Positions 1-64,000 of a stretch of 64,000 bases of DNA are shown one piece after another. This DNA comes from a candidate division CSSED10-310 bacterium. Lineage in GTDB: Bacteria > CSSED10-310 > JAFGJC01. The stretch covers positions 1-64,000 of the forward strand of contig JAFGLW010000004.1 of assembly GCA_016927905.1 (NCBI GenBank). Direction: 5' to 3'. Within the stretch, counting starts at the first letter, position 1, and every line of letters starts with the position of its first letter. The position numbers and the translations under genes were made by a program. Below the pieces are notes generated by a model, which saw only the letters and a list, made by a program, of their open reading frames with translations, was not told the origin of the DNA and made no database searches.

Positions 1-200
1 CCTATTGCACTGCATCGACTGTCATTTTGAGCGGATGTGAGAAATCTTTCCCTATTGCACTGCATCGACTGTCATTTTGAGCGGATGCGAGAAATCTTTC
101 CCTATTACACTGCATCGACTGTCATTTTGAGCGGATGCGAGAAATCTTTCCCTATTACACTGCATCGACTGTCATTTCGAGCGGATGCGAGAAATCTTTC
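1..200. repeat. Tandem direct repeat, 4 x 50 bp (unit cctattgcactgcatcgactgtcattttgagcggatgtgagaaatctttc). Units differ by 1-3 SNPs.
   Basis: Read directly. Units are at 1-50, 51-100, 101-150 and 151-200. Variant positions are g/a at unit position 7, t/c at position 28 and t/c at position 38. There are no unique spacers. Confidence 0.9.
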
Positions 201-320
201 CATATCTGAACCCGGTAAGATTTCTCCTCGTTCCGCTATTGACGGAACTCGTCGAAATGACACGGGGGACAGGTACCCGGCAAGATTTCTCGTCGCAGGC
301 TACTCGAAATGACATTTTAA
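201..320. repeat. Two inverted, spacing-variant partial copies of the 50-bp unit. Each has g[tc]aagatttctc, a 20-22-nt spacer, then ctcgaaatgaca.
   Basis: revcomp(gagaaatctt[tc]c)=g[ag]aagatttctc and revcomp(tgtcatttcgag)=ctcgaaatgaca. Both half-sites occur twice in 215-320 with a longer central spacer than in the forward units. Confidence 0.6.
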
Positions 321-805
321 CGATCACACATACCGATGAAAACAGATAGCCCTTACATTTTATTTTAATTTCCGTGATTCCCACGATTATGGGAGGTGTA
401 GTTGGTTGGAAATTCTTCAAATGGTTTTGGTGGGGACGTTTGAAGCGCTATGTTGGTGGAACCCGTGAGTACGGGCTAGATACCCACATGGGCCATCCAG
501 AAGTTAAGCGCCTATTGGAAAAGGGGTGGCAGATTCATTCAACAAAAAGTGTCCGGTATCCGTAGATACGGAAAATCTCTTCATCGGGCAAGTTGATCCT
601 GGTGGATATCAAAGCCAGCCATTCCCTGCGGGCGTTCCTAATTATGGGGAAACCTTACTTATAAATGAGTTTTTTTTATCGCAGGCGCAGCGGTCGGCGC
701 CACCCACGGTGTTTTCGATTTGCCCCCGGTATCTTCTAAAAACAACTGAAAAAAACAGGATTGACTAAACATTCGTCAATCGAAGGTCTGACCCCTTTCT
801 CTGAA

Positions 806-855
806 AACCGGTCCGTCATTACCCTTCTCCGTCCGGGAAATCCATTTTCTTTCAT
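806..855. repeat. Direct repeat copy 1 (aaccggtc[cgtc]attacccttctccgtccgggaaatccattttctttcat), left flank of the MazEF cassette.
   Basis: Near-identical to 2052-2098. Copy 1 carries a 4-nt insertion (cgtc) and one SNP. Confidence 0.8.
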
Positions 856-1069
856 CAGACTGCCTTGGCTGGAAGATTCCCACAGTACCGACCCGGTCAC
901 GGAGGGCCGGGTCACAAGAATGTGCTCTTTCAAAGGGAAAATGCCGGCAGAGACGCCTGCCTTCGCATTCTTTGGGTTTCTTAAACGAAGAAGCACAACT
1001 CATCGGAGCCGGGGGAACCTTCCCGATCATGCTCTACATAGGCATTTTTCAACTCGGAAAGACACCTGA

Positions 1070-1113
1070 AAACCCTCCCCCCGAAAGCGGCCGCTTTCGC
1101 CCGGGGAGGGTTT
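1070..1113. promoter_or_regulatory. Long GC-rich inverted repeat. An 18-bp perfect palindrome cgaaagcggccgctttcg is flanked by aaaccctcccc / ggggagggttt arms. Candidate operator or terminator stem-loop upstream of mazE.
   Basis: Perfect palindrome at 1082-1099. The outer arms at 1070-1080 and 1103-1113 are exact reverse complements. Confidence 0.5.
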
Positions 1114-1279
1114 GGGTGGGGGAGGCTTTGCGAAAAAATATAGAGACACCTTACATATCTCTGCGTAAGTCAGGACAGGATCGGGTGCCGGGAATGCAAT
1201 CGGCGAACCAAGCGTAAGCAAGGGTCTGACCTCTTTTTGCAGGAACAACGCTTGACAGAAATCCGGGGTGTGATTACAT

Positions 1280-1285
1280 TATAAT
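1280..1285 (+). promoter_or_regulatory. Candidate -10 hexamer TATAAT upstream of mazE. A TTGACA is present at 1252-1257, but 22 nt away.
   Basis: tataat at 1280-1285. RBS ggaggg at 1291-1296, followed by ATG 1304. Confidence 0.3.
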
Positions 1286-1303
1286 TACATGGAGGGTTTT
1301 GAC

Positions 1304-1561
1304 ATGAAGACTCGGATTGTCAAGATAGGTAATTCACAGGGCATTCGGATCCCGAAACCTATTTTGGACCAAACCGGTTTAAAAGAGGAAGTTGAGATTT
1401 CGATCGAGAATGATGCCCTGGTCATCCGTTCTCTCACCAGGGCGCGATCCGGATGGGATCAAATCTTCGCTGAAATGCGGGAGTGCGGAGATGACAACAT
1501 GCTGGATTCGATGGATGAACTGGATAATGAATTCGATGAGAAAGATTGGGAATGGAAGTAA
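1304..1561 (+). CDS. mazE: MazE/AbrB/SpoVT-family antitoxin.
   Basis: MKTRIVKIGNSQGIRIPKPILDQTGL... is the swapped-hairpin AbrB/MazE N-terminus. The C-terminal tail is acidic. It overlaps the downstream toxin gene by 16 nt. The track ORF starts at 1289; ATG 1304 has the better RBS. Confidence 0.75.
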   Translation: MKTRIVKIGNSQGIRIPKPILDQTGLKEEVEISIENDALVIRSLTRARSGWDQIFAEMRECGDDNMLDSMDELDNEFDEKDWEWK

Positions 1562-1875
1562 ATCGTTTCGATGTGTTTCTGGTGAATCTTGATCCGACCG
1601 TCGGGAGTGAGATACGGAAATCAAGACCATGCGTCATTATCTCACCCGATGAAATGAACCGGAATATCAGAACGGTGATCATCGCACCCATGACGACGAA
1701 AGGTCGAAATTATCCGACTCGTGTCAAAATCCGTTTTTCCGGAAAAACCGGGCAGGTTGTGCTTGACCAGATTCGAACCGTCGATAAATCAAGACTGGCA
1801 AAACATTTGGGGAGACTCAATCCCGGCCAGTGCGAAACGGTATTGGGAATTTTGCAGGAAATGTTTGCACCATAA
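1546..1875 (+). CDS. mazF: MazF/PemK-family mRNA interferase toxin.
   Basis: NRFDVFLVNLDPTVGSEIRKSRPCVIISPDEMN...VIIAPMTTKGRNYPTRVKI is the MazF/PemK/CcdB-fold signature. It is about 110 aa and is coupled to mazE. Confidence 0.8.
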   Translation: MGMEVNRFDVFLVNLDPTVGSEIRKSRPCVIISPDEMNRNIRTVIIAPMTTKGRNYPTRVKIRFSGKTGQVVLDQIRTVDKSRLAKHLGRLNPGQCETVLGILQEMFAP

Positions 1876-2050
1876 TGGAGTCGAACCTGCGCGCTCCCGG
1901 GGACTGTCCGGGGACACGTTCCGCTTCTCGGGCCGGGTGACTCCCGGCCCTGCGACTTCCGGAACATGTCCCCGCCGGTGACTATGGAGTGGCTGGTGGG
2001 TTTACCAGCACCCGGCACCTAGCCGACTGACAATCAGCGGTCGCATCCTC
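1876..2050 (-). other. Truncated tRNA-like structured-RNA fragment. The minus strand ends in ...GCGCGCAGGTTCGACTCCA, a T-arm that is cut in its 3' stem exactly at the mazF stop.
   Basis: The minus-strand sequence contains a T-loop consensus GGTTCGACTCC and several nested GC hairpins (ggccgggtgactcccggcc, gctggtaaacccaccagc). There is no 3' T-stem or acceptor strand, because the mazF coding sequence begins at that point. Confidence 0.35.
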
Positions 2051-2051
2051 G

Positions 2052-2098
2052 AACCGGTCATTACCCTTCTCCGTCCGGGAAATTCATTTTCTTTACAT
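2052..2098. repeat. Direct repeat copy 2, right flank of the MazEF plus tRNA-like segment.
   Basis: aaccggtcattacccttctccgtccgggaaattcattttctttacat matches 806-855. Confidence 0.8.
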
Positions 2099-2129
2099 AA
2101 CGAGTACGGGAAGGATACAATCAAAAGCA

Positions 2130-2444
2130 ATGAAGACGATTGAAATGATGGAAAAACACGTCGACAAGATCGTCGATCTCTGCAAACGGTTCAACGTGAG
2201 ACAGCTGGACCTGTTCGGATCCGCCAGCCGGGGGGGGTTCAGCCTGGAACAAAGCGATCTGGACTTCTTTGTCGAATTCAACTCGATGCCGCCGTCGGAA
2301 CACGCCGATTGCTATTTCAGGATGCTGGAAGCCCTGGAAGACATGTTTTCCCGTTCCATCGATCTGGTGGAAACCACCGCGGTGAAAAATCCTTATTTTT
2401 CAAAAATTGCCGAACAATCCCGAACAACCCTGTATGCGGCCTGA
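2130..2444 (+). CDS. mntA: MntA-type minimal nucleotidyltransferase, the antitoxin of a HepT/MntA module.
   Basis: LFGSASRGGFSLEQSDLDFFVEF contains the GSxxRG...DxD Pol-beta-type nucleotidyltransferase motif. It is about 104 aa and is coupled to a downstream HEPN gene. Confidence 0.8.
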   Translation: MKTIEMMEKHVDKIVDLCKRFNVRQLDLFGSASRGGFSLEQSDLDFFVEFNSMPPSEHADCYFRMLEALEDMFSRSIDLVETTAVKNPYFSKIAEQSRTTLYAA

Positions 2445-2700
2445 AATCAAAAAACTGCTGTATGATATCCACCGGGCAGCGGAGAATATAGTTGCATTTA
2501 CCGAAGGCGGAACCCTGGATGATTATCTGGACAACGCGCTCCTACGGTCCGGCGTGGAACACCAGTTTGAAATCATCGGTGAGGCTTTGAATCAGGCAGT
2601 CCGAATGGATTCTTCGCTGACGCCTGCACTGAGCACAGCCGAAGTGCTCGCAATGACTGGTGTCAGGGGGCACCGTGCAGAGCGGATAAAAATCGGATAA
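2434..2700 (+). CDS. hepT: HepT-like HEPN-domain toxin (DUF86).
   Basis: It overlaps the mntA stop (ATG 2434, TGA 2442-2444). It has an Rx4H HEPN motif (RSGVEH) and is about 88 aa. Confidence 0.7.
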   Translation: MRPEIKKLLYDIHRAAENIVAFTEGGTLDDYLDNALLRSGVEHQFEIIGEALNQAVRMDSSLTPALSTAEVLAMTGVRGHRAERIKIG

Positions 2701-2710
2701 TATCCGCCGC

Positions 2711-4855
2711 ATGGACCGTTTCCGCACGTCATACCGGCATCTGGTTCCCGTAATTGTGTTCTTCTGCGTCCTGCAGATCCTGCTGTTTGCGCCGCGGCTG
2801 AATTCCGACGGCGCCTACTATTTCGAATTCGTTCGTTCCCTGGTCATCCAGAACGACCTGAATTTCGATGACGAACGGGAGTTTTTCACCTGGGAATGGG
2901 TGCCCGTATTCCGCAACTATCTGCCGGGCGACTGGGACAATACCGGATATCCGCCCAACATCTTTTCCTTCGGTCCCGCCGCCGCCTGGCTGCCGGTCTA
3001 CCTTCTTGTTCACTGGTTCGTGCTGCTGGCGAACCATCTCGGGGCTTCGTTTTCGACGAACGGCTACAGCCTGTTGTACCGGTTTTTCCCCCTGCTTATG
3101 TCGCTGTTGTGCGGCCTGGCGGCCCTGTTCGCGATCGACCGGCTGGGGCGGGATGCCGGCTACCGGCCGCCGGACCGGGCGGCAGGACTTTTTCTGATGC
3201 TCGGGGCGTCCCACTGGCCCGCATTCATTTTCGTCACGCCGGCGTTTTCCCATTCCCTGAGCGTGCTGACGGTTTCGATATTTCTTCTGGCCTGGTACCG
3301 GTCTCGCGACGCCGGCTGGAACGGGAAGGGGTATGCCCTGTACGGCGTGCTGGGCGGTCTGGCCGTTCTGGCCAGATGGCAGAACCTGTTCTGCCTGGTT
3401 CTGCCGCTTCTGGATGCCGCAACCTCCCTCGTGTTTTCTCCAGACCGGCGCTCGTTTTTCCGGCGCTTTTTTCGCTGGACCATCTTCAGTGCAGCCCTAT
3501 TACTGACTGTATCCCCCCAGTTGATCGCCACATGGATCCTGTATGGCACGCCCGTCACCGATCCGCAGGGTGAAGGCGGCATGCTCTGGATGTCCCCCCG
3601 GATCCGGTTGATCCTGTTCGAGGGAATCAAGGGATTGTTCACCGTCAACCCGATCCTGCTGGTCGCCACATTGCTGATCCCGCTGATTTTCCGGAAAAAT
3701 CTCCGGCTGGGATGGGGATTGACCGTTCTGTTTGTCATCCAGCTTTATATCAACGCCGTCCGGCGGGACTGGGCCGGCGTGGGATTCGGCATGCGCCGCT
3801 TTTTGAATCTCGTGCCGGTGTTCGCCCTGGGTCTGACGGCGGGTTTCGATTGGCTCCGGACCCGGAGGCGGAAATTTGTCATCGGTTTATGCTGGACCGC
3901 CGGGATTGCCGCGATCGTCTGGAACCTTCTGTTGATGGCGCAATACTATTATTCCGAACTGGGCGCGCCCTGGACGACGTTCCCGCCGTCCGCCATGATC
4001 CGGAACCAGTTCACGGAAGCTCCCGCCCTGCTGGCAAAACTGGTCGGATCCGGCCTGTTCGCATCGGGTCTGCACGGCGATGCCGCCCATCTGATTCTCG
4101 CGGTCGCCGGGTTACTGCTAACCACCCTGATTATCGCCGTTTTCGTCCGTTTGCGACCGGCTGAACCGGCTCTCGACCGGTTATTTCGGCGTCTTCTGTC
4201 CGTCGCCGTGCTGTGGATCGCGGTTCTCGACGGGTGGCTGCTTCTGAGTGCCGGATCGGCGACGATGTTTCATGCGATTGAATTGCTGCCGGGACCACAT
4301 TTCGGAAGGCCGCGGCTGCTGAGGTTGAATGACGCTTCGGGATATCTGGGATTCCCCGGCGGCCTGGTGTTCGGCCCCGGGCCGCGGTTGTGCGTGATGG
4401 ATGTCCGGGCGGAGTATGTCCGGGACCAGTTCCTGGCGCTGGGACGTCTCGCTGTCGAACCGCACCGACCCTGCCGGAACGAAGCTCTCTGGCGATGCGA
4501 ATTTGCTGGACAATTCGACGCCCGCAGCCTGATACTCATCTCCAGGATCCCATCCGGGCCGGTTCCCGCCGGAACGGAGATCGCCGAAATCTCCGTGACC
4601 GATTCGACCGATCGCCGTCATGCATTCCCCGTACGGGCCGGATATGAAACCGGTTCCGGTATTGACAGCATGCGTTCATCCACAACCGACCGGTTGGTTC
4701 GGGACTATCCTGCCGTGAACCGGATGACGACAAACAATACCGCCGATTATCGCGTGACGTTCGATTGGAAGACATCCGTTTCAGTGCGTACACTGGAGAT
4801 CGCATTCCGCGGATATCCGGTCGTCTGGGAAATTCACGGCCTGGCGTTTCGATGA
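2711..4855 (+). CDS. Polytopic membrane protein, putative GT-C superfamily glycosyltransferase (ArnT/PMT-like), with a ~230-aa C-terminal soluble domain.
   Basis: There are about 12 predicted TM helices. NFDDEREFFTW in the first periplasmic loop resembles the DE motif of ArnT/PMT (GT39/GT83). Confidence 0.5.
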   Translation: MDRFRTSYRHLVPVIVFFCVLQILLFAPRLNSDGAYYFEFVRSLVIQNDLNFDDEREFFTWEWVPVFRNYLPGDWDNTGYPPNIFSFGPAAAWLPVYLLVHWFVLLANHLGASFSTNGYSLLYRFFPLLMSLLCGLAALFAIDRLGRDAGYRPPDRAAGLFLMLGASHWPAFIFVTPAFSHSLSVLTVSIFLLAWYRSRDAGWNGKGYALYGVLGGLAVLARWQNLFCLVLPLLDAATSLVFSPDRRSFFRRFFRWTIFSAALLLTVSPQLIATWILYGTPVTDPQGEGGMLWMSPRIRLILFEGIKGLFTVNPILLVATLLIPLIFRKNLRLGWGLTVLFVIQLYINAVRRDWAGVGFGMRRFLNLVPVFALGLTAGFDWLRTRRRKFVIGLCWTAGIAAIVWNLLLMAQYYYSELGAPWTTFPPSAMIRNQFTEAPALLAKLVGSGLFASGLHGDAAHLILAVAGLLLTTLIIAVFVRLRPAEPALDRLFRRLLSVAVLWIAVLDGWLLLSAGSATMFHAIELLPGPHFGRPRLLRLNDASGYLGFPGGLVFGPGPRLCVMDVRAEYVRDQFLALGRLAVEPHRPCRNEALWRCEFAGQFDARSLILISRIPSGPVPAGTEIAEISVTDSTDRRHAFPVRAGYETGSGIDSMRSSTTDRLVRDYPAVNRMTTNNTADYRVTFDWKTSVSVRTLEIAFRGYPVVWEIHGLAFR

Positions 4856-4971
4856 TCAGCCGGTGTCTTGAACAAAGCGAATGAAACGTCAACGGAGCGC
4901 GTATTCAAATCAGGGGGTTTGACCGATCATGATGGATTTTTTAGTCTGAAAAAAATTCGGGAGGTTGCAGT

Positions 4972-5499
4972 ATGAGTCAGGAAATCGAACCGAGAACACC
5001 GGGTAGGGAATTCACAATTCTGGAGACGATCGCCTGTGCGGTGCCCGGAGTCGCAGGGTATTTGAAGAAGGAGAAAGCCCGGGACAGCGATCAGCGGTAC
5101 CGGATGTTTCTGACGGATCGGCTGGCCGGAATTAAAACATCTCTCGAAACATTAAAACGGAGCCGGGTGGACGAATCCGTTCTGGAAGGTCTGGACCGGC
5201 TGGAACGACTCTGCCGGAAGCTGGATCGTGCGATGGATTCGCTCCGGTACGCTGCCCGGGGATATTCCGGAATGTTCGACGGGGTGAAGGTGCGGGAGCC
5301 GGAATTGAAGCGGCTGGAAGGGTATGATCATATGCTGGCCGGATTGATATCATCGATACACATTGCGTCGGGAAAACTGATTGCCGGGACCGGTGCATTC
5401 GGCGATGTCCGGTCCGGCGTGCAATCGATGGAAGACATGCTGGAGGAGTTGATTCATGCAATCGGGCAGCGCCGGCAGGTTCTGGAACATTTTGAGTGA
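4972..5499 (+). CDS. Hypothetical coiled-coil protein, first gene of the SPFH/Zn-ribbon operon.
   Basis: RBS gggaggttg lies before ATG 4972. The protein is helical and charged. Its stop overlaps the next gene's start region. Confidence 0.5.
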   Translation: MSQEIEPRTPGREFTILETIACAVPGVAGYLKKEKARDSDQRYRMFLTDRLAGIKTSLETLKRSRVDESVLEGLDRLERLCRKLDRAMDSLRYAARGYSGMFDGVKVREPELKRLEGYDHMLAGLISSIHIASGKLIAGTGAFGDVRSGVQSMEDMLEELIHAIGQRRQVLEHFE

Positions 5500-5516
5500 T
5501 GGAAGGGGGCACGAAA

Positions 5517-6500
5517 ATGTCTCAATTTATGGAAGTACTCGAATGGTTTGACGATACCGGCAAACAGATGGTGGTTCGGGTTCCGCAGGAGGGTTCGGCG
5601 GAAATCAAGTTCGGAGCGCAGCTGGTGGTGCGTGAAAACCAGGCCGCAGTCTTTTTCCGCGACGGTACAGCTCTGGACACGTTCGGACCGGGTCGGCATA
5701 CCCTGACGACGCAGAACATCCCGCTCCTGACCAAAGCGCTGGCGTTGCCGTTCGGCTTCAAGAGTCCATTCCGGATCGAAGTCGTTTTCGTCAACTGCAA
5801 GATATTCACCGACATGAAATGGGGGACGAAGGATCCGGTGACCTTCCGGGATTCCCAGCTTGGAATGGTCCGTCTGCGAGCTTTCGGGCGGTTCACGACC
5901 CGGATCAAGAATCCGATGCTCATGGTGAACACCCTGGTCGGAACCCAGGGCCTGTTCGCGACCGAATCCATCGAATCGTATCTCAAGGATATCATCGTCG
6001 CGCGCCTGAACGATCTTCTGGGGGAGACTCTGGTGTCGATACTGGACCTGCCCCGTAATTACGATGAACTGGGAGCGGCCGTCCGGACCCGCCTGATGGA
6101 CGATTTTTCGAAGTTTGGCCTGGAACTCCTGGATTTCTTCATCAGCGCCATCACGCCACCGCCCGAAGTGGAGCGGATGATCGACGAGCGGTCCGGCATG
6201 GCCGCGGTTGGAAATCTGGACGATTTTACGCGTTTCAAAGCGGCGAAGGCAATGGGTGATGCCGCATCCGGAAAGGGTGGCGACGGTGCCGGTGAAGGTG
6301 CGGCAGCCGGAATGGGACTGGGTGTCGGTGCCGGTCTGGGGATGATGATTCCCGGGATGATCCGGGGTGCGATGCAGCCGCAGAAAGGATCTCCCGGACC
6401 GCAAACCTCGGAGGGATTCTGCGGCAAATGTGGCGCAGCCCGGCGGCCGGGTGACCGGTTCTGCCCGCAGTGCGGCACGAAATACGACGACCGAGACTGA
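5517..6500 (+). CDS. SPFH/Band-7 family protein (PF13421-like, YdjI-type) with a Gly-rich linker and a C-terminal zinc ribbon.
   Basis: MSQFMEVLEWFDDTGKQMVVRVPQEGSAEIKFGAQLVVRENQAAVFFRDG...FRIEVVFVNCKIFTDMKWGT matches the YdjI-like SPFH family. The C-terminus is CGKCG...CPQCG. The track ORF starts at GTG 5496; ATG 5517 is preceded by the RBS ggaaggggg. Confidence 0.8.
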   Translation: MSQFMEVLEWFDDTGKQMVVRVPQEGSAEIKFGAQLVVRENQAAVFFRDGTALDTFGPGRHTLTTQNIPLLTKALALPFGFKSPFRIEVVFVNCKIFTDMKWGTKDPVTFRDSQLGMVRLRAFGRFTTRIKNPMLMVNTLVGTQGLFATESIESYLKDIIVARLNDLLGETLVSILDLPRNYDELGAAVRTRLMDDFSKFGLELLDFFISAITPPPEVERMIDERSGMAAVGNLDDFTRFKAAKAMGDAASGKGGDGAGEGAAAGMGLGVGAGLGMMIPGMIRGAMQPQKGSPGPQTSEGFCGKCGAARRPGDRFCPQCGTKYDDRD

Positions 6501-6505
6501 GCGGC

Positions 6506-7258
6506 ATGAAAATCGAATGCCCGGCATGCGCCGGTCCCGTGAACATCCTGCCGGATGACCGGTATCTTCGATGCGAACACTGCGATTCAACGATCCACGT
6601 CGAACTCGGCGAATCCCTGAGGCATACCACATTCAAATTGACCGTTCCGGAGGATCATCTGCGCGGTTTGATCGTCAGGGAATTGAAAGAACACGAACTG
6701 CATGAACCGGTATCAATTCGCTCGATCCGTCTCACTTATATTCCTTTCTGGAGATTCAAAACGGATCGAGAGATCCTTTACCGGCCGGCTGCAACCCTTG
6801 TGGAGCCGTTCTGGGACAACTATGTGCCCCGGTCCGGAGAACTTCAGTATTTCGATCCGACCGCGATCGGTCATGCCCAGTTGATCGATCCGGACATCTA
6901 CCTGGAATCCGCACTGGCAAAACTGTCGGATCCCGAGATCGCCGGTCAGGCGGACATGGAGCCGTCGCTTGTTTTCATCCCGTTTTACCGGATTGAGACC
7001 AGCTATGGGCGAACGGCGGTCGCCGTTTATGTTTCGGGTCACTCCGGTAGAATTTTTTTTGACAACCTGCCGCTCGCCCCGGCCATGATGATGAACCGTA
7101 ATCTTGCATTCACGGCGGGTATCGTGTTTTTTTCATATACTCTGGTCACGTATCTGTCGATCCGGTATACCGGGAACTTCCTGATGGTACTGCTGACAAA
7201 CCTGGTGCTTACAGCCGGACTTTACAGGCTTCTGATGAAAACGGTAATCAGGCGATGA
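6506..7258 (+). CDS. Zinc-ribbon membrane protein, paralog 1. It has an N-terminal CxxC-x17-CxxC ribbon, two [hydrophobic]4-P-[FIV]-[WY] motifs, and C-terminal TM helices.
   Basis: MKIECPACAGP...RCEHCDS, then LTYIPFWRF and SLVFIPFYRIE. The ATGA start overlaps the next gene. Confidence 0.55.
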   Translation: MKIECPACAGPVNILPDDRYLRCEHCDSTIHVELGESLRHTTFKLTVPEDHLRGLIVRELKEHELHEPVSIRSIRLTYIPFWRFKTDREILYRPAATLVEPFWDNYVPRSGELQYFDPTAIGHAQLIDPDIYLESALAKLSDPEIAGQADMEPSLVFIPFYRIETSYGRTAVAVYVSGHSGRIFFDNLPLAPAMMMNRNLAFTAGIVFFSYTLVTYLSIRYTGNFLMVLLTNLVLTAGLYRLLMKTVIRR

Positions 7259-8421
7259 TTCCGGTGCAGAAACTGAGTTGCATTCATTGCGGCGGCGCGC
7301 TGGCGCCGGCCCCGGGACAGAAGATCATCCGGTGCTCATACTGCCGGGGAAAAAACCTTTTGCTGCATGATTCGGATTTAGCCAGATACTGCGTCTCGAA
7401 CCGGCTGACCGCCGAAGACGTGCTGGACAGGGTCCGGACGACAATCGCCCGAACACGGGAACAACCCGCCGGACCGGCCGGGAAAATCCGCCTGATGCAG
7501 CCGCATCTTTTCTGGGTACCTTTCTACGAAATCAGCGGAACGAGACTGTCGCGGTTTCTAACGGACAAGTTGAAACAGGACGAAATCCCATTTTCGAATC
7601 TCCGCATGCGCCCGCCCACCCGCGATTGGGCTCCCGGAAGAACGATACAGCCCACATTCCGGGAACAGCTTTCCCGGGCTTCTCCCCATAAGACCATCCG
7701 GGACACCCGTGTGATCCTGGGCGATTTCGCCCTGGATGACCCTGCGGTAAATCTCCCGGAGTGGAATCTGAACCAAATCAAACTGTCCAGAACCCTTCGG
7801 GAAAACAGAGACTGTCCGCTCCAGCCGTTCAGTTTCCGCAGACTGCAGCGCGCGGGAACGGTTCTTCAACCGGACCAGTCTCCGCAGAAATTCGCACAGG
7901 CCCACACATACGTCATGACCGCCAGGACATTGCAGGACAGCCGCATCCTGGAACAGGAAATCAGTCTGGTTTATTATCCTGTCTGGCGGGTTCTTTACTC
8001 TTTTCGAAATGCCGCCTTACCGGTCATGGTGGACGGATTCACCGGGTCCATTCTGCACGCACGGCTGCCAATGAGTGAGACCTTCAGGATACTGGCGTTT
8101 CTGGGTGCAACCGGATCGCTCGGGTTCGGCCTGGGCGTCTTCCTGGCCTTGGCTGCCAGTTTGTGGAAACCATCCGAGATCATGATAAACCTGTTTGTAT
8201 TGATCGGCCTGTCCACGATGGCATTCGGTTTCCTTATTTTCGGAATTATGGCTTTTGCCTGGGTCCACCTGCGATATTCCGCGGAGATCATCATTCGGGG
8301 CGATCGCAGAGATATCCGGTTTGTCGGAAAAACCGGGAGTACGCTGCCCGAGCGATTGTTTGAAAAATTTGCCCGTTGGACGGGTGAGCGGATAACGAGA
8401 GGTCTTGAAAAACATGGCTGA
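7255..8421 (+). CDS. Zinc-ribbon membrane protein, paralog 2.
   Basis: CIHCGG...CSYCRG, then HLFWVPFYEI and SLVYYPVWRV. It has 3-4 C-terminal TM helices and is coupled on both sides. Confidence 0.55.
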   Translation: MIPVQKLSCIHCGGALAPAPGQKIIRCSYCRGKNLLLHDSDLARYCVSNRLTAEDVLDRVRTTIARTREQPAGPAGKIRLMQPHLFWVPFYEISGTRLSRFLTDKLKQDEIPFSNLRMRPPTRDWAPGRTIQPTFREQLSRASPHKTIRDTRVILGDFALDDPAVNLPEWNLNQIKLSRTLRENRDCPLQPFSFRRLQRAGTVLQPDQSPQKFAQAHTYVMTARTLQDSRILEQEISLVYYPVWRVLYSFRNAALPVMVDGFTGSILHARLPMSETFRILAFLGATGSLGFGLGVFLALAASLWKPSEIMINLFVLIGLSTMAFGFLIFGIMAFAWVHLRYSAEIIIRGDRRDIRFVGKTGSTLPERLFEKFARWTGERITRGLEKHG

Positions 8422-9067
8422 CCGCGCGGTCCGGATAGCAGCCTGTACATGCTCCCGGTGCGGCGCCGAACTGGATGGATTGGATAACGACCGGATTTTC
8501 ACCTGCCGGCGATGTTCAATCGGGTTCGACGTATTCACCGAACCCTTCCGTATCCATCCGATCCGGTTTGTCGAACCGGTGCTCCGGGAACCAGCTCCCC
8601 TGATCTATCTGCCGATCTGGCAGTTTCTCATTCGGGCGGAAATTCACGGAAATGATTCCTCCCGGTTGGAAAAAGCAAAAACCGTTTTGCCGGAAAGCCT
8701 GCTGGTCATCGCCTTCAAGATGCACGGCTGGTCGGTGTTCGGCAACCTGAATCTTCTGTATGCAAACCGGCGGGTCGACCTGAAATATGCGGAGGGTGTT
8801 TCCCGGCCGCTGGTGGGATGCAGGCGAACCGGCCTGGCAGCGCAAAGCCTGGTGGATTATATCCTTCTGGCTGCAATCGACAGGACGGTTGATGTAACCG
8901 GGCTGACGCTTGAGATACATACAGACCAGCTGCTGCTCCTGGGATACCCCTACTACGAGCTGGACAGCCGGCTGAAGGATGCCGTCAGCGGTGACGAATT
9001 CCGGTGTATCGCAGTCGACGACCTGGCTGAAATACGTGCAATCGAAGCCGGGACCTCGCGGGATTGA
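8414..9067 (+). CDS. Zinc-ribbon protein, paralog 3 (no TM region).
   Basis: CTCSRCGA...CRRCS, then LIYLPIWQFLI and LLLLGYPYYEL. The ATG start overlaps the upstream stop by 8 nt. Confidence 0.5.
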   Translation: MADRAVRIAACTCSRCGAELDGLDNDRIFTCRRCSIGFDVFTEPFRIHPIRFVEPVLREPAPLIYLPIWQFLIRAEIHGNDSSRLEKAKTVLPESLLVIAFKMHGWSVFGNLNLLYANRRVDLKYAEGVSRPLVGCRRTGLAAQSLVDYILLAAIDRTVDVTGLTLEIHTDQLLLLGYPYYELDSRLKDAVSGDEFRCIAVDDLAEIRAIEAGTSRD

Positions 9068-9164
9068 CTGTTTTCCCTTGCATCCGGTATCGATCCGGAG
9101 ACGATTATGTTTGAAAAAAGTCTGGTTTAGCAGTATACTCTGTCTGTTGCGGAAAGGGCCGAAT

Positions 9165-9758
9165 ATGATTGCCTTCAAATGCAGATATTGCGGAAAGTCA
9201 TACAGCTTTGAAATTTTGCCCATTCCGGATGAGGGGGCGGAATTCAAATGCGCCAAATGCGGTAAAAACAGCCGGCTCCTGAAACGCGGCAAGGTGGTGT
9301 TCTGTATTGGATCGGAGAATTCGGACGAGCTTGAGCAGAGCGCCACCATGGAACTGGCCGATTCCTATCAGTCCGCGGTCGAAGACGCGGTAGCCCCGGA
9401 GGAACTGGAATCCCGGCTGCGCGGCATGTACCCCGAGTTGCCTTACGACACGGAATTCAGGCTTGGTATCGTCAAGGGTCCCGATCAGGGAACGACGTTT
9501 ACCCTGACCAAACCGAGCGTCTCGATCGGCAAATCCGGATGCGACATAAACCTGGCCGACGGGAGAGTATCCAACAAGCACTGCCAGATAGAAATTTACG
9601 GCAATCAGATGATCGTTCTCCGGGATCTGCAAAGCGACGGGGGCACATATCGCAACAACTATCCGACGACCTTGACCTGTCTCCGGCCCGGAGACTCCCT
9701 GCAGATCGGCAACTCCGAGCTGATCCTGATTCAGGCACAGAAAAAACTGGCGAAATAA
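9165..9758 (+). CDS. Zinc-ribbon plus FHA-domain protein.
   Basis: N-terminal CRYCGK...CAKCGK, then an FHA core (VSIGKSGCDINLADGRVSNKHCQIEIYGNQMIVLRDLQSDGGTYRNN). RBS ggaaaggg lies before ATG 9165. Confidence 0.7.
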   Translation: MIAFKCRYCGKSYSFEILPIPDEGAEFKCAKCGKNSRLLKRGKVVFCIGSENSDELEQSATMELADSYQSAVEDAVAPEELESRLRGMYPELPYDTEFRLGIVKGPDQGTTFTLTKPSVSIGKSGCDINLADGRVSNKHCQIEIYGNQMIVLRDLQSDGGTYRNNYPTTLTCLRPGDSLQIGNSELILIQAQKKLAK

Positions 9759-9768
9759 CCTGTCGGGA

Positions 9769-10185
9769 TTAAGCGGAAAAAGCGCCGGCGGGTTCTTCCA
9801 GTGGCCGGCACGCCCCCACAGGACAGATTTCGGCGCATTTTCTGCAGGCGATGCACAGGGCGGGATCAATTTCGAAAAGAAGGTTTTCGGTAATCGCGTT
9901 GGTGGGACATTCCGGCAGGCATGATCCACAGGCGATACATTCCCCTGTGATGAAGTAGGGAATGCGGTCCCGGGGTATTTTCTCTTGATATTTCAGGAGA
10001 TTCACCTGGATTTTTGCCAGTTTGAAATTCCATTCCGCCCGGAGCGATTTCAGGGTGATCCTCAATTCATACAGAGAATTCCGGATTTCATCGATATCCT
10101 CCCCATTCCGGATTCGAGCCGTTCGGTTCACCAGTGCCATTACCAGGGCCACAACCGAAATGATCAAAATAACCGCCGTCCACAT
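9769..10185 (-). CDS. Membrane-anchored 2x[4Fe-4S] ferredoxin-domain protein.
   Basis: It has an N-terminal TM helix and two CxxCxxCxxxCP motifs (CIACGSCLPECP and CIACRKCAEICP). Confidence 0.7.
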   Translation of the reverse strand: MWTAVILIISVVALVMALVNRTARIRNGEDIDEIRNSLYELRITLKSLRAEWNFKLAKIQVNLLKYQEKIPRDRIPYFITGECIACGSCLPECPTNAITENLLFEIDPALCIACRKCAEICPVGACRPLEEPAGAFSA

Positions 10186-10297
10186 GTTTCAGCCTCCTCT
10201 CATGCCTGCAGGGAGTTCCCATGCAGGTTAAGACCTGTCATACTTTGAGTCAAGGGAAAAGGTGCGGCATAATGCGCTTTGAGCCGGTGACGGGAAA

Positions 10298-12055
10298 ATG
10301 GATCGATTCGTGAACCCAGCAGAAAAACCTTCCGGACTGCGAATGGCTGCATTCGTCGGTATGGGTATCGGTACGGGTGTGTTGAGGGGATGCATCGAGG
10401 CTTGGTTGATCGTGGCCCGGTATCCCTTTCGTCCAGGCGGAGATCGATTCATTGAATTGATGATTGAGTGCGCGGTTGCCTATGGACTGGCGGTGGGCAT
10501 ATCCGGCACGGTTCTGGCCTGGCTGATGTCGCGGGTGATCCGGCCCGGTCATCCCTGGAGATATCTCCTGCCTGTCGCATTCCTCGTGGCGATCGTGGCG
10601 ATTGATGTGGCCGGCTGGATCTCCGCACCGGTTTCGCCGGATCTCCTGACCGGGCCGGCACCGGTTTCGGACGGTTTCGCCGGTGACAATATCGTTCTCA
10701 TCACGCTGGACACCTGCCGGGCGGATCATCTACCCATGTACGGATACCCCCTGGCCAATACGCCCTCACTGGCCCGGCTCGCCCTGTGGGGCAGTGTCTT
10801 CCGGGACGCCGTAACCGCCATCCCGGTAACCACCCCATCCCATGTAACCCTCATGACCGGACTGGATCCCCCGGTTCACGGAAGCCGGTTTAATGCCGTT
10901 CCGTTCGAACTGCCGTTCCCGACCCTGGCCGGGGTTCTTTCCGGGCATGGATTGCTGACGGGCGCTTTCATCAGTGCTTTCCCGCTGATGGCAGATGTCT
11001 CGGGTTTACAAAAAGGGTTCACGGTCTATGAACAATTGCTCTGCCCAAGGAAACTGGATCCCCTGTTTTATCGCACGACCCTCATGAAACCTTTTCTGAA
11101 ATCCGGCCCGTTCCGGCCGGCGGAACGACCGGCCGATCAGGCGGTCGATGCCGCGCTGGCCTGGTGGAGCTCCGGCGGCAACCGGTCCCGGTTCACCTGG
11201 ATACATCTGTACGATCCGCACGCGCCCTATGAACCGCCCGAATTGTACCGGCGGATGTTTTCCGATTTCCCGAATGCGCCGGACATGCGGGTTGAAGACA
11301 TCCTGGCGATGAACAGCGGTCCGAATCCGCCGGATGACTTGACGGCGAAGCGTTATATCGAGTGTTATGACGGAGAAATCGCGTTTGCGGATCGGGCAAT
11401 CGGCCGGCTGCTGGGAGAGATTCAACGCCGGGGTGAAGCAGACAGGACATGGATCATCATAACCGCCGATCACGGTGAGAGCCTTGTGGAACATGACTAT
11501 TTCTTTTCCCACGGGGATCATCTTTATGACGTTTCGCTCAGGATTCCACTGGTTTTCTTTAAAAGAGACCGGATCCCCGCAGGGCGGATCCTTACGGGTG
11601 ATGTATCACTCGCGGATATCACGCCGACCCTGCTGAACCTGACAGGCATGATCGATGAGGCCCATCCCTGGAACGGCATGGATCTTACCGGCAGCCTGTT
11701 AGCGGGAGGTCGATTTCCGGAACGCAACATCTATCTTGAAACCGGTTCCGGCGTCTACATTCGGGCTCATGCTGCGCCGGATGCCGGTATCCGGAGAAAG
11801 ACCCGCGGTGTTCGGGCCGGCCCGGCAAAATACATCCTGGATCCGGACGGCCGTGGAAAACTATATCATCTCGGGATCGATCCGGGTGAAAATCACCCGA
11901 TTCATCCCGCCGGTGATGCGGTTGCCTGCCGGATGTCAGCCGATCTGGCGGATTATGTCCGCCGCCGGGAACTTCCCGGCCGGCATCCCCTGCACCTGCC
12001 TTCCCCGGAAACGGTTGACCGGCTGCGCGCATTGGGATATATCGACCCATCATGA
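10298..12055 (+). CDS. Alkaline-phosphatase-superfamily enzyme with an NPP/sulfatase-like fold. It has a Thr nucleophile motif T-T-P-S-H and 3-4 N-terminal TM helices.
   Basis: LITLDTCRADHLPMYGY (metal-site DxxRxD) and VTTPSHVTLMTGLDPPVHG. The TxPxH...TG...HG pattern is like NPP-type phosphodiesterases and unlike the CxPxR of sulfatases. Its stop overlaps the next start (ATGA). Confidence 0.7.
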   Translation: MDRFVNPAEKPSGLRMAAFVGMGIGTGVLRGCIEAWLIVARYPFRPGGDRFIELMIECAVAYGLAVGISGTVLAWLMSRVIRPGHPWRYLLPVAFLVAIVAIDVAGWISAPVSPDLLTGPAPVSDGFAGDNIVLITLDTCRADHLPMYGYPLANTPSLARLALWGSVFRDAVTAIPVTTPSHVTLMTGLDPPVHGSRFNAVPFELPFPTLAGVLSGHGLLTGAFISAFPLMADVSGLQKGFTVYEQLLCPRKLDPLFYRTTLMKPFLKSGPFRPAERPADQAVDAALAWWSSGGNRSRFTWIHLYDPHAPYEPPELYRRMFSDFPNAPDMRVEDILAMNSGPNPPDDLTAKRYIECYDGEIAFADRAIGRLLGEIQRRGEADRTWIIITADHGESLVEHDYFFSHGDHLYDVSLRIPLVFFKRDRIPAGRILTGDVSLADITPTLLNLTGMIDEAHPWNGMDLTGSLLAGGRFPERNIYLETGSGVYIRAHAAPDAGIRRKTRGVRAGPAKYILDPDGRGKLYHLGIDPGENHPIHPAGDAVACRMSADLADYVRRRELPGRHPLHLPSPETVDRLRALGYIDPS

Positions 12056-13413
12056 AAACGATCCTGATCAAGCCCTGCTGGTCTTATCCGGTCGATCCGG
12101 GAGATTCCACATACAACCGGAACTGGCCGCCGCTTTCCCTGCTGAACTGCGCCGCCCTGATGCGCCGGGAAGGATTGGACGCGGATGTTCTGGACGCCAA
12201 TGCCGAACGATTGAGCCCGGATGAAACCGCGAACCGAACGGAGGGATACGACAGGGTATTCGTCACGTCCGCCAGTCTGGACCGGTGGCAATGCCCGAAT
12301 CTCAGGATCGACTCCTTTCTCAAGACGGTTCATGCCATCCGGAAAAAGAATGTCTCCCTGCATGTCATGGGTACTCACGGAACCGTACGCTCCCGGCAGA
12401 TCCTGGATATCACGGGCGCTCAGACGGTCATCTGCGGGGAACCCGAGGACACGGTTCTGGATATCACCCGGGGTCTTGACCTGGAGGATATCCCGGGAAT
12501 CGTATTTTACCGGAATGGATCCTTCATCCGGAATCCGCCCCGTGAACCGCTCGATCTGGCGCAACTGCCGGTTCCAGCATACGATCTCGTCGACATCGGC
12601 CAATACTGCTATGAAGTCATGGGTGACCGGTTCGCGCTCCTGGAAGCCTCCCGCGGCTGTCCGTTCCAATGTATCTTCTGCGTCAAATCCATGTACGGCA
12701 ATGGATTCCGGGTCAAACCGGCTGCCCGGTTCATTCAGGAGATCGACGCCCTGATCGATGAGTTCCGCGCCAGGAATATTTATTTTATCGACCTGGAATT
12801 CACGGTGAACCGGAAACTGGTCGAAAATGTGTGCGATCATCTCATCAAACGGGGATCTCCAGTGAAATGGTGTTGTCAGACCCGAACCGATTCCGTGGAT
12901 ACCGAACTTTTGAAACACATGAAGAAAGCAGGATGCCAGATCGTTCATTTCGGCGTGGAAACGGGATCGGAGCGGATCCGGCAGACCCTTAAAAAGGGCA
13001 TCACCGCTCGCCAGGTCATCGAAGGCATGAAAGCCGCCCGGGAAGCCGGAATACAGACCGTCTGTTTCTTCCTGTTCGGTCTGCCCACGGAAACCAGAGA
13101 GGAGATGGAGGAGACCATCCGGTTTGCCAAGGTTCTGAATCCCACCTATGCATCATTTCATATCGCCCTTCCCTATCCGGGAACGGAGTTTTACGACATG
13201 GTGCAGGATGAACTGGGAACCGAACTGCTTCCTCCCGCATACACCGGGATGGTTTCATACGAGACACTGGAGAAGATAACCCGCCGGGCTTTCCGATCGT
13301 ACTACATGCGCCCGCGATATATCGCCGGCCGGTTGAAAGACCGGGATTTTTCAACTTTTTTCAGGCAGGCGAAGTTCTTCATGGTATATTTAAAAAACCG
13401 CTTGTGGAGCTAG
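12052..13413 (+). CDS. Cobalamin-binding radical SAM protein (class B).
   Basis: It has an N-terminal B12-binding Rossmann domain and a CxxxCxxC motif (GCPFQCIFC). It is about 450 aa. Confidence 0.8.
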   Translation: MKTILIKPCWSYPVDPGDSTYNRNWPPLSLLNCAALMRREGLDADVLDANAERLSPDETANRTEGYDRVFVTSASLDRWQCPNLRIDSFLKTVHAIRKKNVSLHVMGTHGTVRSRQILDITGAQTVICGEPEDTVLDITRGLDLEDIPGIVFYRNGSFIRNPPREPLDLAQLPVPAYDLVDIGQYCYEVMGDRFALLEASRGCPFQCIFCVKSMYGNGFRVKPAARFIQEIDALIDEFRARNIYFIDLEFTVNRKLVENVCDHLIKRGSPVKWCCQTRTDSVDTELLKHMKKAGCQIVHFGVETGSERIRQTLKKGITARQVIEGMKAAREAGIQTVCFFLFGLPTETREEMEETIRFAKVLNPTYASFHIALPYPGTEFYDMVQDELGTELLPPAYTGMVSYETLEKITRRAFRSYYMRPRYIAGRLKDRDFSTFFRQAKFFMVYLKNRLWS

Positions 13414-13416
13414 GGC

Positions 13417-14331
13417 ATGAAACAGGACGACGGTTATTTTAACACCAGACTGAGTTATGAACCCAGGCGGGACGTTGTCTGGAAAGCGATCGTTGAATAC
13501 CTGCAACGGTTTGTCCCGAACGACGCCCGGATTCTTGAGCTGGGTGCCGGTTACTGCTCCTTCATCAACCAGATCAAGGCTTCCGAAAAACACGCCCTTG
13601 ACATCTCCGCCATCACCCGGAAACATGCCGGAACCGATGTCAAAGTCTCCATTCAAAACTGCACGAATCTGGGTTCCTACCGGTCGAACATGTTCGACGC
13701 CGTTTTCTCCAGTTTCCTTTTCGAACATCTCTCCCGCGAAGATCTGGACCGGGTGATGAACCAGTTGAGGCGGATCATCCGGACCGGGGGTGTCCTGATC
13801 ACGATGTTACCCAACTACAAATATATCAGCCGGCACTATTTCGACGATTACACGCATCTCCAGGTGTTTTCCCATATCAGTTTCACCGATTATCTTTCTT
13901 CCCGGGGATTCGAACCGACCGAAGTGCAGGGTCGTTTCATCCCCTATACTTTCAAATCGAGACTTCCCAAATCCGCTTTTCTCACCCGAATCTATCTGCA
14001 TCTTCCCTGGCGCCCGTTCGCCGGCAATATGCTCGTGATCGCCCGCAACCCGGAATACAAGCCGTCTCAGCCGACCCGGCAGACATTCCGCAGGCATGTG
14101 GAAAGCCCGGCCGACCCGATCGCTCCCGCATCCATTCTCAAGGATGGACAACCGGATCCGAGCAGGATCCGGCGGTTTACGCCCAAACCGGACAAAAATG
14201 CGCCGTCTCAACCTGAGGGAAGAGACCGGCCCGGGCAGCATCAGGCCGCTCGATCCCGGCCTCGGTACAAACCCAATCGATCCCGCAATCCCCGGAAAAG
14301 AGCTTCCGGGAACCTGGATCCCGGAGAATAA
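13417..14331 (+). CDS. Class I SAM-dependent methyltransferase with a ~95-aa Arg/Pro-rich C-terminal extension.
   Basis: ILELGAGYCSF (GxGxG motif I). The MTase fold ends near residue 210, and a low-complexity basic tail follows up to stop 14331. The start lies 3 nt after the rSAM stop. Confidence 0.7.
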   Translation: MKQDDGYFNTRLSYEPRRDVVWKAIVEYLQRFVPNDARILELGAGYCSFINQIKASEKHALDISAITRKHAGTDVKVSIQNCTNLGSYRSNMFDAVFSSFLFEHLSREDLDRVMNQLRRIIRTGGVLITMLPNYKYISRHYFDDYTHLQVFSHISFTDYLSSRGFEPTEVQGRFIPYTFKSRLPKSAFLTRIYLHLPWRPFAGNMLVIARNPEYKPSQPTRQTFRRHVESPADPIAPASILKDGQPDPSRIRRFTPKPDKNAPSQPEGRDRPGQHQAARSRPRYKPNRSRNPRKRASGNLDPGE

Positions 14332-14332
14332 A

Positions 14333-16552
14333 TCAGAATTTTTCAGGGATGGCAGTCAGAACTTCCTGAGCGTTCCGATACCGATCGGCGGGATTTTTGG
14401 CAATCATTTTCATGGTGACGGTGTTCAGCCATTTTGGGACTTCCGGACGGATTTCCCGGGGAGTCGGCGGGATTTTCTCCAGCTGCTGCTCCAGAACTTC
14501 GTTGATGTCCGATCCCTGGAAAGGCATCTGGCCCGTGATCATCTCATACAGGGTGATACCCAGTGAATACAGATCGGACTGCACGGTCGCGGGATCTCCG
14601 TGAATCTGTTCCGGAGCGATATACTCGGGTGTTCCCCGGACCGTTTTGTCCCGTTCGACGTCACCGGATATCCTGGCGATACCGAAATCCACAATGGTCA
14701 CCCGTTCGTTTTCATCGATAAAAATATTCTGCGGTTTGATGTCCGAATGGACGAGTTTTTTCTGGTGGCTGTGGGAAAGCGCCGACAACACCTGTGCAAA
14801 AATTTTATTGATGGATGGAAAGGATAACCGCCCGGACTCCCGTAAAATGCTCTTCAAATCGCGGCCGTAAAGGTATTCCATGGAGACAAACCATAGATTA
14901 CCGGCACGGTTCAGATCATATATTTTGATGATGTTCGGATGCGCCAGCAACCGAGCCAGGGTGACCTCCCGCTTGACCATCTCGATCAGATCCGGATCGT
15001 AGGAATACTTGGGGCGGAGAATCTTCAGCGCGACGGCCAGATTCAATTCCCGGTCCGCAGCCCGGTAAACGATCCCCATTCCGCCCTTGCCCAGCAATTC
15101 AAGCAGTTCATATCGATTGTTGATGACCATCCCGATGGGTAATTCCCCCACTACGGTGTCGCTTTTCTCCGCATTGATCTCTTCGCTCATAGCCGCCAGC
15201 CAGTTCAGATACTGCCGGGCTTCCTTGTAATCCAGCCGGAGATTGACGATTTTCTGGAAAGCCTGGAGAGATTCATCGATGATGCCCTGGTCATAGAGAG
15301 CGCAGGCATATTCATAGATTAGGTCGATATTTTCATTGGATACGGGAAGATTCAGGACGCTGTCCACGTATTTTTTCCCGGTCTCGATTTTCCCCAGGCG
15401 GAAATAACATATCGCCAGCAGTTTCCGAACCGTTCCGGCGGATGGATGATCGTCCGGGACCCTCAGGAGCAGACGGAGCGCTTCGTCGTTCTCTCGGCTG
15501 TTCAGATGCAATTGGGCCGCCCGTGTGAAGTTTTGATTACGGATGTGAAGCTGGATGGCCTTCCCGACAAATCCCAGCTCATCGTATAGATTCGCCGCCG
15601 TTTCGATATTTCCGGCAAGTTCATACATCCGCGCGGCCTTTTCATAGTCACCAGCTCGGAAATACATCTCCGCCGCCAGCATGAAATCACTGACCTTCTC
15701 ATATCTTTCGGCAGCCAGATCGTATTTCCCTGCCTGCTCATAGTTTTCAGCCGCCAGAGACCAGTCGCACTGCTTATCTGCCATTTCGGCCGCCTTCAGA
15801 TGATCGCCCGATTCTCCCGATCTTTTCGCTTCCATCCGGATGGCCTGGCCATAACGGTTCAGCGCTTTCAACAGCCGGATGGACGCGTCCGTGTTTTCCG
15901 CCTGGTCGTAGCATTTCAACGCGGCTTCGGCTTGCCCGGCCTGCTCGTACAATTCCCCGGCCCGGTTCCAATCCCGGAACATTTCATGGATTTCCGCCGC
16001 CCTGACCAGGTTCGGAACCAGCCGCCAGGCTTCCGCAGCACGGAACAAAAGAATCCGGTGCTCCTTGTCGTCGATCCGGGGACCTCCGAATGAATGGGCG
16101 AGCGGACTCTCAAGCTCCGAAGCCTGTTCGAAACACACCGCCGCACTGCGATACATCCCCGCACTCATGTACAGTTCCGCCGCCCTCCGATATTCCATCT
16201 CCTTTTCCATCATCCGGGCAGCTTCCGAAACCACACCACTCTGCTCGAACATTTCAGCAGCATCCCGGAACCGTTTGGCCCGTTTATACATCATGGCCGC
16301 CTGGAAGGTATCGCCGGCCTGTCTGAGCAGATCCGCGGCATGCTTGAAATCGCCGATTTTCCCGTAATGCTCCGCCGCCTGATCGATCAACCCGACGCGT
16401 TCGCACAGTTTGGCAGCCTTCAGAAACAGGTTTTCCCTGACAAACAATTCGATCGCTTTTTCATGATCACCTGCCAGGACATAATATTCCGCCGCCCGGA
16501 GATATTCCTTCCTTCGCTCCAGTTTCCTGGCTTTTTTGATATAATCAGGCAC
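14333..16552 (-). CDS. Ser/Thr protein kinase with N-terminal TPR repeats.
   Basis: The C-terminal Hanks kinase has LGKGGMGIVYRA, HSDIKPQNIFI, DFGIAR and GTPEYIAPE. The N-terminus has about 10 TPR-like repeats. Confidence 0.85.
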   Translation of the reverse strand: MPDYIKKARKLERRKEYLRAAEYYVLAGDHEKAIELFVRENLFLKAAKLCERVGLIDQAAEHYGKIGDFKHAADLLRQAGDTFQAAMMYKRAKRFRDAAEMFEQSGVVSEAARMMEKEMEYRRAAELYMSAGMYRSAAVCFEQASELESPLAHSFGGPRIDDKEHRILLFRAAEAWRLVPNLVRAAEIHEMFRDWNRAGELYEQAGQAEAALKCYDQAENTDASIRLLKALNRYGQAIRMEAKRSGESGDHLKAAEMADKQCDWSLAAENYEQAGKYDLAAERYEKVSDFMLAAEMYFRAGDYEKAARMYELAGNIETAANLYDELGFVGKAIQLHIRNQNFTRAAQLHLNSRENDEALRLLLRVPDDHPSAGTVRKLLAICYFRLGKIETGKKYVDSVLNLPVSNENIDLIYEYACALYDQGIIDESLQAFQKIVNLRLDYKEARQYLNWLAAMSEEINAEKSDTVVGELPIGMVINNRYELLELLGKGGMGIVYRAADRELNLAVALKILRPKYSYDPDLIEMVKREVTLARLLAHPNIIKIYDLNRAGNLWFVSMEYLYGRDLKSILRESGRLSFPSINKIFAQVLSALSHSHQKKLVHSDIKPQNIFIDENERVTIVDFGIARISGDVERDKTVRGTPEYIAPEQIHGDPATVQSDLYSLGITLYEMITGQMPFQGSDINEVLEQQLEKIPPTPREIRPEVPKWLNTVTMKMIAKNPADRYRNAQEVLTAIPEKF

Positions 16553-16762
16553 GGGACAATATCCTCTTCAAACCGATGACCTTACAGCCGATCTCAGTAT
16601 TCTATCCGTTCGGGAAACTGATGACAATGATAGCGTGTCAGGCATTGGAAAAACAATTAGGGTGAACCACCCGGCCTGCCAGGGTCAGGATCGAACCGGA
16701 AAAGGAAATCGAAAGATGACGGATTGTCCGGTTGGGTGGGTTGGAGCTGTATTTCGGCGCTG

Positions 16763-18034
16763 TCAGGCAGCGATCGAGGTTCGACCGCCCATATAGGGAA
16801 CCAGAACATCCGGTATCCGCACCGAGCCGTCCGCCTGTTGATAAGTTTCAAAGATGGCGATCAGGGTGCGCGGCAAAGCCAGTCCCGAACCGTTCAGCGT
16901 ATGAACGAATTCGGGTTTCCCGCCTTTTTCCCTTCGAAATCTGATGTTCGCTCTTCTGGCCTGGAAATCCTCGAAATTGGAACACGAGCTGACTTCGAGC
17001 CATTCACTGCAGCCGGGCGCCCACATTTCGACATCGTACTTTTTCGATGCGACAAACGACAGATCCCCGGCACACATCTCGACAACCCGGTGGCAGATCT
17101 TCAGGTTCCGGCATACATCTTCCGCATCGGAAAGAAGACGCTCAAGCTCGTCATAGCTGGTCCGGGGATCGACAAACTTGACCATTTCGACCTTGTCGAA
17201 CTGGTGACCCCGTTTGATTCCGCGCACATCCCGCCCGGCGGACATTTTCTCGCGGCGGAAACAGGCGGTGAAAGCCGTATAGTATAAAGGCAGTATTCCC
17301 GGCTCAAAGATTTCGTCCGCATGCATGTTCGTAACGGGCACCTCAGCCGTGGGAATGAAATAAAAATCATCCTCATCGTCACGGTAGATGTTCTCGCCGA
17401 ACTTGGGAAGCTGGCCGGTTCCCACCATGCATTCGCGCTTGACCATGAACGGTGGATAGATTTCGGTATAACCGTGTTTTTGAACGTGCAGATCGAGCAT
17501 GAAGGCGGTGACGGCGCGTTGAAGTTGAGCGCCCGGACCCCTCAGAATATAAAACCGCGAGCCGGAGATCTTGACACCCCGCTCGAAATCGATGATTCCC
17601 AGCTTCTCGCAGATCTCCCAGTGCGGTTTCGGTTCAAAGTCGAAAACAGGCGTGTCCCCTTCGATCCGCACCACGATGTTCTCTTCCTCCGATGCGCCTT
17701 CCGGAACGGACTCATGCGGCATATTCGGGATCTGAAGCATCAGATCGTAAAGCATGCAGTCGGTTTTTTTGACTTCCAGATCCAGGGCGCTGATTTCATC
17801 GCCCACCCGGCGCATTTGAATAATCTTTTCGTTGCGCACTTCCGGATCTTTCTCCATGGATATTTCTTTGGATACCCGGTTCCGGCGGGCTTTCAACTCT
17901 TCGACCTGAACCAGCAGCTTTCTGCGGTGTTCATCCGCGGCCAGAATGTCATCCAGGGGAGCATCCGTGTGCAGGCGGTCGAGCGCTCTGCGGATCCGGT
18001 CGGGATCTTTACGCAGTATTCTGATATCCAGCAT
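16763..18034 (-). CDS. serS: Seryl-tRNA synthetase.
   Basis: [12 protein letters not shown]... has an N-terminal coiled-coil arm and a class II core. It is 423 aa. Confidence 0.9.
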
Positions 18035-18047
18035 GATGGCGTTCCTT

Positions 18048-18398
18048 TCAGGAGGTCATCGGACGGTTGCGCTCATCCACGCGGATGATTCTGGGGTGAT
18101 GCTCCCCTGATTCTTCCTCCGGCAGCCAGACGGTGGCCAGAATGATTACGAGATCACCCGGCATGAACCTGCGCGCCGCCGCTCCGTTCATGCAGATCTC
18201 CCCGGAACCGGTTTCGCCCGGCATGGCATAGGTCTCGATACGTTCGCCGTTGTTGATATTCAATACACTGACCATCTCGAAAGGCTGGATTCCCGCCATA
18301 TCCATCAGACTGCGGTCGATGGTGATGCTTCCTTCGTAGTGAAGATCGGCATCGGTCACGATCGCGCGATGTATTTTGCATTTCAACATCTTGTTCAT
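18048..18398 (-). CDS. panD: Aspartate 1-decarboxylase.
   Basis: [25 protein letters not shown]. It is 116 aa and has the pyruvoyl-dependent PanD signature. Confidence 0.9.
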
Positions 18399-18465
18399 TT
18401 CAACACCTCAAATTGTAAATCCTGCGCAGGACACGGATTTCGCAGGTTCCGGTCCCCGGAAAGAT

Positions 18466-19662
18466 CTACAGATCGCTGGTCATGATCAGGAGCGGTTTGG
18501 ACTCAAAGCTTTTGTAGTTCGGTCGCAGGCGCTTGGGATTGTAGTATTTTTCCACATCGACGACTTTTTTATGACTGGTGATGAGATCCAGCGGTACATC
18601 GTCGTACATGCCTTTCCGGATGCTGACCAGCCGCCCGCTCCGCCCCCTCAGAACCAGATCCAGCGCCAGATTGCCGAATGCGATGGGCACGATCGAATCC
18701 AGTGCATCCGGATCGCCGCATCTGACCAGATAGCCCAATCGCTGGTTTACCACGTTGATGGGTCGGTTGTTATTGTATGTCGGGGACAACTCCTTCAGTT
18801 TCTGCGAAATGATGTCTCCGATTCCACCCAGTTTCTTGTGACCGTAACTGTCGATCTCGTCGCTGGAGAAGACCATGTCTCCCCCCGAAAATGTCGCTCC
18901 CTCGGATACAATGACCACCGAATACCGGCTGGGGTTGCTGGAACGATCCTTTATGAGCAGCTCGGTGAGCAGGTGAATATCGAACGGGGATTCCGGGATG
19001 ACACACCGGTTGGCGGCACCGGCCAGCGTGGGCAGCAGGGCGGTGAATCCGGCATACCGTCCGAAAACTTCGATCACCAGGAATCGTTCGTGAGAACCGG
19101 CGGTAGTGCGCAGTGTATGGGTCATCTGGATGGTCCGGGTAACCGCGGTTGAGAATCCGAGACAGTAATCCGTTCCCGGAACGTCGTTATCCATGGTTTT
19201 GGGGATGCAGATGACATTCACGCCTTTGCCGGCCAGATGCGCCGCATAACTCAGCGTGTCGTCTCCCCCGATAGGAATCAAATAGTTGATATCGAGAAAA
19301 TCCAGGTTCTCGAGAACTTCCGGAGTCAAATCGTTCATTTCCCGGTTGTATTTCTCTGTCAAATGTTCCGGCACGTTGCACTTCGGCACATGACTGGGCC
19401 TGGTTCTGGAAGTGTGCAGAAATGTTCCGCCGGTCCGACCGATCTTGTTGACGGTGTCCCGGTTCAACTTGACATAGCAATCGCCGTTGTCCGCATGCTT
19501 GTCCCGCACCATCGACACCAGACCTTCCCATCCGCGCCGGATGCCGATGACGCTGTACCCTTCCTTGTTGGCCCGGATGGTGACCGCCCGGATAGCGGGA
19601 TTCAGACCGGGGACATCGCCGCCGCCGGTCAAGATTCCGATCGTTCCCTTTTTAGAGCTCAT
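18466..19662 (-). CDS. pfp: 6-phosphofructokinase, probably pyrophosphate-dependent.
   Basis: GILTGGGDVPGLN. GGDD (not GGDG) and PKTMDND (Lys in place of Gly124) are the residues used to distinguish PPi-PFK from ATP-PFK. Confidence 0.8.
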   Translation of the reverse strand: MSSKKGTIGILTGGGDVPGLNPAIRAVTIRANKEGYSVIGIRRGWEGLVSMVRDKHADNGDCYVKLNRDTVNKIGRTGGTFLHTSRTRPSHVPKCNVPEHLTEKYNREMNDLTPEVLENLDFLDINYLIPIGGDDTLSYAAHLAGKGVNVICIPKTMDNDVPGTDYCLGFSTAVTRTIQMTHTLRTTAGSHERFLVIEVFGRYAGFTALLPTLAGAANRCVIPESPFDIHLLTELLIKDRSSNPSRYSVVIVSEGATFSGGDMVFSSDEIDSYGHKKLGGIGDIISQKLKELSPTYNNNRPINVVNQRLGYLVRCGDPDALDSIVPIAFGNLALDLVLRGRSGRLVSIRKGMYDDVPLDLITSHKKVVDVEKYYNPKRLRPNYKSFESKPLLIMTSDL

Positions 19663-19699
19663 GGCATTCTCCTCTTGCGCACCAGATCAATACATCAAT

Positions 19700-20065
19700 T
19701 CAGGCGTCGATTTCAATGCCTTCCGAATCGAATTCCATGCCCAGCACAACCACTCCGAATCTTGCCTCCATGCGCCGGATCGTCGCCGGAATAGTCAGCG
19801 AATGGTTGTCAAGGGTCATGGTCATGTTCAAGGTTTCGCCGCTTTCCAGCGACGGCGCTTCCACCGGCTTGAACCGGATGGAAATCCCCTCCCGTGAAAC
19901 ATCCACAATCTCACCTCTGCAGACGATCGGGAAAAACACTTCCATTCCGGGTTCAACCGGTATCCGTTCGTGAATCCTGCGATTGCCGGGTTTTTTCTTT
20001 GAGGAAATGAGTTTCTCGATTCGCTCCCTGGGCCGATTCTCCGGTTCGTTGATATCCGATCTCAT
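19700..20065 (-). CDS. PilZ-domain protein (c-di-GMP receptor).
   Basis: RRIHERIP followed by DVSREGISI, which is the RxxxR...DxSxxG pattern. It heads the minus-strand pfp-panD-serS cluster. Confidence 0.65.
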   Translation of the reverse strand: MRSDINEPENRPRERIEKLISSKKKPGNRRIHERIPVEPGMEVFFPIVCRGEIVDVSREGISIRFKPVEAPSLESGETLNMTMTLDNHSLTIPATIRRMEARFGVVVLGMEFDSEGIEIDA

Positions 20066-20229
20066 GCCAGTCCTCCTGGAAATTTACTCCCGTATTATCT
20101 ATCATGTTCACCGGTAGAATGAAATGACCATCCGGAAAATCGGGGCACCGGTTTTTCAGGTGCGGAAAGAACCTCCCTTGGCAGCAAACTTGCTTGATAT
20201 CTTCCAAGGTATTTTCACCAGGAGGTGAC

Positions 20230-23200
20230 ATGATGGGTCATATTTGGATTCGATGGATTGCGTTGACGGTCTGTTGCCTGACCGCAGGACCGGTTCTGGC
20301 CGGTCAGGTCGGGGATCATCGCGCGGCTTATCAACGGGCTGTAGACGAAGCCTGCCAGGGCAGGACGGACGGATTGGCGATATACGTATCCGGCGATCCT
20401 CTGCCTGCGGGAGAGGAAATCAAAACCTGGAAGGGAATATTCCTGACTCTGGATACGGCGCAATGGCTGGTTTTTATCGATGAACATCCCGGCGCCAACT
20501 GGGAACATTCCTGCCGGTTTGTCCTGGTGGATCCCGGAACGGGAGTGGTCCGGATGACCCGGGGTACCCGGCCGCCGGAATGTCTGGGAGACATGATTCA
20601 CATGTCCGGTCCCGATATTCTCGGAGGAGAAAACGTGCGGCCCACTCTGAAATCCGCCCGGTCCCCGGCTGCACCCGCCGGCCGGTCGGTCGAGCATCTC
20701 TGGGCGGTGATTCTTTCGGGGGGAGCATCCCAGTACTCCAACTATCCCCGGTACTGGAACGACTGCTCCAGCATCTATACGACGCTGGTGAACGTATACG
20801 GGTACCTGGACGAAAACATTATCGTGGCTATTTCCGACGGAACCGATCCGGCCCCGGACCAGAGTAACGGGGGAAATTCCAATCCGGATCTGGACGGCGA
20901 CGGCGATGACGACATTATGTTCTCCTGTATCAAGACCAATCTGGACATTATTTTCGCCGATCTGGCAACCAACCTGACATCTCAGGATTCGCTGTTCATT
21001 TTCACCACCGATCACGGAAACGGCCAGCTTGGCGTACCGGGTCAACCGACCTCGATGAACCTGTGGAACGGGGAAGAAATCTGGGATTATGAATTCGCCG
21101 CCCTGATGGAGCCCATTCAATGCCGGGAATTCAATGTGGTGCTGGAACCCTGTTTTTCCGGTGGATTCGTCAATGACATCATCGAGATGAACTCGTCTGT
21201 TCCCCGGTCGGTGTCATCCGCGGCGAATGATCATGAATATTCATGGGCCATGGGTCCCGATTATATTTACGACACCTATGTGTTTCACTGGACGGCGGCG
21301 GTAACGGGAGAAGACGCTTTCGGGAATCCCGTAGACGCCGATACCAACATGGACGGCATCGTGGACATGTATGAAGCGTATGTTTACGCCGAGTTCATGG
21401 ATGACGATGACGAGCATCCCCAGTATGACGACTGGCCGGAGGGGTACGGTTCCACAACCAGTCTGTGGGGATCGGGACCGAATTCAGAGGGTGAAGTCAA
21501 GCTCGACCGAACGCTTTACAACTGTGACGATACCATCGAAATCACCGTGGAAGATCTCGATCTGGAAGGCCAAGGTACGCTGACCATCACCATCGATTCG
21601 ACTACCGAACCCGGCGGTGAATCCGTGATTTTGACCGAAACGGATACCGCGCATTTTGAAGGAACGATCGCCACGGGCACCGGGACCTCTTCACCCGACG
21701 GCATTCTCCAGGTCGATCACGGGGATTTCGTCACCGCAACCTATGAAGACGACAATTACGGCGGCCAGGGCCCCATGACACTTACCGATCAGTCGACCGT
21801 CGACTGCCTGGCTCCCGTCATTTCCAATGTCCATACCGACGATATGACCTATCAATCCGCTACGGTTTACTGGACCACCGACGAACCCGCAACGTCCCGC
21901 GTGGAATACGGAATCGACATGGGGCTGGGGACCGTGGTGGAATCGACCGAACCGGTGACCGACCATGCCGTCCTGATCACCGGGCTGGATGACTGCACAA
22001 CCTATTACTTCAAAGTGCTGTCCACCGACCAGGCCGGTAACCAGGCCGAAGACGATAACGGCGGTCTCATGTATTCCTTCCAGACCTGGGAAGTCGTCTA
22101 CCAGTTGAACGAAACCTTGGACTCCAATCCCGGATGGACCATATCGGGAGGTCAGTGGGCGTTCGGCCAGCCGACGGGCGGCGGCGGGGCCTACGGCGGT
22201 CCGGATCCCACCGGAGGATATACCGGCACCAACGTTTATGGCTACAACCTCAACGGCGATTACGCCAACAACATACCCGAATACAACCTGACCACCACCG
22301 TCATCGACTGTTCCGACGCCGAAGGCGTCATCTTTGGATTCCGGCGGTGGCTGGGCGTGGAACGTAATTTTTACGATCACGCCGCTGTCAGGATTTCCAC
22401 CGACGGATCCACCTGGACGACGATCTGGGCGAACCCGGATGCGGAAACGGCCGATACCGCCTGGGTCTATCAGGAATTCGACGTGTCGGCCTATGCCGAT
22501 CACCAGAGCACCGTCTATTTTCGGTGGGTGATGGGAACGACCGATGGCGGATGGACCTATTGCGGCTGGAATATCGACGATGTCATCGTGTACTACTCCA
22601 ATCCCTGCGGAGAACCGACGTCGACACCGCCGGCAACCTGCACACCGACCACGGTCCCCACCGGCACACCGCCGCCGGCCACCCATACACCGGCTCCCCC
22701 CACCCATACACCGGCTCCCCCCACCGACACACCGGCTCCCCCCACCGACACCCCGGTACCGCCAACCAACACGATGATTCCGACCAACACCCAGATTCCC
22801 ACATACACGTCCATGCCGCCGACCGACACCCCGGCCCCGCCGACCGACACACCGGTGCCGCCCACGGAGACGCCTTCCTTTGAAAAGGGGATGGTGCTCA
22901 TGCTGGATGATACGGACCTGACAGCGGGAGACCGGTTTTATCTGCACATGAACCTGAATAATCCCGAACCGGAAGCGTACCAGGCTGATGCGTACGTGCT
23001 GCTGGGTATATGGGGTGATTACTGGTTCTGGCCCAGCTGGATACATATGAGCCAGGGATTGGATTCACAAACGTACAGCATCCCCTCCGGAACCACACCC
23101 AAAGATCTTCTCGACTTCACATGGCCCGGCAATGTGGGACAGGCGGGCAATCTCGAATTCATCGGCTGCCTGTTCCGGCCCGGAAGCTGGAATATGATCG

Positions 23201-23235
23201 GCTCGGTTCAGTACATCAACTGGTCGTACCATTGA
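20230..23235 (+). CDS. Secreted legumain-like (C13, clan CD) cysteine peptidase. Order: peptidase domain, beta-sandwich domain, FN3-like domain, lectin-like domain, Pro/Thr linker, ~115-aa conserved C-terminal domain.
   Basis: It has a signal peptide (MMGHIWIRWIALTVCCLTAGPVLAG). FIFTTDHGNG and VLEPCFSGGF form the His-Gly/Cys dyad of legumain/GPI-transamidase. The PT linker ([13 protein letters not shown]...) is at 22615-22885. The C-terminal domain is shared with the ORF at 37578. Confidence 0.8.
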   Translation: MMGHIWIRWIALTVCCLTAGPVLAGQVGDHRAAYQRAVDEACQGRTDGLAIYVSGDPLPAGEEIKTWKGIFLTLDTAQWLVFIDEHPGANWEHSCRFVLVDPGTGVVRMTRGTRPPECLGDMIHMSGPDILGGENVRPTLKSARSPAAPAGRSVEHLWAVILSGGASQYSNYPRYWNDCSSIYTTLVNVYGYLDENIIVAISDGTDPAPDQSNGGNSNPDLDGDGDDDIMFSCIKTNLDIIFADLATNLTSQDSLFIFTTDHGNGQLGVPGQPTSMNLWNGEEIWDYEFAALMEPIQCREFNVVLEPCFSGGFVNDIIEMNSSVPRSVSSAANDHEYSWAMGPDYIYDTYVFHWTAAVTGEDAFGNPVDADTNMDGIVDMYEAYVYAEFMDDDDEHPQYDDWPEGYGSTTSLWGSGPNSEGEVKLDRTLYNCDDTIEITVEDLDLEGQGTLTITIDSTTEPGGESVILTETDTAHFEGTIATGTGTSSPDGILQVDHGDFVTATYEDDNYGGQGPMTLTDQSTVDCLAPVISNVHTDDMTYQSATVYWTTDEPATSRVEYGIDMGLGTVVESTEPVTDHAVLITGLDDCTTYYFKVLSTDQAGNQAEDDNGGLMYSFQTWEVVYQLNETLDSNPGWTISGGQWAFGQPTGGGGAYGGPDPTGGYTGTNVYGYNLNGDYANNIPEYNLTTTVIDCSDAEGVIFGFRRWLGVERNFYDHAAVRISTDGSTWTTIWANPDAETADTAWVYQEFDVSAYADHQSTVYFRWVMGTTDGGWTYCGWNIDDVIVYYSNPCGEPTSTPPATCTPTTVPTGTPPPATHTPAPPTHTPAPPTDTPAPPTDTPVPPTNTMIPTNTQIPTYTSMPPTDTPAPPTDTPVPPTETPSFEKGMVLMLDDTDLTAGDRFYLHMNLNNPEPEAYQADAYVLLGIWGDYWFWPSWIHMSQGLDSQTYSIPSGTTPKDLLDFTWPGNVGQAGNLEFIGCLFRPGSWNMIGSVQYINWSYH
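22615..22885 (+). repeat. Intragenic imperfect tandem repeats (about 15-24-bp periods) encoding the Pro/Thr linker.
   Basis: Reiterated cacaccggctccccccacc and ccgaccgacaccccggcc units. Confidence 0.7.
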
Positions 23236-23284
23236 GGACTTAATCGGGCATTTCAGCGGATGGGAATGCAAATGAACTGATTGA

Positions 23285-23310
23285 AGCGCGCCGCCGGCGC
23301 GCTTTTTTTT
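23285..23310 (+). terminator. Rho-independent terminator.
   Basis: agcgcgccg / ggcgcgct stem followed by T8, 50 nt after the peptidase stop. Confidence 0.65.
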
Positions 23311-23393
23311 AGCGAAGAAGATGTCGTTCGTCGGCCGGTATTGTATTATTGAACTCGAAGCGGACACGAAAGGATGTGACGGCATGGCCAGGT

Positions 23394-26275
23394 TGCGTTA
23401 CCCGGTGATCATGATTCTTGCCGCGGCGTTTATGCTGATTTCGATTTTGCCCGCATCCGGACAGTTTTTGTTCGATCCGGCATGGAACTGGCGATCGGTT
23501 GAAACGGAACATTTCAGGATTCATTACCCGGTCAATCTGGAATTCTGGACGCTGCGGACGGTCTCGAAGATGGAAGCCATTCACCGGGAGGTTACGGTCC
23601 TGGTCGGTTATGGAATAGAGCGGAAAGTGGATGTGCTGGTCATGGATCCGGCTGGGCAGCCGAACGGAATGGCCATGCCGTTTCTCGATTTCCCCCGGAT
23701 CATCCTGTGGGCGACATCCCCGGACCCGGAAATGCTGTTCGGCGGTCTAAGTGACTGGGGTGAACTGGTTTTCGCACACGAAGATGTGCATATCGTTCAT
23801 TTAAGCCGCCGGGCACGCAATGCCATGGAAAAGATAGTGAGTTTTTTACTGCCGATCGGTCCCCTGGCGCTGAAATCCCCCCTGTGGCTGGTGGAAGGAT
23901 TTGCCGTATTGAACGAAAGCGAGCTGACCGGGCGGGGCCGGTGCCGGAGCAGCCTGAGGGCGATGTTTCTCAGGCAGCTGGCCCTGGAAGGCAAACTTCC
24001 GGAATATTCCGGGTTGAACGGCGGGGATCCCTGGACCGGCCGTCGAATCCCGTACCTGGTCGGATCGGCATTCCTGGAATGGCTGAAAACGGAAAGCGGC
24101 AATCCGGACGCCTGCCTGCATCTGTTCAAGCGCATGTCCGCGCGGCAAAAACGGAGTTTCGTGGAGGCGTTCAGCGGCTTGTTTGAAGGGATGCCGGAAG
24201 ACCTGTATGACCGGTTCAAAGCCGAAACGATCGCCGAAGCATTCAAGATCGAGCAGTCGGTTGAAACGGTAGGACGGATCGAAGGTGACAAATGGGCCGA
24301 TTTCGAGGGCATGACCGGCCGGCCGGCGGTTTCTTTGGACGGATCGAAACTCGCGGTGATCCGCAGGGATCCCCCCAAACCGCTCCGGCTGGAAATCCTC
24401 AGCACATCGGAAACCGATCCAAAGAAAAAAGAAAAGAAAAAAGCACCGGATCCGGAGGATATCCCGGATAAAATGTGGAAACCTCCCGAAAGAAAGCAAA
24501 TTGCCGAATTCACTGCACGGAACGGCATTTATCCGAACGATCCCAGGTGGTTTCCGGACAACCGGTCGATCGTTTTCGATGCTGCGGCTGTCGGGCCGGA
24601 CAGCATGTTTCATTACGACCTGTACAGATGGAATATCGATACCGGAAATCTGGAGCGTTTGACGCGAAGCGAAGATCTGCATTCGGCGGATGTATCGCCG
24701 GACGGCAGCTGGCTGGCCGCCGTCCGCAGGCGGTCGGGCATGTCGTCGCTGGTCCGATTGGATCTGCGGACGCGCCGGGTATCCGAACTGATCGAACCCG
24801 CTCCGGACATATCCTGGGGTGCCCCCCGCATCTCTCCGGACGGCCGGAAATTAGCCGCAGCCTGCTGGGGCAGGGGGTTCAGCGAGATCCGGATTCTCGA
24901 TCTGGACACCGGTGCAGGTTCCCGAATATCCGGATTTGAACGGGATATCCTCGCGTTCCCGGCCTGGACCGGGGGGAACGGGCTTGTATATTCGACGGAT
25001 AACACCGGCATTTACAATCTGGAGTATTACGACTGCGAAAACAACCTGAAAAGGCAGTTGACCTTGACCACAAGCGGCATATTCAGCCCCGAACCCGATC
25101 CGGGACACCCGGGTAATCTCTATTATATCGCACCCGATTCAAAGGGATTCGACATCTATTATTTCTCCCCGGGCGATTCCGCCGTTCCGGATCTTCATCT
25201 TAACGGATTCTGTCCGGTGATGCCGCCGATGGATCCCGTTGAAATCCCGATTTACGAAACGCAGGAAATATCCCCCGGACTGCCGTACCGCCTGGGCCCG
25301 CGCCCGGAATTCGCATTCGCTTTCAGCGGCGGGTTGACACCTTCCGGAGACAGTATCGAACTGGGAATGAACGGCGGAGATGTTCTGGGCCGGCTGGGTT
25401 ATTCACTCATGGCCGCTTACGGATACTCAGGCGGAACAACCGGAGGATCGATGGAGGCGAGTTTAAAACGGTGGCCCATCGGTTTTTCGGCTGACCTGTT
25501 CTGGACCCGGTCGGAACCCAGCGAACAGGATGATTATCACCGGGTGACACCCCTGCTGGCTGACCGGAAAACGTACGGAATCAGCCTGGGATCCGACTGG
25601 TCGCGGATATTCCGGCTGGGATCGTTTGCGGCCAATGCCCGCGTGTTGACGGAACGGATCCGGCCGGAATCCGGCACCGATGATATATCCAAAAGCCTGA
25701 TCGGCTTGAGTTTCGATACGGTATCCCGGTTTTCATACGGCCATGCCGGGTTTTCAGCCGCCTTGAAAGGTGATTATCTTTCGGGGATGACTGACGGGGA
25801 ATATTGGAGTCAAGCCAGGCTGACCGGCAGAACGGCTCTGCGTTACCGCCATTTCATGTTCACGGCGCAAGCCGGAAAGGGAAAAACCTACGGGGATTTC
25901 TCTCCGACGGACGTTTTTCACCTGGGCGGATGGATATCTTCCGTGGAATCACCGATGGATCTGCATGGGCGGATACCGGTTGCCTATCTGCCGGCGGGCA
26001 TCCTGATCGGCCGGAACTTCGAGCAGCTGCGACTGGAGCTGGCACCGGATGCCGGAATCCCGTTCATGCTCTTCGCGGAATGCGCCCGGGTATGGTGCAA
26101 TACGGCAAAACCGGACCCGATCCGGGCGATCGGACTGGAACTTAATGGTGAAATCCCGCCGATATCTCTTTTGAAAATCCCGTCTACAAGCGTCCGTGCG
26201 GGGTTTGCCTATATCCTGGACGAGCCTTATGAAAACAAGTGGAAAGGATATATCGCCGTTTCGATCAGACCATGA
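23394..26275 (+). CDS. Large exported protein with an N-terminal HExxH-containing region, TolB-like beta-propeller repeats, and a C-terminal beta-barrel-like region. Putative outer-membrane protein.
   Basis: It has a signal peptide (MARLRYPVIMILAAAFMLISILPASG). The metal motif is FAHEDVHIVH. The repeats are DGSKLAV / SPDGSWLAAV / SPDGRKLAAA. The last ~380 aa show an alternating amphipathic pattern. Confidence 0.55.
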
Positions 26276-26291
26276 AGGGAAGGCGAAGGTC

Positions 26292-27260
26292 ATGAAATGG
26301 AACATATTGCTGTTTGCCATCTGGATCGCTTCCGCCGATGCCGGTTCAACCGATCCGCCCAGCCTGATTCCCTGCAGCGCGGAATCGGTTCCGAAACAGG
26401 CCGTCCCGGTTCAACCGGACTGGCTGGAAATGGGACCCGGCATTCTGAGCATGCTGAAGGAGGATTTCAGGGGAGTCAGTACAGTCCGTATTTCCATCGA
26501 CTCGAACCCGGAATCCGGCTCCGCCGCAGATCACCTGGTATTGTATTTTCAGCACCATCCGGTGTGGCTGATGAGTCCTTCCGGGGAATTCAATCCGGGA
26601 GCGGTATTGCTGTACGATCTGTCCGGTATCTCAGAATATCTGCGTCTTTTGCCGATCGATGTCTGGGACAGCCTGGTTTTCGCCTTGGAAAATCCGGATG
26701 ACCTGACCCTGTCGGCGATAACGGTGAAACACAACAATCAGACCATCCTGGACTGGAACGGAACCGCGACACTCACAGGGTCCGGAATTTCTCGACTCGA
26801 CATGGGTATTTCGATCCTGTCTTCAAAACTGTCTCAGTGCCCCGAGACACCGAATGGGATCGCATTCCGCGCGCTCCAGGAACTGGGCAAGGATGATGGC
26901 ACGAAATATGCCGATGAATCCCCGGGAGGCTGGTGCAGCGAATTCGCCGCCTGGGTCCTCCGCCACCACGGCTGGGATACCCCCGCCGGATCGATCGGAA
27001 GCCGGCATATGAGAGATTTCTTCTTAGGATATGACAGGCTGTTCGCCATCGAAGACGTATACAGTGGCGATTACACGATTCAGATGGGGGATTACCTGTC
27101 GATGTTCGACGGCGTCCACAGCGGATTGTTCCTTGCCTATCTGGGACCGCCCGGACCGCCCGGACCCGGCACACGGGTTCTCACCATCGAAGGGGGCAGC
27201 AGGGTCGAATTGTGCACCCGCTGTCTGGAAGATTTCGATCACATCGGGAACGCTCAGTAA
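26292..27260 (+). CDS. Secreted protein with a C-terminal CHAP/NlpC-P60-like papain-fold domain (tentative).
   Basis: It has a signal peptide (MKWNILLFAIWIASADA). GGWCSEFAAWVLRHHGW followed by a downstream DGVHSG resembles a CHAP Cys...His pair. Confidence 0.5.
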   Translation: MKWNILLFAIWIASADAGSTDPPSLIPCSAESVPKQAVPVQPDWLEMGPGILSMLKEDFRGVSTVRISIDSNPESGSAADHLVLYFQHHPVWLMSPSGEFNPGAVLLYDLSGISEYLRLLPIDVWDSLVFALENPDDLTLSAITVKHNNQTILDWNGTATLTGSGISRLDMGISILSSKLSQCPETPNGIAFRALQELGKDDGTKYADESPGGWCSEFAAWVLRHHGWDTPAGSIGSRHMRDFFLGYDRLFAIEDVYSGDYTIQMGDYLSMFDGVHSGLFLAYLGPPGPPGPGTRVLTIEGGSRVELCTRCLEDFDHIGNAQ

Positions 27261-27349
27261 ACCGACCGATACCGGAACTGCCGGAAATGGTATGTTTTGC
27301 CTGTCCCGGGTGGATTTCCCCCTCACCGGGAATTGACAAATCAAGGGAC

Positions 27350-29365
27350 ATGCGATTACTTTGGGTCCGAGATGAAGAGAAGATACCGGTTCCGCCGATC
27401 CGCGGCATTGGAAACGAACCGCCAGTGAAACTCGGACGACGGGCGTTTCTGGGAGGTATCCTGGCGACGGGCGCTGCCGGTGCCTTGGGTTGCACGCCGG
27501 GGCTTCTCAAAAAACGATCGAATCTCGTACTGATCACCGCGGACACGGTCCGAGCCCAAAGCATGTCGTGTTATGGTCACCCCCGGCTTACGTCCCCCTG
27601 CGCCGATCTGGCGGCTTCCCGGGGCGTGTTGTTCGAAAATGCATATTCCACATCGATATGCACGATGCCGGGACACGCTTCCATTTTCACGGGATTGTTT
27701 CCCGACCGGCACGGCGTCATCACAAATTATCGTCGATTAAAACGGAATATTCCGACCTTGGCCGAGATCCTTTCCCGGGAAGGATATACAACCGCAGCGT
27801 TTCTCGGAATCTGGATTCTGAACGAACCAGAAGGTATCGCAAGGGGATTTCAATATATCGACTGGAGTGAAACCGACCGGCCGTCACCCCTGAATGCGAT
27901 GCGCCGTTCCGGTGATTATATCGATCAGGTCATCGCTTTTTTGAAGCAGATGAAACGCCGGAAAGAACCTTTTTTTCTATGGGTTCATTCCTTCGATGCG
28001 CATGCGCCCTACATGCCGCCCGAACCCTTCGGATCGATGTATGTGAACCCGGATTTACCCACTGTGGACATTTTTCTGCTCATGCAGGGACTCCTGGAAA
28101 ACCTGAATGGCTATCGACCGGAATTCCCCAGGCCTTACATGGAATCGCAATACTTGGGGGAAATCCGATACTGGGACAGCAATTTCCAGAAGATTTTCGA
28201 GGTCATGCATGAATCCGGAAACCTGGCGGATACATTTCTGATTTATACTTCCGATCACGGTGAAAACATCGGTGAAAACGGCATTTACGGGCATGTGGAT
28301 TTGAACCAGCCGGTGATTCGAATTCCCCTGATTGCATGGCATCCGGACCGGCTCCCCGCCAAATCCGTTCGAACACCCGTGCAACAGACCGATCTGGTTC
28401 CAACGATACTGAATCTGCTGAAGATAGAATACAAACCGGATGATTTCGAGGGAATGGATTTAATGCCCCTGATCCTGGGTCGACATCCGGAGGATCTCCA
28501 CCGTCCGGTCTTTGTGATAAATTCCGGGTACAGCTCCGCATCGATTATCGATACGAGCTCGAATCTCAAAATCATTAAAAAACCGCTCATTGACTTTCCA
28601 TATCCGGATGAAGATATGATCTCGAAACAGAGCCATGCCGGTGAATTTATCGATTCGATTCAGAAGAACCGGTTTCGATGGCGTATCGTCAAAAAGAAAA
28701 ATCTCCTCAGTTTTTCCTTTTCAGGAGAAATCAAAATGGATCGTCCGGTCACCCGCGTGATGATTATGATTGTACGCCGGAATCCGGCCGGAAACCTGTC
28801 GGTCGACATGATATCGATGATTCCCAGGGAGTCCGCATTTTCCTTTTCCTATGAATTTCCTCGATACCAAGTTCCCCATCCGGTATCGGATTCCATTCCG
28901 TGCGATTACGTTTCGATGATTCCGACTTCCTCCGTCAAATATTCGTTATGGATGTTTGAATCGAGCGGAGATGCCGCATATGTATCTTCATGGTTTCAAT
29001 GCCTTGTCACCGATGAGAACGGAACGGTGCTTCATTTGAAGCCGGGCAGCCTTGACCGGATGATCCGGCTGAGCTCGGATGAAGATCAGCAATGGGGTCA
29101 CCAGTACGATCCAGGCCGGGATCCGAATGACCTGATGGCGCGTCTCAACCGGTTTTTGAACCGCAGGCGGGATATGACCTACCGGATCGATCAGCCGGAA
29201 TCGGGGATCGGCGATTTGCTGATTCTGCCTGCTTCAGAAGAATTCGAAACGGCGACACCCCGGGAAATCTACGATAAGTACCTGGAGATCCTGTCATTGG
29301 CCCCGAATAAGGACGTGTTCGAAAAGAACCGGCAACAACTCGAAAGTCTTGGATACATTTCCTGA
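27350..29365 (+). CDS. Alkaline-phosphatase-superfamily paralog 2, a Tat-exported lipoprotein, Thr-type motif T-M-P-G-H.
   Basis: It has a twin-arginine signal with lipobox (GRRAFLGGILATGAAGALGC). ITADTVRAQSM and STSICTMPGHASIFTGLFPDRHG. Confidence 0.7.
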   Translation: MRLLWVRDEEKIPVPPIRGIGNEPPVKLGRRAFLGGILATGAAGALGCTPGLLKKRSNLVLITADTVRAQSMSCYGHPRLTSPCADLAASRGVLFENAYSTSICTMPGHASIFTGLFPDRHGVITNYRRLKRNIPTLAEILSREGYTTAAFLGIWILNEPEGIARGFQYIDWSETDRPSPLNAMRRSGDYIDQVIAFLKQMKRRKEPFFLWVHSFDAHAPYMPPEPFGSMYVNPDLPTVDIFLLMQGLLENLNGYRPEFPRPYMESQYLGEIRYWDSNFQKIFEVMHESGNLADTFLIYTSDHGENIGENGIYGHVDLNQPVIRIPLIAWHPDRLPAKSVRTPVQQTDLVPTILNLLKIEYKPDDFEGMDLMPLILGRHPEDLHRPVFVINSGYSSASIIDTSSNLKIIKKPLIDFPYPDEDMISKQSHAGEFIDSIQKNRFRWRIVKKKNLLSFSFSGEIKMDRPVTRVMIMIVRRNPAGNLSVDMISMIPRESAFSFSYEFPRYQVPHPVSDSIPCDYVSMIPTSSVKYSLWMFESSGDAAYVSSWFQCLVTDENGTVLHLKPGSLDRMIRLSSDEDQQWGHQYDPGRDPNDLMARLNRFLNRRRDMTYRIDQPESGIGDLLILPASEEFETATPREIYDKYLEILSLAPNKDVFEKNRQQLESLGYIS

Positions 29366-29379
29366 ATTCGAGAACCGCT

Positions 29380-31017
29380 TTATTCTCCGGCAACAATTGC
29401 CTGAACATCGGCTTTGACTTCGCCGATGGGCTTGATATCGAATTTTTCGACCAGGACCTTGGCCACATTCGGTGAAAGAAATCCCGGCAGGGTCGGGCCC
29501 AGGCGGATTCCCTTGACTCCCAGATAAAGCAGCGCCAGAAGGACGGTGACGGCTTTCTGCTCGTACCATGCGATGTCGTAGGAGATCGGCAGATCGTTGA
29601 TGTCGTCCAAACCCAGAATCTCCTTCAGCTTCAAAGCCACCAGTGCCAGTGAATAGGAATCGTTGCACTGCCCGGCATCCAGAACTCGCGGAATCCCGTC
29701 GATCGCGCCCAGGTTCAGCTTGTTGTACCGGTATTTGGCGCATCCCGCGGTCAGGATAACGGTGTCCTCGGGCAGCGATTCGGCCACATCCGTGTAGTAA
29801 TTCCGGGTGGTATGGCGCCCATCACAACCGGCCATGACCACGAACCGCTTGATCGCCCCGGATTGAACCGCGGCCAGAATCTTGTCGGCCAGCGCCAGGA
29901 TCTGGTTGTGGGCGAATCCACCGGTGATTGTTCCCGATTCGATCTTTTGTGGGGGAGGAGATTTTTTCGCCAGCGCGATGATTCCAGAGAAATCCTTGGG
30001 TTCACCGTCGCTTCGATCCGGGATATGCCGGACTCCGGGATACCCCGTCTGGCCTGTCGTGAAGATACGGTCCCTGTAAGAATCCTTGACGGGAACGATG
30101 CAGTTGGTGGTCATGAGTATCGGACCGTTGAAGGTTTCGAACTCCTTCTGCTGTCTCCACCACGATCCGCCGTAGTTCCCGAAGAAATGGGAATATTTCT
30201 TGAAGGCGGGATAATAGTGTCCCGGGAGCATTTCGCCGTGAGTGTAAATATCCACTCCGGCACCCTCGGTCTGCCGCAGCAGTTCCTCCAGATCCTTCAG
30301 ATCGTGTCCGGACACCAGAATTCCCGGATTGGTGCCGACTCCGATATTGACGCGGGTGATTTCCGGATTCCCGTAGGTGGACGTGTTGGCCTTATCCAGA
30401 AGCGCCATGGTCTTGACAGCGATCTCCCCGGCATCCATGACCATCCGGACCATTTCATCGACCGGCAGATCCCTGGTTGTGGAAGCCAGACCCCGGATCA
30501 GAAACCGGTGGATGTCCGGATCCCGGTATCCCAGAACCGATGCATGGTGTGCATAGGCCGCAATTCCTTTCATTCCATAGATCAAAAGCTCCCGCAGCGA
30601 CCGGATATCTTCATCCGGAGTGGACAGGACACCGATATCGGCCGCCTTTGCCGGGTAATTAGAAATATCCCGGGGATTCCAGGTCACGGAATCGTGAAGA
30701 ATATCCCCACCCATCGTCAGCCCGGATTTCAGGCGGTTCCGAAGATCCAGACCCTGCTGAATCAACGCCGAAATTCTGGTTTCATCGAAATTCGCATTGG
30801 TAATGGTTGCAAACAAGGCTCCCGAAATAAACTCCCCGATCTCCCCCAGCCGGACGGGGTCCTCGGCAACCCGTTCCCCCACCAGGGCGATTCCCTTCAG
30901 TGTATGGATCAGAAGATCCTGCAGATTGGCGGTTTCTTCCGTCTTCCCGCAAACACCCCTCCGGGTGCAACCCCGGTTCCCGGCTGTTTCCTGGCATTGA
31001 TAACAGAACATGCTCAT
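29380..31017 (-). CDS. hcp: Hydroxylamine reductase / hybrid-cluster protein.
   Basis: [23 protein letters not shown] is the N-terminal Cys cluster. It is 545 aa. Confidence 0.9.
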
Positions 31018-31108
31018 GATTCATCCTCCTTTAACGTGGCATCAGTTTACCTTCCCAATTCGATTCACGCCACTTTTCAATTATATTGACGCGCTCATGC
31101 GGGTGACA

Positions 31109-31122
31109 TTGACTTAAGTCAA
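31109..31122. promoter_or_regulatory. Perfect CRP/FNR-type palindrome TTGACttaaGTCAA in the hcp/crp divergent intergenic region. Candidate HcpR operator.
   Basis: Exact 5-4-5 palindrome, 90 bp upstream of hcp and 35 bp upstream of the crp-family gene. Confidence 0.5.
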
Positions 31123-31155
31123 TTCGGATGGAAATCCACAGACCCGGATTCTATA

Positions 31156-31833
31156 ATGCCTTCGATGAATCTCGTAATGGTATTGAAAAGGTCGGATCTG
31201 TTCGCGGATGTGGGAGATTCCCATCTGAAGGCGATTTTGAGCGGCAGCCGGATGAGACATTATGAAAAGAACGACTTCATTTTTTTCGAAGGCGATGAAG
31301 GCAGCGCATTCTATCTTCTGGTGGAGGGTTCGGTAAAGCTGGCAAAATCCTCCGCAGACGGCCAGGAAACACTGGTCAAACTGGTCCGGCCGGGTGAAGT
31401 ATTCGCCGAGATCATTCTGTTTGAAAAAAGCGGCTATCCGGTCACCGCCGAATCCGCAGGGCCTTCGAAAGTCCTTGAAATATCCAGAAAACATTTCCTG
31501 ACGCTGCTCGACGACACCGGTTTCCGGAATGAATTCATCGCGCTGCTCATCCGCAGGCAGCGATATCTTGTAAACCGGATTCTGGTTCTGACGGCATATG
31601 ACGTGGAAGAACGTTTTTTCATGTTTTTACGGGAGCGATACGGAGCGCATCAAACCTATCGTATCGACGTATCCAAACAAGATATGGCGTCAGCCATCGG
31701 CACAATTCCGGAAACGTTTTCGCGAATGCTGAAACGGTTGAAAACAAATAAAACTCTTCGATGGACCGGCAAAACATTGCATCTGGCATCCGGGTTCTGG
31801 GAAAACCGCGAGGATCATGACCGAAAGGCATAA
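31156..31833 (+). CDS. Crp/Fnr-family transcriptional regulator, likely HcpR-type.
   Basis: It has a cNMP-binding-like beta-roll (FIFFEGDEGSAFYLLVEGSVKL) and a C-terminal HTH (MASAIGTIPETFSRMLKRL). It is divergent from hcp. Confidence 0.8.
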   Translation: MPSMNLVMVLKRSDLFADVGDSHLKAILSGSRMRHYEKNDFIFFEGDEGSAFYLLVEGSVKLAKSSADGQETLVKLVRPGEVFAEIILFEKSGYPVTAESAGPSKVLEISRKHFLTLLDDTGFRNEFIALLIRRQRYLVNRILVLTAYDVEERFFMFLRERYGAHQTYRIDVSKQDMASAIGTIPETFSRMLKRLKTNKTLRWTGKTLHLASGFWENREDHDRKA

Positions 31834-33685
31834 ACACGCTTTTTTACGAATCCCGATCATCTGGATCCTCATCTGGGCGGCCGGATGTTCCTCCCCGGAA
31901 CCCGGACCGTCCGGGTATCGCTTGACCCACCTTGTTCCATCATCCGATGAATGTCCCTTCAGATCTCTCGATCAATCTCCGAGCGAAAAAGACGGCGAAC
32001 CGGATTTCCCGGATTCCGAATGGGTTATTGCCCGGATCAAAGCGGGCGGCATAACCAGGAACGCCATGGTTCTGAGACCCGATCAACCACTGGAAATAAC
32101 GGCGGATACCCTCCATGACGCCCGTTTCCGGGCCAGCCTGGTCGCTCCGGTCGACAGCTCCAATTTAACCACCGATCTCCGGGTCCGAATCCGCACGGAA
32201 TCATCCGCTCAACCGGGAACCGCTGCGGAGCGCTGGGTTATAATGCCGCGGGATGCCGGTTCCGGATGGATTCCGGTGGATTTCGACCTGTCCGGACTGG
32301 GTCCGGGCGAAAAGACCCTTTGCATAACACTTGAAGGGTCCGGAATCAACAAATCCAACCTCCCGGTATTCATAGGCTCCCCGGTCATGATATCGGGGGA
32401 TCCCGATTCCAGGAAAACCAGTATCGTCATGATCCTGCTGGATTCCCTCCGTGCGGATCACCTGGGGTGCTACGGTTATCCGGAACCGGTCTCCCCGTTT
32501 ATCGACCGGCTCAGCCGGGGAAGCGTTCAATACATGGCTGCCAGATCGCCATGTTCCTGGACAATGCCGTCGGTGAACGCGCTGTTCACCGGCATCTATC
32601 CTTCACGGTACCAGTATATCGGCGATCCCATGAAGGAATTGCCGGACTCGATGGAATCCCTTGCGCAGGTGTTGTCCCGCAACGGTTATTTTGCCATCGG
32701 CATCAGCAGCAACTCGCTGATCGTTCCGGAACATGGATTCGACCGGGGTTTCGACGTGTTCGACGACACCAGTGTCCGCTACGGGCAGAAAAATTCGGCA
32801 ACACTCATGTACTCCCGTACCGTGGAACTCCTGAAAACATACCGGGATCTTCCTCTGTTTTTATATGTGCACTGCATGGATCCCCATGATCATTATGCGC
32901 CGCCCGGTCCCTTCCGCCACATGTTCGATCTGCCTGCCGGAGTGGCCCGGGATCTGATCATTCAGGGGGATTCCGGACAGCTCATGTCCCGGATCGAATC
33001 CGCCGGGGAGATTCCGCCAGATCGGGAGCAAACATCCTATCTGAACGCACTGTATTCGGGTGAGATCCGGTGTATGGATGCCATTGTCGAATGGATATTA
33101 AGAAAAATGCAGGATCTGGGCATGCACAGGGAACTGAACCTGATCGTGACCTCCGACCACGGTGAGGAATTCATGGATCACGGCAGACTTCAGCACGCCC
33201 GAACCCTGTATGAAGAATCCATCCGGATTCCACTCCTGATCTGGAAACGGGATCGGTTCCGGAGTTGCGATCTCGTGAGGGGACCGGTGTCATTGATCGA
33301 TCTGGTCCCGACCCTGATGTCCGCTGCAAACCTGGACATTCCGGAGGGAATCGACGGAGTGGACATCGGAAAGCCGGAGATTGTTCCACCGGAGAGAACC
33401 CTGTTCGCTCAGCTTCATGACCTGGACCGGCCGATAATTAGCTGGCGTGCGGCGATCCGGGGAAACTTGAAGGTCCTCCAGATCGGGAGCGCGCCCTTCC
33501 AATATTATCGACTGGACAGTGATCCGGGCGAGTTGTCGGCCGTTTCGGGCGATCCGGCCGGTTTCCACGCGCTGGCACAGGAGCTTGGGGCTCGATTGGA
33601 TGCGGAGCGGAACCTGCCGAGGGAATCCTGCCGGAACGATGAATATATCGAGCAGCAGTTGAAACGACTGGGATATATAAACTGA
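31817..33685 (+). CDS. Alkaline-phosphatase-superfamily paralog 3, a Sec lipoprotein, motif T-M-P-S-V.
   Basis: It has a lipobox (IWAAGCSS). MILLDSLRADHLGCYGY and RSPCSWTMPSVNALFTG. It overlaps the crp stop by 17 nt. Confidence 0.7.
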   Translation: MTERHKHAFLRIPIIWILIWAAGCSSPEPGPSGYRLTHLVPSSDECPFRSLDQSPSEKDGEPDFPDSEWVIARIKAGGITRNAMVLRPDQPLEITADTLHDARFRASLVAPVDSSNLTTDLRVRIRTESSAQPGTAAERWVIMPRDAGSGWIPVDFDLSGLGPGEKTLCITLEGSGINKSNLPVFIGSPVMISGDPDSRKTSIVMILLDSLRADHLGCYGYPEPVSPFIDRLSRGSVQYMAARSPCSWTMPSVNALFTGIYPSRYQYIGDPMKELPDSMESLAQVLSRNGYFAIGISSNSLIVPEHGFDRGFDVFDDTSVRYGQKNSATLMYSRTVELLKTYRDLPLFLYVHCMDPHDHYAPPGPFRHMFDLPAGVARDLIIQGDSGQLMSRIESAGEIPPDREQTSYLNALYSGEIRCMDAIVEWILRKMQDLGMHRELNLIVTSDHGEEFMDHGRLQHARTLYEESIRIPLLIWKRDRFRSCDLVRGPVSLIDLVPTLMSAANLDIPEGIDGVDIGKPEIVPPERTLFAQLHDLDRPIISWRAAIRGNLKVLQIGSAPFQYYRLDSDPGELSAVSGDPAGFHALAQELGARLDAERNLPRESCRNDEYIEQQLKRLGYIN

Positions 33686-33731
33686 AAATCAAGACGCAGC
33701 CGATGAACGGACACCGGCAGATCTGCCGGGA

Positions 33732-35132
33732 TTAAAATCTCGGGGCGATGATCCGGGTGGTCAACTGCACCACTTTCACCTTGGCGTAGTGGAACAGATA
33801 GGCAAAAGCCAGTCCGAGCGGCGATGATTTCGGTTCGGATATCCAGGCCAGCGGGATCAGGGTTGTCCACCGGAGTAAACCAGATATTCCGAACAGGACC
33901 TGTTCGGACTCAAGCGAAAAGTGTCCCATTTTCACCGGATCCGGCAGATACGCTCCCGAAAGAAGCATGGTGATCATCATGGCCACGCCCGAAACCGCGC
34001 CGAATATTCCGGAATAGATCTGCCGTTTGCCGTCCGGCGCCACCGCCAGGACGAAATTCATCGCGATGATTCCCGCACCCGACCACATGACGCCGGATGA
34101 TGCCGCTTCAAGATAAATCAGCCAGTATGTCTCGGGCGTGGCGAAGACCCAGATGATGGCATTCATCCCGCTCAGAAGAATCGCGATCTTCATGGCGGTC
34201 TTGTTCCCGACCCGGTCGATCAGGGAGCCCCAGGCTTTTAAAACGGTAAACGATGCGATGGTGCTGATGGTGCCGTAGATCTGCATGTCGATGAGTGACA
34301 TATGCAGCTTCTGGATCATAAACGGCTGCCAGAACGGCGACCCGACTCCCACTGCCAGCATCCACCAGGAACCATAGACCAGGAGCCATCTGAAATTTTT
34401 ATCTTTGAACGGCTCGCTCAGCATTTGCCATGAGCTGATATTTTCGACGCTCTTGGGCATTTCAGGCTGCCGGTTCAGCAAAATTAGCCCGATCACGCCT
34501 GCGAGCGCGGCGAGTGCAAAAATACCCAGAAATCCCACGGGCGGGAACTGCGCAGGGAAACGATCCGCCAGTCCAGCAAGATCCTTAAGATATCCGGTTA
34601 TCCCCGACCTTCCGGAATCAAACAGATCCACGATTCCTCCCAGGAGATACCCGGTGACGAGTCCGGCGACGAGAAGATACCTGGACCGCCAAGAGAAAAA
34701 CCGGCCGCGAATTTTAAACGGCACGATGTCGGATATCCAGGCGATCCAGGCATTCCCGCTGATCGCCTGGAATGTTGTGGCAATAAAAAACAGAAAAAGG
34801 AACAATTCCATGGCCTTGTCATGCGACATCACCAGTGCGGGAATACCATAGCAGACGGCCAGAAACCGGCCCCAGGCCGTCAGTTTCACAACGAATCGGC
34901 GCCGGGATGTCATCTTCTTGGTGAACAGGGCGCCCAGAGGCTGGAATATCTGGGAGATCTGACCGATCGCCGACAGGATGGCGAACTGAAACGGCGTCGC
35001 TCCCAGAAGAACGGCGAATTTGGTGATGAACATGCTGCCCGGAGCGGCCATGGAGGCGTATATCTGGGCGAACACACCTTCACCGATTGACAGCCGGAGG
35101 GTTTTTCTGAGAGCGGATTCAGCCGATTTCAT
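33732..35132 (-). CDS. MFS transporter.
   Basis: It has 12 TM helices, is 466 aa, and has an MFS-like topology. Confidence 0.75.
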   Translation of the reverse strand: MKSAESALRKTLRLSIGEGVFAQIYASMAAPGSMFITKFAVLLGATPFQFAILSAIGQISQIFQPLGALFTKKMTSRRRFVVKLTAWGRFLAVCYGIPALVMSHDKAMELFLFLFFIATTFQAISGNAWIAWISDIVPFKIRGRFFSWRSRYLLVAGLVTGYLLGGIVDLFDSGRSGITGYLKDLAGLADRFPAQFPPVGFLGIFALAALAGVIGLILLNRQPEMPKSVENISSWQMLSEPFKDKNFRWLLVYGSWWMLAVGVGSPFWQPFMIQKLHMSLIDMQIYGTISTIASFTVLKAWGSLIDRVGNKTAMKIAILLSGMNAIIWVFATPETYWLIYLEAASSGVMWSGAGIIAMNFVLAVAPDGKRQIYSGIFGAVSGVAMMITMLLSGAYLPDPVKMGHFSLESEQVLFGISGLLRWTTLIPLAWISEPKSSPLGLAFAYLFHYAKVKVVQLTTRIIAPRF

Positions 35133-35457
35133 GCGGTGAATCCTACGCCGCGCAATTTCAACTTACAACGCAAATTTTACTTCGCGAATCCTGCAATGAC
35201 GGAGAGTTTTGACGATAACGGCCAACATGAAGCACCGCCACATTTTAACTCCTTTCAATTCCCGGATGGCTTTCTTCAAACACGGTTTATTTCTTGGAAA
35301 CGATCCGGGCATCCGTCTGTTGGGCAAAAGTAATGCCAGATTTTTATCTGAAACGTCCGGACGATCGGAGCGTCATATAATCGCAGTGTTTGAGCCATGG
35401 GACAGGTTGCATGAAGAAAGCATTTTGATTACATAGAACTTCCAGGGAGGGTTTGAC

Positions 35458-36339
35458 ATGAAAATCCTGATATCCGATTCGTTCGATGCATCTCTGCCGG
35501 GAAAACTCGGCCGGTACGGCGAAGTGTTCGACGATCAGTCCCGCCTGCCCGAAGCGGACGTGGTTCTGGTGCGGTCGAAAACGAAGTGTACCCGGGAGTA
35601 TATCGACCGGGCACCCAATCTGAAGTTGATCATCCGAGGCGGGGTCGGTCTGGACAATGTGGATGTGGACTATGCGAAGTTGAAGGGGATCACCGTTCGG
35701 AACACGCCGGAGGCGTCCAGCATCGCCGTGGCGGAGCTGGCCATGGCGTTTCTGGTGTCCATTCCCAGCCTGTTGATTTCGGGGCACATGACCATGGTTC
35801 GGGGGGAATGGGCCAAGAAGGAGTTGAAACGGACAGAGTTGTACGGCAAGATCCTGGGGCTGGTGGGGATCGGCCGCATCGCCACCGAGGTGGCTGTCCG
35901 GGCCCGGGCGTTCGGGATGACGGTGATCGCCTACGACAAATTCATCCCGGAATCTCCCCATGCCGAAATGGTGACCTTCGAGGAATTGCTGACCCGGTCC
36001 GACTTCATCTCCCTGCACGTTCCCCTGACTCCCGAAACCGAGGGAATGATCAATGCAAAAACCATCGCCCGGATGAAACCGGGTATCGTTCTGGTCAACA
36101 CCGGCCGGAGTAAATGCGTGGTGGAGTCCGATATTGCGAATGCACTCAACTCCGGGCGCATGCGGGCTTTTGGAACCGACGTCTGGCATTCCGATCCACC
36201 CGAATGGGATACCTGCCCGCTGGTAAAGGCTCCCAATGTCTTCATGACACCCCATATCGGCGCTTCGACAAAGGAAAACCTGCTTCGCATCGGCGAGGTC
36301 ATCGACAGGATCATCGCCGATTTTGCCCGAGAGGAGTAA
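35458..36339 (+). CDS. serA: D-isomer-specific 2-hydroxyacid dehydrogenase, probably a short-form 3-phosphoglycerate dehydrogenase.
   Basis: It has an NAD Rossmann fold (GLVGIGRIATEVA) and a catalytic His/Glu/Arg arrangement. It lies immediately upstream of serC. Confidence 0.6.
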   Translation: MKILISDSFDASLPGKLGRYGEVFDDQSRLPEADVVLVRSKTKCTREYIDRAPNLKLIIRGGVGLDNVDVDYAKLKGITVRNTPEASSIAVAELAMAFLVSIPSLLISGHMTMVRGEWAKKELKRTELYGKILGLVGIGRIATEVAVRARAFGMTVIAYDKFIPESPHAEMVTFEELLTRSDFISLHVPLTPETEGMINAKTIARMKPGIVLVNTGRSKCVVESDIANALNSGRMRAFGTDVWHSDPPEWDTCPLVKAPNVFMTPHIGASTKENLLRIGEVIDRIIADFAREE

Positions 36340-36343
36340 CCGT

Positions 36344-37444
36344 ATGACACACCGGGTTTACTGTTTCAACGCCGGGCCGGCGGCGCTGCCCCTGCCCGTT
36401 TTGGAGGAGGTTCAGGCGGAGCTTCTGGATTACAATGGAACCGGAATGAGCGTGATGGAGCTGAGTCATCGGGGTCCGGATTATTCCGGGATCCACTCCG
36501 AAGCGCAGGTTCTGTTCCGGGAACTGCTCGGATTGAACGACGACTGGAAAGTCCTGTTCCTGTCCGGCGGGTCATCCACCCAGTTTTTTGCATTGCCTTA
36601 TAACATCCTGGAAAAAAACAAAACAGCGGATTACATCGTGACGGGATCCTGGTCGAAAAAAGCCGTGAAGGAGGCGAAACAGTTTGGAGCCGTGCATATC
36701 GCTCACGACGCCGCCGATGCCGACGGGAAATATTACTATATTCCCGGGCAGTCCCGGTTGAATCTCAATCCGGATGCCGCCTACCTTCATTTCACATCCA
36801 ACAACACCATCGCCGGCACCCAGTTCCGGACATTTCCCCAGGCCCCGCCGGGTGTATTCCTGGCCGCGGACATGTGCTCCGATCTGCTGTGGCGTAAATT
36901 CGATCCGGAACCGTTCGGGATTTTCTATGCCAGCGCTCAGAAGAATCTGGGGCCGTCCGGTGTGACCGTGGTGGCCGTCCGGAAAGAATTCCTGCAGCGG
37001 TGCCGGGACGATGTGCCCGCCATGGTCAGCTACAGGATTCATGCGGATAACGACTCGCTGTACAACACCCCGCCGACCTTTGCGGTGTACATCGCCGGCA
37101 AGGTTTTGAAATGGCTCGAATCAATCGGCGGGCTGGATGAAATGGAGCGGAGAAACCTGGAAAAGGCCGGAATGCTGTACCGGACGATCGACGCCGAACC
37201 GGAATTCTGGCGGACCCGGGTCCGCAGGGACAGCCGGTCGGTCATGAACGTGGTGTGGCGGATCCGTGATGATGAAGCACTTGAGAAACAGTTTGTTTCC
37301 GAAGCCGCTGCGGCCGGACTGGTCGGCTTGAAAGGCCACCGCTCAGTGGGCGGCATCCGTGCGTCCATTTACAATGCCGTGCCCCTGGAAGGCGTTCAGG
37401 CACTGGTTTCGTTCATGGATCAGTTCATTCAAAAGCATGGATAA
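36344..37444 (+). CDS. serC: Phosphoserine aminotransferase.
   Basis: YCFNAGPAALPLPVLEEVQAELLDYNGTGMSVMELSHRG is the SerC N-terminal signature. It is about 366 aa. Confidence 0.9.
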   Translation: MTHRVYCFNAGPAALPLPVLEEVQAELLDYNGTGMSVMELSHRGPDYSGIHSEAQVLFRELLGLNDDWKVLFLSGGSSTQFFALPYNILEKNKTADYIVTGSWSKKAVKEAKQFGAVHIAHDAADADGKYYYIPGQSRLNLNPDAAYLHFTSNNTIAGTQFRTFPQAPPGVFLAADMCSDLLWRKFDPEPFGIFYASAQKNLGPSGVTVVAVRKEFLQRCRDDVPAMVSYRIHADNDSLYNTPPTFAVYIAGKVLKWLESIGGLDEMERRNLEKAGMLYRTIDAEPEFWRTRVRRDSRSVMNVVWRIRDDEALEKQFVSEAAAAGLVGLKGHRSVGGIRASIYNAVPLEGVQALVSFMDQFIQKHG

Positions 37445-37577
37445 TTCATTTGCTCGTTTTTGCATCACCGGATTAATCGAAATAGCGGAAAAGTCCATCT
37501 CCTGACAGAGTGTTTGGCAGCGTTTTTGCTTCAAACAGTGGTATCGTGTGTATTTTGATCTGTTCAGGAGGTGGATT

Positions 37578-40500
37578 ATGGATCGCAACGGTTTGAAACA
37601 TACTGCTTTGACGGGATTGCTGATCCCGGTGGTATTGCTGTGGACCGCTTTTCCGGTTTATTCCGAAACAGTACGGGTGGCGGTTCCCGAGGTGAGCGGG
37701 TATTGTCTGGAGGATTTTGATGGAGGTCAGGTTCTGACTTTGCCCGGCTATGGCCGCGGGAACATCCCCGGAGAACCTCAGCTCCCCGCCAGAATTTTCG
37801 CGGTTGCCATCCCTCCAGGTGCGCGGGTTGATTCCGTCGATGTCCGTTCTTCTGAGACCGAGGTGCTTCCGGGCACTTTCATTATCGCTCCGAAACCGGT
37901 TCCCCGGCCGTTGAGCGGGGAAGAATCGAAGCGCGAGCTGGAAGCGAAACAGACGTTCATCGCACGTCAGAAGGAGATATACAGCCAGGATGAGCTGTTC
38001 CCCGGGCGGATCGGTGCCATCGTCAGGACGGCCGGATTCCGGAAATACAACCTGGTGGATGTCCGGATTTCTCCGGTTCAGTACCGACCGCAGTCGGGCG
38101 TTCTGATCCGTCACACCGGGATCATCATGGACGTGCACTACACTCCGGGCATCTTCCCGGTGAATCCGTCGGTCCTGACGGATTGGCAGCAGAGAATGGA
38201 GCGCCGGGCGGAGCAGATGATCCTGAATTATCAACAGGCGCAGCAGTGGTATCCCGAGGTTGCCCCGCAGCGAGGGTTGTATGAATTCGTGATCATCACC
38301 ACCGAAGATCTGGAAAGCTCCGTTTCGGATCTGGCAAACTGGGAAATCATCAAGGGGAAACCATCCAATGTGGTGACGGTGGAATGGATTTCCTCGACTT
38401 ATGCCGGAGTGGATCTGGCGCAGAAGATGCGGAATTTCCTGCTGGAGAAATATCCTTCCGGAGAATGGGGGATCGAAGATGTCTGCATGGCGGGTCATTA
38501 CGATGATGTGCCCATGCGCAGGATCGCCGATGATCCGGATACGGACCTGTATTTTGCCGAACTGTCGCTCCCGGACAATCAATCCTGGGACGCCAACTCC
38601 AACGGCCAGTATCTGGACAGCGGGGATAGCTGTGATTTTTACGCGGAGATCAATGTCGGGCGGATACCGTGGAGCGAGCCGGCGATCATGCAGCACATCT
38701 GCCAGAAATCCGTAGCCTACGAGATGACCGACGATCCCGCTTTCAAAAAGAACATTCTGCTCCTGGGATCCTATTTCTGGTCGGACACCGACAATGCGGT
38801 TCTGATGGAAGCCAAGGTGGATCAGGAATGGATGTCGGACTGGACCATGTTCCGGATGTACGAGAAAAACACCGATTATTTCTCTCCCTATCCATGCGAC
38901 ATGGAGCTGCTTCATGAAAATGCTGTGCCGGAATGGTCCACCGGGACCTATGCCTTCGTGAACTATGCCGGACACGGATCGTCGGTTTCATGCCATATCC
39001 TGGGCATCGGTCAGCCCGCATTCATCGAACACGTCGATTGCTCCCAGTTGAACGATGACTACCCTTCTATCGTGTTTGCCGACGCATGCAGCAACAGCGA
39101 AACCACCACCTCGACCAGCATTGGAAGAGAAATGCTGAAACAGGGTGCGGTGGGTTTCGTTGGATCGACCCGGATCGCCTACGGCTGTCCTGGATGGAGC
39201 GGTCCGGAAGACGGATCCAGCCAGTCTCTGGATTACTATTTCACGACCAGTGTCACGTCGGGGGAATACAGCCAGGGCGCAGCACTCCAGCGCGGCCTGC
39301 AGGAAGTATATCAGATGAACGGTTGGAATTATCCGGCGCTGGAAATGTGCGAATGGAGCCTGTGGGGGAATCCGGATCTGGGTGTGGCGTTTGCCCTGTC
39401 CAGCGACGGTACGGTGATGTTCGATAGGATGGTGTACATGCTGAACGACTCGGCGGTGATCACCGTCCGGGATCTGGATCTGGATGAAAATCCGGGTGTC
39501 CCGGATACCATCGACGTGGAAGTGAGTACGACCGGCGGCGATCTGGAAACCCTGACCCTGACCGAAACCGGCGGGTCCACCTATGTGTTCGAAAACAGCA
39601 TCACCGTTCAACCGGGATCACCGGTGACCGGCAATGGCATGATCGAGGTGAGTCATGGTGATGATATCCAGGTTATTTATATCGACGCCGATGACGGGCA
39701 TGGCGGTGTGAATGTTCCCAAGACGGCCGAAGCGGATGTCGACGGCGTACCCCCGGTGATCTCCGGAGTAACGGTGACGAATATCACCGAGGATTCCTTC
39801 ACGGTGGAATGGACGACGGACGAGGAATCCGACAGCGGGGTGACCTACGGCGAGGTCTCCCCGGATACGACCGTCAGCTCCGGAACCATGACCACCAACC
39901 ATTCGATTGCCGTCACGGATCTGGAACAGTGCACGGTTTATTACTTCTATGTCGAATCCAGGGATCGTGCCGGGAATGCGGCGGTGGACGACAACGGGGG
40001 TTCATACTATTCGCTCGAGACTTATATTCTGTTTGTTTCCCTGACTGCGGACATGGACGCCGATCCCGGATGGACCTACGAAGGTCAGTGGGCATGGGGT
40101 CAGCCAGCCGGATTGCAGGGTGATCCCCCGTCCGGATACACGGGAACGAATGTCGTCGGATACAACCTGAACGGTGAATATTCGGGGAATATGCCGGTGC
40201 GGTACGCAACCACCGGATCGTTCGACTGCACCGGGATGAGTGCAGTATATCTGGGATTCTGGCGGTGGCTCGGCGTTGAAAGCAACACCTGGGATCATGC
40301 CAGCATCCAGGTTTCGAATGATGGCGGATCGAGCTGGTCGACCGTCTGGGAAAATCCGGGATCGAGCATCAACGATCCGGACTGGACCTTTGTGGAGTAT
40401 GACATCTCGGACTGGGCGGCCGGACATGCCGACGTCAAACTGCGATGGGGCATGGGTCCGGCCGACGGGTACATCGAATACTGCGGATGGAACATCGATG

Positions 40501-42404
40501 ATGTGGTCATATCCAATGCCGTTCCCTGCAACCAGTCGATTCTGACCTACCAGAGCCACGTCATCGACGACTCCGCCGGAAACGGTGACGGGGAGATCAA
40601 CGGGGGTGAAACCATCGCCCTGTCGGTGACGCTGCAGAATATCGGCCTGGAGGCCACCGGGGTGGAAGCGGTGCTCAGTACCACCAATCCACACGTGACC
40701 ATCACGGTGAGTCACGCCGAATTTCCGGATATTCCCCAGAGCGGCGTTGGAACTTCCCTGACCGATTACGTGTTCGAGGTGAGCGAAGACGTTTCGGACG
40801 GCGAAGTGATCCCGTTCGAGCTGTCCTGGACCTGCACGGGCGCTTCCGGCCAGACCGGGTTTAACGATCTGATCGTCGCTCCGGGACTGGAATGGTATTC
40901 CTCGGTTGTTCTCGATCCCGTCGAAGGTGACGGAGACGGCGTCCTGGACCCGGGTGAAACCGCCCAGATCATGGTGACATTGTTCAACCGGGGACATGGA
41001 ACCGCTCACGATGTAATTGCCGATCTGACATCCAGCCACCCGCAGTACGTCACCATCGATGACGGCTCCGCGGATTTCCCGGATATGGAAGGTGAACGCT
41101 ATGGGACCAGCATTGCACCCCATTTTACGGTTACCGCCGATCCCGCCACACCCGATCACACCATCGTGACGTTCACTCTGGCCATCACGGGACAGAATTA
41201 TGCCACGGAGGATACTTTTGTTCTGGAAGTGACCGTATCGGATTTCATCTGCCGGTATGCCTGGGACCTGGACACCGATCCGGGCTGGACCTGTGAGAAT
41301 CAGTGGGCATGGGGCGTGCCGCTCGGACAGAGCGGCGATCCCACGTCGGGATACACCGGCGCCAACGTCTACGGATACAATCTGGCCGGGAACTACCCAC
41401 CCTTCCTTCCGGAAACATTTCTCACGTCGGAGGCCATCGACTGTTCCATGCTGAGCAGCGTGGAGGTGCGGTTCATGCGCTGGCTGGGGGTGGAAAGCGC
41501 ACAGTGGGATCATGCCTGTTTCCGGGTTTCCAACGACGGGTCGACCTGGTACACCATCTGGTCTCATACGGGCGAAACACTGCTCGACACCTCGTGGCAG
41601 AACATGTCGTACGACATTTCGGATTATGCCGACGGACAATCCGCCGTGTACCTGAGATGGGTCATGGGTGAATCGGATTCCTATGTTGAATATTTCGGCT
41701 GGAACCTGGACGATATCGAAATCTGGGCGGAAAGCGGCAATCCGGTGCCGACACACACGCCGGTGCCGCCCACGGCGACATCCATGCCGCCCACCGCAAC
41801 GCCGGTCATTCCCACCGCGACATCCATGCCGCCCACCGCAACGCCGGTCATTCCCACCGCGACATCGGCACCGCCCACGGATACACCCATTCCGCCGACC
41901 GATACACCCATTCCGCCGACCGATACACCCATTCCGCCGACCGATACTCCCGTTCCGCCGACCGATACTCCCGTTCCGCCGACTCACACGCCGGTGCCGC
42001 CCACCGCGACGCCGGTACCGCCGACCTCCACGCCGACGCCCGATCCCGGCATGACACTGATCATCGACGATGATTACCTGGAGCCCGGCGACATATTCCA
42101 TCTGCATTATTATCTTTACAATCCCGGGGTGGAAATGCGCACCCTGGATGCCTATATCCTGCTGGATGTCTACGGAGCGTACTGGTGTTATCCCGGATGG
42201 AATCACATCAGCATGGGACTGGATTACCTTCCCAACGTGCACATGAGTGCCGGGGCAACCATGCATGAGGACGTGTTCAGTTTCACCTGGGGCGACTACA
42301 ACGCCGGGGATTATCATGAGTTGTTCTTCTATGGGGCTGTGTTCGATGCGGGAACATTCGATATCTTCGGTGATTTCCAGATGATCGAGTGGGGATTCGA
42401 ATAG
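37578..42404 (+). CDS. Secreted gingipain-family (C25, clan CD) cysteine peptidase. Order: peptidase domain, beta-sandwich domain, FN3-like domain, 2x lectin-like domain, Pro/Thr linker, ~115-aa conserved C-terminal domain.
   Basis: It has a signal peptide ([29 protein letters not shown]). VNYAGHGS and VFADACSNS form the His/Cys dyad. The PT linker is at 41745-42050. The C-terminal domain aligns with that of the ORF at 20230. Confidence 0.8.
41745..42050 (+). repeat. Intragenic tandem repeats (24-bp units gaccgatacacccattccgccgacc x3-5 plus variants) encoding the PT linker.
   Basis: Exact reiteration is visible at 41881-42000. Confidence 0.75.
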
Positions 42405-42423
42405 AACAGGCAGAATTTGATTG

Positions 42424-42470
42424 CCGGCACGCAGTGTCTCAAGGCGCTGCGTGCCGGTTGCCTTTCCGGA
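42424..42470 (+). terminator. Candidate terminator hairpin (ccggcacgcag ... ctgcgtgccgg) followed by a T-rich tract.
   Basis: There is an 11-bp stem 20 nt after the stop. The T tract is interrupted (ttgcctttcc). Confidence 0.4.
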
Positions 42471-42524
42471 TTGTTTCCGTATAATGAAAAATAGTGCGGT
42501 TAACCCCGTTCGGAGGAGGTGTAT

Positions 42525-44933
42525 GTGAAGAAGATGATGTCCCCCTGGAATATAATGATCGTTTTCGGTGCAATTGTGTCTCTGATGTTTCCGGCAGATT
42601 CCGGCGCAGCGCTCAAGCCGAAGGTTGTTGATGTTGCCATGGAGCTGTCGACCCTGCATCCGGCGCTGAACGGCGAATACGCCGCGAATGTCCGGATCCG
42701 GGCGCAGGAAGATATTCCGGACCTGACTGTGGTTGTGGAACTTCCGCAACAGATTGAACTTGTATCGGATTCGGTAAAATGGTCCGGTTCGCTGGCTGCG
42801 GGGAATTCAATCGAATTGAAACCGGGAATCCGGATCGTATCCGAAGGCCGGTTTTCCATCCGCGTCCGGATCAGCACACCGGAAAACCGGGTGAGGGAAA
42901 CCTGGGAGCATCTGAATTTCATACTCGAAAACGGGCGGAACCAGGTGTCCGGAGAACCCTTTATCCGGATGGATCTGGATGCCGCCGCAACTCCGGAGGA
43001 ACGACAGGCTGTCACGCGGTTCAAGGCGGCGCACACCGAGATCATCGTGCAGCCGGCCGCCGGGAGATCTGCTCCCGCCAAATGGACCGCCACCATCACC
43101 GGCAAGGCGGAATACGTGGATGTGATGGGGAACAGTCACCCCATCCGCCTGGCCAAGATCCAGGTTTCCAATGAGGATCCCGATGCGCAGTATGCCGTTC
43201 TGGGAAGCAGCAACACGGGTTTTGACGGCACATTCACCATCCAGGCCGTCTGCCAGGAAGAAGGAATGATCCCGGATGTCCAGCTCAGAGTGTATTCCTC
43301 CCACCCGGACAATTTGTTCACCATGGTCTGCCCGTCCAAAACGGATCCGTTTTACACCCTGTTGTCCGATATCCGGGTCGACTGCCCGGCGGGAAACATC
43401 ACCATCAACGTGAAAACCGGCCAGCCCCAGTTGAATCAGACCAATGACGACGTGATCGCCCGGGCGTTCGCGGTCCTGGACGGGATGCTTCAGGCATACC
43501 TGGAAAGCTATGCCATCCGGGTCGCTGACGGGTACATGGATCCGGTGCGGTATATTGATACCGTGTTCCCGGCGAGCTCCTGTTACAATACAGGGGAGGA
43601 TTGTATCCAGATCGCCCATCTCGACTCCCAGGAATGGGACCTTGTTTATCACGAATTCTACCATTTCTTCTCGAGAGAAGCCGCCAAGACCAAGTTCAAT
43701 AACGGACCGGGCGGCGCGCATGACGGATCCAGCGCCATTCCGGATTATGGCAAGGACACAGGTATCCGGCTGGCCTGGGACGAGGGCATCGCGACGTTCA
43801 TGTCCATTACGACGCAGCTGGAGGATCGTTCCCGGAAGGACTGGGGTATTCCATGCCCGTCCATGCCATGTCTGGGAGACCGGAAGTATGAAGAGATCGA
43901 AGGGACGGCCTGGTCGATCGACCTGGAAACGGTGGGTCAGACACATCCTTACAGCGAGGGTTACGGGAGTGAATTCTCGGTGCTGGGAACGTTATATGAT
44001 CTGTGGGACGGAGACAGAGACGGTACCGATCTGCAGGGTGTCAACTGCAAGGATTATATCCAGCTTTCGCTTCACAGTATCTGGAAACTGTGGAATACCG
44101 GGGACTGGGATGACGTCAGCAAATTTTATGCCTATGTGAGCAGTATTTTAATGGGAGCCGACGCCAATCTCGTTCCGATGTTTTCCTGCCCGTTCGCCAT
44201 GAACCACATCGCTCCCATGGCCTACGATCCCAGAGAAGGCGACATGCTCAGCCGCTCCCAGTGTCCCACCTTTACATGGGCACCCTATGGCGATTCCACT
44301 CCGGGTTATTTCAATGATGAGTTTATACTGGGAATTTTTAAGGGTGGACTCTCATATACCAATATCGTTTTTGCCAAATTCGATCTTAAAACGACCAGCT
44401 GGACTCCCACAAAGGATGAATGGGAAGCCATCACGCATGGCGCTACCAACTCAACCCGGTACTACTGGTACGTCATGGGATGGAACACCCAGATTCCCAG
44501 GACACCGCCCAGCAATGTCGGGATGACGGCATTTATCAGCAACGCACACAGTTTTGTTCTGCGGCCCAACATCTATGCCCAGGGAATGATGGGGTGCCAG
44601 GACAAGGATCCCGCGCTTTTCTTCAGCGGGATCCCTCTGGAGATCAACCCGGATTCCAACGAATATCCGTTCCACGGGTCGGGCGCCGGAAAAGACTATG
44701 ACGGAGATCCCATCTATTTCATTCTCGACGGCAAATTCATCCTGAGCCAGTCAATGGTTCGAGTGGATATCGAAATGTACAGTGATCCCGGTTATACAAC
44801 ACATATTCGAACGGACCGGGCTGAAGCATACTCCTGGAACGAATGGTTCTACGACTTCGCCTGCGATCTGATCCGGGACACCACCGCCGGCTGCCGACCC
44901 ATATGGTTTGCGGTGAAATTCGCCGATCACTGA
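42525..44933 (+). CDS. Secreted hypothetical protein with a HExxH motif (possible zincin-like metallopeptidase).
   Basis: It has a signal peptide. The motif is VYHEFYHFF, followed by WDEGIATF. The start is ambiguous (GTG 42519, GTG 42525 or ATG 42534). Confidence 0.5.
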   Translation: MKKMMSPWNIMIVFGAIVSLMFPADSGAALKPKVVDVAMELSTLHPALNGEYAANVRIRAQEDIPDLTVVVELPQQIELVSDSVKWSGSLAAGNSIELKPGIRIVSEGRFSIRVRISTPENRVRETWEHLNFILENGRNQVSGEPFIRMDLDAAATPEERQAVTRFKAAHTEIIVQPAAGRSAPAKWTATITGKAEYVDVMGNSHPIRLAKIQVSNEDPDAQYAVLGSSNTGFDGTFTIQAVCQEEGMIPDVQLRVYSSHPDNLFTMVCPSKTDPFYTLLSDIRVDCPAGNITINVKTGQPQLNQTNDDVIARAFAVLDGMLQAYLESYAIRVADGYMDPVRYIDTVFPASSCYNTGEDCIQIAHLDSQEWDLVYHEFYHFFSREAAKTKFNNGPGGAHDGSSAIPDYGKDTGIRLAWDEGIATFMSITTQLEDRSRKDWGIPCPSMPCLGDRKYEEIEGTAWSIDLETVGQTHPYSEGYGSEFSVLGTLYDLWDGDRDGTDLQGVNCKDYIQLSLHSIWKLWNTGDWDDVSKFYAYVSSILMGADANLVPMFSCPFAMNHIAPMAYDPREGDMLSRSQCPTFTWAPYGDSTPGYFNDEFILGIFKGGLSYTNIVFAKFDLKTTSWTPTKDEWEAITHGATNSTRYYWYVMGWNTQIPRTPPSNVGMTAFISNAHSFVLRPNIYAQGMMGCQDKDPALFFSGIPLEINPDSNEYPFHGSGAGKDYDGDPIYFILDGKFILSQSMVRVDIEMYSDPGYTTHIRTDRAEAYSWNEWFYDFACDLIRDTTAGCRPIWFAVKFADH

Positions 44934-45092
44934 AAACCGGACGAACGATCCCGGATCTCCGTGCCCTGTTCATCCGCCTTTTGATCATGTAATTTTGCAT
45001 CGTATCACAGCAACCATCAAAACCAATGTTGATCGGCCGGCCGGTCCGGGTTTACCATTCCGTCAGATGACTCGATTCCCGGCGATCCCGAC

Positions 45093-46442
45093 ATGAAATG
45101 TGAAAAACTGTTTGTCCAACTGGCAGCGCTGTTCGGTGTGCTGTTTGCCCTGATCACGCCCCCTTTCCAGGTCCCGGACGAAGGGGCACATTTCCGGAGA
45201 AGCTATATTACTTCCGAACTCAAAATCTTCGAATACCGGGATCGGGGATGCGTCGGTCATGACCTTCCGAGATCCGTGATCGCCGTTTCGGACGAGTTCC
45301 ACGAAGCGCTGGCTTTCAAGCCGTCGGCCAAGATACACCCCGGAAGGATTTTTGAAAGCCTGAACACCCCGCTCGATCCCGGCATCAGGATGTTCTGCTG
45401 CTTTCCCAATACCGCCGTTTACACGCCCCTGGTCTACCTGCCCCAGGCCGCCGGGATCCTGATCGGGCGCTGTTGTTCGCTGTCTCCACTGATTCTGATG
45501 TACCTGGCACGCCTGCTCAATCTCACCGTTTGGATGATTCTGGTTGCCACTGCAATCCGGATCACACCCGTCGGGAAATGGGTGTTCTTCTTCCTGGGGC
45601 TGATGCCCATGACCCTGTTCGAGGCGGCCTCCGTCTCCGCCGACAGCCTGACCATCGGCAGCTCCTTTATTTACACCGCATTTCTTCTCAGGAGCAGCCT
45701 GGAGGATACACCGGTGCGGTGGAAATGGTTTGCGGTTCTGATACCGCTGACACTGATACAGCTGCTGGTCAAACAGGGATATATACTTCTGACCGGACTG
45801 ATTTTCATGATACCGGCCGGCCGGTTCGGGTCGATTCGGAAATATCTCGTCTTCACCGGTTCCTATCTGGCGGGTTCATTCGCCGTGGTCAAGACCTGGT
45901 CCGTCCAGATCCGCGATATCTCCCCGCCGCCCGAGGATGTCTTCCCGCCCGAGCAGATACGCCATATCCTCTCCGGCTGGAATATCCTTCCCGAAGTTTT
46001 CCTAAATACACTGGACCGCCATTTCCTCCCATATGTCAAGAGCTTCGTCGGGACACTCGGCTGGCTGGATACCCATCTCAATACGTCCTTTATCTATTTC
46101 TACCTCGCGATTCTAATACTGGCCTCTCTGATCAAACCAGGGACATCATCCGGGCTGAGATTCCGGCACAAAGCGCTCATGGCAACGGTGCTGTGCGCCA
46201 GCACTTTTATGATATTCGTCGTGCTGTATATCCGGTGGACACCCCCGAAACTGCCGATCATCTCCGGCCTGCAGGGTCGGTATTTCATTCCACTGGCCCC
46301 GCTGTTCTTCATGCTGTTTTCCAGCAGCAGGGTCGGTATCGCTACGGACTCGAAATGGGTGTCGCCGGCGGCTGAAATCATCTCGATCCTGTCGCTGGGT
46401 TATGCTCTCGGCGTTATCGTGATGCGATACTATATAATTTAA
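45093..46442 (+). CDS. Polytopic membrane protein, DUF2142/GT-C-like.
   Basis: PPFQVPDEGAHFRRSY is a DExxHF-like motif after TM1. It has about 10 TM helices. Confidence 0.45.
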   Translation: MKCEKLFVQLAALFGVLFALITPPFQVPDEGAHFRRSYITSELKIFEYRDRGCVGHDLPRSVIAVSDEFHEALAFKPSAKIHPGRIFESLNTPLDPGIRMFCCFPNTAVYTPLVYLPQAAGILIGRCCSLSPLILMYLARLLNLTVWMILVATAIRITPVGKWVFFFLGLMPMTLFEAASVSADSLTIGSSFIYTAFLLRSSLEDTPVRWKWFAVLIPLTLIQLLVKQGYILLTGLIFMIPAGRFGSIRKYLVFTGSYLAGSFAVVKTWSVQIRDISPPPEDVFPPEQIRHILSGWNILPEVFLNTLDRHFLPYVKSFVGTLGWLDTHLNTSFIYFYLAILILASLIKPGTSSGLRFRHKALMATVLCASTFMIFVVLYIRWTPPKLPIISGLQGRYFIPLAPLFFMLFSSSRVGIATDSKWVSPAAEIISILSLGYALGVIVMRYYII

Positions 46443-46536
46443 ATATCAGAATTTCGAATCAAAGTTCGTCTTTAGGGTTGATAATTAACAGAAAATAATG
46501 TATATTAAAATTGTCGGGTTTTTCCGACGGGGAGAA

Positions 46537-47829
46537 ATGAAAGTGAAGAAACGCGGGAAAATCGGGATATTTTATGTTGCGGTCATGCTTCAGATTTCGG
46601 TTCTGACGGGACCGGGTTTTGCCGGGGAAGTGATTGATGATCCCCGGTTTCTGGCGGAACGGGCGGTGGATGTCAACCCTTCGCTGCATTCGGTCCGGGA
46701 ACGAATTCGGGCGTTGGAATATGAGGCGGATTCGGTCGAGATATTCAGGGATCCGGTCATTTCGCTGGAGTACAGCAATGTGCCGGTCGATTCGTTCGCG
46801 ATGGGCGATTCGCCCATGACCGGGATTCAGTTTTCGATCCGGCAGACGCTCCCTTTCCCCGGGAAGAACGACCGCAGGCGGGATGTGGCAGCAGTCAAGA
46901 CAGAGGCATGGGGATATCAACTGGATGAGCAGCAGAACATGCTCCGGGCTGCCGTGGAGAAAGCTTATTGGAACCTGACGCTGACGCGGCAGCTGCGAGC
47001 CATTACGGAGCGGCATGTCGAGCTTGTCGGGCAGCTGATCGACACCGTCAGGTTCAAGTACCAGATCGGGAAAGTCGAGCAACACGAGTTGTTACGGATG
47101 GAACTGCTCCGCAAGATGCTCCGCGACGATCTTGCCGATTATGATCTCCGGGAGCGGCAGTTGACGGCGGAGATCAACGGAGTGCTGCACCGTGCTGCAG
47201 ACGTCAATATCGGAACTCCCGCCGATGCCGCCCCGGTTGCGCCGCTGTCCGATCCCTCCCGGATGCATGAGGTTTTCCGGAAAAATCGACCTTTGCTGGC
47301 GCAGCTTCAAACGAACGTGGACATTCACCGGAAATCGGCTGATTTGGCTGAAATGGATCGCTGGCCGGATCTGACGGTCATGGGTGGTTATCGGGTACGG
47401 ACCGAAAGCGGAATGGATCCCGGTACGGATTTCATCACGGTGGGCGTTTCCATTCCGATACCCTTTGATTTTAAGCATCGATATGCCGCGATGCGTGAAG
47501 ATCATGCGACTCAGGCGGCTGCGGCTCAAATGGAATATGATGCGGCGGTCGACCGGATTGCTACGGAGCTTGAGGTTGCGCTTGCGGCCTGGGAACGCGC
47601 TTATCAGAAGACGGAATTATACAGATCGATTCTGATTCCGGAAGCGGAAAAAACTCTCAAGGCCGCGATGACGGCGTACCAGTCGGATCTCGCGGATTTT
47701 TCCTCCCTGTACCAGTCGGAACTCCAGTTGCTGGAGTTCGACCGGTCGGTCACCGAGGCCGGGATTCAGACCCGGATCCAGCGGGTCACCGTTGCGGCGT
47801 TGATCGGACGGGATCCGCAGATGCGATAA
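46537..47829 (+). CDS. TolC-family outer-membrane efflux protein (CusC/CzcC-like).
   Basis: It has a signal peptide and two coiled-coil/beta-barrel repeats. It is the first gene of an RND operon. Confidence 0.75.
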   Translation: MKVKKRGKIGIFYVAVMLQISVLTGPGFAGEVIDDPRFLAERAVDVNPSLHSVRERIRALEYEADSVEIFRDPVISLEYSNVPVDSFAMGDSPMTGIQFSIRQTLPFPGKNDRRRDVAAVKTEAWGYQLDEQQNMLRAAVEKAYWNLTLTRQLRAITERHVELVGQLIDTVRFKYQIGKVEQHELLRMELLRKMLRDDLADYDLRERQLTAEINGVLHRAADVNIGTPADAAPVAPLSDPSRMHEVFRKNRPLLAQLQTNVDIHRKSADLAEMDRWPDLTVMGGYRVRTESGMDPGTDFITVGVSIPIPFDFKHRYAAMREDHATQAAAAQMEYDAAVDRIATELEVALAAWERAYQKTELYRSILIPEAEKTLKAAMTAYQSDLADFSSLYQSELQLLEFDRSVTEAGIQTRIQRVTVAALIGRDPQMR

Positions 47830-47841
47830 GGAGCATTCAAT

Positions 47842-49227
47842 ATGAACTGGAAAAAAGATACCATTTATCCTGAAACCATCCGGATATGCATGGTTTTCCT
47901 GTTTCTGACCGTCGGAATTATCCTGCCGTCCGGCACCGCCGGTCTGATGGACGGGGATGCAGTGTATACCTGTCCCATGCATCCGGAGATATTACGGGAG
48001 CAGCCGGGTTCCTGTCCCATTTGTGGAATGGATCTGGTTGAGGCTGCGGATCGAGAGCTGCACACCCCGGACTTTGACGTTTTGATCGATCCGGTGGTGG
48101 TGCAGAACATGGGTGTCCGGCTCGAACACGTGAAACGCGGCTCAATCCACCGGGATGTCCGGGCTCTGGGTGAAGTCGAGGTAGCTGAAGATGAGATCTC
48201 CGTGGTCAATCTGCGTTATTCCGGGTGGATCGAGAAAATATATGTGGATGAGACCGGTCAGGAAGTAAAGAAGGGTGATCCGCTGTTCAGCATATATTCT
48301 CCGGATCTGGTTGCGACCTTGAAGGAATATCTTCTGGCCGTGAACACCCGCGGTGCGGACAGTGAATTTGCCAGATCGGCCGCCGGCCGGTTGAATTTCT
48401 GGAACATCCCGGAATCGGTGCTGAAACGAGTCATCAAGAACCAGACGGTTGACCGAACCCTGACCATTATCTCCCCGGGCAGCGGTTATATCCTGCACAA
48501 GGATGTGGTTGAAGGCACGAAAGTGAACGAGGGAAGGGATCTGTACCGGATCGGTAATTTGAAGAAGATCTGGGTTGCGGCGGAGGTTTACGAATTCGAT
48601 GCGCCGTGGATCCGGATCGGCCAGAAAGCCGACATGGAACTGCCGTTTCAGCAGGGCCGGCATTGGGACGGCGTGGTCAGCACCATCTACCCGACGCTGA
48701 ACAAGATCAGCCGAACTCTGACCGTGCGGCTTGAATATCAGAATCCGGGTGTGGAATTGAAACCGGGGATGTTCGCGACCGTCCGAATCCATGCACAGGA
48801 AAAAGACAATGCTCTGGTGATTCCGACTGAAGCCATCATTCGTTCCGGGGAACGCCAGATCGTCTTCGTTGCAAAGGAACTGGGCCGGTATGAACCGCGG
48901 GAGATCATTACGGGTCTGACCGGCAGCGGTCACATCAGCGAAGTCCTTTCCGGATTGACCGAGGGTGAAGCGGTGGTGATTTCCGGCCAGTTTCTGCTCG
49001 ATTCCGAATCACAGTTGCAGGAAGCCATCCGGAAATTCACCGCTTCAGGCCTGCAGGTCGGGAGGCCTGTCCCGGAGAAGGCTTCACACGAACAGATGCA
49101 ACTTGAGTATGCGGCAATGGATGCTCCAGAAGCAGTTTACACCTGCCCGATGCATTCTCAGATCGTTCAATCCGAACCGGGAAACTGCCCCATCTGCAGG
49201 ATGGAGCTGGTCGAAAGAACCCGCTGA
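47842..49227 (+). CDS. Heavy-metal RND membrane-fusion protein (CusB/CzcB-like) with metal-binding CPMHP...CPICGM domains at both termini.
   Basis: YTCPMHPEILREQPGSCPICGMDL is at the N-terminus and YTCPMHSQIVQSEPGNCPICRMEL at the C-terminus. A biotinyl-lipoyl/beta-barrel MFP core lies between them. Confidence 0.8.
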   Translation: MNWKKDTIYPETIRICMVFLFLTVGIILPSGTAGLMDGDAVYTCPMHPEILREQPGSCPICGMDLVEAADRELHTPDFDVLIDPVVVQNMGVRLEHVKRGSIHRDVRALGEVEVAEDEISVVNLRYSGWIEKIYVDETGQEVKKGDPLFSIYSPDLVATLKEYLLAVNTRGADSEFARSAAGRLNFWNIPESVLKRVIKNQTVDRTLTIISPGSGYILHKDVVEGTKVNEGRDLYRIGNLKKIWVAAEVYEFDAPWIRIGQKADMELPFQQGRHWDGVVSTIYPTLNKISRTLTVRLEYQNPGVELKPGMFATVRIHAQEKDNALVIPTEAIIRSGERQIVFVAKELGRYEPREIITGLTGSGHISEVLSGLTEGEAVVISGQFLLDSESQLQEAIRKFTASGLQVGRPVPEKASHEQMQLEYAAMDAPEAVYTCPMHSQIVQSEPGNCPICRMELVERTR

Positions 49228-49261
49228 AGCGTCATGAAACCCGCCGAATGAGGGATCCGTC

Positions 49262-52200
49262 ATGATAAACTGGATCATCGAAATCTGTGTCCGGAACCGG
49301 TTCTTTGTGCTGATCGTCACCGCAATCGTCATCGCAGCAGGTGTCTGGGCCATGTTGGATACGCCGGTGGACGCCATTCCCGACCTGTCCGACGTGCAGG
49401 TGATTCTGTTCACGGAATATCCGGGTCAGGCACCGCAGGTCGTGGAGGATCAGGTGACGTATCCATTGACCACCGCCATGCTCTCCGTGCCGTACGCCCG
49501 GACCGTGCGGGGATATTCCTTCTTTGGATTTTCAATGGTGTACATCATCTTCGAGGATGGAACCGACCTGTACTGGGCCCGGTCCCGGGTGCTGGAATAT
49601 TTGAATTTCGTCCAGACGCGGCTACCCAAGGACGCCGTGCCTCAACTGGGTCCGGACGCGACCGGGGTCGGCTGGGTTTACATCTATACGCTGACATCCG
49701 ACCGGCACGACCTGGCGCAGCTCAGGTCCATCCAGGACTGGTACCTGCGGTACGAACTCATGAGTCTTCAGGGAGTTGCTGAGGTCGCCTCAGCCGGTGG
49801 ATTCGTCAAGCAGTATCAGGTGGAAGTAGATCCGGAAAAACTGAGGGCTTACGGTTTGAGTCTCAAAATGGTCAACACGGCGATCAAACGATCCAACATC
49901 GACACCGGCGGACGGCTGCTGGAAATGGGTGAAACGGAATACATGGTGCGGGGCAAGGGATACATCACCTCAATCCGAGACCTGGAAACCATTCCGATCG
50001 GAGTGGAGATGGAGACGCACACACCCATCATGCTGTCCCAGGTGGCGAACATCCAGACCGGCCCGGAAATCCGCCGGGGCATCATCGAGATGAACGGCCG
50101 GGGCGAAGCGGTATCCGGGATCGTGGTCATCCGGTCCGGGGAAAACGCCCTGGAAGTCATCCGGGGGGTCAGGGACCGTTTGGAAGACCTGAAAGCCGGC
50201 TTGCCGGAAGGCGTCACCGTTCACACATCCTACGACCGCTCGAATCTGATCCTGAGATCCATTGATACACTGGTCGAAAAACTGATGCTGGAGATGGCCG
50301 TGGTTGCACTGATCATCCTCATCTTCCTGCTCCATTTTCGCTCTTCCCTTGTGGTTATTTTCACTCTACCGGTGGGAGTTCTGATCAGTTTCCTGATCAT
50401 GAAATGGATGGGGATCAACGCCAACATCATGAGCATTGGAGGGATCGCCATTGCCATCGGCGTCATGGTGGACGCGTCCGTGGTCATGGTGGAAAACCTC
50501 CACAAACACCGGGAACGCGAGCCCGACAGCTCCCAGATTGACCTGGTGATACGGTCCGCCCGGGAGGTTGGACCGGCTTTGTTTTTTTCGCTCCTGATCA
50601 TAACGGTCAGCTTCCTGCCGGTATTCACACTGGAACAGCAGGAGGGGAGATTATTCAAACCGCTGGCTTTTACCAAAACCTTCGCCATGGCCGCGTCCGC
50701 GGTTCTGGCCATCACCGTCATTCCGGTCCTGATGTTCTATTTCGTGCGGGGGAAGGTGTTGCGTGAATCGCGGAATCCGCTGAGCCGATTCTTCATACGG
50801 ATTTATCAACCGGTGATCCATTTTGTTCTGAGGTTCCCGGTCCTGACCGTTGTCCTGGCTCTTGTGGTCATGCTGGCCACCTGGATTCCATTCAGTCGGC
50901 TGGGGTCGGAGTTCATGCCGCCCCTGAATGAAGGGGATTTGCTTTACATGCCAACCACTCCGCCGGGAATCAGCGTCACCAAGGCCAGGGAACTGCTTCA
51001 ACAGACCGACAAGTTGATCGCCGATCATCCCCAGGTCACCCATGTGCTGGGGAAGATCGGCCGGGCGGATACGGCGACCGATCCGGCTCCACTGTCGATG
51101 ATCGAGACGACCATTATCCTGACGCCGGAGAAAAACTGGCCGGACGGCAAAACGATCGAAGACATCATCCGGGAACTCGATGCAAGGATCCAGTTTCCGG
51201 GCCTGACCAACGCCTGGACCATGCCAATCAAAACCAGAACCGATATGCTGGCTACCGGCATCAAAACACCCGTGGGTATCAAGCTGATGGGCGACAATCT
51301 GGAGCAGTTGTCGGAACTGGGACAGCGGATCGAAGCGGTGATCCGGGAGCTGCCGGACACGCAATCGGTCTATGCGGAACGAGTCACGGGTGGGAATTTC
51401 ATCGACATTGAGATCCGCCGCGAGGACGCGGCGCGCTTCGGGTTGACGGTCGAAGATGTTCAGGAGGTGGTGCGGAGCGCTATCGGCGGGATGAACGTGA
51501 GTTGGGCGGTGGAAGCCCTGGAACGGTATCCGATTAATGTCCGGTATCCGCGGGAACTGCGGTCCGATATCGAACAGTTCAGGCATATCGCCATTCAGAC
51601 TCCCATGGGTCATGCGGTGCCGTTGGCCCATGTGGCCGATGTCCGGATCGTCAAGGGTGCACCGATGATCAGGAGTGAGAATGCCCGGCGGACCGCCTGG
51701 ATCTATATCGATCTCAAAACTCAGGATGTGGGCGGGTATGTCGCACGGGCGAAACAGGCGGTCATGGACCGGGTGGACCTGCCGGAAGGCATGTCGCTGA
51801 TCTGGTCCGGCCAGTATGAGTATATGGAACGGGCCGCCCGGCGCCTGCGCATCATCGTTCCGTTGACCCTGGCAGTCATATTCCTGCTGCTGTATGTCCA
51901 TTTCCGGGACATTACCGAGAGTTTCATTGTGATGACCACCCTGCCATTCGCTCTCGTGGGCGGTGTCTGGATTATGTTTGTCAGCGGGTACAACCTGTCC
52001 GTAGCCGTTGCAGTCGGTTTCATCGCACTGGCGGGTTTGGCCGCGGAAACCGGCGTAGTGATGTTGGTATTCCTGGACGAAGTATATACGAGGTGGCGCA
52101 GGGAGAACCGGCTGCGCACCGTGCAGGATTTGAAACAGGTGATCGTGGAAGGTGCCGTGGACCGGGTCCGCCCGAAACTAATGACCGTGGCCACCACCGT

Positions 52201-52360
52201 GATTGGATTACTGCCCATCATGTTCGGAACCGGGACCGGGACGCGGATCATGCAGCGGATTGCTGCTCCGATGGTCGGCGGATTGATCTCGTCGACGATC
52301 CTGACCTTGGTGATTCTCCCGGCTGTTTACTTTCTCTGGCGACAACGCCTGATCCGCTAA
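49262..52360 (+). CDS. Heavy-metal efflux RND transporter, CusA/CzcA family.
   Basis: It is 1032 aa with a 12-TM RND topology and HME-family-like blocks. Confidence 0.9.
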   Translation: MINWIIEICVRNRFFVLIVTAIVIAAGVWAMLDTPVDAIPDLSDVQVILFTEYPGQAPQVVEDQVTYPLTTAMLSVPYARTVRGYSFFGFSMVYIIFEDGTDLYWARSRVLEYLNFVQTRLPKDAVPQLGPDATGVGWVYIYTLTSDRHDLAQLRSIQDWYLRYELMSLQGVAEVASAGGFVKQYQVEVDPEKLRAYGLSLKMVNTAIKRSNIDTGGRLLEMGETEYMVRGKGYITSIRDLETIPIGVEMETHTPIMLSQVANIQTGPEIRRGIIEMNGRGEAVSGIVVIRSGENALEVIRGVRDRLEDLKAGLPEGVTVHTSYDRSNLILRSIDTLVEKLMLEMAVVALIILIFLLHFRSSLVVIFTLPVGVLISFLIMKWMGINANIMSIGGIAIAIGVMVDASVVMVENLHKHREREPDSSQIDLVIRSAREVGPALFFSLLIITVSFLPVFTLEQQEGRLFKPLAFTKTFAMAASAVLAITVIPVLMFYFVRGKVLRESRNPLSRFFIRIYQPVIHFVLRFPVLTVVLALVVMLATWIPFSRLGSEFMPPLNEGDLLYMPTTPPGISVTKARELLQQTDKLIADHPQVTHVLGKIGRADTATDPAPLSMIETTIILTPEKNWPDGKTIEDIIRELDARIQFPGLTNAWTMPIKTRTDMLATGIKTPVGIKLMGDNLEQLSELGQRIEAVIRELPDTQSVYAERVTGGNFIDIEIRREDAARFGLTVEDVQEVVRSAIGGMNVSWAVEALERYPINVRYPRELRSDIEQFRHIAIQTPMGHAVPLAHVADVRIVKGAPMIRSENARRTAWIYIDLKTQDVGGYVARAKQAVMDRVDLPEGMSLIWSGQYEYMERAARRLRIIVPLTLAVIFLLLYVHFRDITESFIVMTTLPFALVGGVWIMFVSGYNLSVAVAVGFIALAGLAAETGVVMLVFLDEVYTRWRRENRLRTVQDLKQVIVEGAVDRVRPKLMTVATTVIGLLPIMFGTGTGTRIMQRIAAPMVGGLISSTILTLVILPAVYFLWRQRLIR

Positions 52361-52449
52361 GCCCAAATCAATCCCGAGATGAGTATCTTCTCCGGGAATT
52401 TCGATGCGAACCATCCGGTTGACAATGCGAGGTTCACCGGAAACGGTTT

Positions 52450-54405
52450 CTACCGGGATCGAATCGTGTTTTCGCCCAGGTCAGGATTGCAGATTGATGT
52501 CGTGAAAACGTCCTTGTCAATGCGTTCCAGGCACCGCCAGCCCGCCCGCTTCAAAAATTTTTCAACCGCTTCAATTTCGGATTCGAATACGAAACAATAG
52601 ACTTCATCATCTTTTTTGATCCGTATGCGGTCACCGACCAGCGAGAGCCGTTTATGCCTGCGGACGGCGGCTGCGACCAATCCGGTTCCCTTGTAATCGG
52701 CCGTCAAAGCACCGCTTTCGATTTCCCCGGAAGACTCGGTCCCGTATTGCCATCTTTGCATGTGAACCTGTTTCAGGTTGAAACGGCGGTTCCACAAGTC
52801 CACATCAACCGGCCTTCCGAAGGCGAGTTCGGCGCCGGCTTTGTGCAGCATATCGACGGTCAGAGATGCCGAAACGCTTTTCAGGGCGGTCCACAGGGAG
52901 ACCGTTTTGGTTTCCTCCTTGACTTTTTGGATAAAAAGGTAATTCACTTCGTCATTTGCGGTCAGAGCAAGGGCACCCCGCCGGGTGTCAATTTCAGCCC
53001 GAAGCAGATTCGTAGCCTGGAGGCCGTTGCCATAAATAACGCGAGTGCAATCGGTTTCCGCAGCCCTGCAATTATCCGCATTGGAATCGATAAAGACGAC
53101 TTCCTGACCATCTTCCTTGAACAATTTGGCCAGCCCGCGAGCCAGGGAGTTTGCCCCCAGAAAAACCCATCCGGTCTGGCTGGGGCGTCTCAGGCCCAGG
53201 ATCCCGGCCACGAAGCCGCCTGTCAGGCCTGCGAACACGACGGTCACGGCGATCACCAAAAAAACCAGCGCTCGCAGCTCGTAACCCCCGGACATCCCCT
53301 TCTCGGTAAAAGCGGCGGCAAAAAATGAAGCCACAGCCGCCGCCACAATCCCCCGGGGGCCGATCCAGGCGATGAAAACCCGCTCTTTCCAGCCCAGACT
53401 CGAGAATCCCGTTCCGGCCAGCACGGCCGCCGGACGGACCAGGAACATCAGGATCAGCACGACGGCCACCGCCGGCCAGCCCAGACCGATGATGTGGTCC
53501 ATACGCACATCGGCTGCCAGCAGCACGAAAAGCATGCCGATCAATAAAACGGTCAACTCTTCCTTGAATTCCACCAGTTGCCGCAAGGCATCCTTGCAGA
53601 AGTTGCCGATGACGATGCCGGCCATGACGACGGCGGCGATGCCGCTTTCCGGAAACATCAGATTGCTGCACTGAAAAAGCGCTAGTATGACGGCCAGCGT
53701 AAATACATTTTCAGTTCCTTTCGGAATCAACCGCCGGAGTTTAAAAAGAAAGAGCAGCACCGTTCCGACAATTCCGCCGATCAGGGCACCGAAACCAAGA
53801 CGGGAAATGACATACCATGTCCAGACCAGCAGAGTGTCTTGGGCTGGGTTGAGTGCGGCTTCCAGGGCTACCGTGGCGACAACCGCCCCGAGAGCGTCAA
53901 TCAGGACACCTTCAGCTTCCAGCACATCAGCCACCGAACTTTTTATTTTCAACCGTTTTAAAAGCGGATTGATCACCGTAGGTCCGGTCACCATCACCAA
54001 TGTGCCGAAAAGAAACGCGCTTTTCCATGACCAGTGCATGATCTGATACACTGCGGTTGCAGCTCCGATCACCGTCACGAATCCGCCCAGGAGAATCAGC
54101 TGGCGGATTGAACGCTGTGTTCGTTTCAGTCGGCCGAATTTCAGATTGATCCCGCCTTCAAAAAGAATGACGGCCACGGCGAACCCGGTCAGGATCTGCA
54201 GCCCGGGACCGAGAGTTTCCGGCCGAATCAATCCTGCACCGTCCGGCCCGAAAACAACTCCGGCAGCCAGCAGAATGACGATGCCCGGAATCCGAAGATG
54301 ATAAGCCAGGGATTGGGAAATCATACCCAGGGCCAACGCCAGCGCAATGGTCAGTCCCGGATTATTCAAAATGACCAGATCCATCAAAAACATCTCACCT
54401 GCCAC
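52450..54405 (-). CDS. CPA1-type cation/proton antiporter (NhaP-like) with a C-terminal RCK (TrkA-N/TrkA-C) domain.
   Basis: It has an N-terminal 12-13-TM antiporter domain. The C-terminus has a Rossmann-like motif VFLGANSLARGLA and a TrkA-C-like tail. Confidence 0.75.
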   Translation of the reverse strand: MAGEMFLMDLVILNNPGLTIALALALGMISQSLAYHLRIPGIVILLAAGVVFGPDGAGLIRPETLGPGLQILTGFAVAVILFEGGINLKFGRLKRTQRSIRQLILLGGFVTVIGAATAVYQIMHWSWKSAFLFGTLVMVTGPTVINPLLKRLKIKSSVADVLEAEGVLIDALGAVVATVALEAALNPAQDTLLVWTWYVISRLGFGALIGGIVGTVLLFLFKLRRLIPKGTENVFTLAVILALFQCSNLMFPESGIAAVVMAGIVIGNFCKDALRQLVEFKEELTVLLIGMLFVLLAADVRMDHIIGLGWPAVAVVLILMFLVRPAAVLAGTGFSSLGWKERVFIAWIGPRGIVAAAVASFFAAAFTEKGMSGGYELRALVFLVIAVTVVFAGLTGGFVAGILGLRRPSQTGWVFLGANSLARGLAKLFKEDGQEVVFIDSNADNCRAAETDCTRVIYGNGLQATNLLRAEIDTRRGALALTANDEVNYLFIQKVKEETKTVSLWTALKSVSASLTVDMLHKAGAELAFGRPVDVDLWNRRFNLKQVHMQRWQYGTESSGEIESGALTADYKGTGLVAAAVRRHKRLSLVGDRIRIKKDDEVYCFVFESEIEAVEKFLKRAGWRCLERIDKDVFTTSICNPDLGENTIRSR

Positions 54406-54455
54406 AGTATAGCCGTGCGGGTTTCGACAATCTACAATTTACAGTGTCCGCGGGA

Positions 54456-57400
54456 TTACTTTATGGACGCGGCAGCCAGGTGGCGTTTGAGCTGCAGCAC
54501 CGTGACGTCCGGATCGACCATGAGCCGTTCCGGCTCGAAATCACACGCGATTAAAAGCTCCAAGGATTCCCCGGCACCCGGCCGGGCGGTGATGCGGGAT
54601 TCCCGGTACCCCGGAACGGATTCGCCGGTGTCGTCACTGAACCGTTTGCCTGCCGTTGCGGCGATATCCACCGATATCTCCCCGGTGCCGGCGTTGGTCA
54701 GTCGGAATCGAATCCACCATTTATCATCGCCCCGGTTCGATTCCACCGCGTCGATCCGGTATTCCGGCAGGGCTGTATCGAAGAAAAACTGCGCGACAAA
54801 CCGGTCGAATTCGCCGGAATCGGGCGCATACCTTTTTAAAAATTCGACGAAATCCTGAAGAGCGGGGTGGTCCGGTCCATCCCGGTAGGCCAGGATGAAA
54901 TCCCGGATCCCCGTCAGAGCGTTCTCCCGACCCATCAGATTCAACATCATCCAGTAAATCCATGCGGATCGGTTGTAGGTCACGGTGTTGTCCCCAGGCC
55001 GGCTCCCGTCCACCTTCACCAGAGGCCGCTCGGAATCCTTCTGCCGGTTTTCGCCGTAATCGTGTTCCAGCCGCCGGCAGAATTCCATCCGGGCGTAATC
55101 GCCTTTCACCTGATCAAACAGCAGTATCGACGAGAAATTGGCCATCCCCTCCAGAAAGACGTTCCCGCCGGGACCCTTGCCCGACATCAGGATGTTGGCC
55201 CACCATTGGTGCGCGATTTCGTGGGCGGCCACGAAAAACGCCACCTGAGTTCTGGGATCGTCTTTGGCCAGGAATCCCAGCGCTTCTGAAAACGTGATGT
55301 TGGTGGGAAATCCCTGGGCATAATAAGCCAGACCGGGAAACTCGCTGATCTTCAATTCACCCCAGGGATACGGCATGAACCAGTCGGAATAATATTTTCG
55401 CGCCGCGTCCATCGCCTGGCCGATCACCTCGACATTATAACCGTGACCGGGATGATAATACAGCGCCGTGCCGTCGCCTTTCCGGACATCCCAACGGCCG
55501 GCGACAATGTTGAAAAACCGGACCGGGCAATCGGTTATCCAATGATACACGGCCCGGTCGTTTTCAATACGGCGGTTCTTCAACATTCCCACGGAATTGG
55601 CTGTGTATTCAACGGGCAACTCGACCCGGATATCAGTTGTGAACGGCCGGTTCGGCCCGATGAACGGTCCGGTAATCCCCTCATAATAATCGTCCGGGTA
55701 TACCTTCGCATCATAACGGTTGTCTTCATCGATCCCGACTTCCTCATGAAATCCCAGATCCGGGACAAATTCCGGATTGAACGATGTCAGGACGACTCCC
55801 GACGGCAGAATGAATTCACGCGATCCCCCTCCGTTTCGGGTGATTCCCCCGGGCATGATTCCCTCATAAGTGAACCCCAGCAGGATCGTTTCGCCGGACG
55901 CCATCGCCTGCACCGGAGTGAATACATATAGGTTTGACCGGTTCTCCGGTTCATACGGTTTCCCGGCCAGCGTCCACGCCAGATTGCTCCAGTCCGGTCC
56001 GCCGGTCACCGGAAACCGGCGGAGCGGTTTATCGCTGGGATTGATCAGGCGATAAGTTCCGCTGACTGCAAAGCCTCTCGTTTCAGGATACAGCTCCACG
56101 TCCAGATCGACGTGGGCGATGTCCGGAACAGGGGTATCTTTCCAGGTCGCCAGGTTATGCCGCCAGTAGTCTTTTTCCGCCTTTTCCCGGACGCTGCCCT
56201 GAAATCCGGTCCCGACTTCGTGGAACAGGACGATCCCGGCAGCGAGCGGGATAATCATGAACGGGATCAGCGTTGCAGCCAGCCGCAGCAGAACCGGGAA
56301 TTGCAGCCGGTTCAACCGTCCGGAGGCATCCGGTGTTCGACGCTCGAACAGCTTGACGGCCAGGACGGTGAACAGAACCGCGAGCCCCAGAATCATTATG
56401 CGGTTCAGGACCAGAGCGTACCGGTCCATCTCCAGCACTCCCATGTCGCTCCATTGCAGCACCTTCCACAGATTCCAGTTGCCGACCCAGTTCATATGTC
56501 CCGTCGCCTGCCGGTACCCGGTGAAGATCAGAACCGACAGGCAGACGGCGTAAGTCGAATAGCGGTTGCGTGTTGCGGAATACACCACCATGGCGAATGC
56601 GGACCATGCGACGAAGGTGGGAAACAGCAGCAGGCCCCAGACAACCGCGAACGGTTTGATCTCAACCGGCACCCGACCCTGAACCAGGATCGCAGTGATA
56701 CCGACAACCAGAAATACCAGGACGATCAGGACACCGACCAGGCCGTTGGCGGCGGCTTTCCCGGACAGAACGGCGAAGTTGCCCACGGGAGAAGCTCGGT
56801 ATACCGGAGCCAGCCCGGTGGCTTTTTCCCTGCGGGCGGATTCGACCATGTAGAACATCAGAAGCAGGCAGACGGTCAGGGTCAGGGGTTCCATGGAATT
56901 GACTGCGAACAATCCGGATGTGGTCAGAAGCGGGGTATCCATCGGGCCGACCGACGTCATGGCATCGGAAAACGCGTTCAATAGGATGATCGGCACGAAC
57001 AGATACAGACCGGCACTGAATAGCAGCTCCCGGAGTTCGACCCGGACGATAGCGGGGAAAGTCTCAAAAAATGAAGGCGTACGGCCGGTCATTCCCAGTT
57101 CGCCCAGGGGGCGGTACGCCGCGGCCGGCTGAGTGGTCCGGATCGTCTCGGAGCCGTTATATCCCGGCGGGTTGCGCCTTTTCAGACTCCATGATTTCGA
57201 TCGCCTCAACACCCGGCCGAAATGAAACTGGCTGAGACCGATGGCGGCGAATCCCAGAACCGTGAACAGGATCCGATTGCCAATGATGATGCCGTCCATC
57301 GGCACCCGGGAATGGTTGTAAAATTGAGTGCCCTGATCGACCTTGATCCAGGTTTGAGACAACCACCGCAGACCAGCCGGATCGCTGAGCATCAACATTC

Positions 57401-58055
57401 GGTCAATCCGGATATCCAACCATGACGGGGACCACTCCCACAGAAAAAAGAGGGTGACGGAGAGAATGATAACCGGAAGGAAGAACAGGAGGCGGGAGTT
57501 CCGAGTCCACTCCCCCATCAGGAAGGTCAACCCGGTTATGAAAAAGATGACCGGCAGCCCGAAAATGACTGCCGGGCGAATGTAATGAGCGGCCTGGAAC
57601 GGGCCGAAAAATTCAATGTTTTCGGTATGGGGAACGGCATGATTGAAAAACATCGAGGCCGAAACCTGGACCGACAGAACAATCAGGAACACCGCCACGA
57701 CCGCCAGAGCTTTGCCCCAGACATATTCCGAGGGTTTAAGCGGTGTTGAATGAAGCAGCTCGGTTATTTTTTGTTCATCGTCCCGGATGACCGACAGACC
57801 GGCTGTAACGGAAATGAAAAAGATGTAAAGGATGAAAATCAGGACGGCATCGAAGAATGCATTGGAAAACTCCGATGTAATCCAGGCTTTTGTTCCGCCG
57901 ATTTCAGCATCTCCGGATGCCACCACACGGACATTTCCTTTGGAAATACCGAATCCGATGAACAGGACCAGCAGAATCATGATCCAGAAGAACGGACGCC
58001 GGACATTTTGGGACAGCTCGCGCCGGAACACGCTGAAAAACCGGATTCGGTTCAT
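54456..58055 (-). CDS. Fusion protein: ABC-2 family permease (N-terminal, multi-TM) plus an M1-like gluzincin aminopeptidase domain (C-terminal).
   Basis: It has about 12 TM helices in the first ~600 aa. HEIAHQWW-x19-E (LEGMANF) is an HExxH-x18/19-E gluzincin motif. It is 1199 aa and coupled to the ATPase below. Confidence 0.7.
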   Translation of the reverse strand: MNRIRFFSVFRRELSQNVRRPFFWIMILLVLFIGFGISKGNVRVVASGDAEIGGTKAWITSEFSNAFFDAVLIFILYIFFISVTAGLSVIRDDEQKITELLHSTPLKPSEYVWGKALAVVAVFLIVLSVQVSASMFFNHAVPHTENIEFFGPFQAAHYIRPAVIFGLPVIFFITGLTFLMGEWTRNSRLLFFLPVIILSVTLFFLWEWSPSWLDIRIDRMLMLSDPAGLRWLSQTWIKVDQGTQFYNHSRVPMDGIIIGNRILFTVLGFAAIGLSQFHFGRVLRRSKSWSLKRRNPPGYNGSETIRTTQPAAAYRPLGELGMTGRTPSFFETFPAIVRVELRELLFSAGLYLFVPIILLNAFSDAMTSVGPMDTPLLTTSGLFAVNSMEPLTLTVCLLLMFYMVESARREKATGLAPVYRASPVGNFAVLSGKAAANGLVGVLIVLVFLVVGITAILVQGRVPVEIKPFAVVWGLLLFPTFVAWSAFAMVVYSATRNRYSTYAVCLSVLIFTGYRQATGHMNWVGNWNLWKVLQWSDMGVLEMDRYALVLNRIMILGLAVLFTVLAVKLFERRTPDASGRLNRLQFPVLLRLAATLIPFMIIPLAAGIVLFHEVGTGFQGSVREKAEKDYWRHNLATWKDTPVPDIAHVDLDVELYPETRGFAVSGTYRLINPSDKPLRRFPVTGGPDWSNLAWTLAGKPYEPENRSNLYVFTPVQAMASGETILLGFTYEGIMPGGITRNGGGSREFILPSGVVLTSFNPEFVPDLGFHEEVGIDEDNRYDAKVYPDDYYEGITGPFIGPNRPFTTDIRVELPVEYTANSVGMLKNRRIENDRAVYHWITDCPVRFFNIVAGRWDVRKGDGTALYYHPGHGYNVEVIGQAMDAARKYYSDWFMPYPWGELKISEFPGLAYYAQGFPTNITFSEALGFLAKDDPRTQVAFFVAAHEIAHQWWANILMSGKGPGGNVFLEGMANFSSILLFDQVKGDYARMEFCRRLEHDYGENRQKDSERPLVKVDGSRPGDNTVTYNRSAWIYWMMLNLMGRENALTGIRDFILAYRDGPDHPALQDFVEFLKRYAPDSGEFDRFVAQFFFDTALPEYRIDAVESNRGDDKWWIRFRLTNAGTGEISVDIAATAGKRFSDDTGESVPGYRESRITARPGAGESLELLIACDFEPERLMVDPDVTVLQLKRHLAAASIK

Positions 58056-58957
58056 CGGGATGTCTTCCCTGAAACGGGTCGTTCAGCGGCAGCGCGGGCC
58101 ATCAGGGCCAGGTAGGCGTCCTCCAGTGTCGGAGTGGTTTCCTGAAAACCCGCCGGCGGATCCATTGCGGGACTGTAGACCCGGAGGTGGTTTGTTCCCT
58201 GGATCAGCATGGCCTTGGTGACGCAGTGGGTTGTTTCGATGTCCCGGAGCCGGCCGTTGTCGGCGGTTCCCTCGAATATCCGGCCCTTCAGGGTTTCCCG
58301 GGCTTCGGAAGGCGTCGTCAATGCAATCAGCCGCCCGTTCCGGATCACGGCGAATTTTGAACATAATACGGCGACATCTTCGACGATGTGGGTGGAGAGA
58401 AGAACGATTCGGTCTTCCGCGAGTTCCGCAAGAATGCGGTAAAATCGCAGCCTCTCCTCCGGATCCAGGCCGGCGGTGGGTTCATCCACAACGATGATGC
58501 TCGGATCGCCGGCAATCGCCTGGGCGACTCCCAGCCGCTGCCGCATCCCGCCGGAATAACCCTTGATCCTGCGCCGGGCGGCGAATGTCAGATTGACGCG
58601 GCCCAGGAGATCCCGGGTCAACTCCTCGATCCCGCCGGGAGCGCTGATGCCTTTGAGTTTCAGCAGAAAGACCAGCATCGCCTCTCCGGTCAGATTCGGA
58701 TAGAACCCGAATTCCTGGGGGAGATATCCCAGACGGTGCCGGATGGAATCCGGGTTCCGGACGATGTCGGCACCGTCGAAAAATACCTGTCCGGACGTCG
58801 GTTCCAGCAGGCCGGCGATAATGCGCATCAGGGTGGTCTTTCCGGCGCCGTTGGGACCCAGAAGTCCGAACATTCCGTTTTCGATCTGCAGGTCAATACC
58901 CTGCAATGCCGCCACAGGACCGGGATATACTTTCACCAGATTCCGTATTTCGAGCAT
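58052..58957 (-). CDS. ABC transporter ATP-binding protein.
   Basis: It has Walker A (GPNGAGKTT), the signature LSGGMRQR, and Walker B (IIVVDEP). It overlaps the permease start (ATGA). Confidence 0.9.
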   Translation of the reverse strand: MLEIRNLVKVYPGPVAALQGIDLQIENGMFGLLGPNGAGKTTLMRIIAGLLEPTSGQVFFDGADIVRNPDSIRHRLGYLPQEFGFYPNLTGEAMLVFLLKLKGISAPGGIEELTRDLLGRVNLTFAARRRIKGYSGGMRQRLGVAQAIAGDPSIIVVDEPTAGLDPEERLRFYRILAELAEDRIVLLSTHIVEDVAVLCSKFAVIRNGRLIALTTPSEARETLKGRIFEGTADNGRLRDIETTHCVTKAMLIQGTNHLRVYSPAMDPPAGFQETTPTLEDAYLALMARAAAERPVSGKTSR

Positions 58958-59181
58958 AATGGCCCCCCTTTTCCATTCGGTTCCCCAAACAGTTGCGATC
59001 GACTCGGAGTCGTGCCAATATCAGGTCATACGCCCCGAAACGATAAAATGTTCATTCCCCCTTCCCCGGCGATCCGGCCCTTGCGGAATCCGTAGCATAC
59101 CATCTTTTTTGATCTCGATATTGGATTTTTCTATAATAAATCTCAGTGAGAACATCATTGAGGTGTTTCGGCATTTGACGG

Positions 59182-61668
59182 ATGAACGATGAACAGGTGA
59201 GACGGAATTCGAAGGAACCCTGGGAACCCGGCAGAATAATTCTCAACAGTTTCACCGTTGAGAAGGTTCTGGGTATCGGCGGGATGTCCACGGTCTACCT
59301 TGTCCGGCGACTGTCGGATGATGCGCTGTTTTCCCTGAAGGCTGTGCAGACGGACTATCTGAATCTCGATGGAACCCGGCAGGACTTTTTCCGGGAACTC
59401 CGGACCTGGATCGATCTGCCGGAATACCCGAATATCACCCAATGCCGCTTCTTTAAAACCATCGACAAAAGCCTGGGTATTTTCGCCGAATACGTTGATG
59501 GAGGGACACTGCGGCTTTGGATTGACACACGGAAACTGACCGATCTGGAACGTATTCTGGATGTGATGATTCAATGCGCCGGCGGATTGCAGGTTGCGCA
59601 CGATGCCGGAGTGATCCATCAGGATGTCAAGCCCACCAATATTTTGATGACTTCCAAAGGCGTTCCCAAGATCACCGATTTCGGTATCGCCAGCATCATG
59701 GGTTCCGGGAGGGGTGTGGCGGGAGAATCCGACGGCGAAATACGCCAGAGCGCAGCGCTGGGTTATACACTGGAGTATTGTTCTCCCGAGCAGTTCAATC
59801 ACCGGGAACTGGACCATCGGACGGATATCTGGAGTTTCGGGGTGGTGATGATGGAGATGCTGACGGGCAAGCCTATCACGCCGCACGGTTACTTGGCCGG
59901 CGAAGCGCTCCAGTACGATTTGACCGAAGATGCGGATCAATCGTTTCCCGGTATTCCGGATCCCATGAAACAGGTACTGAACATGTGCCTGAAAAAAGAT
60001 CCCACCCAGAGATGGAACAGTTTTAATGAACTGGGAGAATCCCTGCGGTACGTTTATTATTATGAAATCGGCAAGGAATACAACCAGCCTGTTTATGAGA
60101 TCCGGCAGGCGGTCTCCGACAGCAAGCCTTTTATGATCCGCAAGACGATTACCGGGGTGAACTGGGACGATCCCATGGAATGGTTGAATCAGGCGGAGTC
60201 CATCTCAGGTGAAACCCTGTCCGTGGCCGATGACTTCGCAAATCAGCGCCCGGTATCCCGGACTTCCCGAGCGCTGGCCGATCTGCAGATGTATGAAACC
60301 GCACAGGAACTCTTCCAGCGGGTGATCCGGGACGGGAACCGGGATATTGAAGTGGATTTCGCCCGGCTGCTTTTAAACAAGGCCCTGATTCAGGAAAGCC
60401 TGTCCGACTGGAAAGGTGCGATCGAGACACGCAATCGTGCGGTGAAAATCCTTGAATCACAGGTTTACGGCGGCGCTCATCCGGATCTGATCAATTATCT
60501 CGCCGGAATCTATCTCAACCAGGGATGGGCGCTGATCCGGACAGGAGAAATCGAGAACGGGATCAAATGGTATGACAAGGCTTTGAGTATCCGGGAACAC
60601 CTTACCGAGCGGCATGAAGATCCGGAAATTTATTTTGATCTTGCCAAGGTATACATGAACAAGGGTTTCGCGCGGTGCAGGCAGAAAAACTCCAAACTCG
60701 CACAGGAAAACTTCGACCGGGCGGAATACATACTTAAATTTTTAATCCACCAGTGCGGGATCCCCGATCATTATAGAACTCTGGCGATTTTCTATATGAA
60801 CCGGGCTGTCGCTTCGAAAAAACTGGCTCGACCGAAGGAAATTCTGAAATGGTTCGAGAAAGCCGGTGAAATCGCTCGGAACATGGAGGGATTTGATTAT
60901 CAATCGCGGGATATCCATTTCATCAGCACCTATTATTTGAACCGGGCCGAGATCGCACGCGATTTCGGCGGGGATCAGGAATCCATCCGGTATTTCGACA
61001 AGGCGATCCAGATGCTGGAATATGGGATATACCAGGAGGAAAACCGGGGACTGTTGAGCGAACTGGCATCCGCGTATGCCGGCAAAGCTCAGACTTTTTC
61101 GGGGCTGGGCAGGTTCCAGGACGCAATGACCCACGTGAACGAAGCCATCCGGATCCGGGAACGGCTCCTGGGGCAGGAGGGCCGGGAGGAACAGGCGGAT
61201 GACCTGTCCAAAATGTACCAGAGCAAGGCATTCATTTATATCAATAAAGGTGAAATCCCGGAGGCGGTCCGATTTTTCGACAAATCCATCCAGATGCTGA
61301 AATGGTTGATCGAACAAAACGGGCAGATCCAGCTTCGGGAATACCTTTCAAAGGCATATCTGCACCTGGCGGCACTCTATCGGGATCAGGAAGAATTCGC
61401 AGATGTCATTCAGATGTTCGATCCGGCGATCGATATTCTGAAACATCTGGTATACCAGGAAAACCGCAGGGACCTTCTGCTGGAGTATGCGAACGCGGTA
61501 TGCCGCCGGGCGGAAGCATGGATGAAAACCGGGAATCTCCAGAATGCCCGGCGGGACGCAAAGGAAGGGATGATGCTGCTGCAGCTGGAATATAAACGCA
61601 CCCGGAATATCGAGGTGGCACAATCGATCAACTGGGTCAAACTGTCCCTGGGAAGTCTCCTGAAATAA
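59182..61668 (+). CDS. Ser/Thr protein kinase with C-terminal TPR repeats.
   Basis: LGIGGMSTVYLV, HQDVKPTNILM and DFGIAS, followed by ~450 aa of TPR-like repeats. Confidence 0.8.
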   Translation: MNDEQVRRNSKEPWEPGRIILNSFTVEKVLGIGGMSTVYLVRRLSDDALFSLKAVQTDYLNLDGTRQDFFRELRTWIDLPEYPNITQCRFFKTIDKSLGIFAEYVDGGTLRLWIDTRKLTDLERILDVMIQCAGGLQVAHDAGVIHQDVKPTNILMTSKGVPKITDFGIASIMGSGRGVAGESDGEIRQSAALGYTLEYCSPEQFNHRELDHRTDIWSFGVVMMEMLTGKPITPHGYLAGEALQYDLTEDADQSFPGIPDPMKQVLNMCLKKDPTQRWNSFNELGESLRYVYYYEIGKEYNQPVYEIRQAVSDSKPFMIRKTITGVNWDDPMEWLNQAESISGETLSVADDFANQRPVSRTSRALADLQMYETAQELFQRVIRDGNRDIEVDFARLLLNKALIQESLSDWKGAIETRNRAVKILESQVYGGAHPDLINYLAGIYLNQGWALIRTGEIENGIKWYDKALSIREHLTERHEDPEIYFDLAKVYMNKGFARCRQKNSKLAQENFDRAEYILKFLIHQCGIPDHYRTLAIFYMNRAVASKKLARPKEILKWFEKAGEIARNMEGFDYQSRDIHFISTYYLNRAEIARDFGGDQESIRYFDKAIQMLEYGIYQEENRGLLSELASAYAGKAQTFSGLGRFQDAMTHVNEAIRIRERLLGQEGREEQADDLSKMYQSKAFIYINKGEIPEAVRFFDKSIQMLKWLIEQNGQIQLREYLSKAYLHLAALYRDQEEFADVIQMFDPAIDILKHLVYQENRRDLLLEYANAVCRRAEAWMKTGNLQNARRDAKEGMMLLQLEYKRTRNIEVAQSINWVKLSLGSLLK

Positions 61669-61723
61669 ATAAAACCGCAGGTGAGCCGCCGGTGGTTTTC
61701 CGGGTCGCCGGATCGGTTTTGCA

Positions 61724-63088
61724 CTACCGGATCAGCGCGTTGTAAACGAGTTCCACAACCGCCTGTATCTCCACACCCAGCTTGTATTTTTTTGACAATT
61801 CAATCAATTGATCTGCGCAATTGTGGCAGGGTGTCGCCACTATTTTCGCACCCGTGGCGCGGATCTGATCCGCCTTGATTTTGCCGGAGGCTACCCGGAC
61901 ATCACCGAATTCGCTCATGGAAAGCATCCCGCCGCCTCCCCCGCAACAGAAATTGTTTTCCCGGTTGGGGGTCATTTCAACAAAATCCCCTACGGTGCGC
62001 CGGAGAATTCTTCGCTGCGGATCGACGATTCCGCCCAGTCGTACAAGATTGCAGGGATCGTGAAGGGTTGTGCGTTCGGGATTCATGGTCGGATCCACTC
62101 GAATACGCCCGGCCCGGATGAATTCATCCAAAAGCTCTATCACACTGCGGATGGAAACGGGATATTCCTGTCCGATCCAATGCGGGCCTTCCCAACGAAA
62201 CGATCGATACCCATGTCCACACTCGGACAGTATGATTTCCTTCACATTCAGAGAAACGGCTTCTTCGATCACACGCCGGGTCAATTCAGTGGCGGCGGGT
62301 GTATCGCCCGCATAGAACCCGTAGTTTGTCACATCAAACCAGCGACTCGACAGCGTCCAGCTGGCACCGGCAGCGTGAAATACTCCGGCTGCGGACAGCA
62401 GAGAAAGCGGAAAAAATTTGATCTCCCGGGGATTGATCAAATAGAGAAAATCCTTGCCCGGTTGATCGATCGGAATTTCGATCGATGGATCTTTCATTTC
62501 CATTTTCAGATCTTCCGCCAGCCAATCCAGTGTGGACAGGATTTCCTCCCGCGGAATCGCCATCTGATTGCCGGTTTGAATCTGGTTGTCGACTGTTCTC
62601 TGGAGTCCTTCCGGGACCTGCCGAACCGCGGCGCACATCTTTCTCCCGATCCGGATGATTTCTCGCAAGTCGATACCCACCGGGCATTGAAGCGTACAAC
62701 GACCGCATGCCGTACACCGCCCGTAAACGGCATCCGAAATTTTTCGCAAGACATCCTGCGTCAGTTCCCCGTTCTTGACAAAACGCGAAAACAGCCGACC
62801 CGACAACGTGTGCCGACGGCGAATATATCGGGTGATTTCGGAGAATTTCTGCGCTGGAATGTTTTCCAGCTTCGGTTCGGCAAGATAGATGTGACAGGTA
62901 TCGGCACAAAAACCGCAATGCATGCATGCTGTTGCATGCATGATCCCAAGTCCCTGAATCGCACGCGCCACCACGTCCTCTGCTCCGGTTAAACTTGGGG
63001 AATCCCCGGATCGACCGGGCCCGGGATCCGGATTGCGCTTTTTCATCTTGACCGGCTTGTATGACATATATCGGCTTCCCGTTGTCAA
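61724..63088 (-). CDS. Fe-S oxidoreductase, HdrD/DsrK/GlpC-like, with two [4Fe-4S] motifs and two CCG domains.
   Basis: CMHCGFCADTCHIY and CTACGRCTLQCPVGI. The CCG-like motifs are DPCNLVRLGG and FCCGGGGGML. Confidence 0.75.
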   Translation of the reverse strand: MTTGSRYMSYKPVKMKKRNPDPGPGRSGDSPSLTGAEDVVARAIQGLGIMHATACMHCGFCADTCHIYLAEPKLENIPAQKFSEITRYIRRRHTLSGRLFSRFVKNGELTQDVLRKISDAVYGRCTACGRCTLQCPVGIDLREIIRIGRKMCAAVRQVPEGLQRTVDNQIQTGNQMAIPREEILSTLDWLAEDLKMEMKDPSIEIPIDQPGKDFLYLINPREIKFFPLSLLSAAGVFHAAGASWTLSSRWFDVTNYGFYAGDTPAATELTRRVIEEAVSLNVKEIILSECGHGYRSFRWEGPHWIGQEYPVSIRSVIELLDEFIRAGRIRVDPTMNPERTTLHDPCNLVRLGGIVDPQRRILRRTVGDFVEMTPNRENNFCCGGGGGMLSMSEFGDVRVASGKIKADQIRATGAKIVATPCHNCADQLIELSKKYKLGVEIQAVVELVYNALIR

Positions 63089-63089
63089 T

Positions 63090-63806
63090 TCAGTGCCTCT
63101 GTAATCTTGATAACGGCACGGTCAGTATTGTGTGGACCAGGTTACTGCTCGGAAACAAGGCGAAAACCAGATTTGCACAAAGCACATGTATGATCAAAAG
63201 AATCGAATGACCCGCATCACCGCTCTGTATGACATCCGGAACAACCGGGTGAAAGGTTGTCAGTCCGGAAAGAAATATTCGATAATCGGCTACACTCATC
63301 GTGGAATATCCGTACAGACTTCTGGCCAGATTCATCTGGCTTCCGGATAAGACGGTCAGAATGAGCAGGATCAATATATAGTAATCGGACGGTTCGGACA
63401 TTTCGCGAATGGGGGAGTGAAATCGCCGGAACAGAAAAAACGAAAGATTCACGAGAAGAACCAATCCGATAAAACCAGCGCCCAGGAAGATTTCGTGCGG
63501 CACAATCTGAAGACATTCTGAGTGTCCGATCAGTTCGATGTGCCCGGCTATAAGAAACAGGAATGTGATGTGAAACAGAATCAACAGAAACCACTGTACC
63601 GGATGCGTTTTGATTATTTTCAAAAAGAGCAGGGATTCAACAAGCGAACCCCAAAATTTGGGTCTTTTTTCCGGACCCACCGATCCGGCCAGCGAAATCC
63701 TCAATCCGCTCACGACGCGGACGATATGCCATGACAAGCTGAAAATAAAAATCGCCGTACAGGCGTAGGTCATGGGAATCAAAACGAAGTAAACGACCGC
63801 TGCCAT
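63090..63806 (-). CDS. NarI/HdrE/DsrM-like integral membrane b-type cytochrome subunit.
   Basis: It has 5-6 TM helices with conserved His residues in the helices (WHIVRV, HITFLF, GHIELIGH, HVLCANLV). It sits 1 nt from the start of the HdrD-like gene. Confidence 0.55.
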   Translation of the reverse strand: MAAVVYFVLIPMTYACTAIFIFSLSWHIVRVVSGLRISLAGSVGPEKRPKFWGSLVESLLFLKIIKTHPVQWFLLILFHITFLFLIAGHIELIGHSECLQIVPHEIFLGAGFIGLVLLVNLSFFLFRRFHSPIREMSEPSDYYILILLILTVLSGSQMNLARSLYGYSTMSVADYRIFLSGLTTFHPVVPDVIQSGDAGHSILLIIHVLCANLVFALFPSSNLVHTILTVPLSRLQRH

Positions 63807-63832
63807 AGGTGTCAGGATGTCACAGGTTCAGA

Positions 63833-64000
63833 CGCATCCATCGGGTTTGGGAAGTCCGGCCACCCGACACGCGCCGCGTGCCGGACCGGAGGTAAACAGC
63901 TTGTAAATCTGTCGGACGCCTACACCGACATCGCTGCAGATGAGCCGCACTGCAGGCGCCAGGTCGTGTTCCAGCCAGTAGTTCCGTATAAAATTCACGA
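63833..64000 (-). CDS. Partial ORF (C-terminal fragment, truncated by the window edge), Cys-rich.
   Basis: The frame ...DLAPAVRLICSDVGVGVRQIYKLFTSGPARGACRVAGLPKPDGCV* is open to the window edge and is co-directional with the Hdr-like pair. Confidence 0.3.

Follow-up and report, generated by a model that had tools for sequence, protein, structure and literature searches.

A 64,000-nucleotide stretch of DNA from a CSSED10-310 MAG (hereafter the window) encodes two peptidases of different families that end in similar C-terminal domains (CTDs). This raises the question of whether the CTD is a sorting or anchoring signal that marks unrelated proteins for the cell surface, or whether it has some other role at the end of secreted enzymes. 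Both genes, and all of their parts described below, are on the forward strand.

The C25-like host gene (37548..42404, from the ORF translation) encodes 1618 aa from a GTG start. The start at 37578 that was originally assigned to it is an in-frame ATG ('MDRNG...') inside this ORF, and a signal-peptide-like N-terminus can be read in the translation from this ATG. Pfam matches identify a Propeptide_C25 domain at aa 61-198 (e-value 1.7e-8, 34.3 bits) and a Peptidase_C25 domain at aa 247-610 (e-value 1.8e-29). At 103.6 bits vs. a cut-off of 23, the latter clears the Pfam gathering threshold, and the family is assigned from this Pfam match. A cassette of Ig-like, FN3 and MAM/Reelin-like domains follows (aa 604-996, nt 39357..40535) and was recognized by its similarity to the C13-like protein. 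Judging from the order of parts, two CARDB-like stretches (aa ~1000-1232) precede a second MAM-like copy (aa 1241-1393), which in turn precedes a Pro/Thr-rich linker of PPTxTPx heptads (41739..42047, from the translation; tandem repeats at 41764-42035). The beta-sandwich CTD comprises residues 1501-1618 (42048..42401) and is followed directly by the stop codon (42402-42404). It is supported by alignment to the C13 copy, by the family HMM (e-value 3e-41) and by an AF2 model.

The C13-like host gene (20194..23235, from the ORF translation) encodes 1013 aa. The protein is identical to NCBI MBN1355112.1 (locus tag JXA40_02465, candidate division CSSED10-310 bacterium), which is annotated as a hypothetical protein with a start at nt 20230. 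The first part in order is again a signal-peptide-like N-terminus, read from the translation. A Peptidase_C13 domain lies at aa 170-362 (e-value 1.1e-9), and its 38.6 bits clear the Pfam cut-off of 22.8; as above, the family is assigned from the Pfam match. It is followed by an Ig-like, FN3 and MAM-like cassette (aa 423-807, nt 21460..22614, by similarity to the C25-like protein), a Pro/Thr-rich linker (22615..22887, from the translation; tandem repeats at 22656-22862) and the beta-sandwich CTD, residues 899-1013 (22888..23232), with its stop codon at 23233-23235. This CTD is supported by alignment to the C25 copy and by the family HMM (e-value 2e-44).

A tblastn search within the window aligned the two CTDs end to end (the last ~115-118 residues) with 39-40% identity and an e-value of 1e-22, and the 64 kb contain no further copy. 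The linkers before both CTDs are built from 21-nt (7-aa) tandem repeats. What the sequence-only reading observed is thus borne out, namely two clan CD peptidases, C25-like and C13-like, with signal-peptide-like N-termini, T/P linkers near their ends, and ~115 final residues that align throughout. That reading overlooked the upstream cassette. This unit of ~390 aa, located upstream of the linker in both proteins, is 44% identical over 401 aa (e-value 5e-82) and contains weak Pfam matches to fn3, InhA-like_MAM and Reelin_subrepeat-B. Because the two proteins share the cassette as well as the CTD, the window alone cannot show that the CTD is an independent module, and its modularity is concluded from data outside the window only. 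Elsewhere, S8 and M28 hosts carry the same cassette, which is a frequent companion of the CTD but not a requirement for it.

The CTD is a family absent from existing descriptions, occurs in dozens of copies per genome, and is present in CSSED10-310-labelled MAGs, untyped MAGs and metagenomes. An exhaustive search of 1.84 billion representatives with an HMM built from five sequences resulted in 2047 clusters at E<=1e-3, and the stricter limit of E<=1e-10 leaves 1012. Clustered at 50% identity, the family numbers at least 2000. When the C25 CTD alone was the query, a word-indexed search gave no match. Short CTD-only fragments in a word-indexed search with alignments were considered as stand-alone proteins and rejected; they stem from gene calls cut short where the P/T linker repeats or where the contig stops. 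A narrow GTDB-wide motif scan matched only seven MAGs, three labelled candidate division CSSED10-310 and four labelled 'uncultured bacterium'. In the flanks examined, one MAG encodes at least 27 copies and another at least 23. The proposed restriction of a multi-copy domain to one lineage is in keeping with these results.

The sequence-only reading had also proposed testing whether the CTD is always C-terminal, and this holds for nearly all copies. The CTD lies within 15 residues of the C-terminus in 150/153 of the best database matches, the protein ends 0-15 residues past the CTD match in 33/33 GTDB loci, and a metagenome scan with the CTD alignment gave 14 loci in which every one of the 28 copies is terminal. 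There is a single CTD per host, and 97-98% of copies are terminal. The remaining copies (about 2%), also in secreted proteins, are N-terminal or internal. One, at L035:2187-3545 on the minus strand, directly follows the signal peptide; two (L008:563-3940 and P0150) are followed by a P/T linker and then a Cys-rich domain; and in P0084 another region of ~155 residues follows the CTD. Such N-terminal and internal positions would not be tolerated by an export signal that must be C-terminal, and they are easier to reconcile with a module for binding or anchoring.

An HMM search for further hosts with a linker and a signal peptide had been proposed, and most of the hosts that we found are of this kind. 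The CTD caps hundreds of unrelated secreted proteins in the CSSED10-310 lineage. A hydrophobic N-terminal segment is present, by a crude test, in 79/93 full-length hosts vs. 87/194 non-CTD neighbors, and the 40 residues preceding the CTD have a median P+T content of 44% vs. a background of 13%. We found 33 Pfam families in the 33 GTDB-locus hosts and 49 in 67 representatives. The cargo includes peptidases (C25 with propeptide, C13, S8, M28, M14) as well as beta-helix/NosD, Kelch, BNR/sortilin, FG-GAP and PMP repeats, PPAD, endonuclease I, CotH, LTD and alpha-amylase. Within one MAG (CALFER), similarity is detectable in 208/231 CTD pairs but in only 13/231 cargo pairs, so the CTD is independent of its cargo.

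AF2 modeled the CTD of the C25-like protein as an eight-strand beta-sandwich (pLDDT 96.6, pTM 0.87). The prediction is that of a compact domain able to fold on its own, and its sequence signature is strongly conserved. Its structural neighbors are generic, soluble Ig-like sandwiches. Across 247 copies, P50 is conserved in 98%, W52 in 94%, W81 in 97% and P82 in 98%, and the motifs NP, YWFWPSW and FxWP are highly conserved. The domain ends in a beta-strand, '..(V/I)EWGY/F-x(0-4)'. Near-invariant motifs on unrelated hosts suggest selection by one common partner. The strand order suggests that NP, YWFWPSW and FxWP share one pole of the sandwich with both termini, and that pole would then be the likely recognition surface. 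We considered an outer-membrane eight-strand barrel and rejected it, since the domain is too short and all structural neighbors are soluble.

Neither window CTD, nor any of 47 diverse members, has a match in Pfam or NCBIfam (E<=1 or E<=10), and PDB sequences gave no match either. Models of T9SS type A/B CTDs (PF18962, TIGR04183, TIGR04131), PEP-CTERM, lectins and CBMs matched none of the 47 members even at E<=10. The CTD had been described as unlike the T9SS and PEP-CTERM patterns, and the searches agree, for lectins as well.

With modest confidence, we favor the reading that the CTD is a modular, lineage-specific surface-targeting tag, for sorting or anchoring, akin to the T9SS CTD or the dockerin. 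CTD proteins would be exported by Sec via their N-terminal signal peptide, and the CTD, held on a flexible Pro/Thr tether, would be recognized by one shared partner. By analogy with the T9SS CTD, this partner could be a machinery for export or attachment in the outer membrane; by analogy with a dockerin or anchoring domain, it could be a receptor or glycan on the cell surface. Many and varied peptidases, beta-helix proteins, beta-propellers and nucleases would thereby be exposed on the cell surface or set free from it. We infer the targeting role, the single partner common to all copies, and the partner's identity. A bolder form of this reading, which we put forward only tentatively, is that the CTD is the address tag of an undescribed export or surface-attachment pathway in a diderm phylum outside FCB (CSSED10-310 and relatives), functionally like type IX secretion but with different machinery, in which one of the CTD-bearing clan CD peptidases might act as processing enzyme. 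C25 is the family of PorU, and C13 that of the GPI-transamidase.

Several observations count against a tag. About 2% of the copies are not terminal, the domain is conserved far more strongly than is usual for T9SS CTDs, and partial scans of the loci and the window showed no T9SS component. The Ig-like sandwich fold is generic and common to many binding and spacer domains, and no partner or machinery was found near CTD genes in the 33 GTDB loci. ORF clustering across these loci and the window revealed no conserved non-CTD gene beside the CTD genes; the recurring neighbors are all generic (an ABC ATPase, a radical-SAM protein, TldD/PmbA-like proteins and sulfatases). The two HExxH proteins encoded downstream of the peptidases are not homologous, and they were rejected as a conserved partner pair.

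If the CTD is a sorting or anchoring tag, it would define the exported surface proteome of the uncultured CSSED10-310 bacteria and their relatives, with dozens of peptidases, adhesin-like proteins and nucleases per genome. A single HMM would then predict the CSSED10-310 surface proteome from proteins that NCBI at present labels 'hypothetical'. The tag would point to a machinery or receptor that nobody has sought, and if this partner is an outer-membrane export route outside FCB, the tag would lead to a system for secretion or attachment that is new. On the more modest reading of a binding or anchoring module, this would still be a large and well-defined family. Its size and confident fold, and its absence from Pfam and NCBIfam, make it worth curating.

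Other roles for the CTD have to be weighed against a targeting tag. It is conceivable, if rather unlikely, that the CTD is a substrate- or matrix-binding module, like a CBM or RbmA, which tethers enzymes to an environmental polymer or to the cell's own biofilm matrix and is not a sorting or cell-anchoring signal. A P/T-linked beta-sandwich with conserved aromatic runs, here YWFWPSW and FxWP, is the classic CBM2-type layout, and the rare N-terminal and internal copies would suit such a module. The cargo, however, consists mostly of peptidases, beta-propellers, adhesin-like repeats and nucleases, with a glycoside-hydrolase-type domain in only 1/33 hosts. CBMs occur at either end of proteins and in tandem, whereas the CTD is single and almost always terminal, and no CBM or lectin model matched it. 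We give little credence to the idea that the CTD is a true but very divergent T9SS CTD, whose cargo would leave the cell by a canonical type IX route that includes a sortase of the PorU type. T9SS CTDs are also beta-sandwiches at the extreme C-terminus of Sec-exported proteins, are carried by dozens of unrelated proteins per genome, and have overlapping cargo (gingipain-like C25, here with the gingipain propeptide, PPAD, S8, M14 and endonuclease I), to which CotH/LTD may be added. The CTD cargo list resembles known T9SS cargo sets. Against this, the three T9SS models matched none of the 47 members; solved T9SS CTDs (among them 5hfs, 5ag8, 7pq4 and 8qb1) have ~70-90 residues whereas the new CTD has ~115 and eight strands; it is much more strongly conserved as a domain, with the motifs YWFWPSW and FxWP; and it has rare non-terminal copies. 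Partial scans of the loci, and of the neighbors and large ORFs of the window, did not reveal a T9SS component. Among 94 other ORFs of the loci whose products look secreted but do not carry the new domain, the C-termini show no recurrent T9SS-type CTD, and the one FGE-sulfatase-domain gene found (L024:14534-15571) has no gldKLMN-like operon beside it. According to reviews, T9SS is confined to the FCB superphylum (PMC12398890, PMC12421860), and the literature puts the named host lineage outside this group, CSSED10-310 having been placed as sister to Acidobacteriota (PMC8248873).

A C-terminal pro-domain or intramolecular chaperone, which aids folding or latency and is clipped after secretion with no part in targeting, would account for the many peptidase hosts (C25, C13, S8, M28, M14) and for the protease-accessible linker, but we regard it as improbable. 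Many hosts, such as those with Kelch, FG-GAP or PMP repeats, beta-helices or LTD, need no latency, and a single chaperone domain is unlikely to serve 49 unrelated folds. PPC domains are likewise C-terminal beta-sandwiches on secreted peptidases. The new CTD differs in that it is also found on many non-peptidases and has no match to the Pfam HMM PF04151; PPC occurs as a separate domain in 2/67 hosts, so the CTD is not PPC. Very improbable, in our view, is a passive Ig-like spacer or stalk lacking a specific partner and spread by domain shuffling in one lineage. The generic fold is compatible with this, as is the abundance of Ig-like, FN3 and CARDB modules already in the hosts. In the N-terminal part of the CTD lies a motif, 'GD.F.L...L.NPG', with local similarity to CARDB / E-set Ig-like domains (PF07705; PDB 3idu). 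There is, however, no HMM match to CARDB, and we rejected descent of the CTD from the CARDB-like repeats of its host (hhalign probability 1.4%). Spacers, and CARDB domains usually, are internal and in tandem, whereas the CTD is single and terminal, and a spacer at the extreme end of a protein, beyond a flexible linker, would have nothing to hold apart. The near-invariant, exposed-type motifs in the 247 copies on unrelated hosts point to a specific interaction.

For a targeting tag, dockerins (PF00404) are the second close analogy. These are small modules, usually C-terminal after a P/T-rich linker, common to many unrelated secreted enzymes of one organism, with rare positional exceptions and a logic of many cargos and one receptor. 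Dockerins, however, are ~70-residue Ca-binding helical repeats, whereas the CTD is predicted by AF2 to be all-beta; no CTD member matched PF00404, and no cohesin-like partner was found. LPXTG, PEP-CTERM, GlyGly-CTERM and MYXO-CTERM are also lineage-specific, multi-copy, C-terminal and found on diverse secreted proteins. They differ in being tripartite signals of ~25-40 residues, with a motif, a transmembrane helix and a basic tail. This sortase-type arrangement is absent from the CTDs, which have no NCBIfam match and are 115-residue soluble beta-sandwiches ending in '...W-G-Y/F-x' without a hydrophobic helix. The same kind of in silico pattern led to the tripartite signals (Haft, bioRxiv 10.1101/2023.06.07.544157) and to the CTD.

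The window encodes two large, secreted-looking peptidases whose N-termini both read as signal peptides. The C25-like ORF (37548..42404, forward strand, 1618 aa), which probably starts at the ATG at 37578, matches Propeptide_C25 and Peptidase_C25. The C13-like ORF (20194..23235, forward strand, 1013 aa) matches Peptidase_C13; its product is MBN1355112.1 (JXA40_02465), labeled "hypothetical protein" by NCBI and sourced from a candidate division CSSED10-310 MAG. As the sequence-only reading had proposed, the last ~115-118 residues of the two proteins form a common C-terminal domain (CTD), encoded on the forward strand at nt 42048-42401 and nt 22888-23232, respectively. Alignment of the two copies needs no large gaps and gives 39-40% identity (within-window tblastn E 1e-22); the 64 kb contains no third copy. 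The Pro/Thr linker noted ahead of both CTDs is indeed present, encoded by 21-nt tandem repeats with a PPTDTPx heptad (41764-42035 in the C25-like gene and 22656-22862 in the C13-like gene). Assemblies and gene calls probably break at such repeats, which would account for the abundance of "CTD-only" database entries of 100-150 aa. A word-indexed search with the CTD returned only a few fragments, and reading their contigs revealed truncated calls of a MAM-like end, P/T linker and CTD.

The earlier observation of a shared domain was correct but incomplete, as it left out a cassette of ~390 aa upstream of the linker. This cassette of Ig-like, FN3 and MAM/Reelin-like domains is 44-52% identical between the C13-like (21460-22614) and C25-like (39357-40535) proteins, and a second MAM-like copy lies at 41268-41726. 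Because the cassette is also shared, the window by itself could not show the CTD to be an independent module. The cassette is found on other hosts, namely an S8 protein (database protein P0015) and M28 proteins (fetched loci L017 and L023), and is a frequent, not obligatory, companion of the CTD. Alongside the CTD, it forms a second shuffled module of this lineage.

When a profile built from five sequences was run exhaustively with HMMER against 1.84 billion cluster representatives, 2047 CTD proteins scored E<=1e-3, and for 1012 the E-value was 1e-10 or lower. The expected terminal position held in 150/153 best matches, which end within 15 residues of the C-terminus, with rare non-terminal copies as exceptions. 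A motif scan of one genome per species across 185,579 GTDB species yielded 33 loci in seven MAGs, three labeled CSSED10-310 and four only "uncultured bacterium." All 33 have a stop codon 0-15 residues past the match. A second scan of the fetched flanks, this time with the HMM, brought the count up to 70 CTD ORFs, often in adjacent genes; two of the MAGs account for at least 27 and 23 of them, respectively. A further 28 copies, all terminal, came from 14 metagenome loci and the region flanking a long-contig match (L036).

The isolated window CTDs have no match in Pfam or NCBIfam, and searching all PDB sequences with a profile returned nothing. When 47 diverse CTDs were searched one by one at E<=10, none matched a T9SS type A/B or PEP-CTERM-type model, as had been anticipated, nor a PPC, CARDB or lectin model. 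The CTD family is real, large and missing from current curated libraries; C-terminal targeting domains as a kind are already known. AlphaFold2, given the 47-sequence alignment, predicts an eight-strand beta-sandwich very confidently (pLDDT 96.6, pTM 0.87). The consensus of 247 copies is "..L.l.d..f.pGD.F.L...l.Np.......d.yilLDVyG.YWFWPsW.......D......ppg....e.iL.FtWP...Gsa.GL.FwGA.l.pgt..liGd.d.vefgY.", with P50, W52, W81 and P82 each kept at >=94%. Strand order alone would put the NP, YWFWPSW and FxWP loops at the same pole of the model as both termini. A subfamily (P0195, P0197, P0205) carries YFFAPDF/YFFAPSF in place of YWFWPSW and keeps the rest of the CTD.

The hosts are diverse. Those in the 33 GTDB loci contain beta-helix, BNR/sortilin, S8, Kelch, FG-GAP, M28, M14, PMP-repeat, alpha-amylase and DUF4185 domains. 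Among 67 full-length host representatives we counted 49 Pfam families, including C25 with propeptide (8 proteins), beta-helix (9 proteins), PPAD, endonuclease I, CotH, LTD, PKD and HINT. Within one MAG, similarity was detectable in 208/231 CTD pairs vs. 13/231 cargo pairs. Signal-peptide-like N-termini and the linker extend across the family: by a crude test, 79/93 hosts have a hydrophobic N-terminal segment vs. 87/194 neighboring non-CTD ORFs, and median P+T content in the 40 residues preceding the CTD is 44% vs. a 13% background.

The CTD therefore occurs once per protein, is terminal in ~98%, follows a flexible tether, sits on signal-peptide-bearing and otherwise unrelated hosts, is present in dozens of copies per genome, and is confined to a narrow lineage, within which its signature is strongly conserved. 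Together these features match what is seen in targeting modules shared by many proteins and recognized by one partner, such as T9SS CTDs, dockerins and short sortase-type signals (compare Haft, bioRxiv 10.1101/2023.06.07.544157). We somewhat favor a surface-targeting tag for sorting or anchoring, which would act either as an export signal that is cleaved or as a non-covalent anchor that is retained. A genuinely divergent T9SS CTD would share the pattern, and seems quite improbable given the model searches; T9SS has been placed only in the FCB superphylum (PMC12398890, PMC12421860), and CSSED10-310 is Gram-negative and sister to Acidobacteriota (PMC8248873). A more tentative proposal, which we consider doubtful, is that the tag serves an export or attachment pathway that lies outside the FCB group and has yet to be described.

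A PPC-like pro-domain would sit at the C-terminus of secreted peptidases; with no PPC match among the 47 CTDs, we rate it as improbable as a divergent T9SS CTD. A passive spacer is very hard to credit beside the conserved signature, and after a linker at the very end of a protein it would have nothing to space. A substrate- or matrix-binding module is unlikely, if less so; the lectin searches were negative, and the non-terminal copies count in its favor. At L035:2187-3545 (reverse strand) the CTD directly follows the signal peptide (aa 24-141 of 453) and precedes an uncharacterized 312-aa region, the only N-terminal copy seen. In two independent cases, L008:563-3940 (forward strand) and P0150, the CTD is followed by a second P/T linker and then by a Cys-rich domain of ~110 aa with the motif "HCETPEHYCFEP"; the extra terminal module sets these copies apart as a small subfamily. 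Within our preferred reading of a surface-targeting tag, both kinds of copy tilt the balance towards binding or anchoring.

In the 33 GTDB loci, the only non-CTD gene families that recur beside CTD genes are generic; no recognizable secretion component occurs in the window, and the one FGE-sulfatase-domain gene found, in locus L024, has no gldKLMN-like operon around it. Among 94 other secreted-looking proteins of the loci, no known sorting domain recurs in the last 130 residues. Genes in the window specify sulfatases, a CusCBA-like pump, kinases and two secreted HExxH proteins. The latter are large, lie directly downstream of each clan-CD peptidase gene on the same strand, lack the CTD, and are not homologous to each other: one (23321-26275, 984 aa) has HEDVH and a TolB-like PD40 propeller, and the other (42519-44933, 804 aa) has HEFYH and no Pfam or NCBIfam match. 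At 45093-52360, a DUF2142 membrane protein is followed by an outer-membrane efflux protein, an HlyD/CusB-like protein that bears domains for heavy-metal binding, and an RND pump of the AcrB family. A 1199-aa ORF (54456-58055, reverse strand) joins an ABC-2-type membrane region to an M1 peptidase domain and has no NCBIfam match. Three sulfatase genes (10298-12055, 27212-29365, 31817-33685) and a radical-SAM-like gene (12052-13413), possibly a sulfatase maturase, suggest degradation of sulfated polymers. On L036 (ENA ERZ21831077 contig_2, 4.29 Mb, probably a near-complete genome), a 3949-aa CARDB-containing protein ends in the CTD and is directly followed by a protein of >3385 aa with transglutaminase, Kelch and RHS-like domains.
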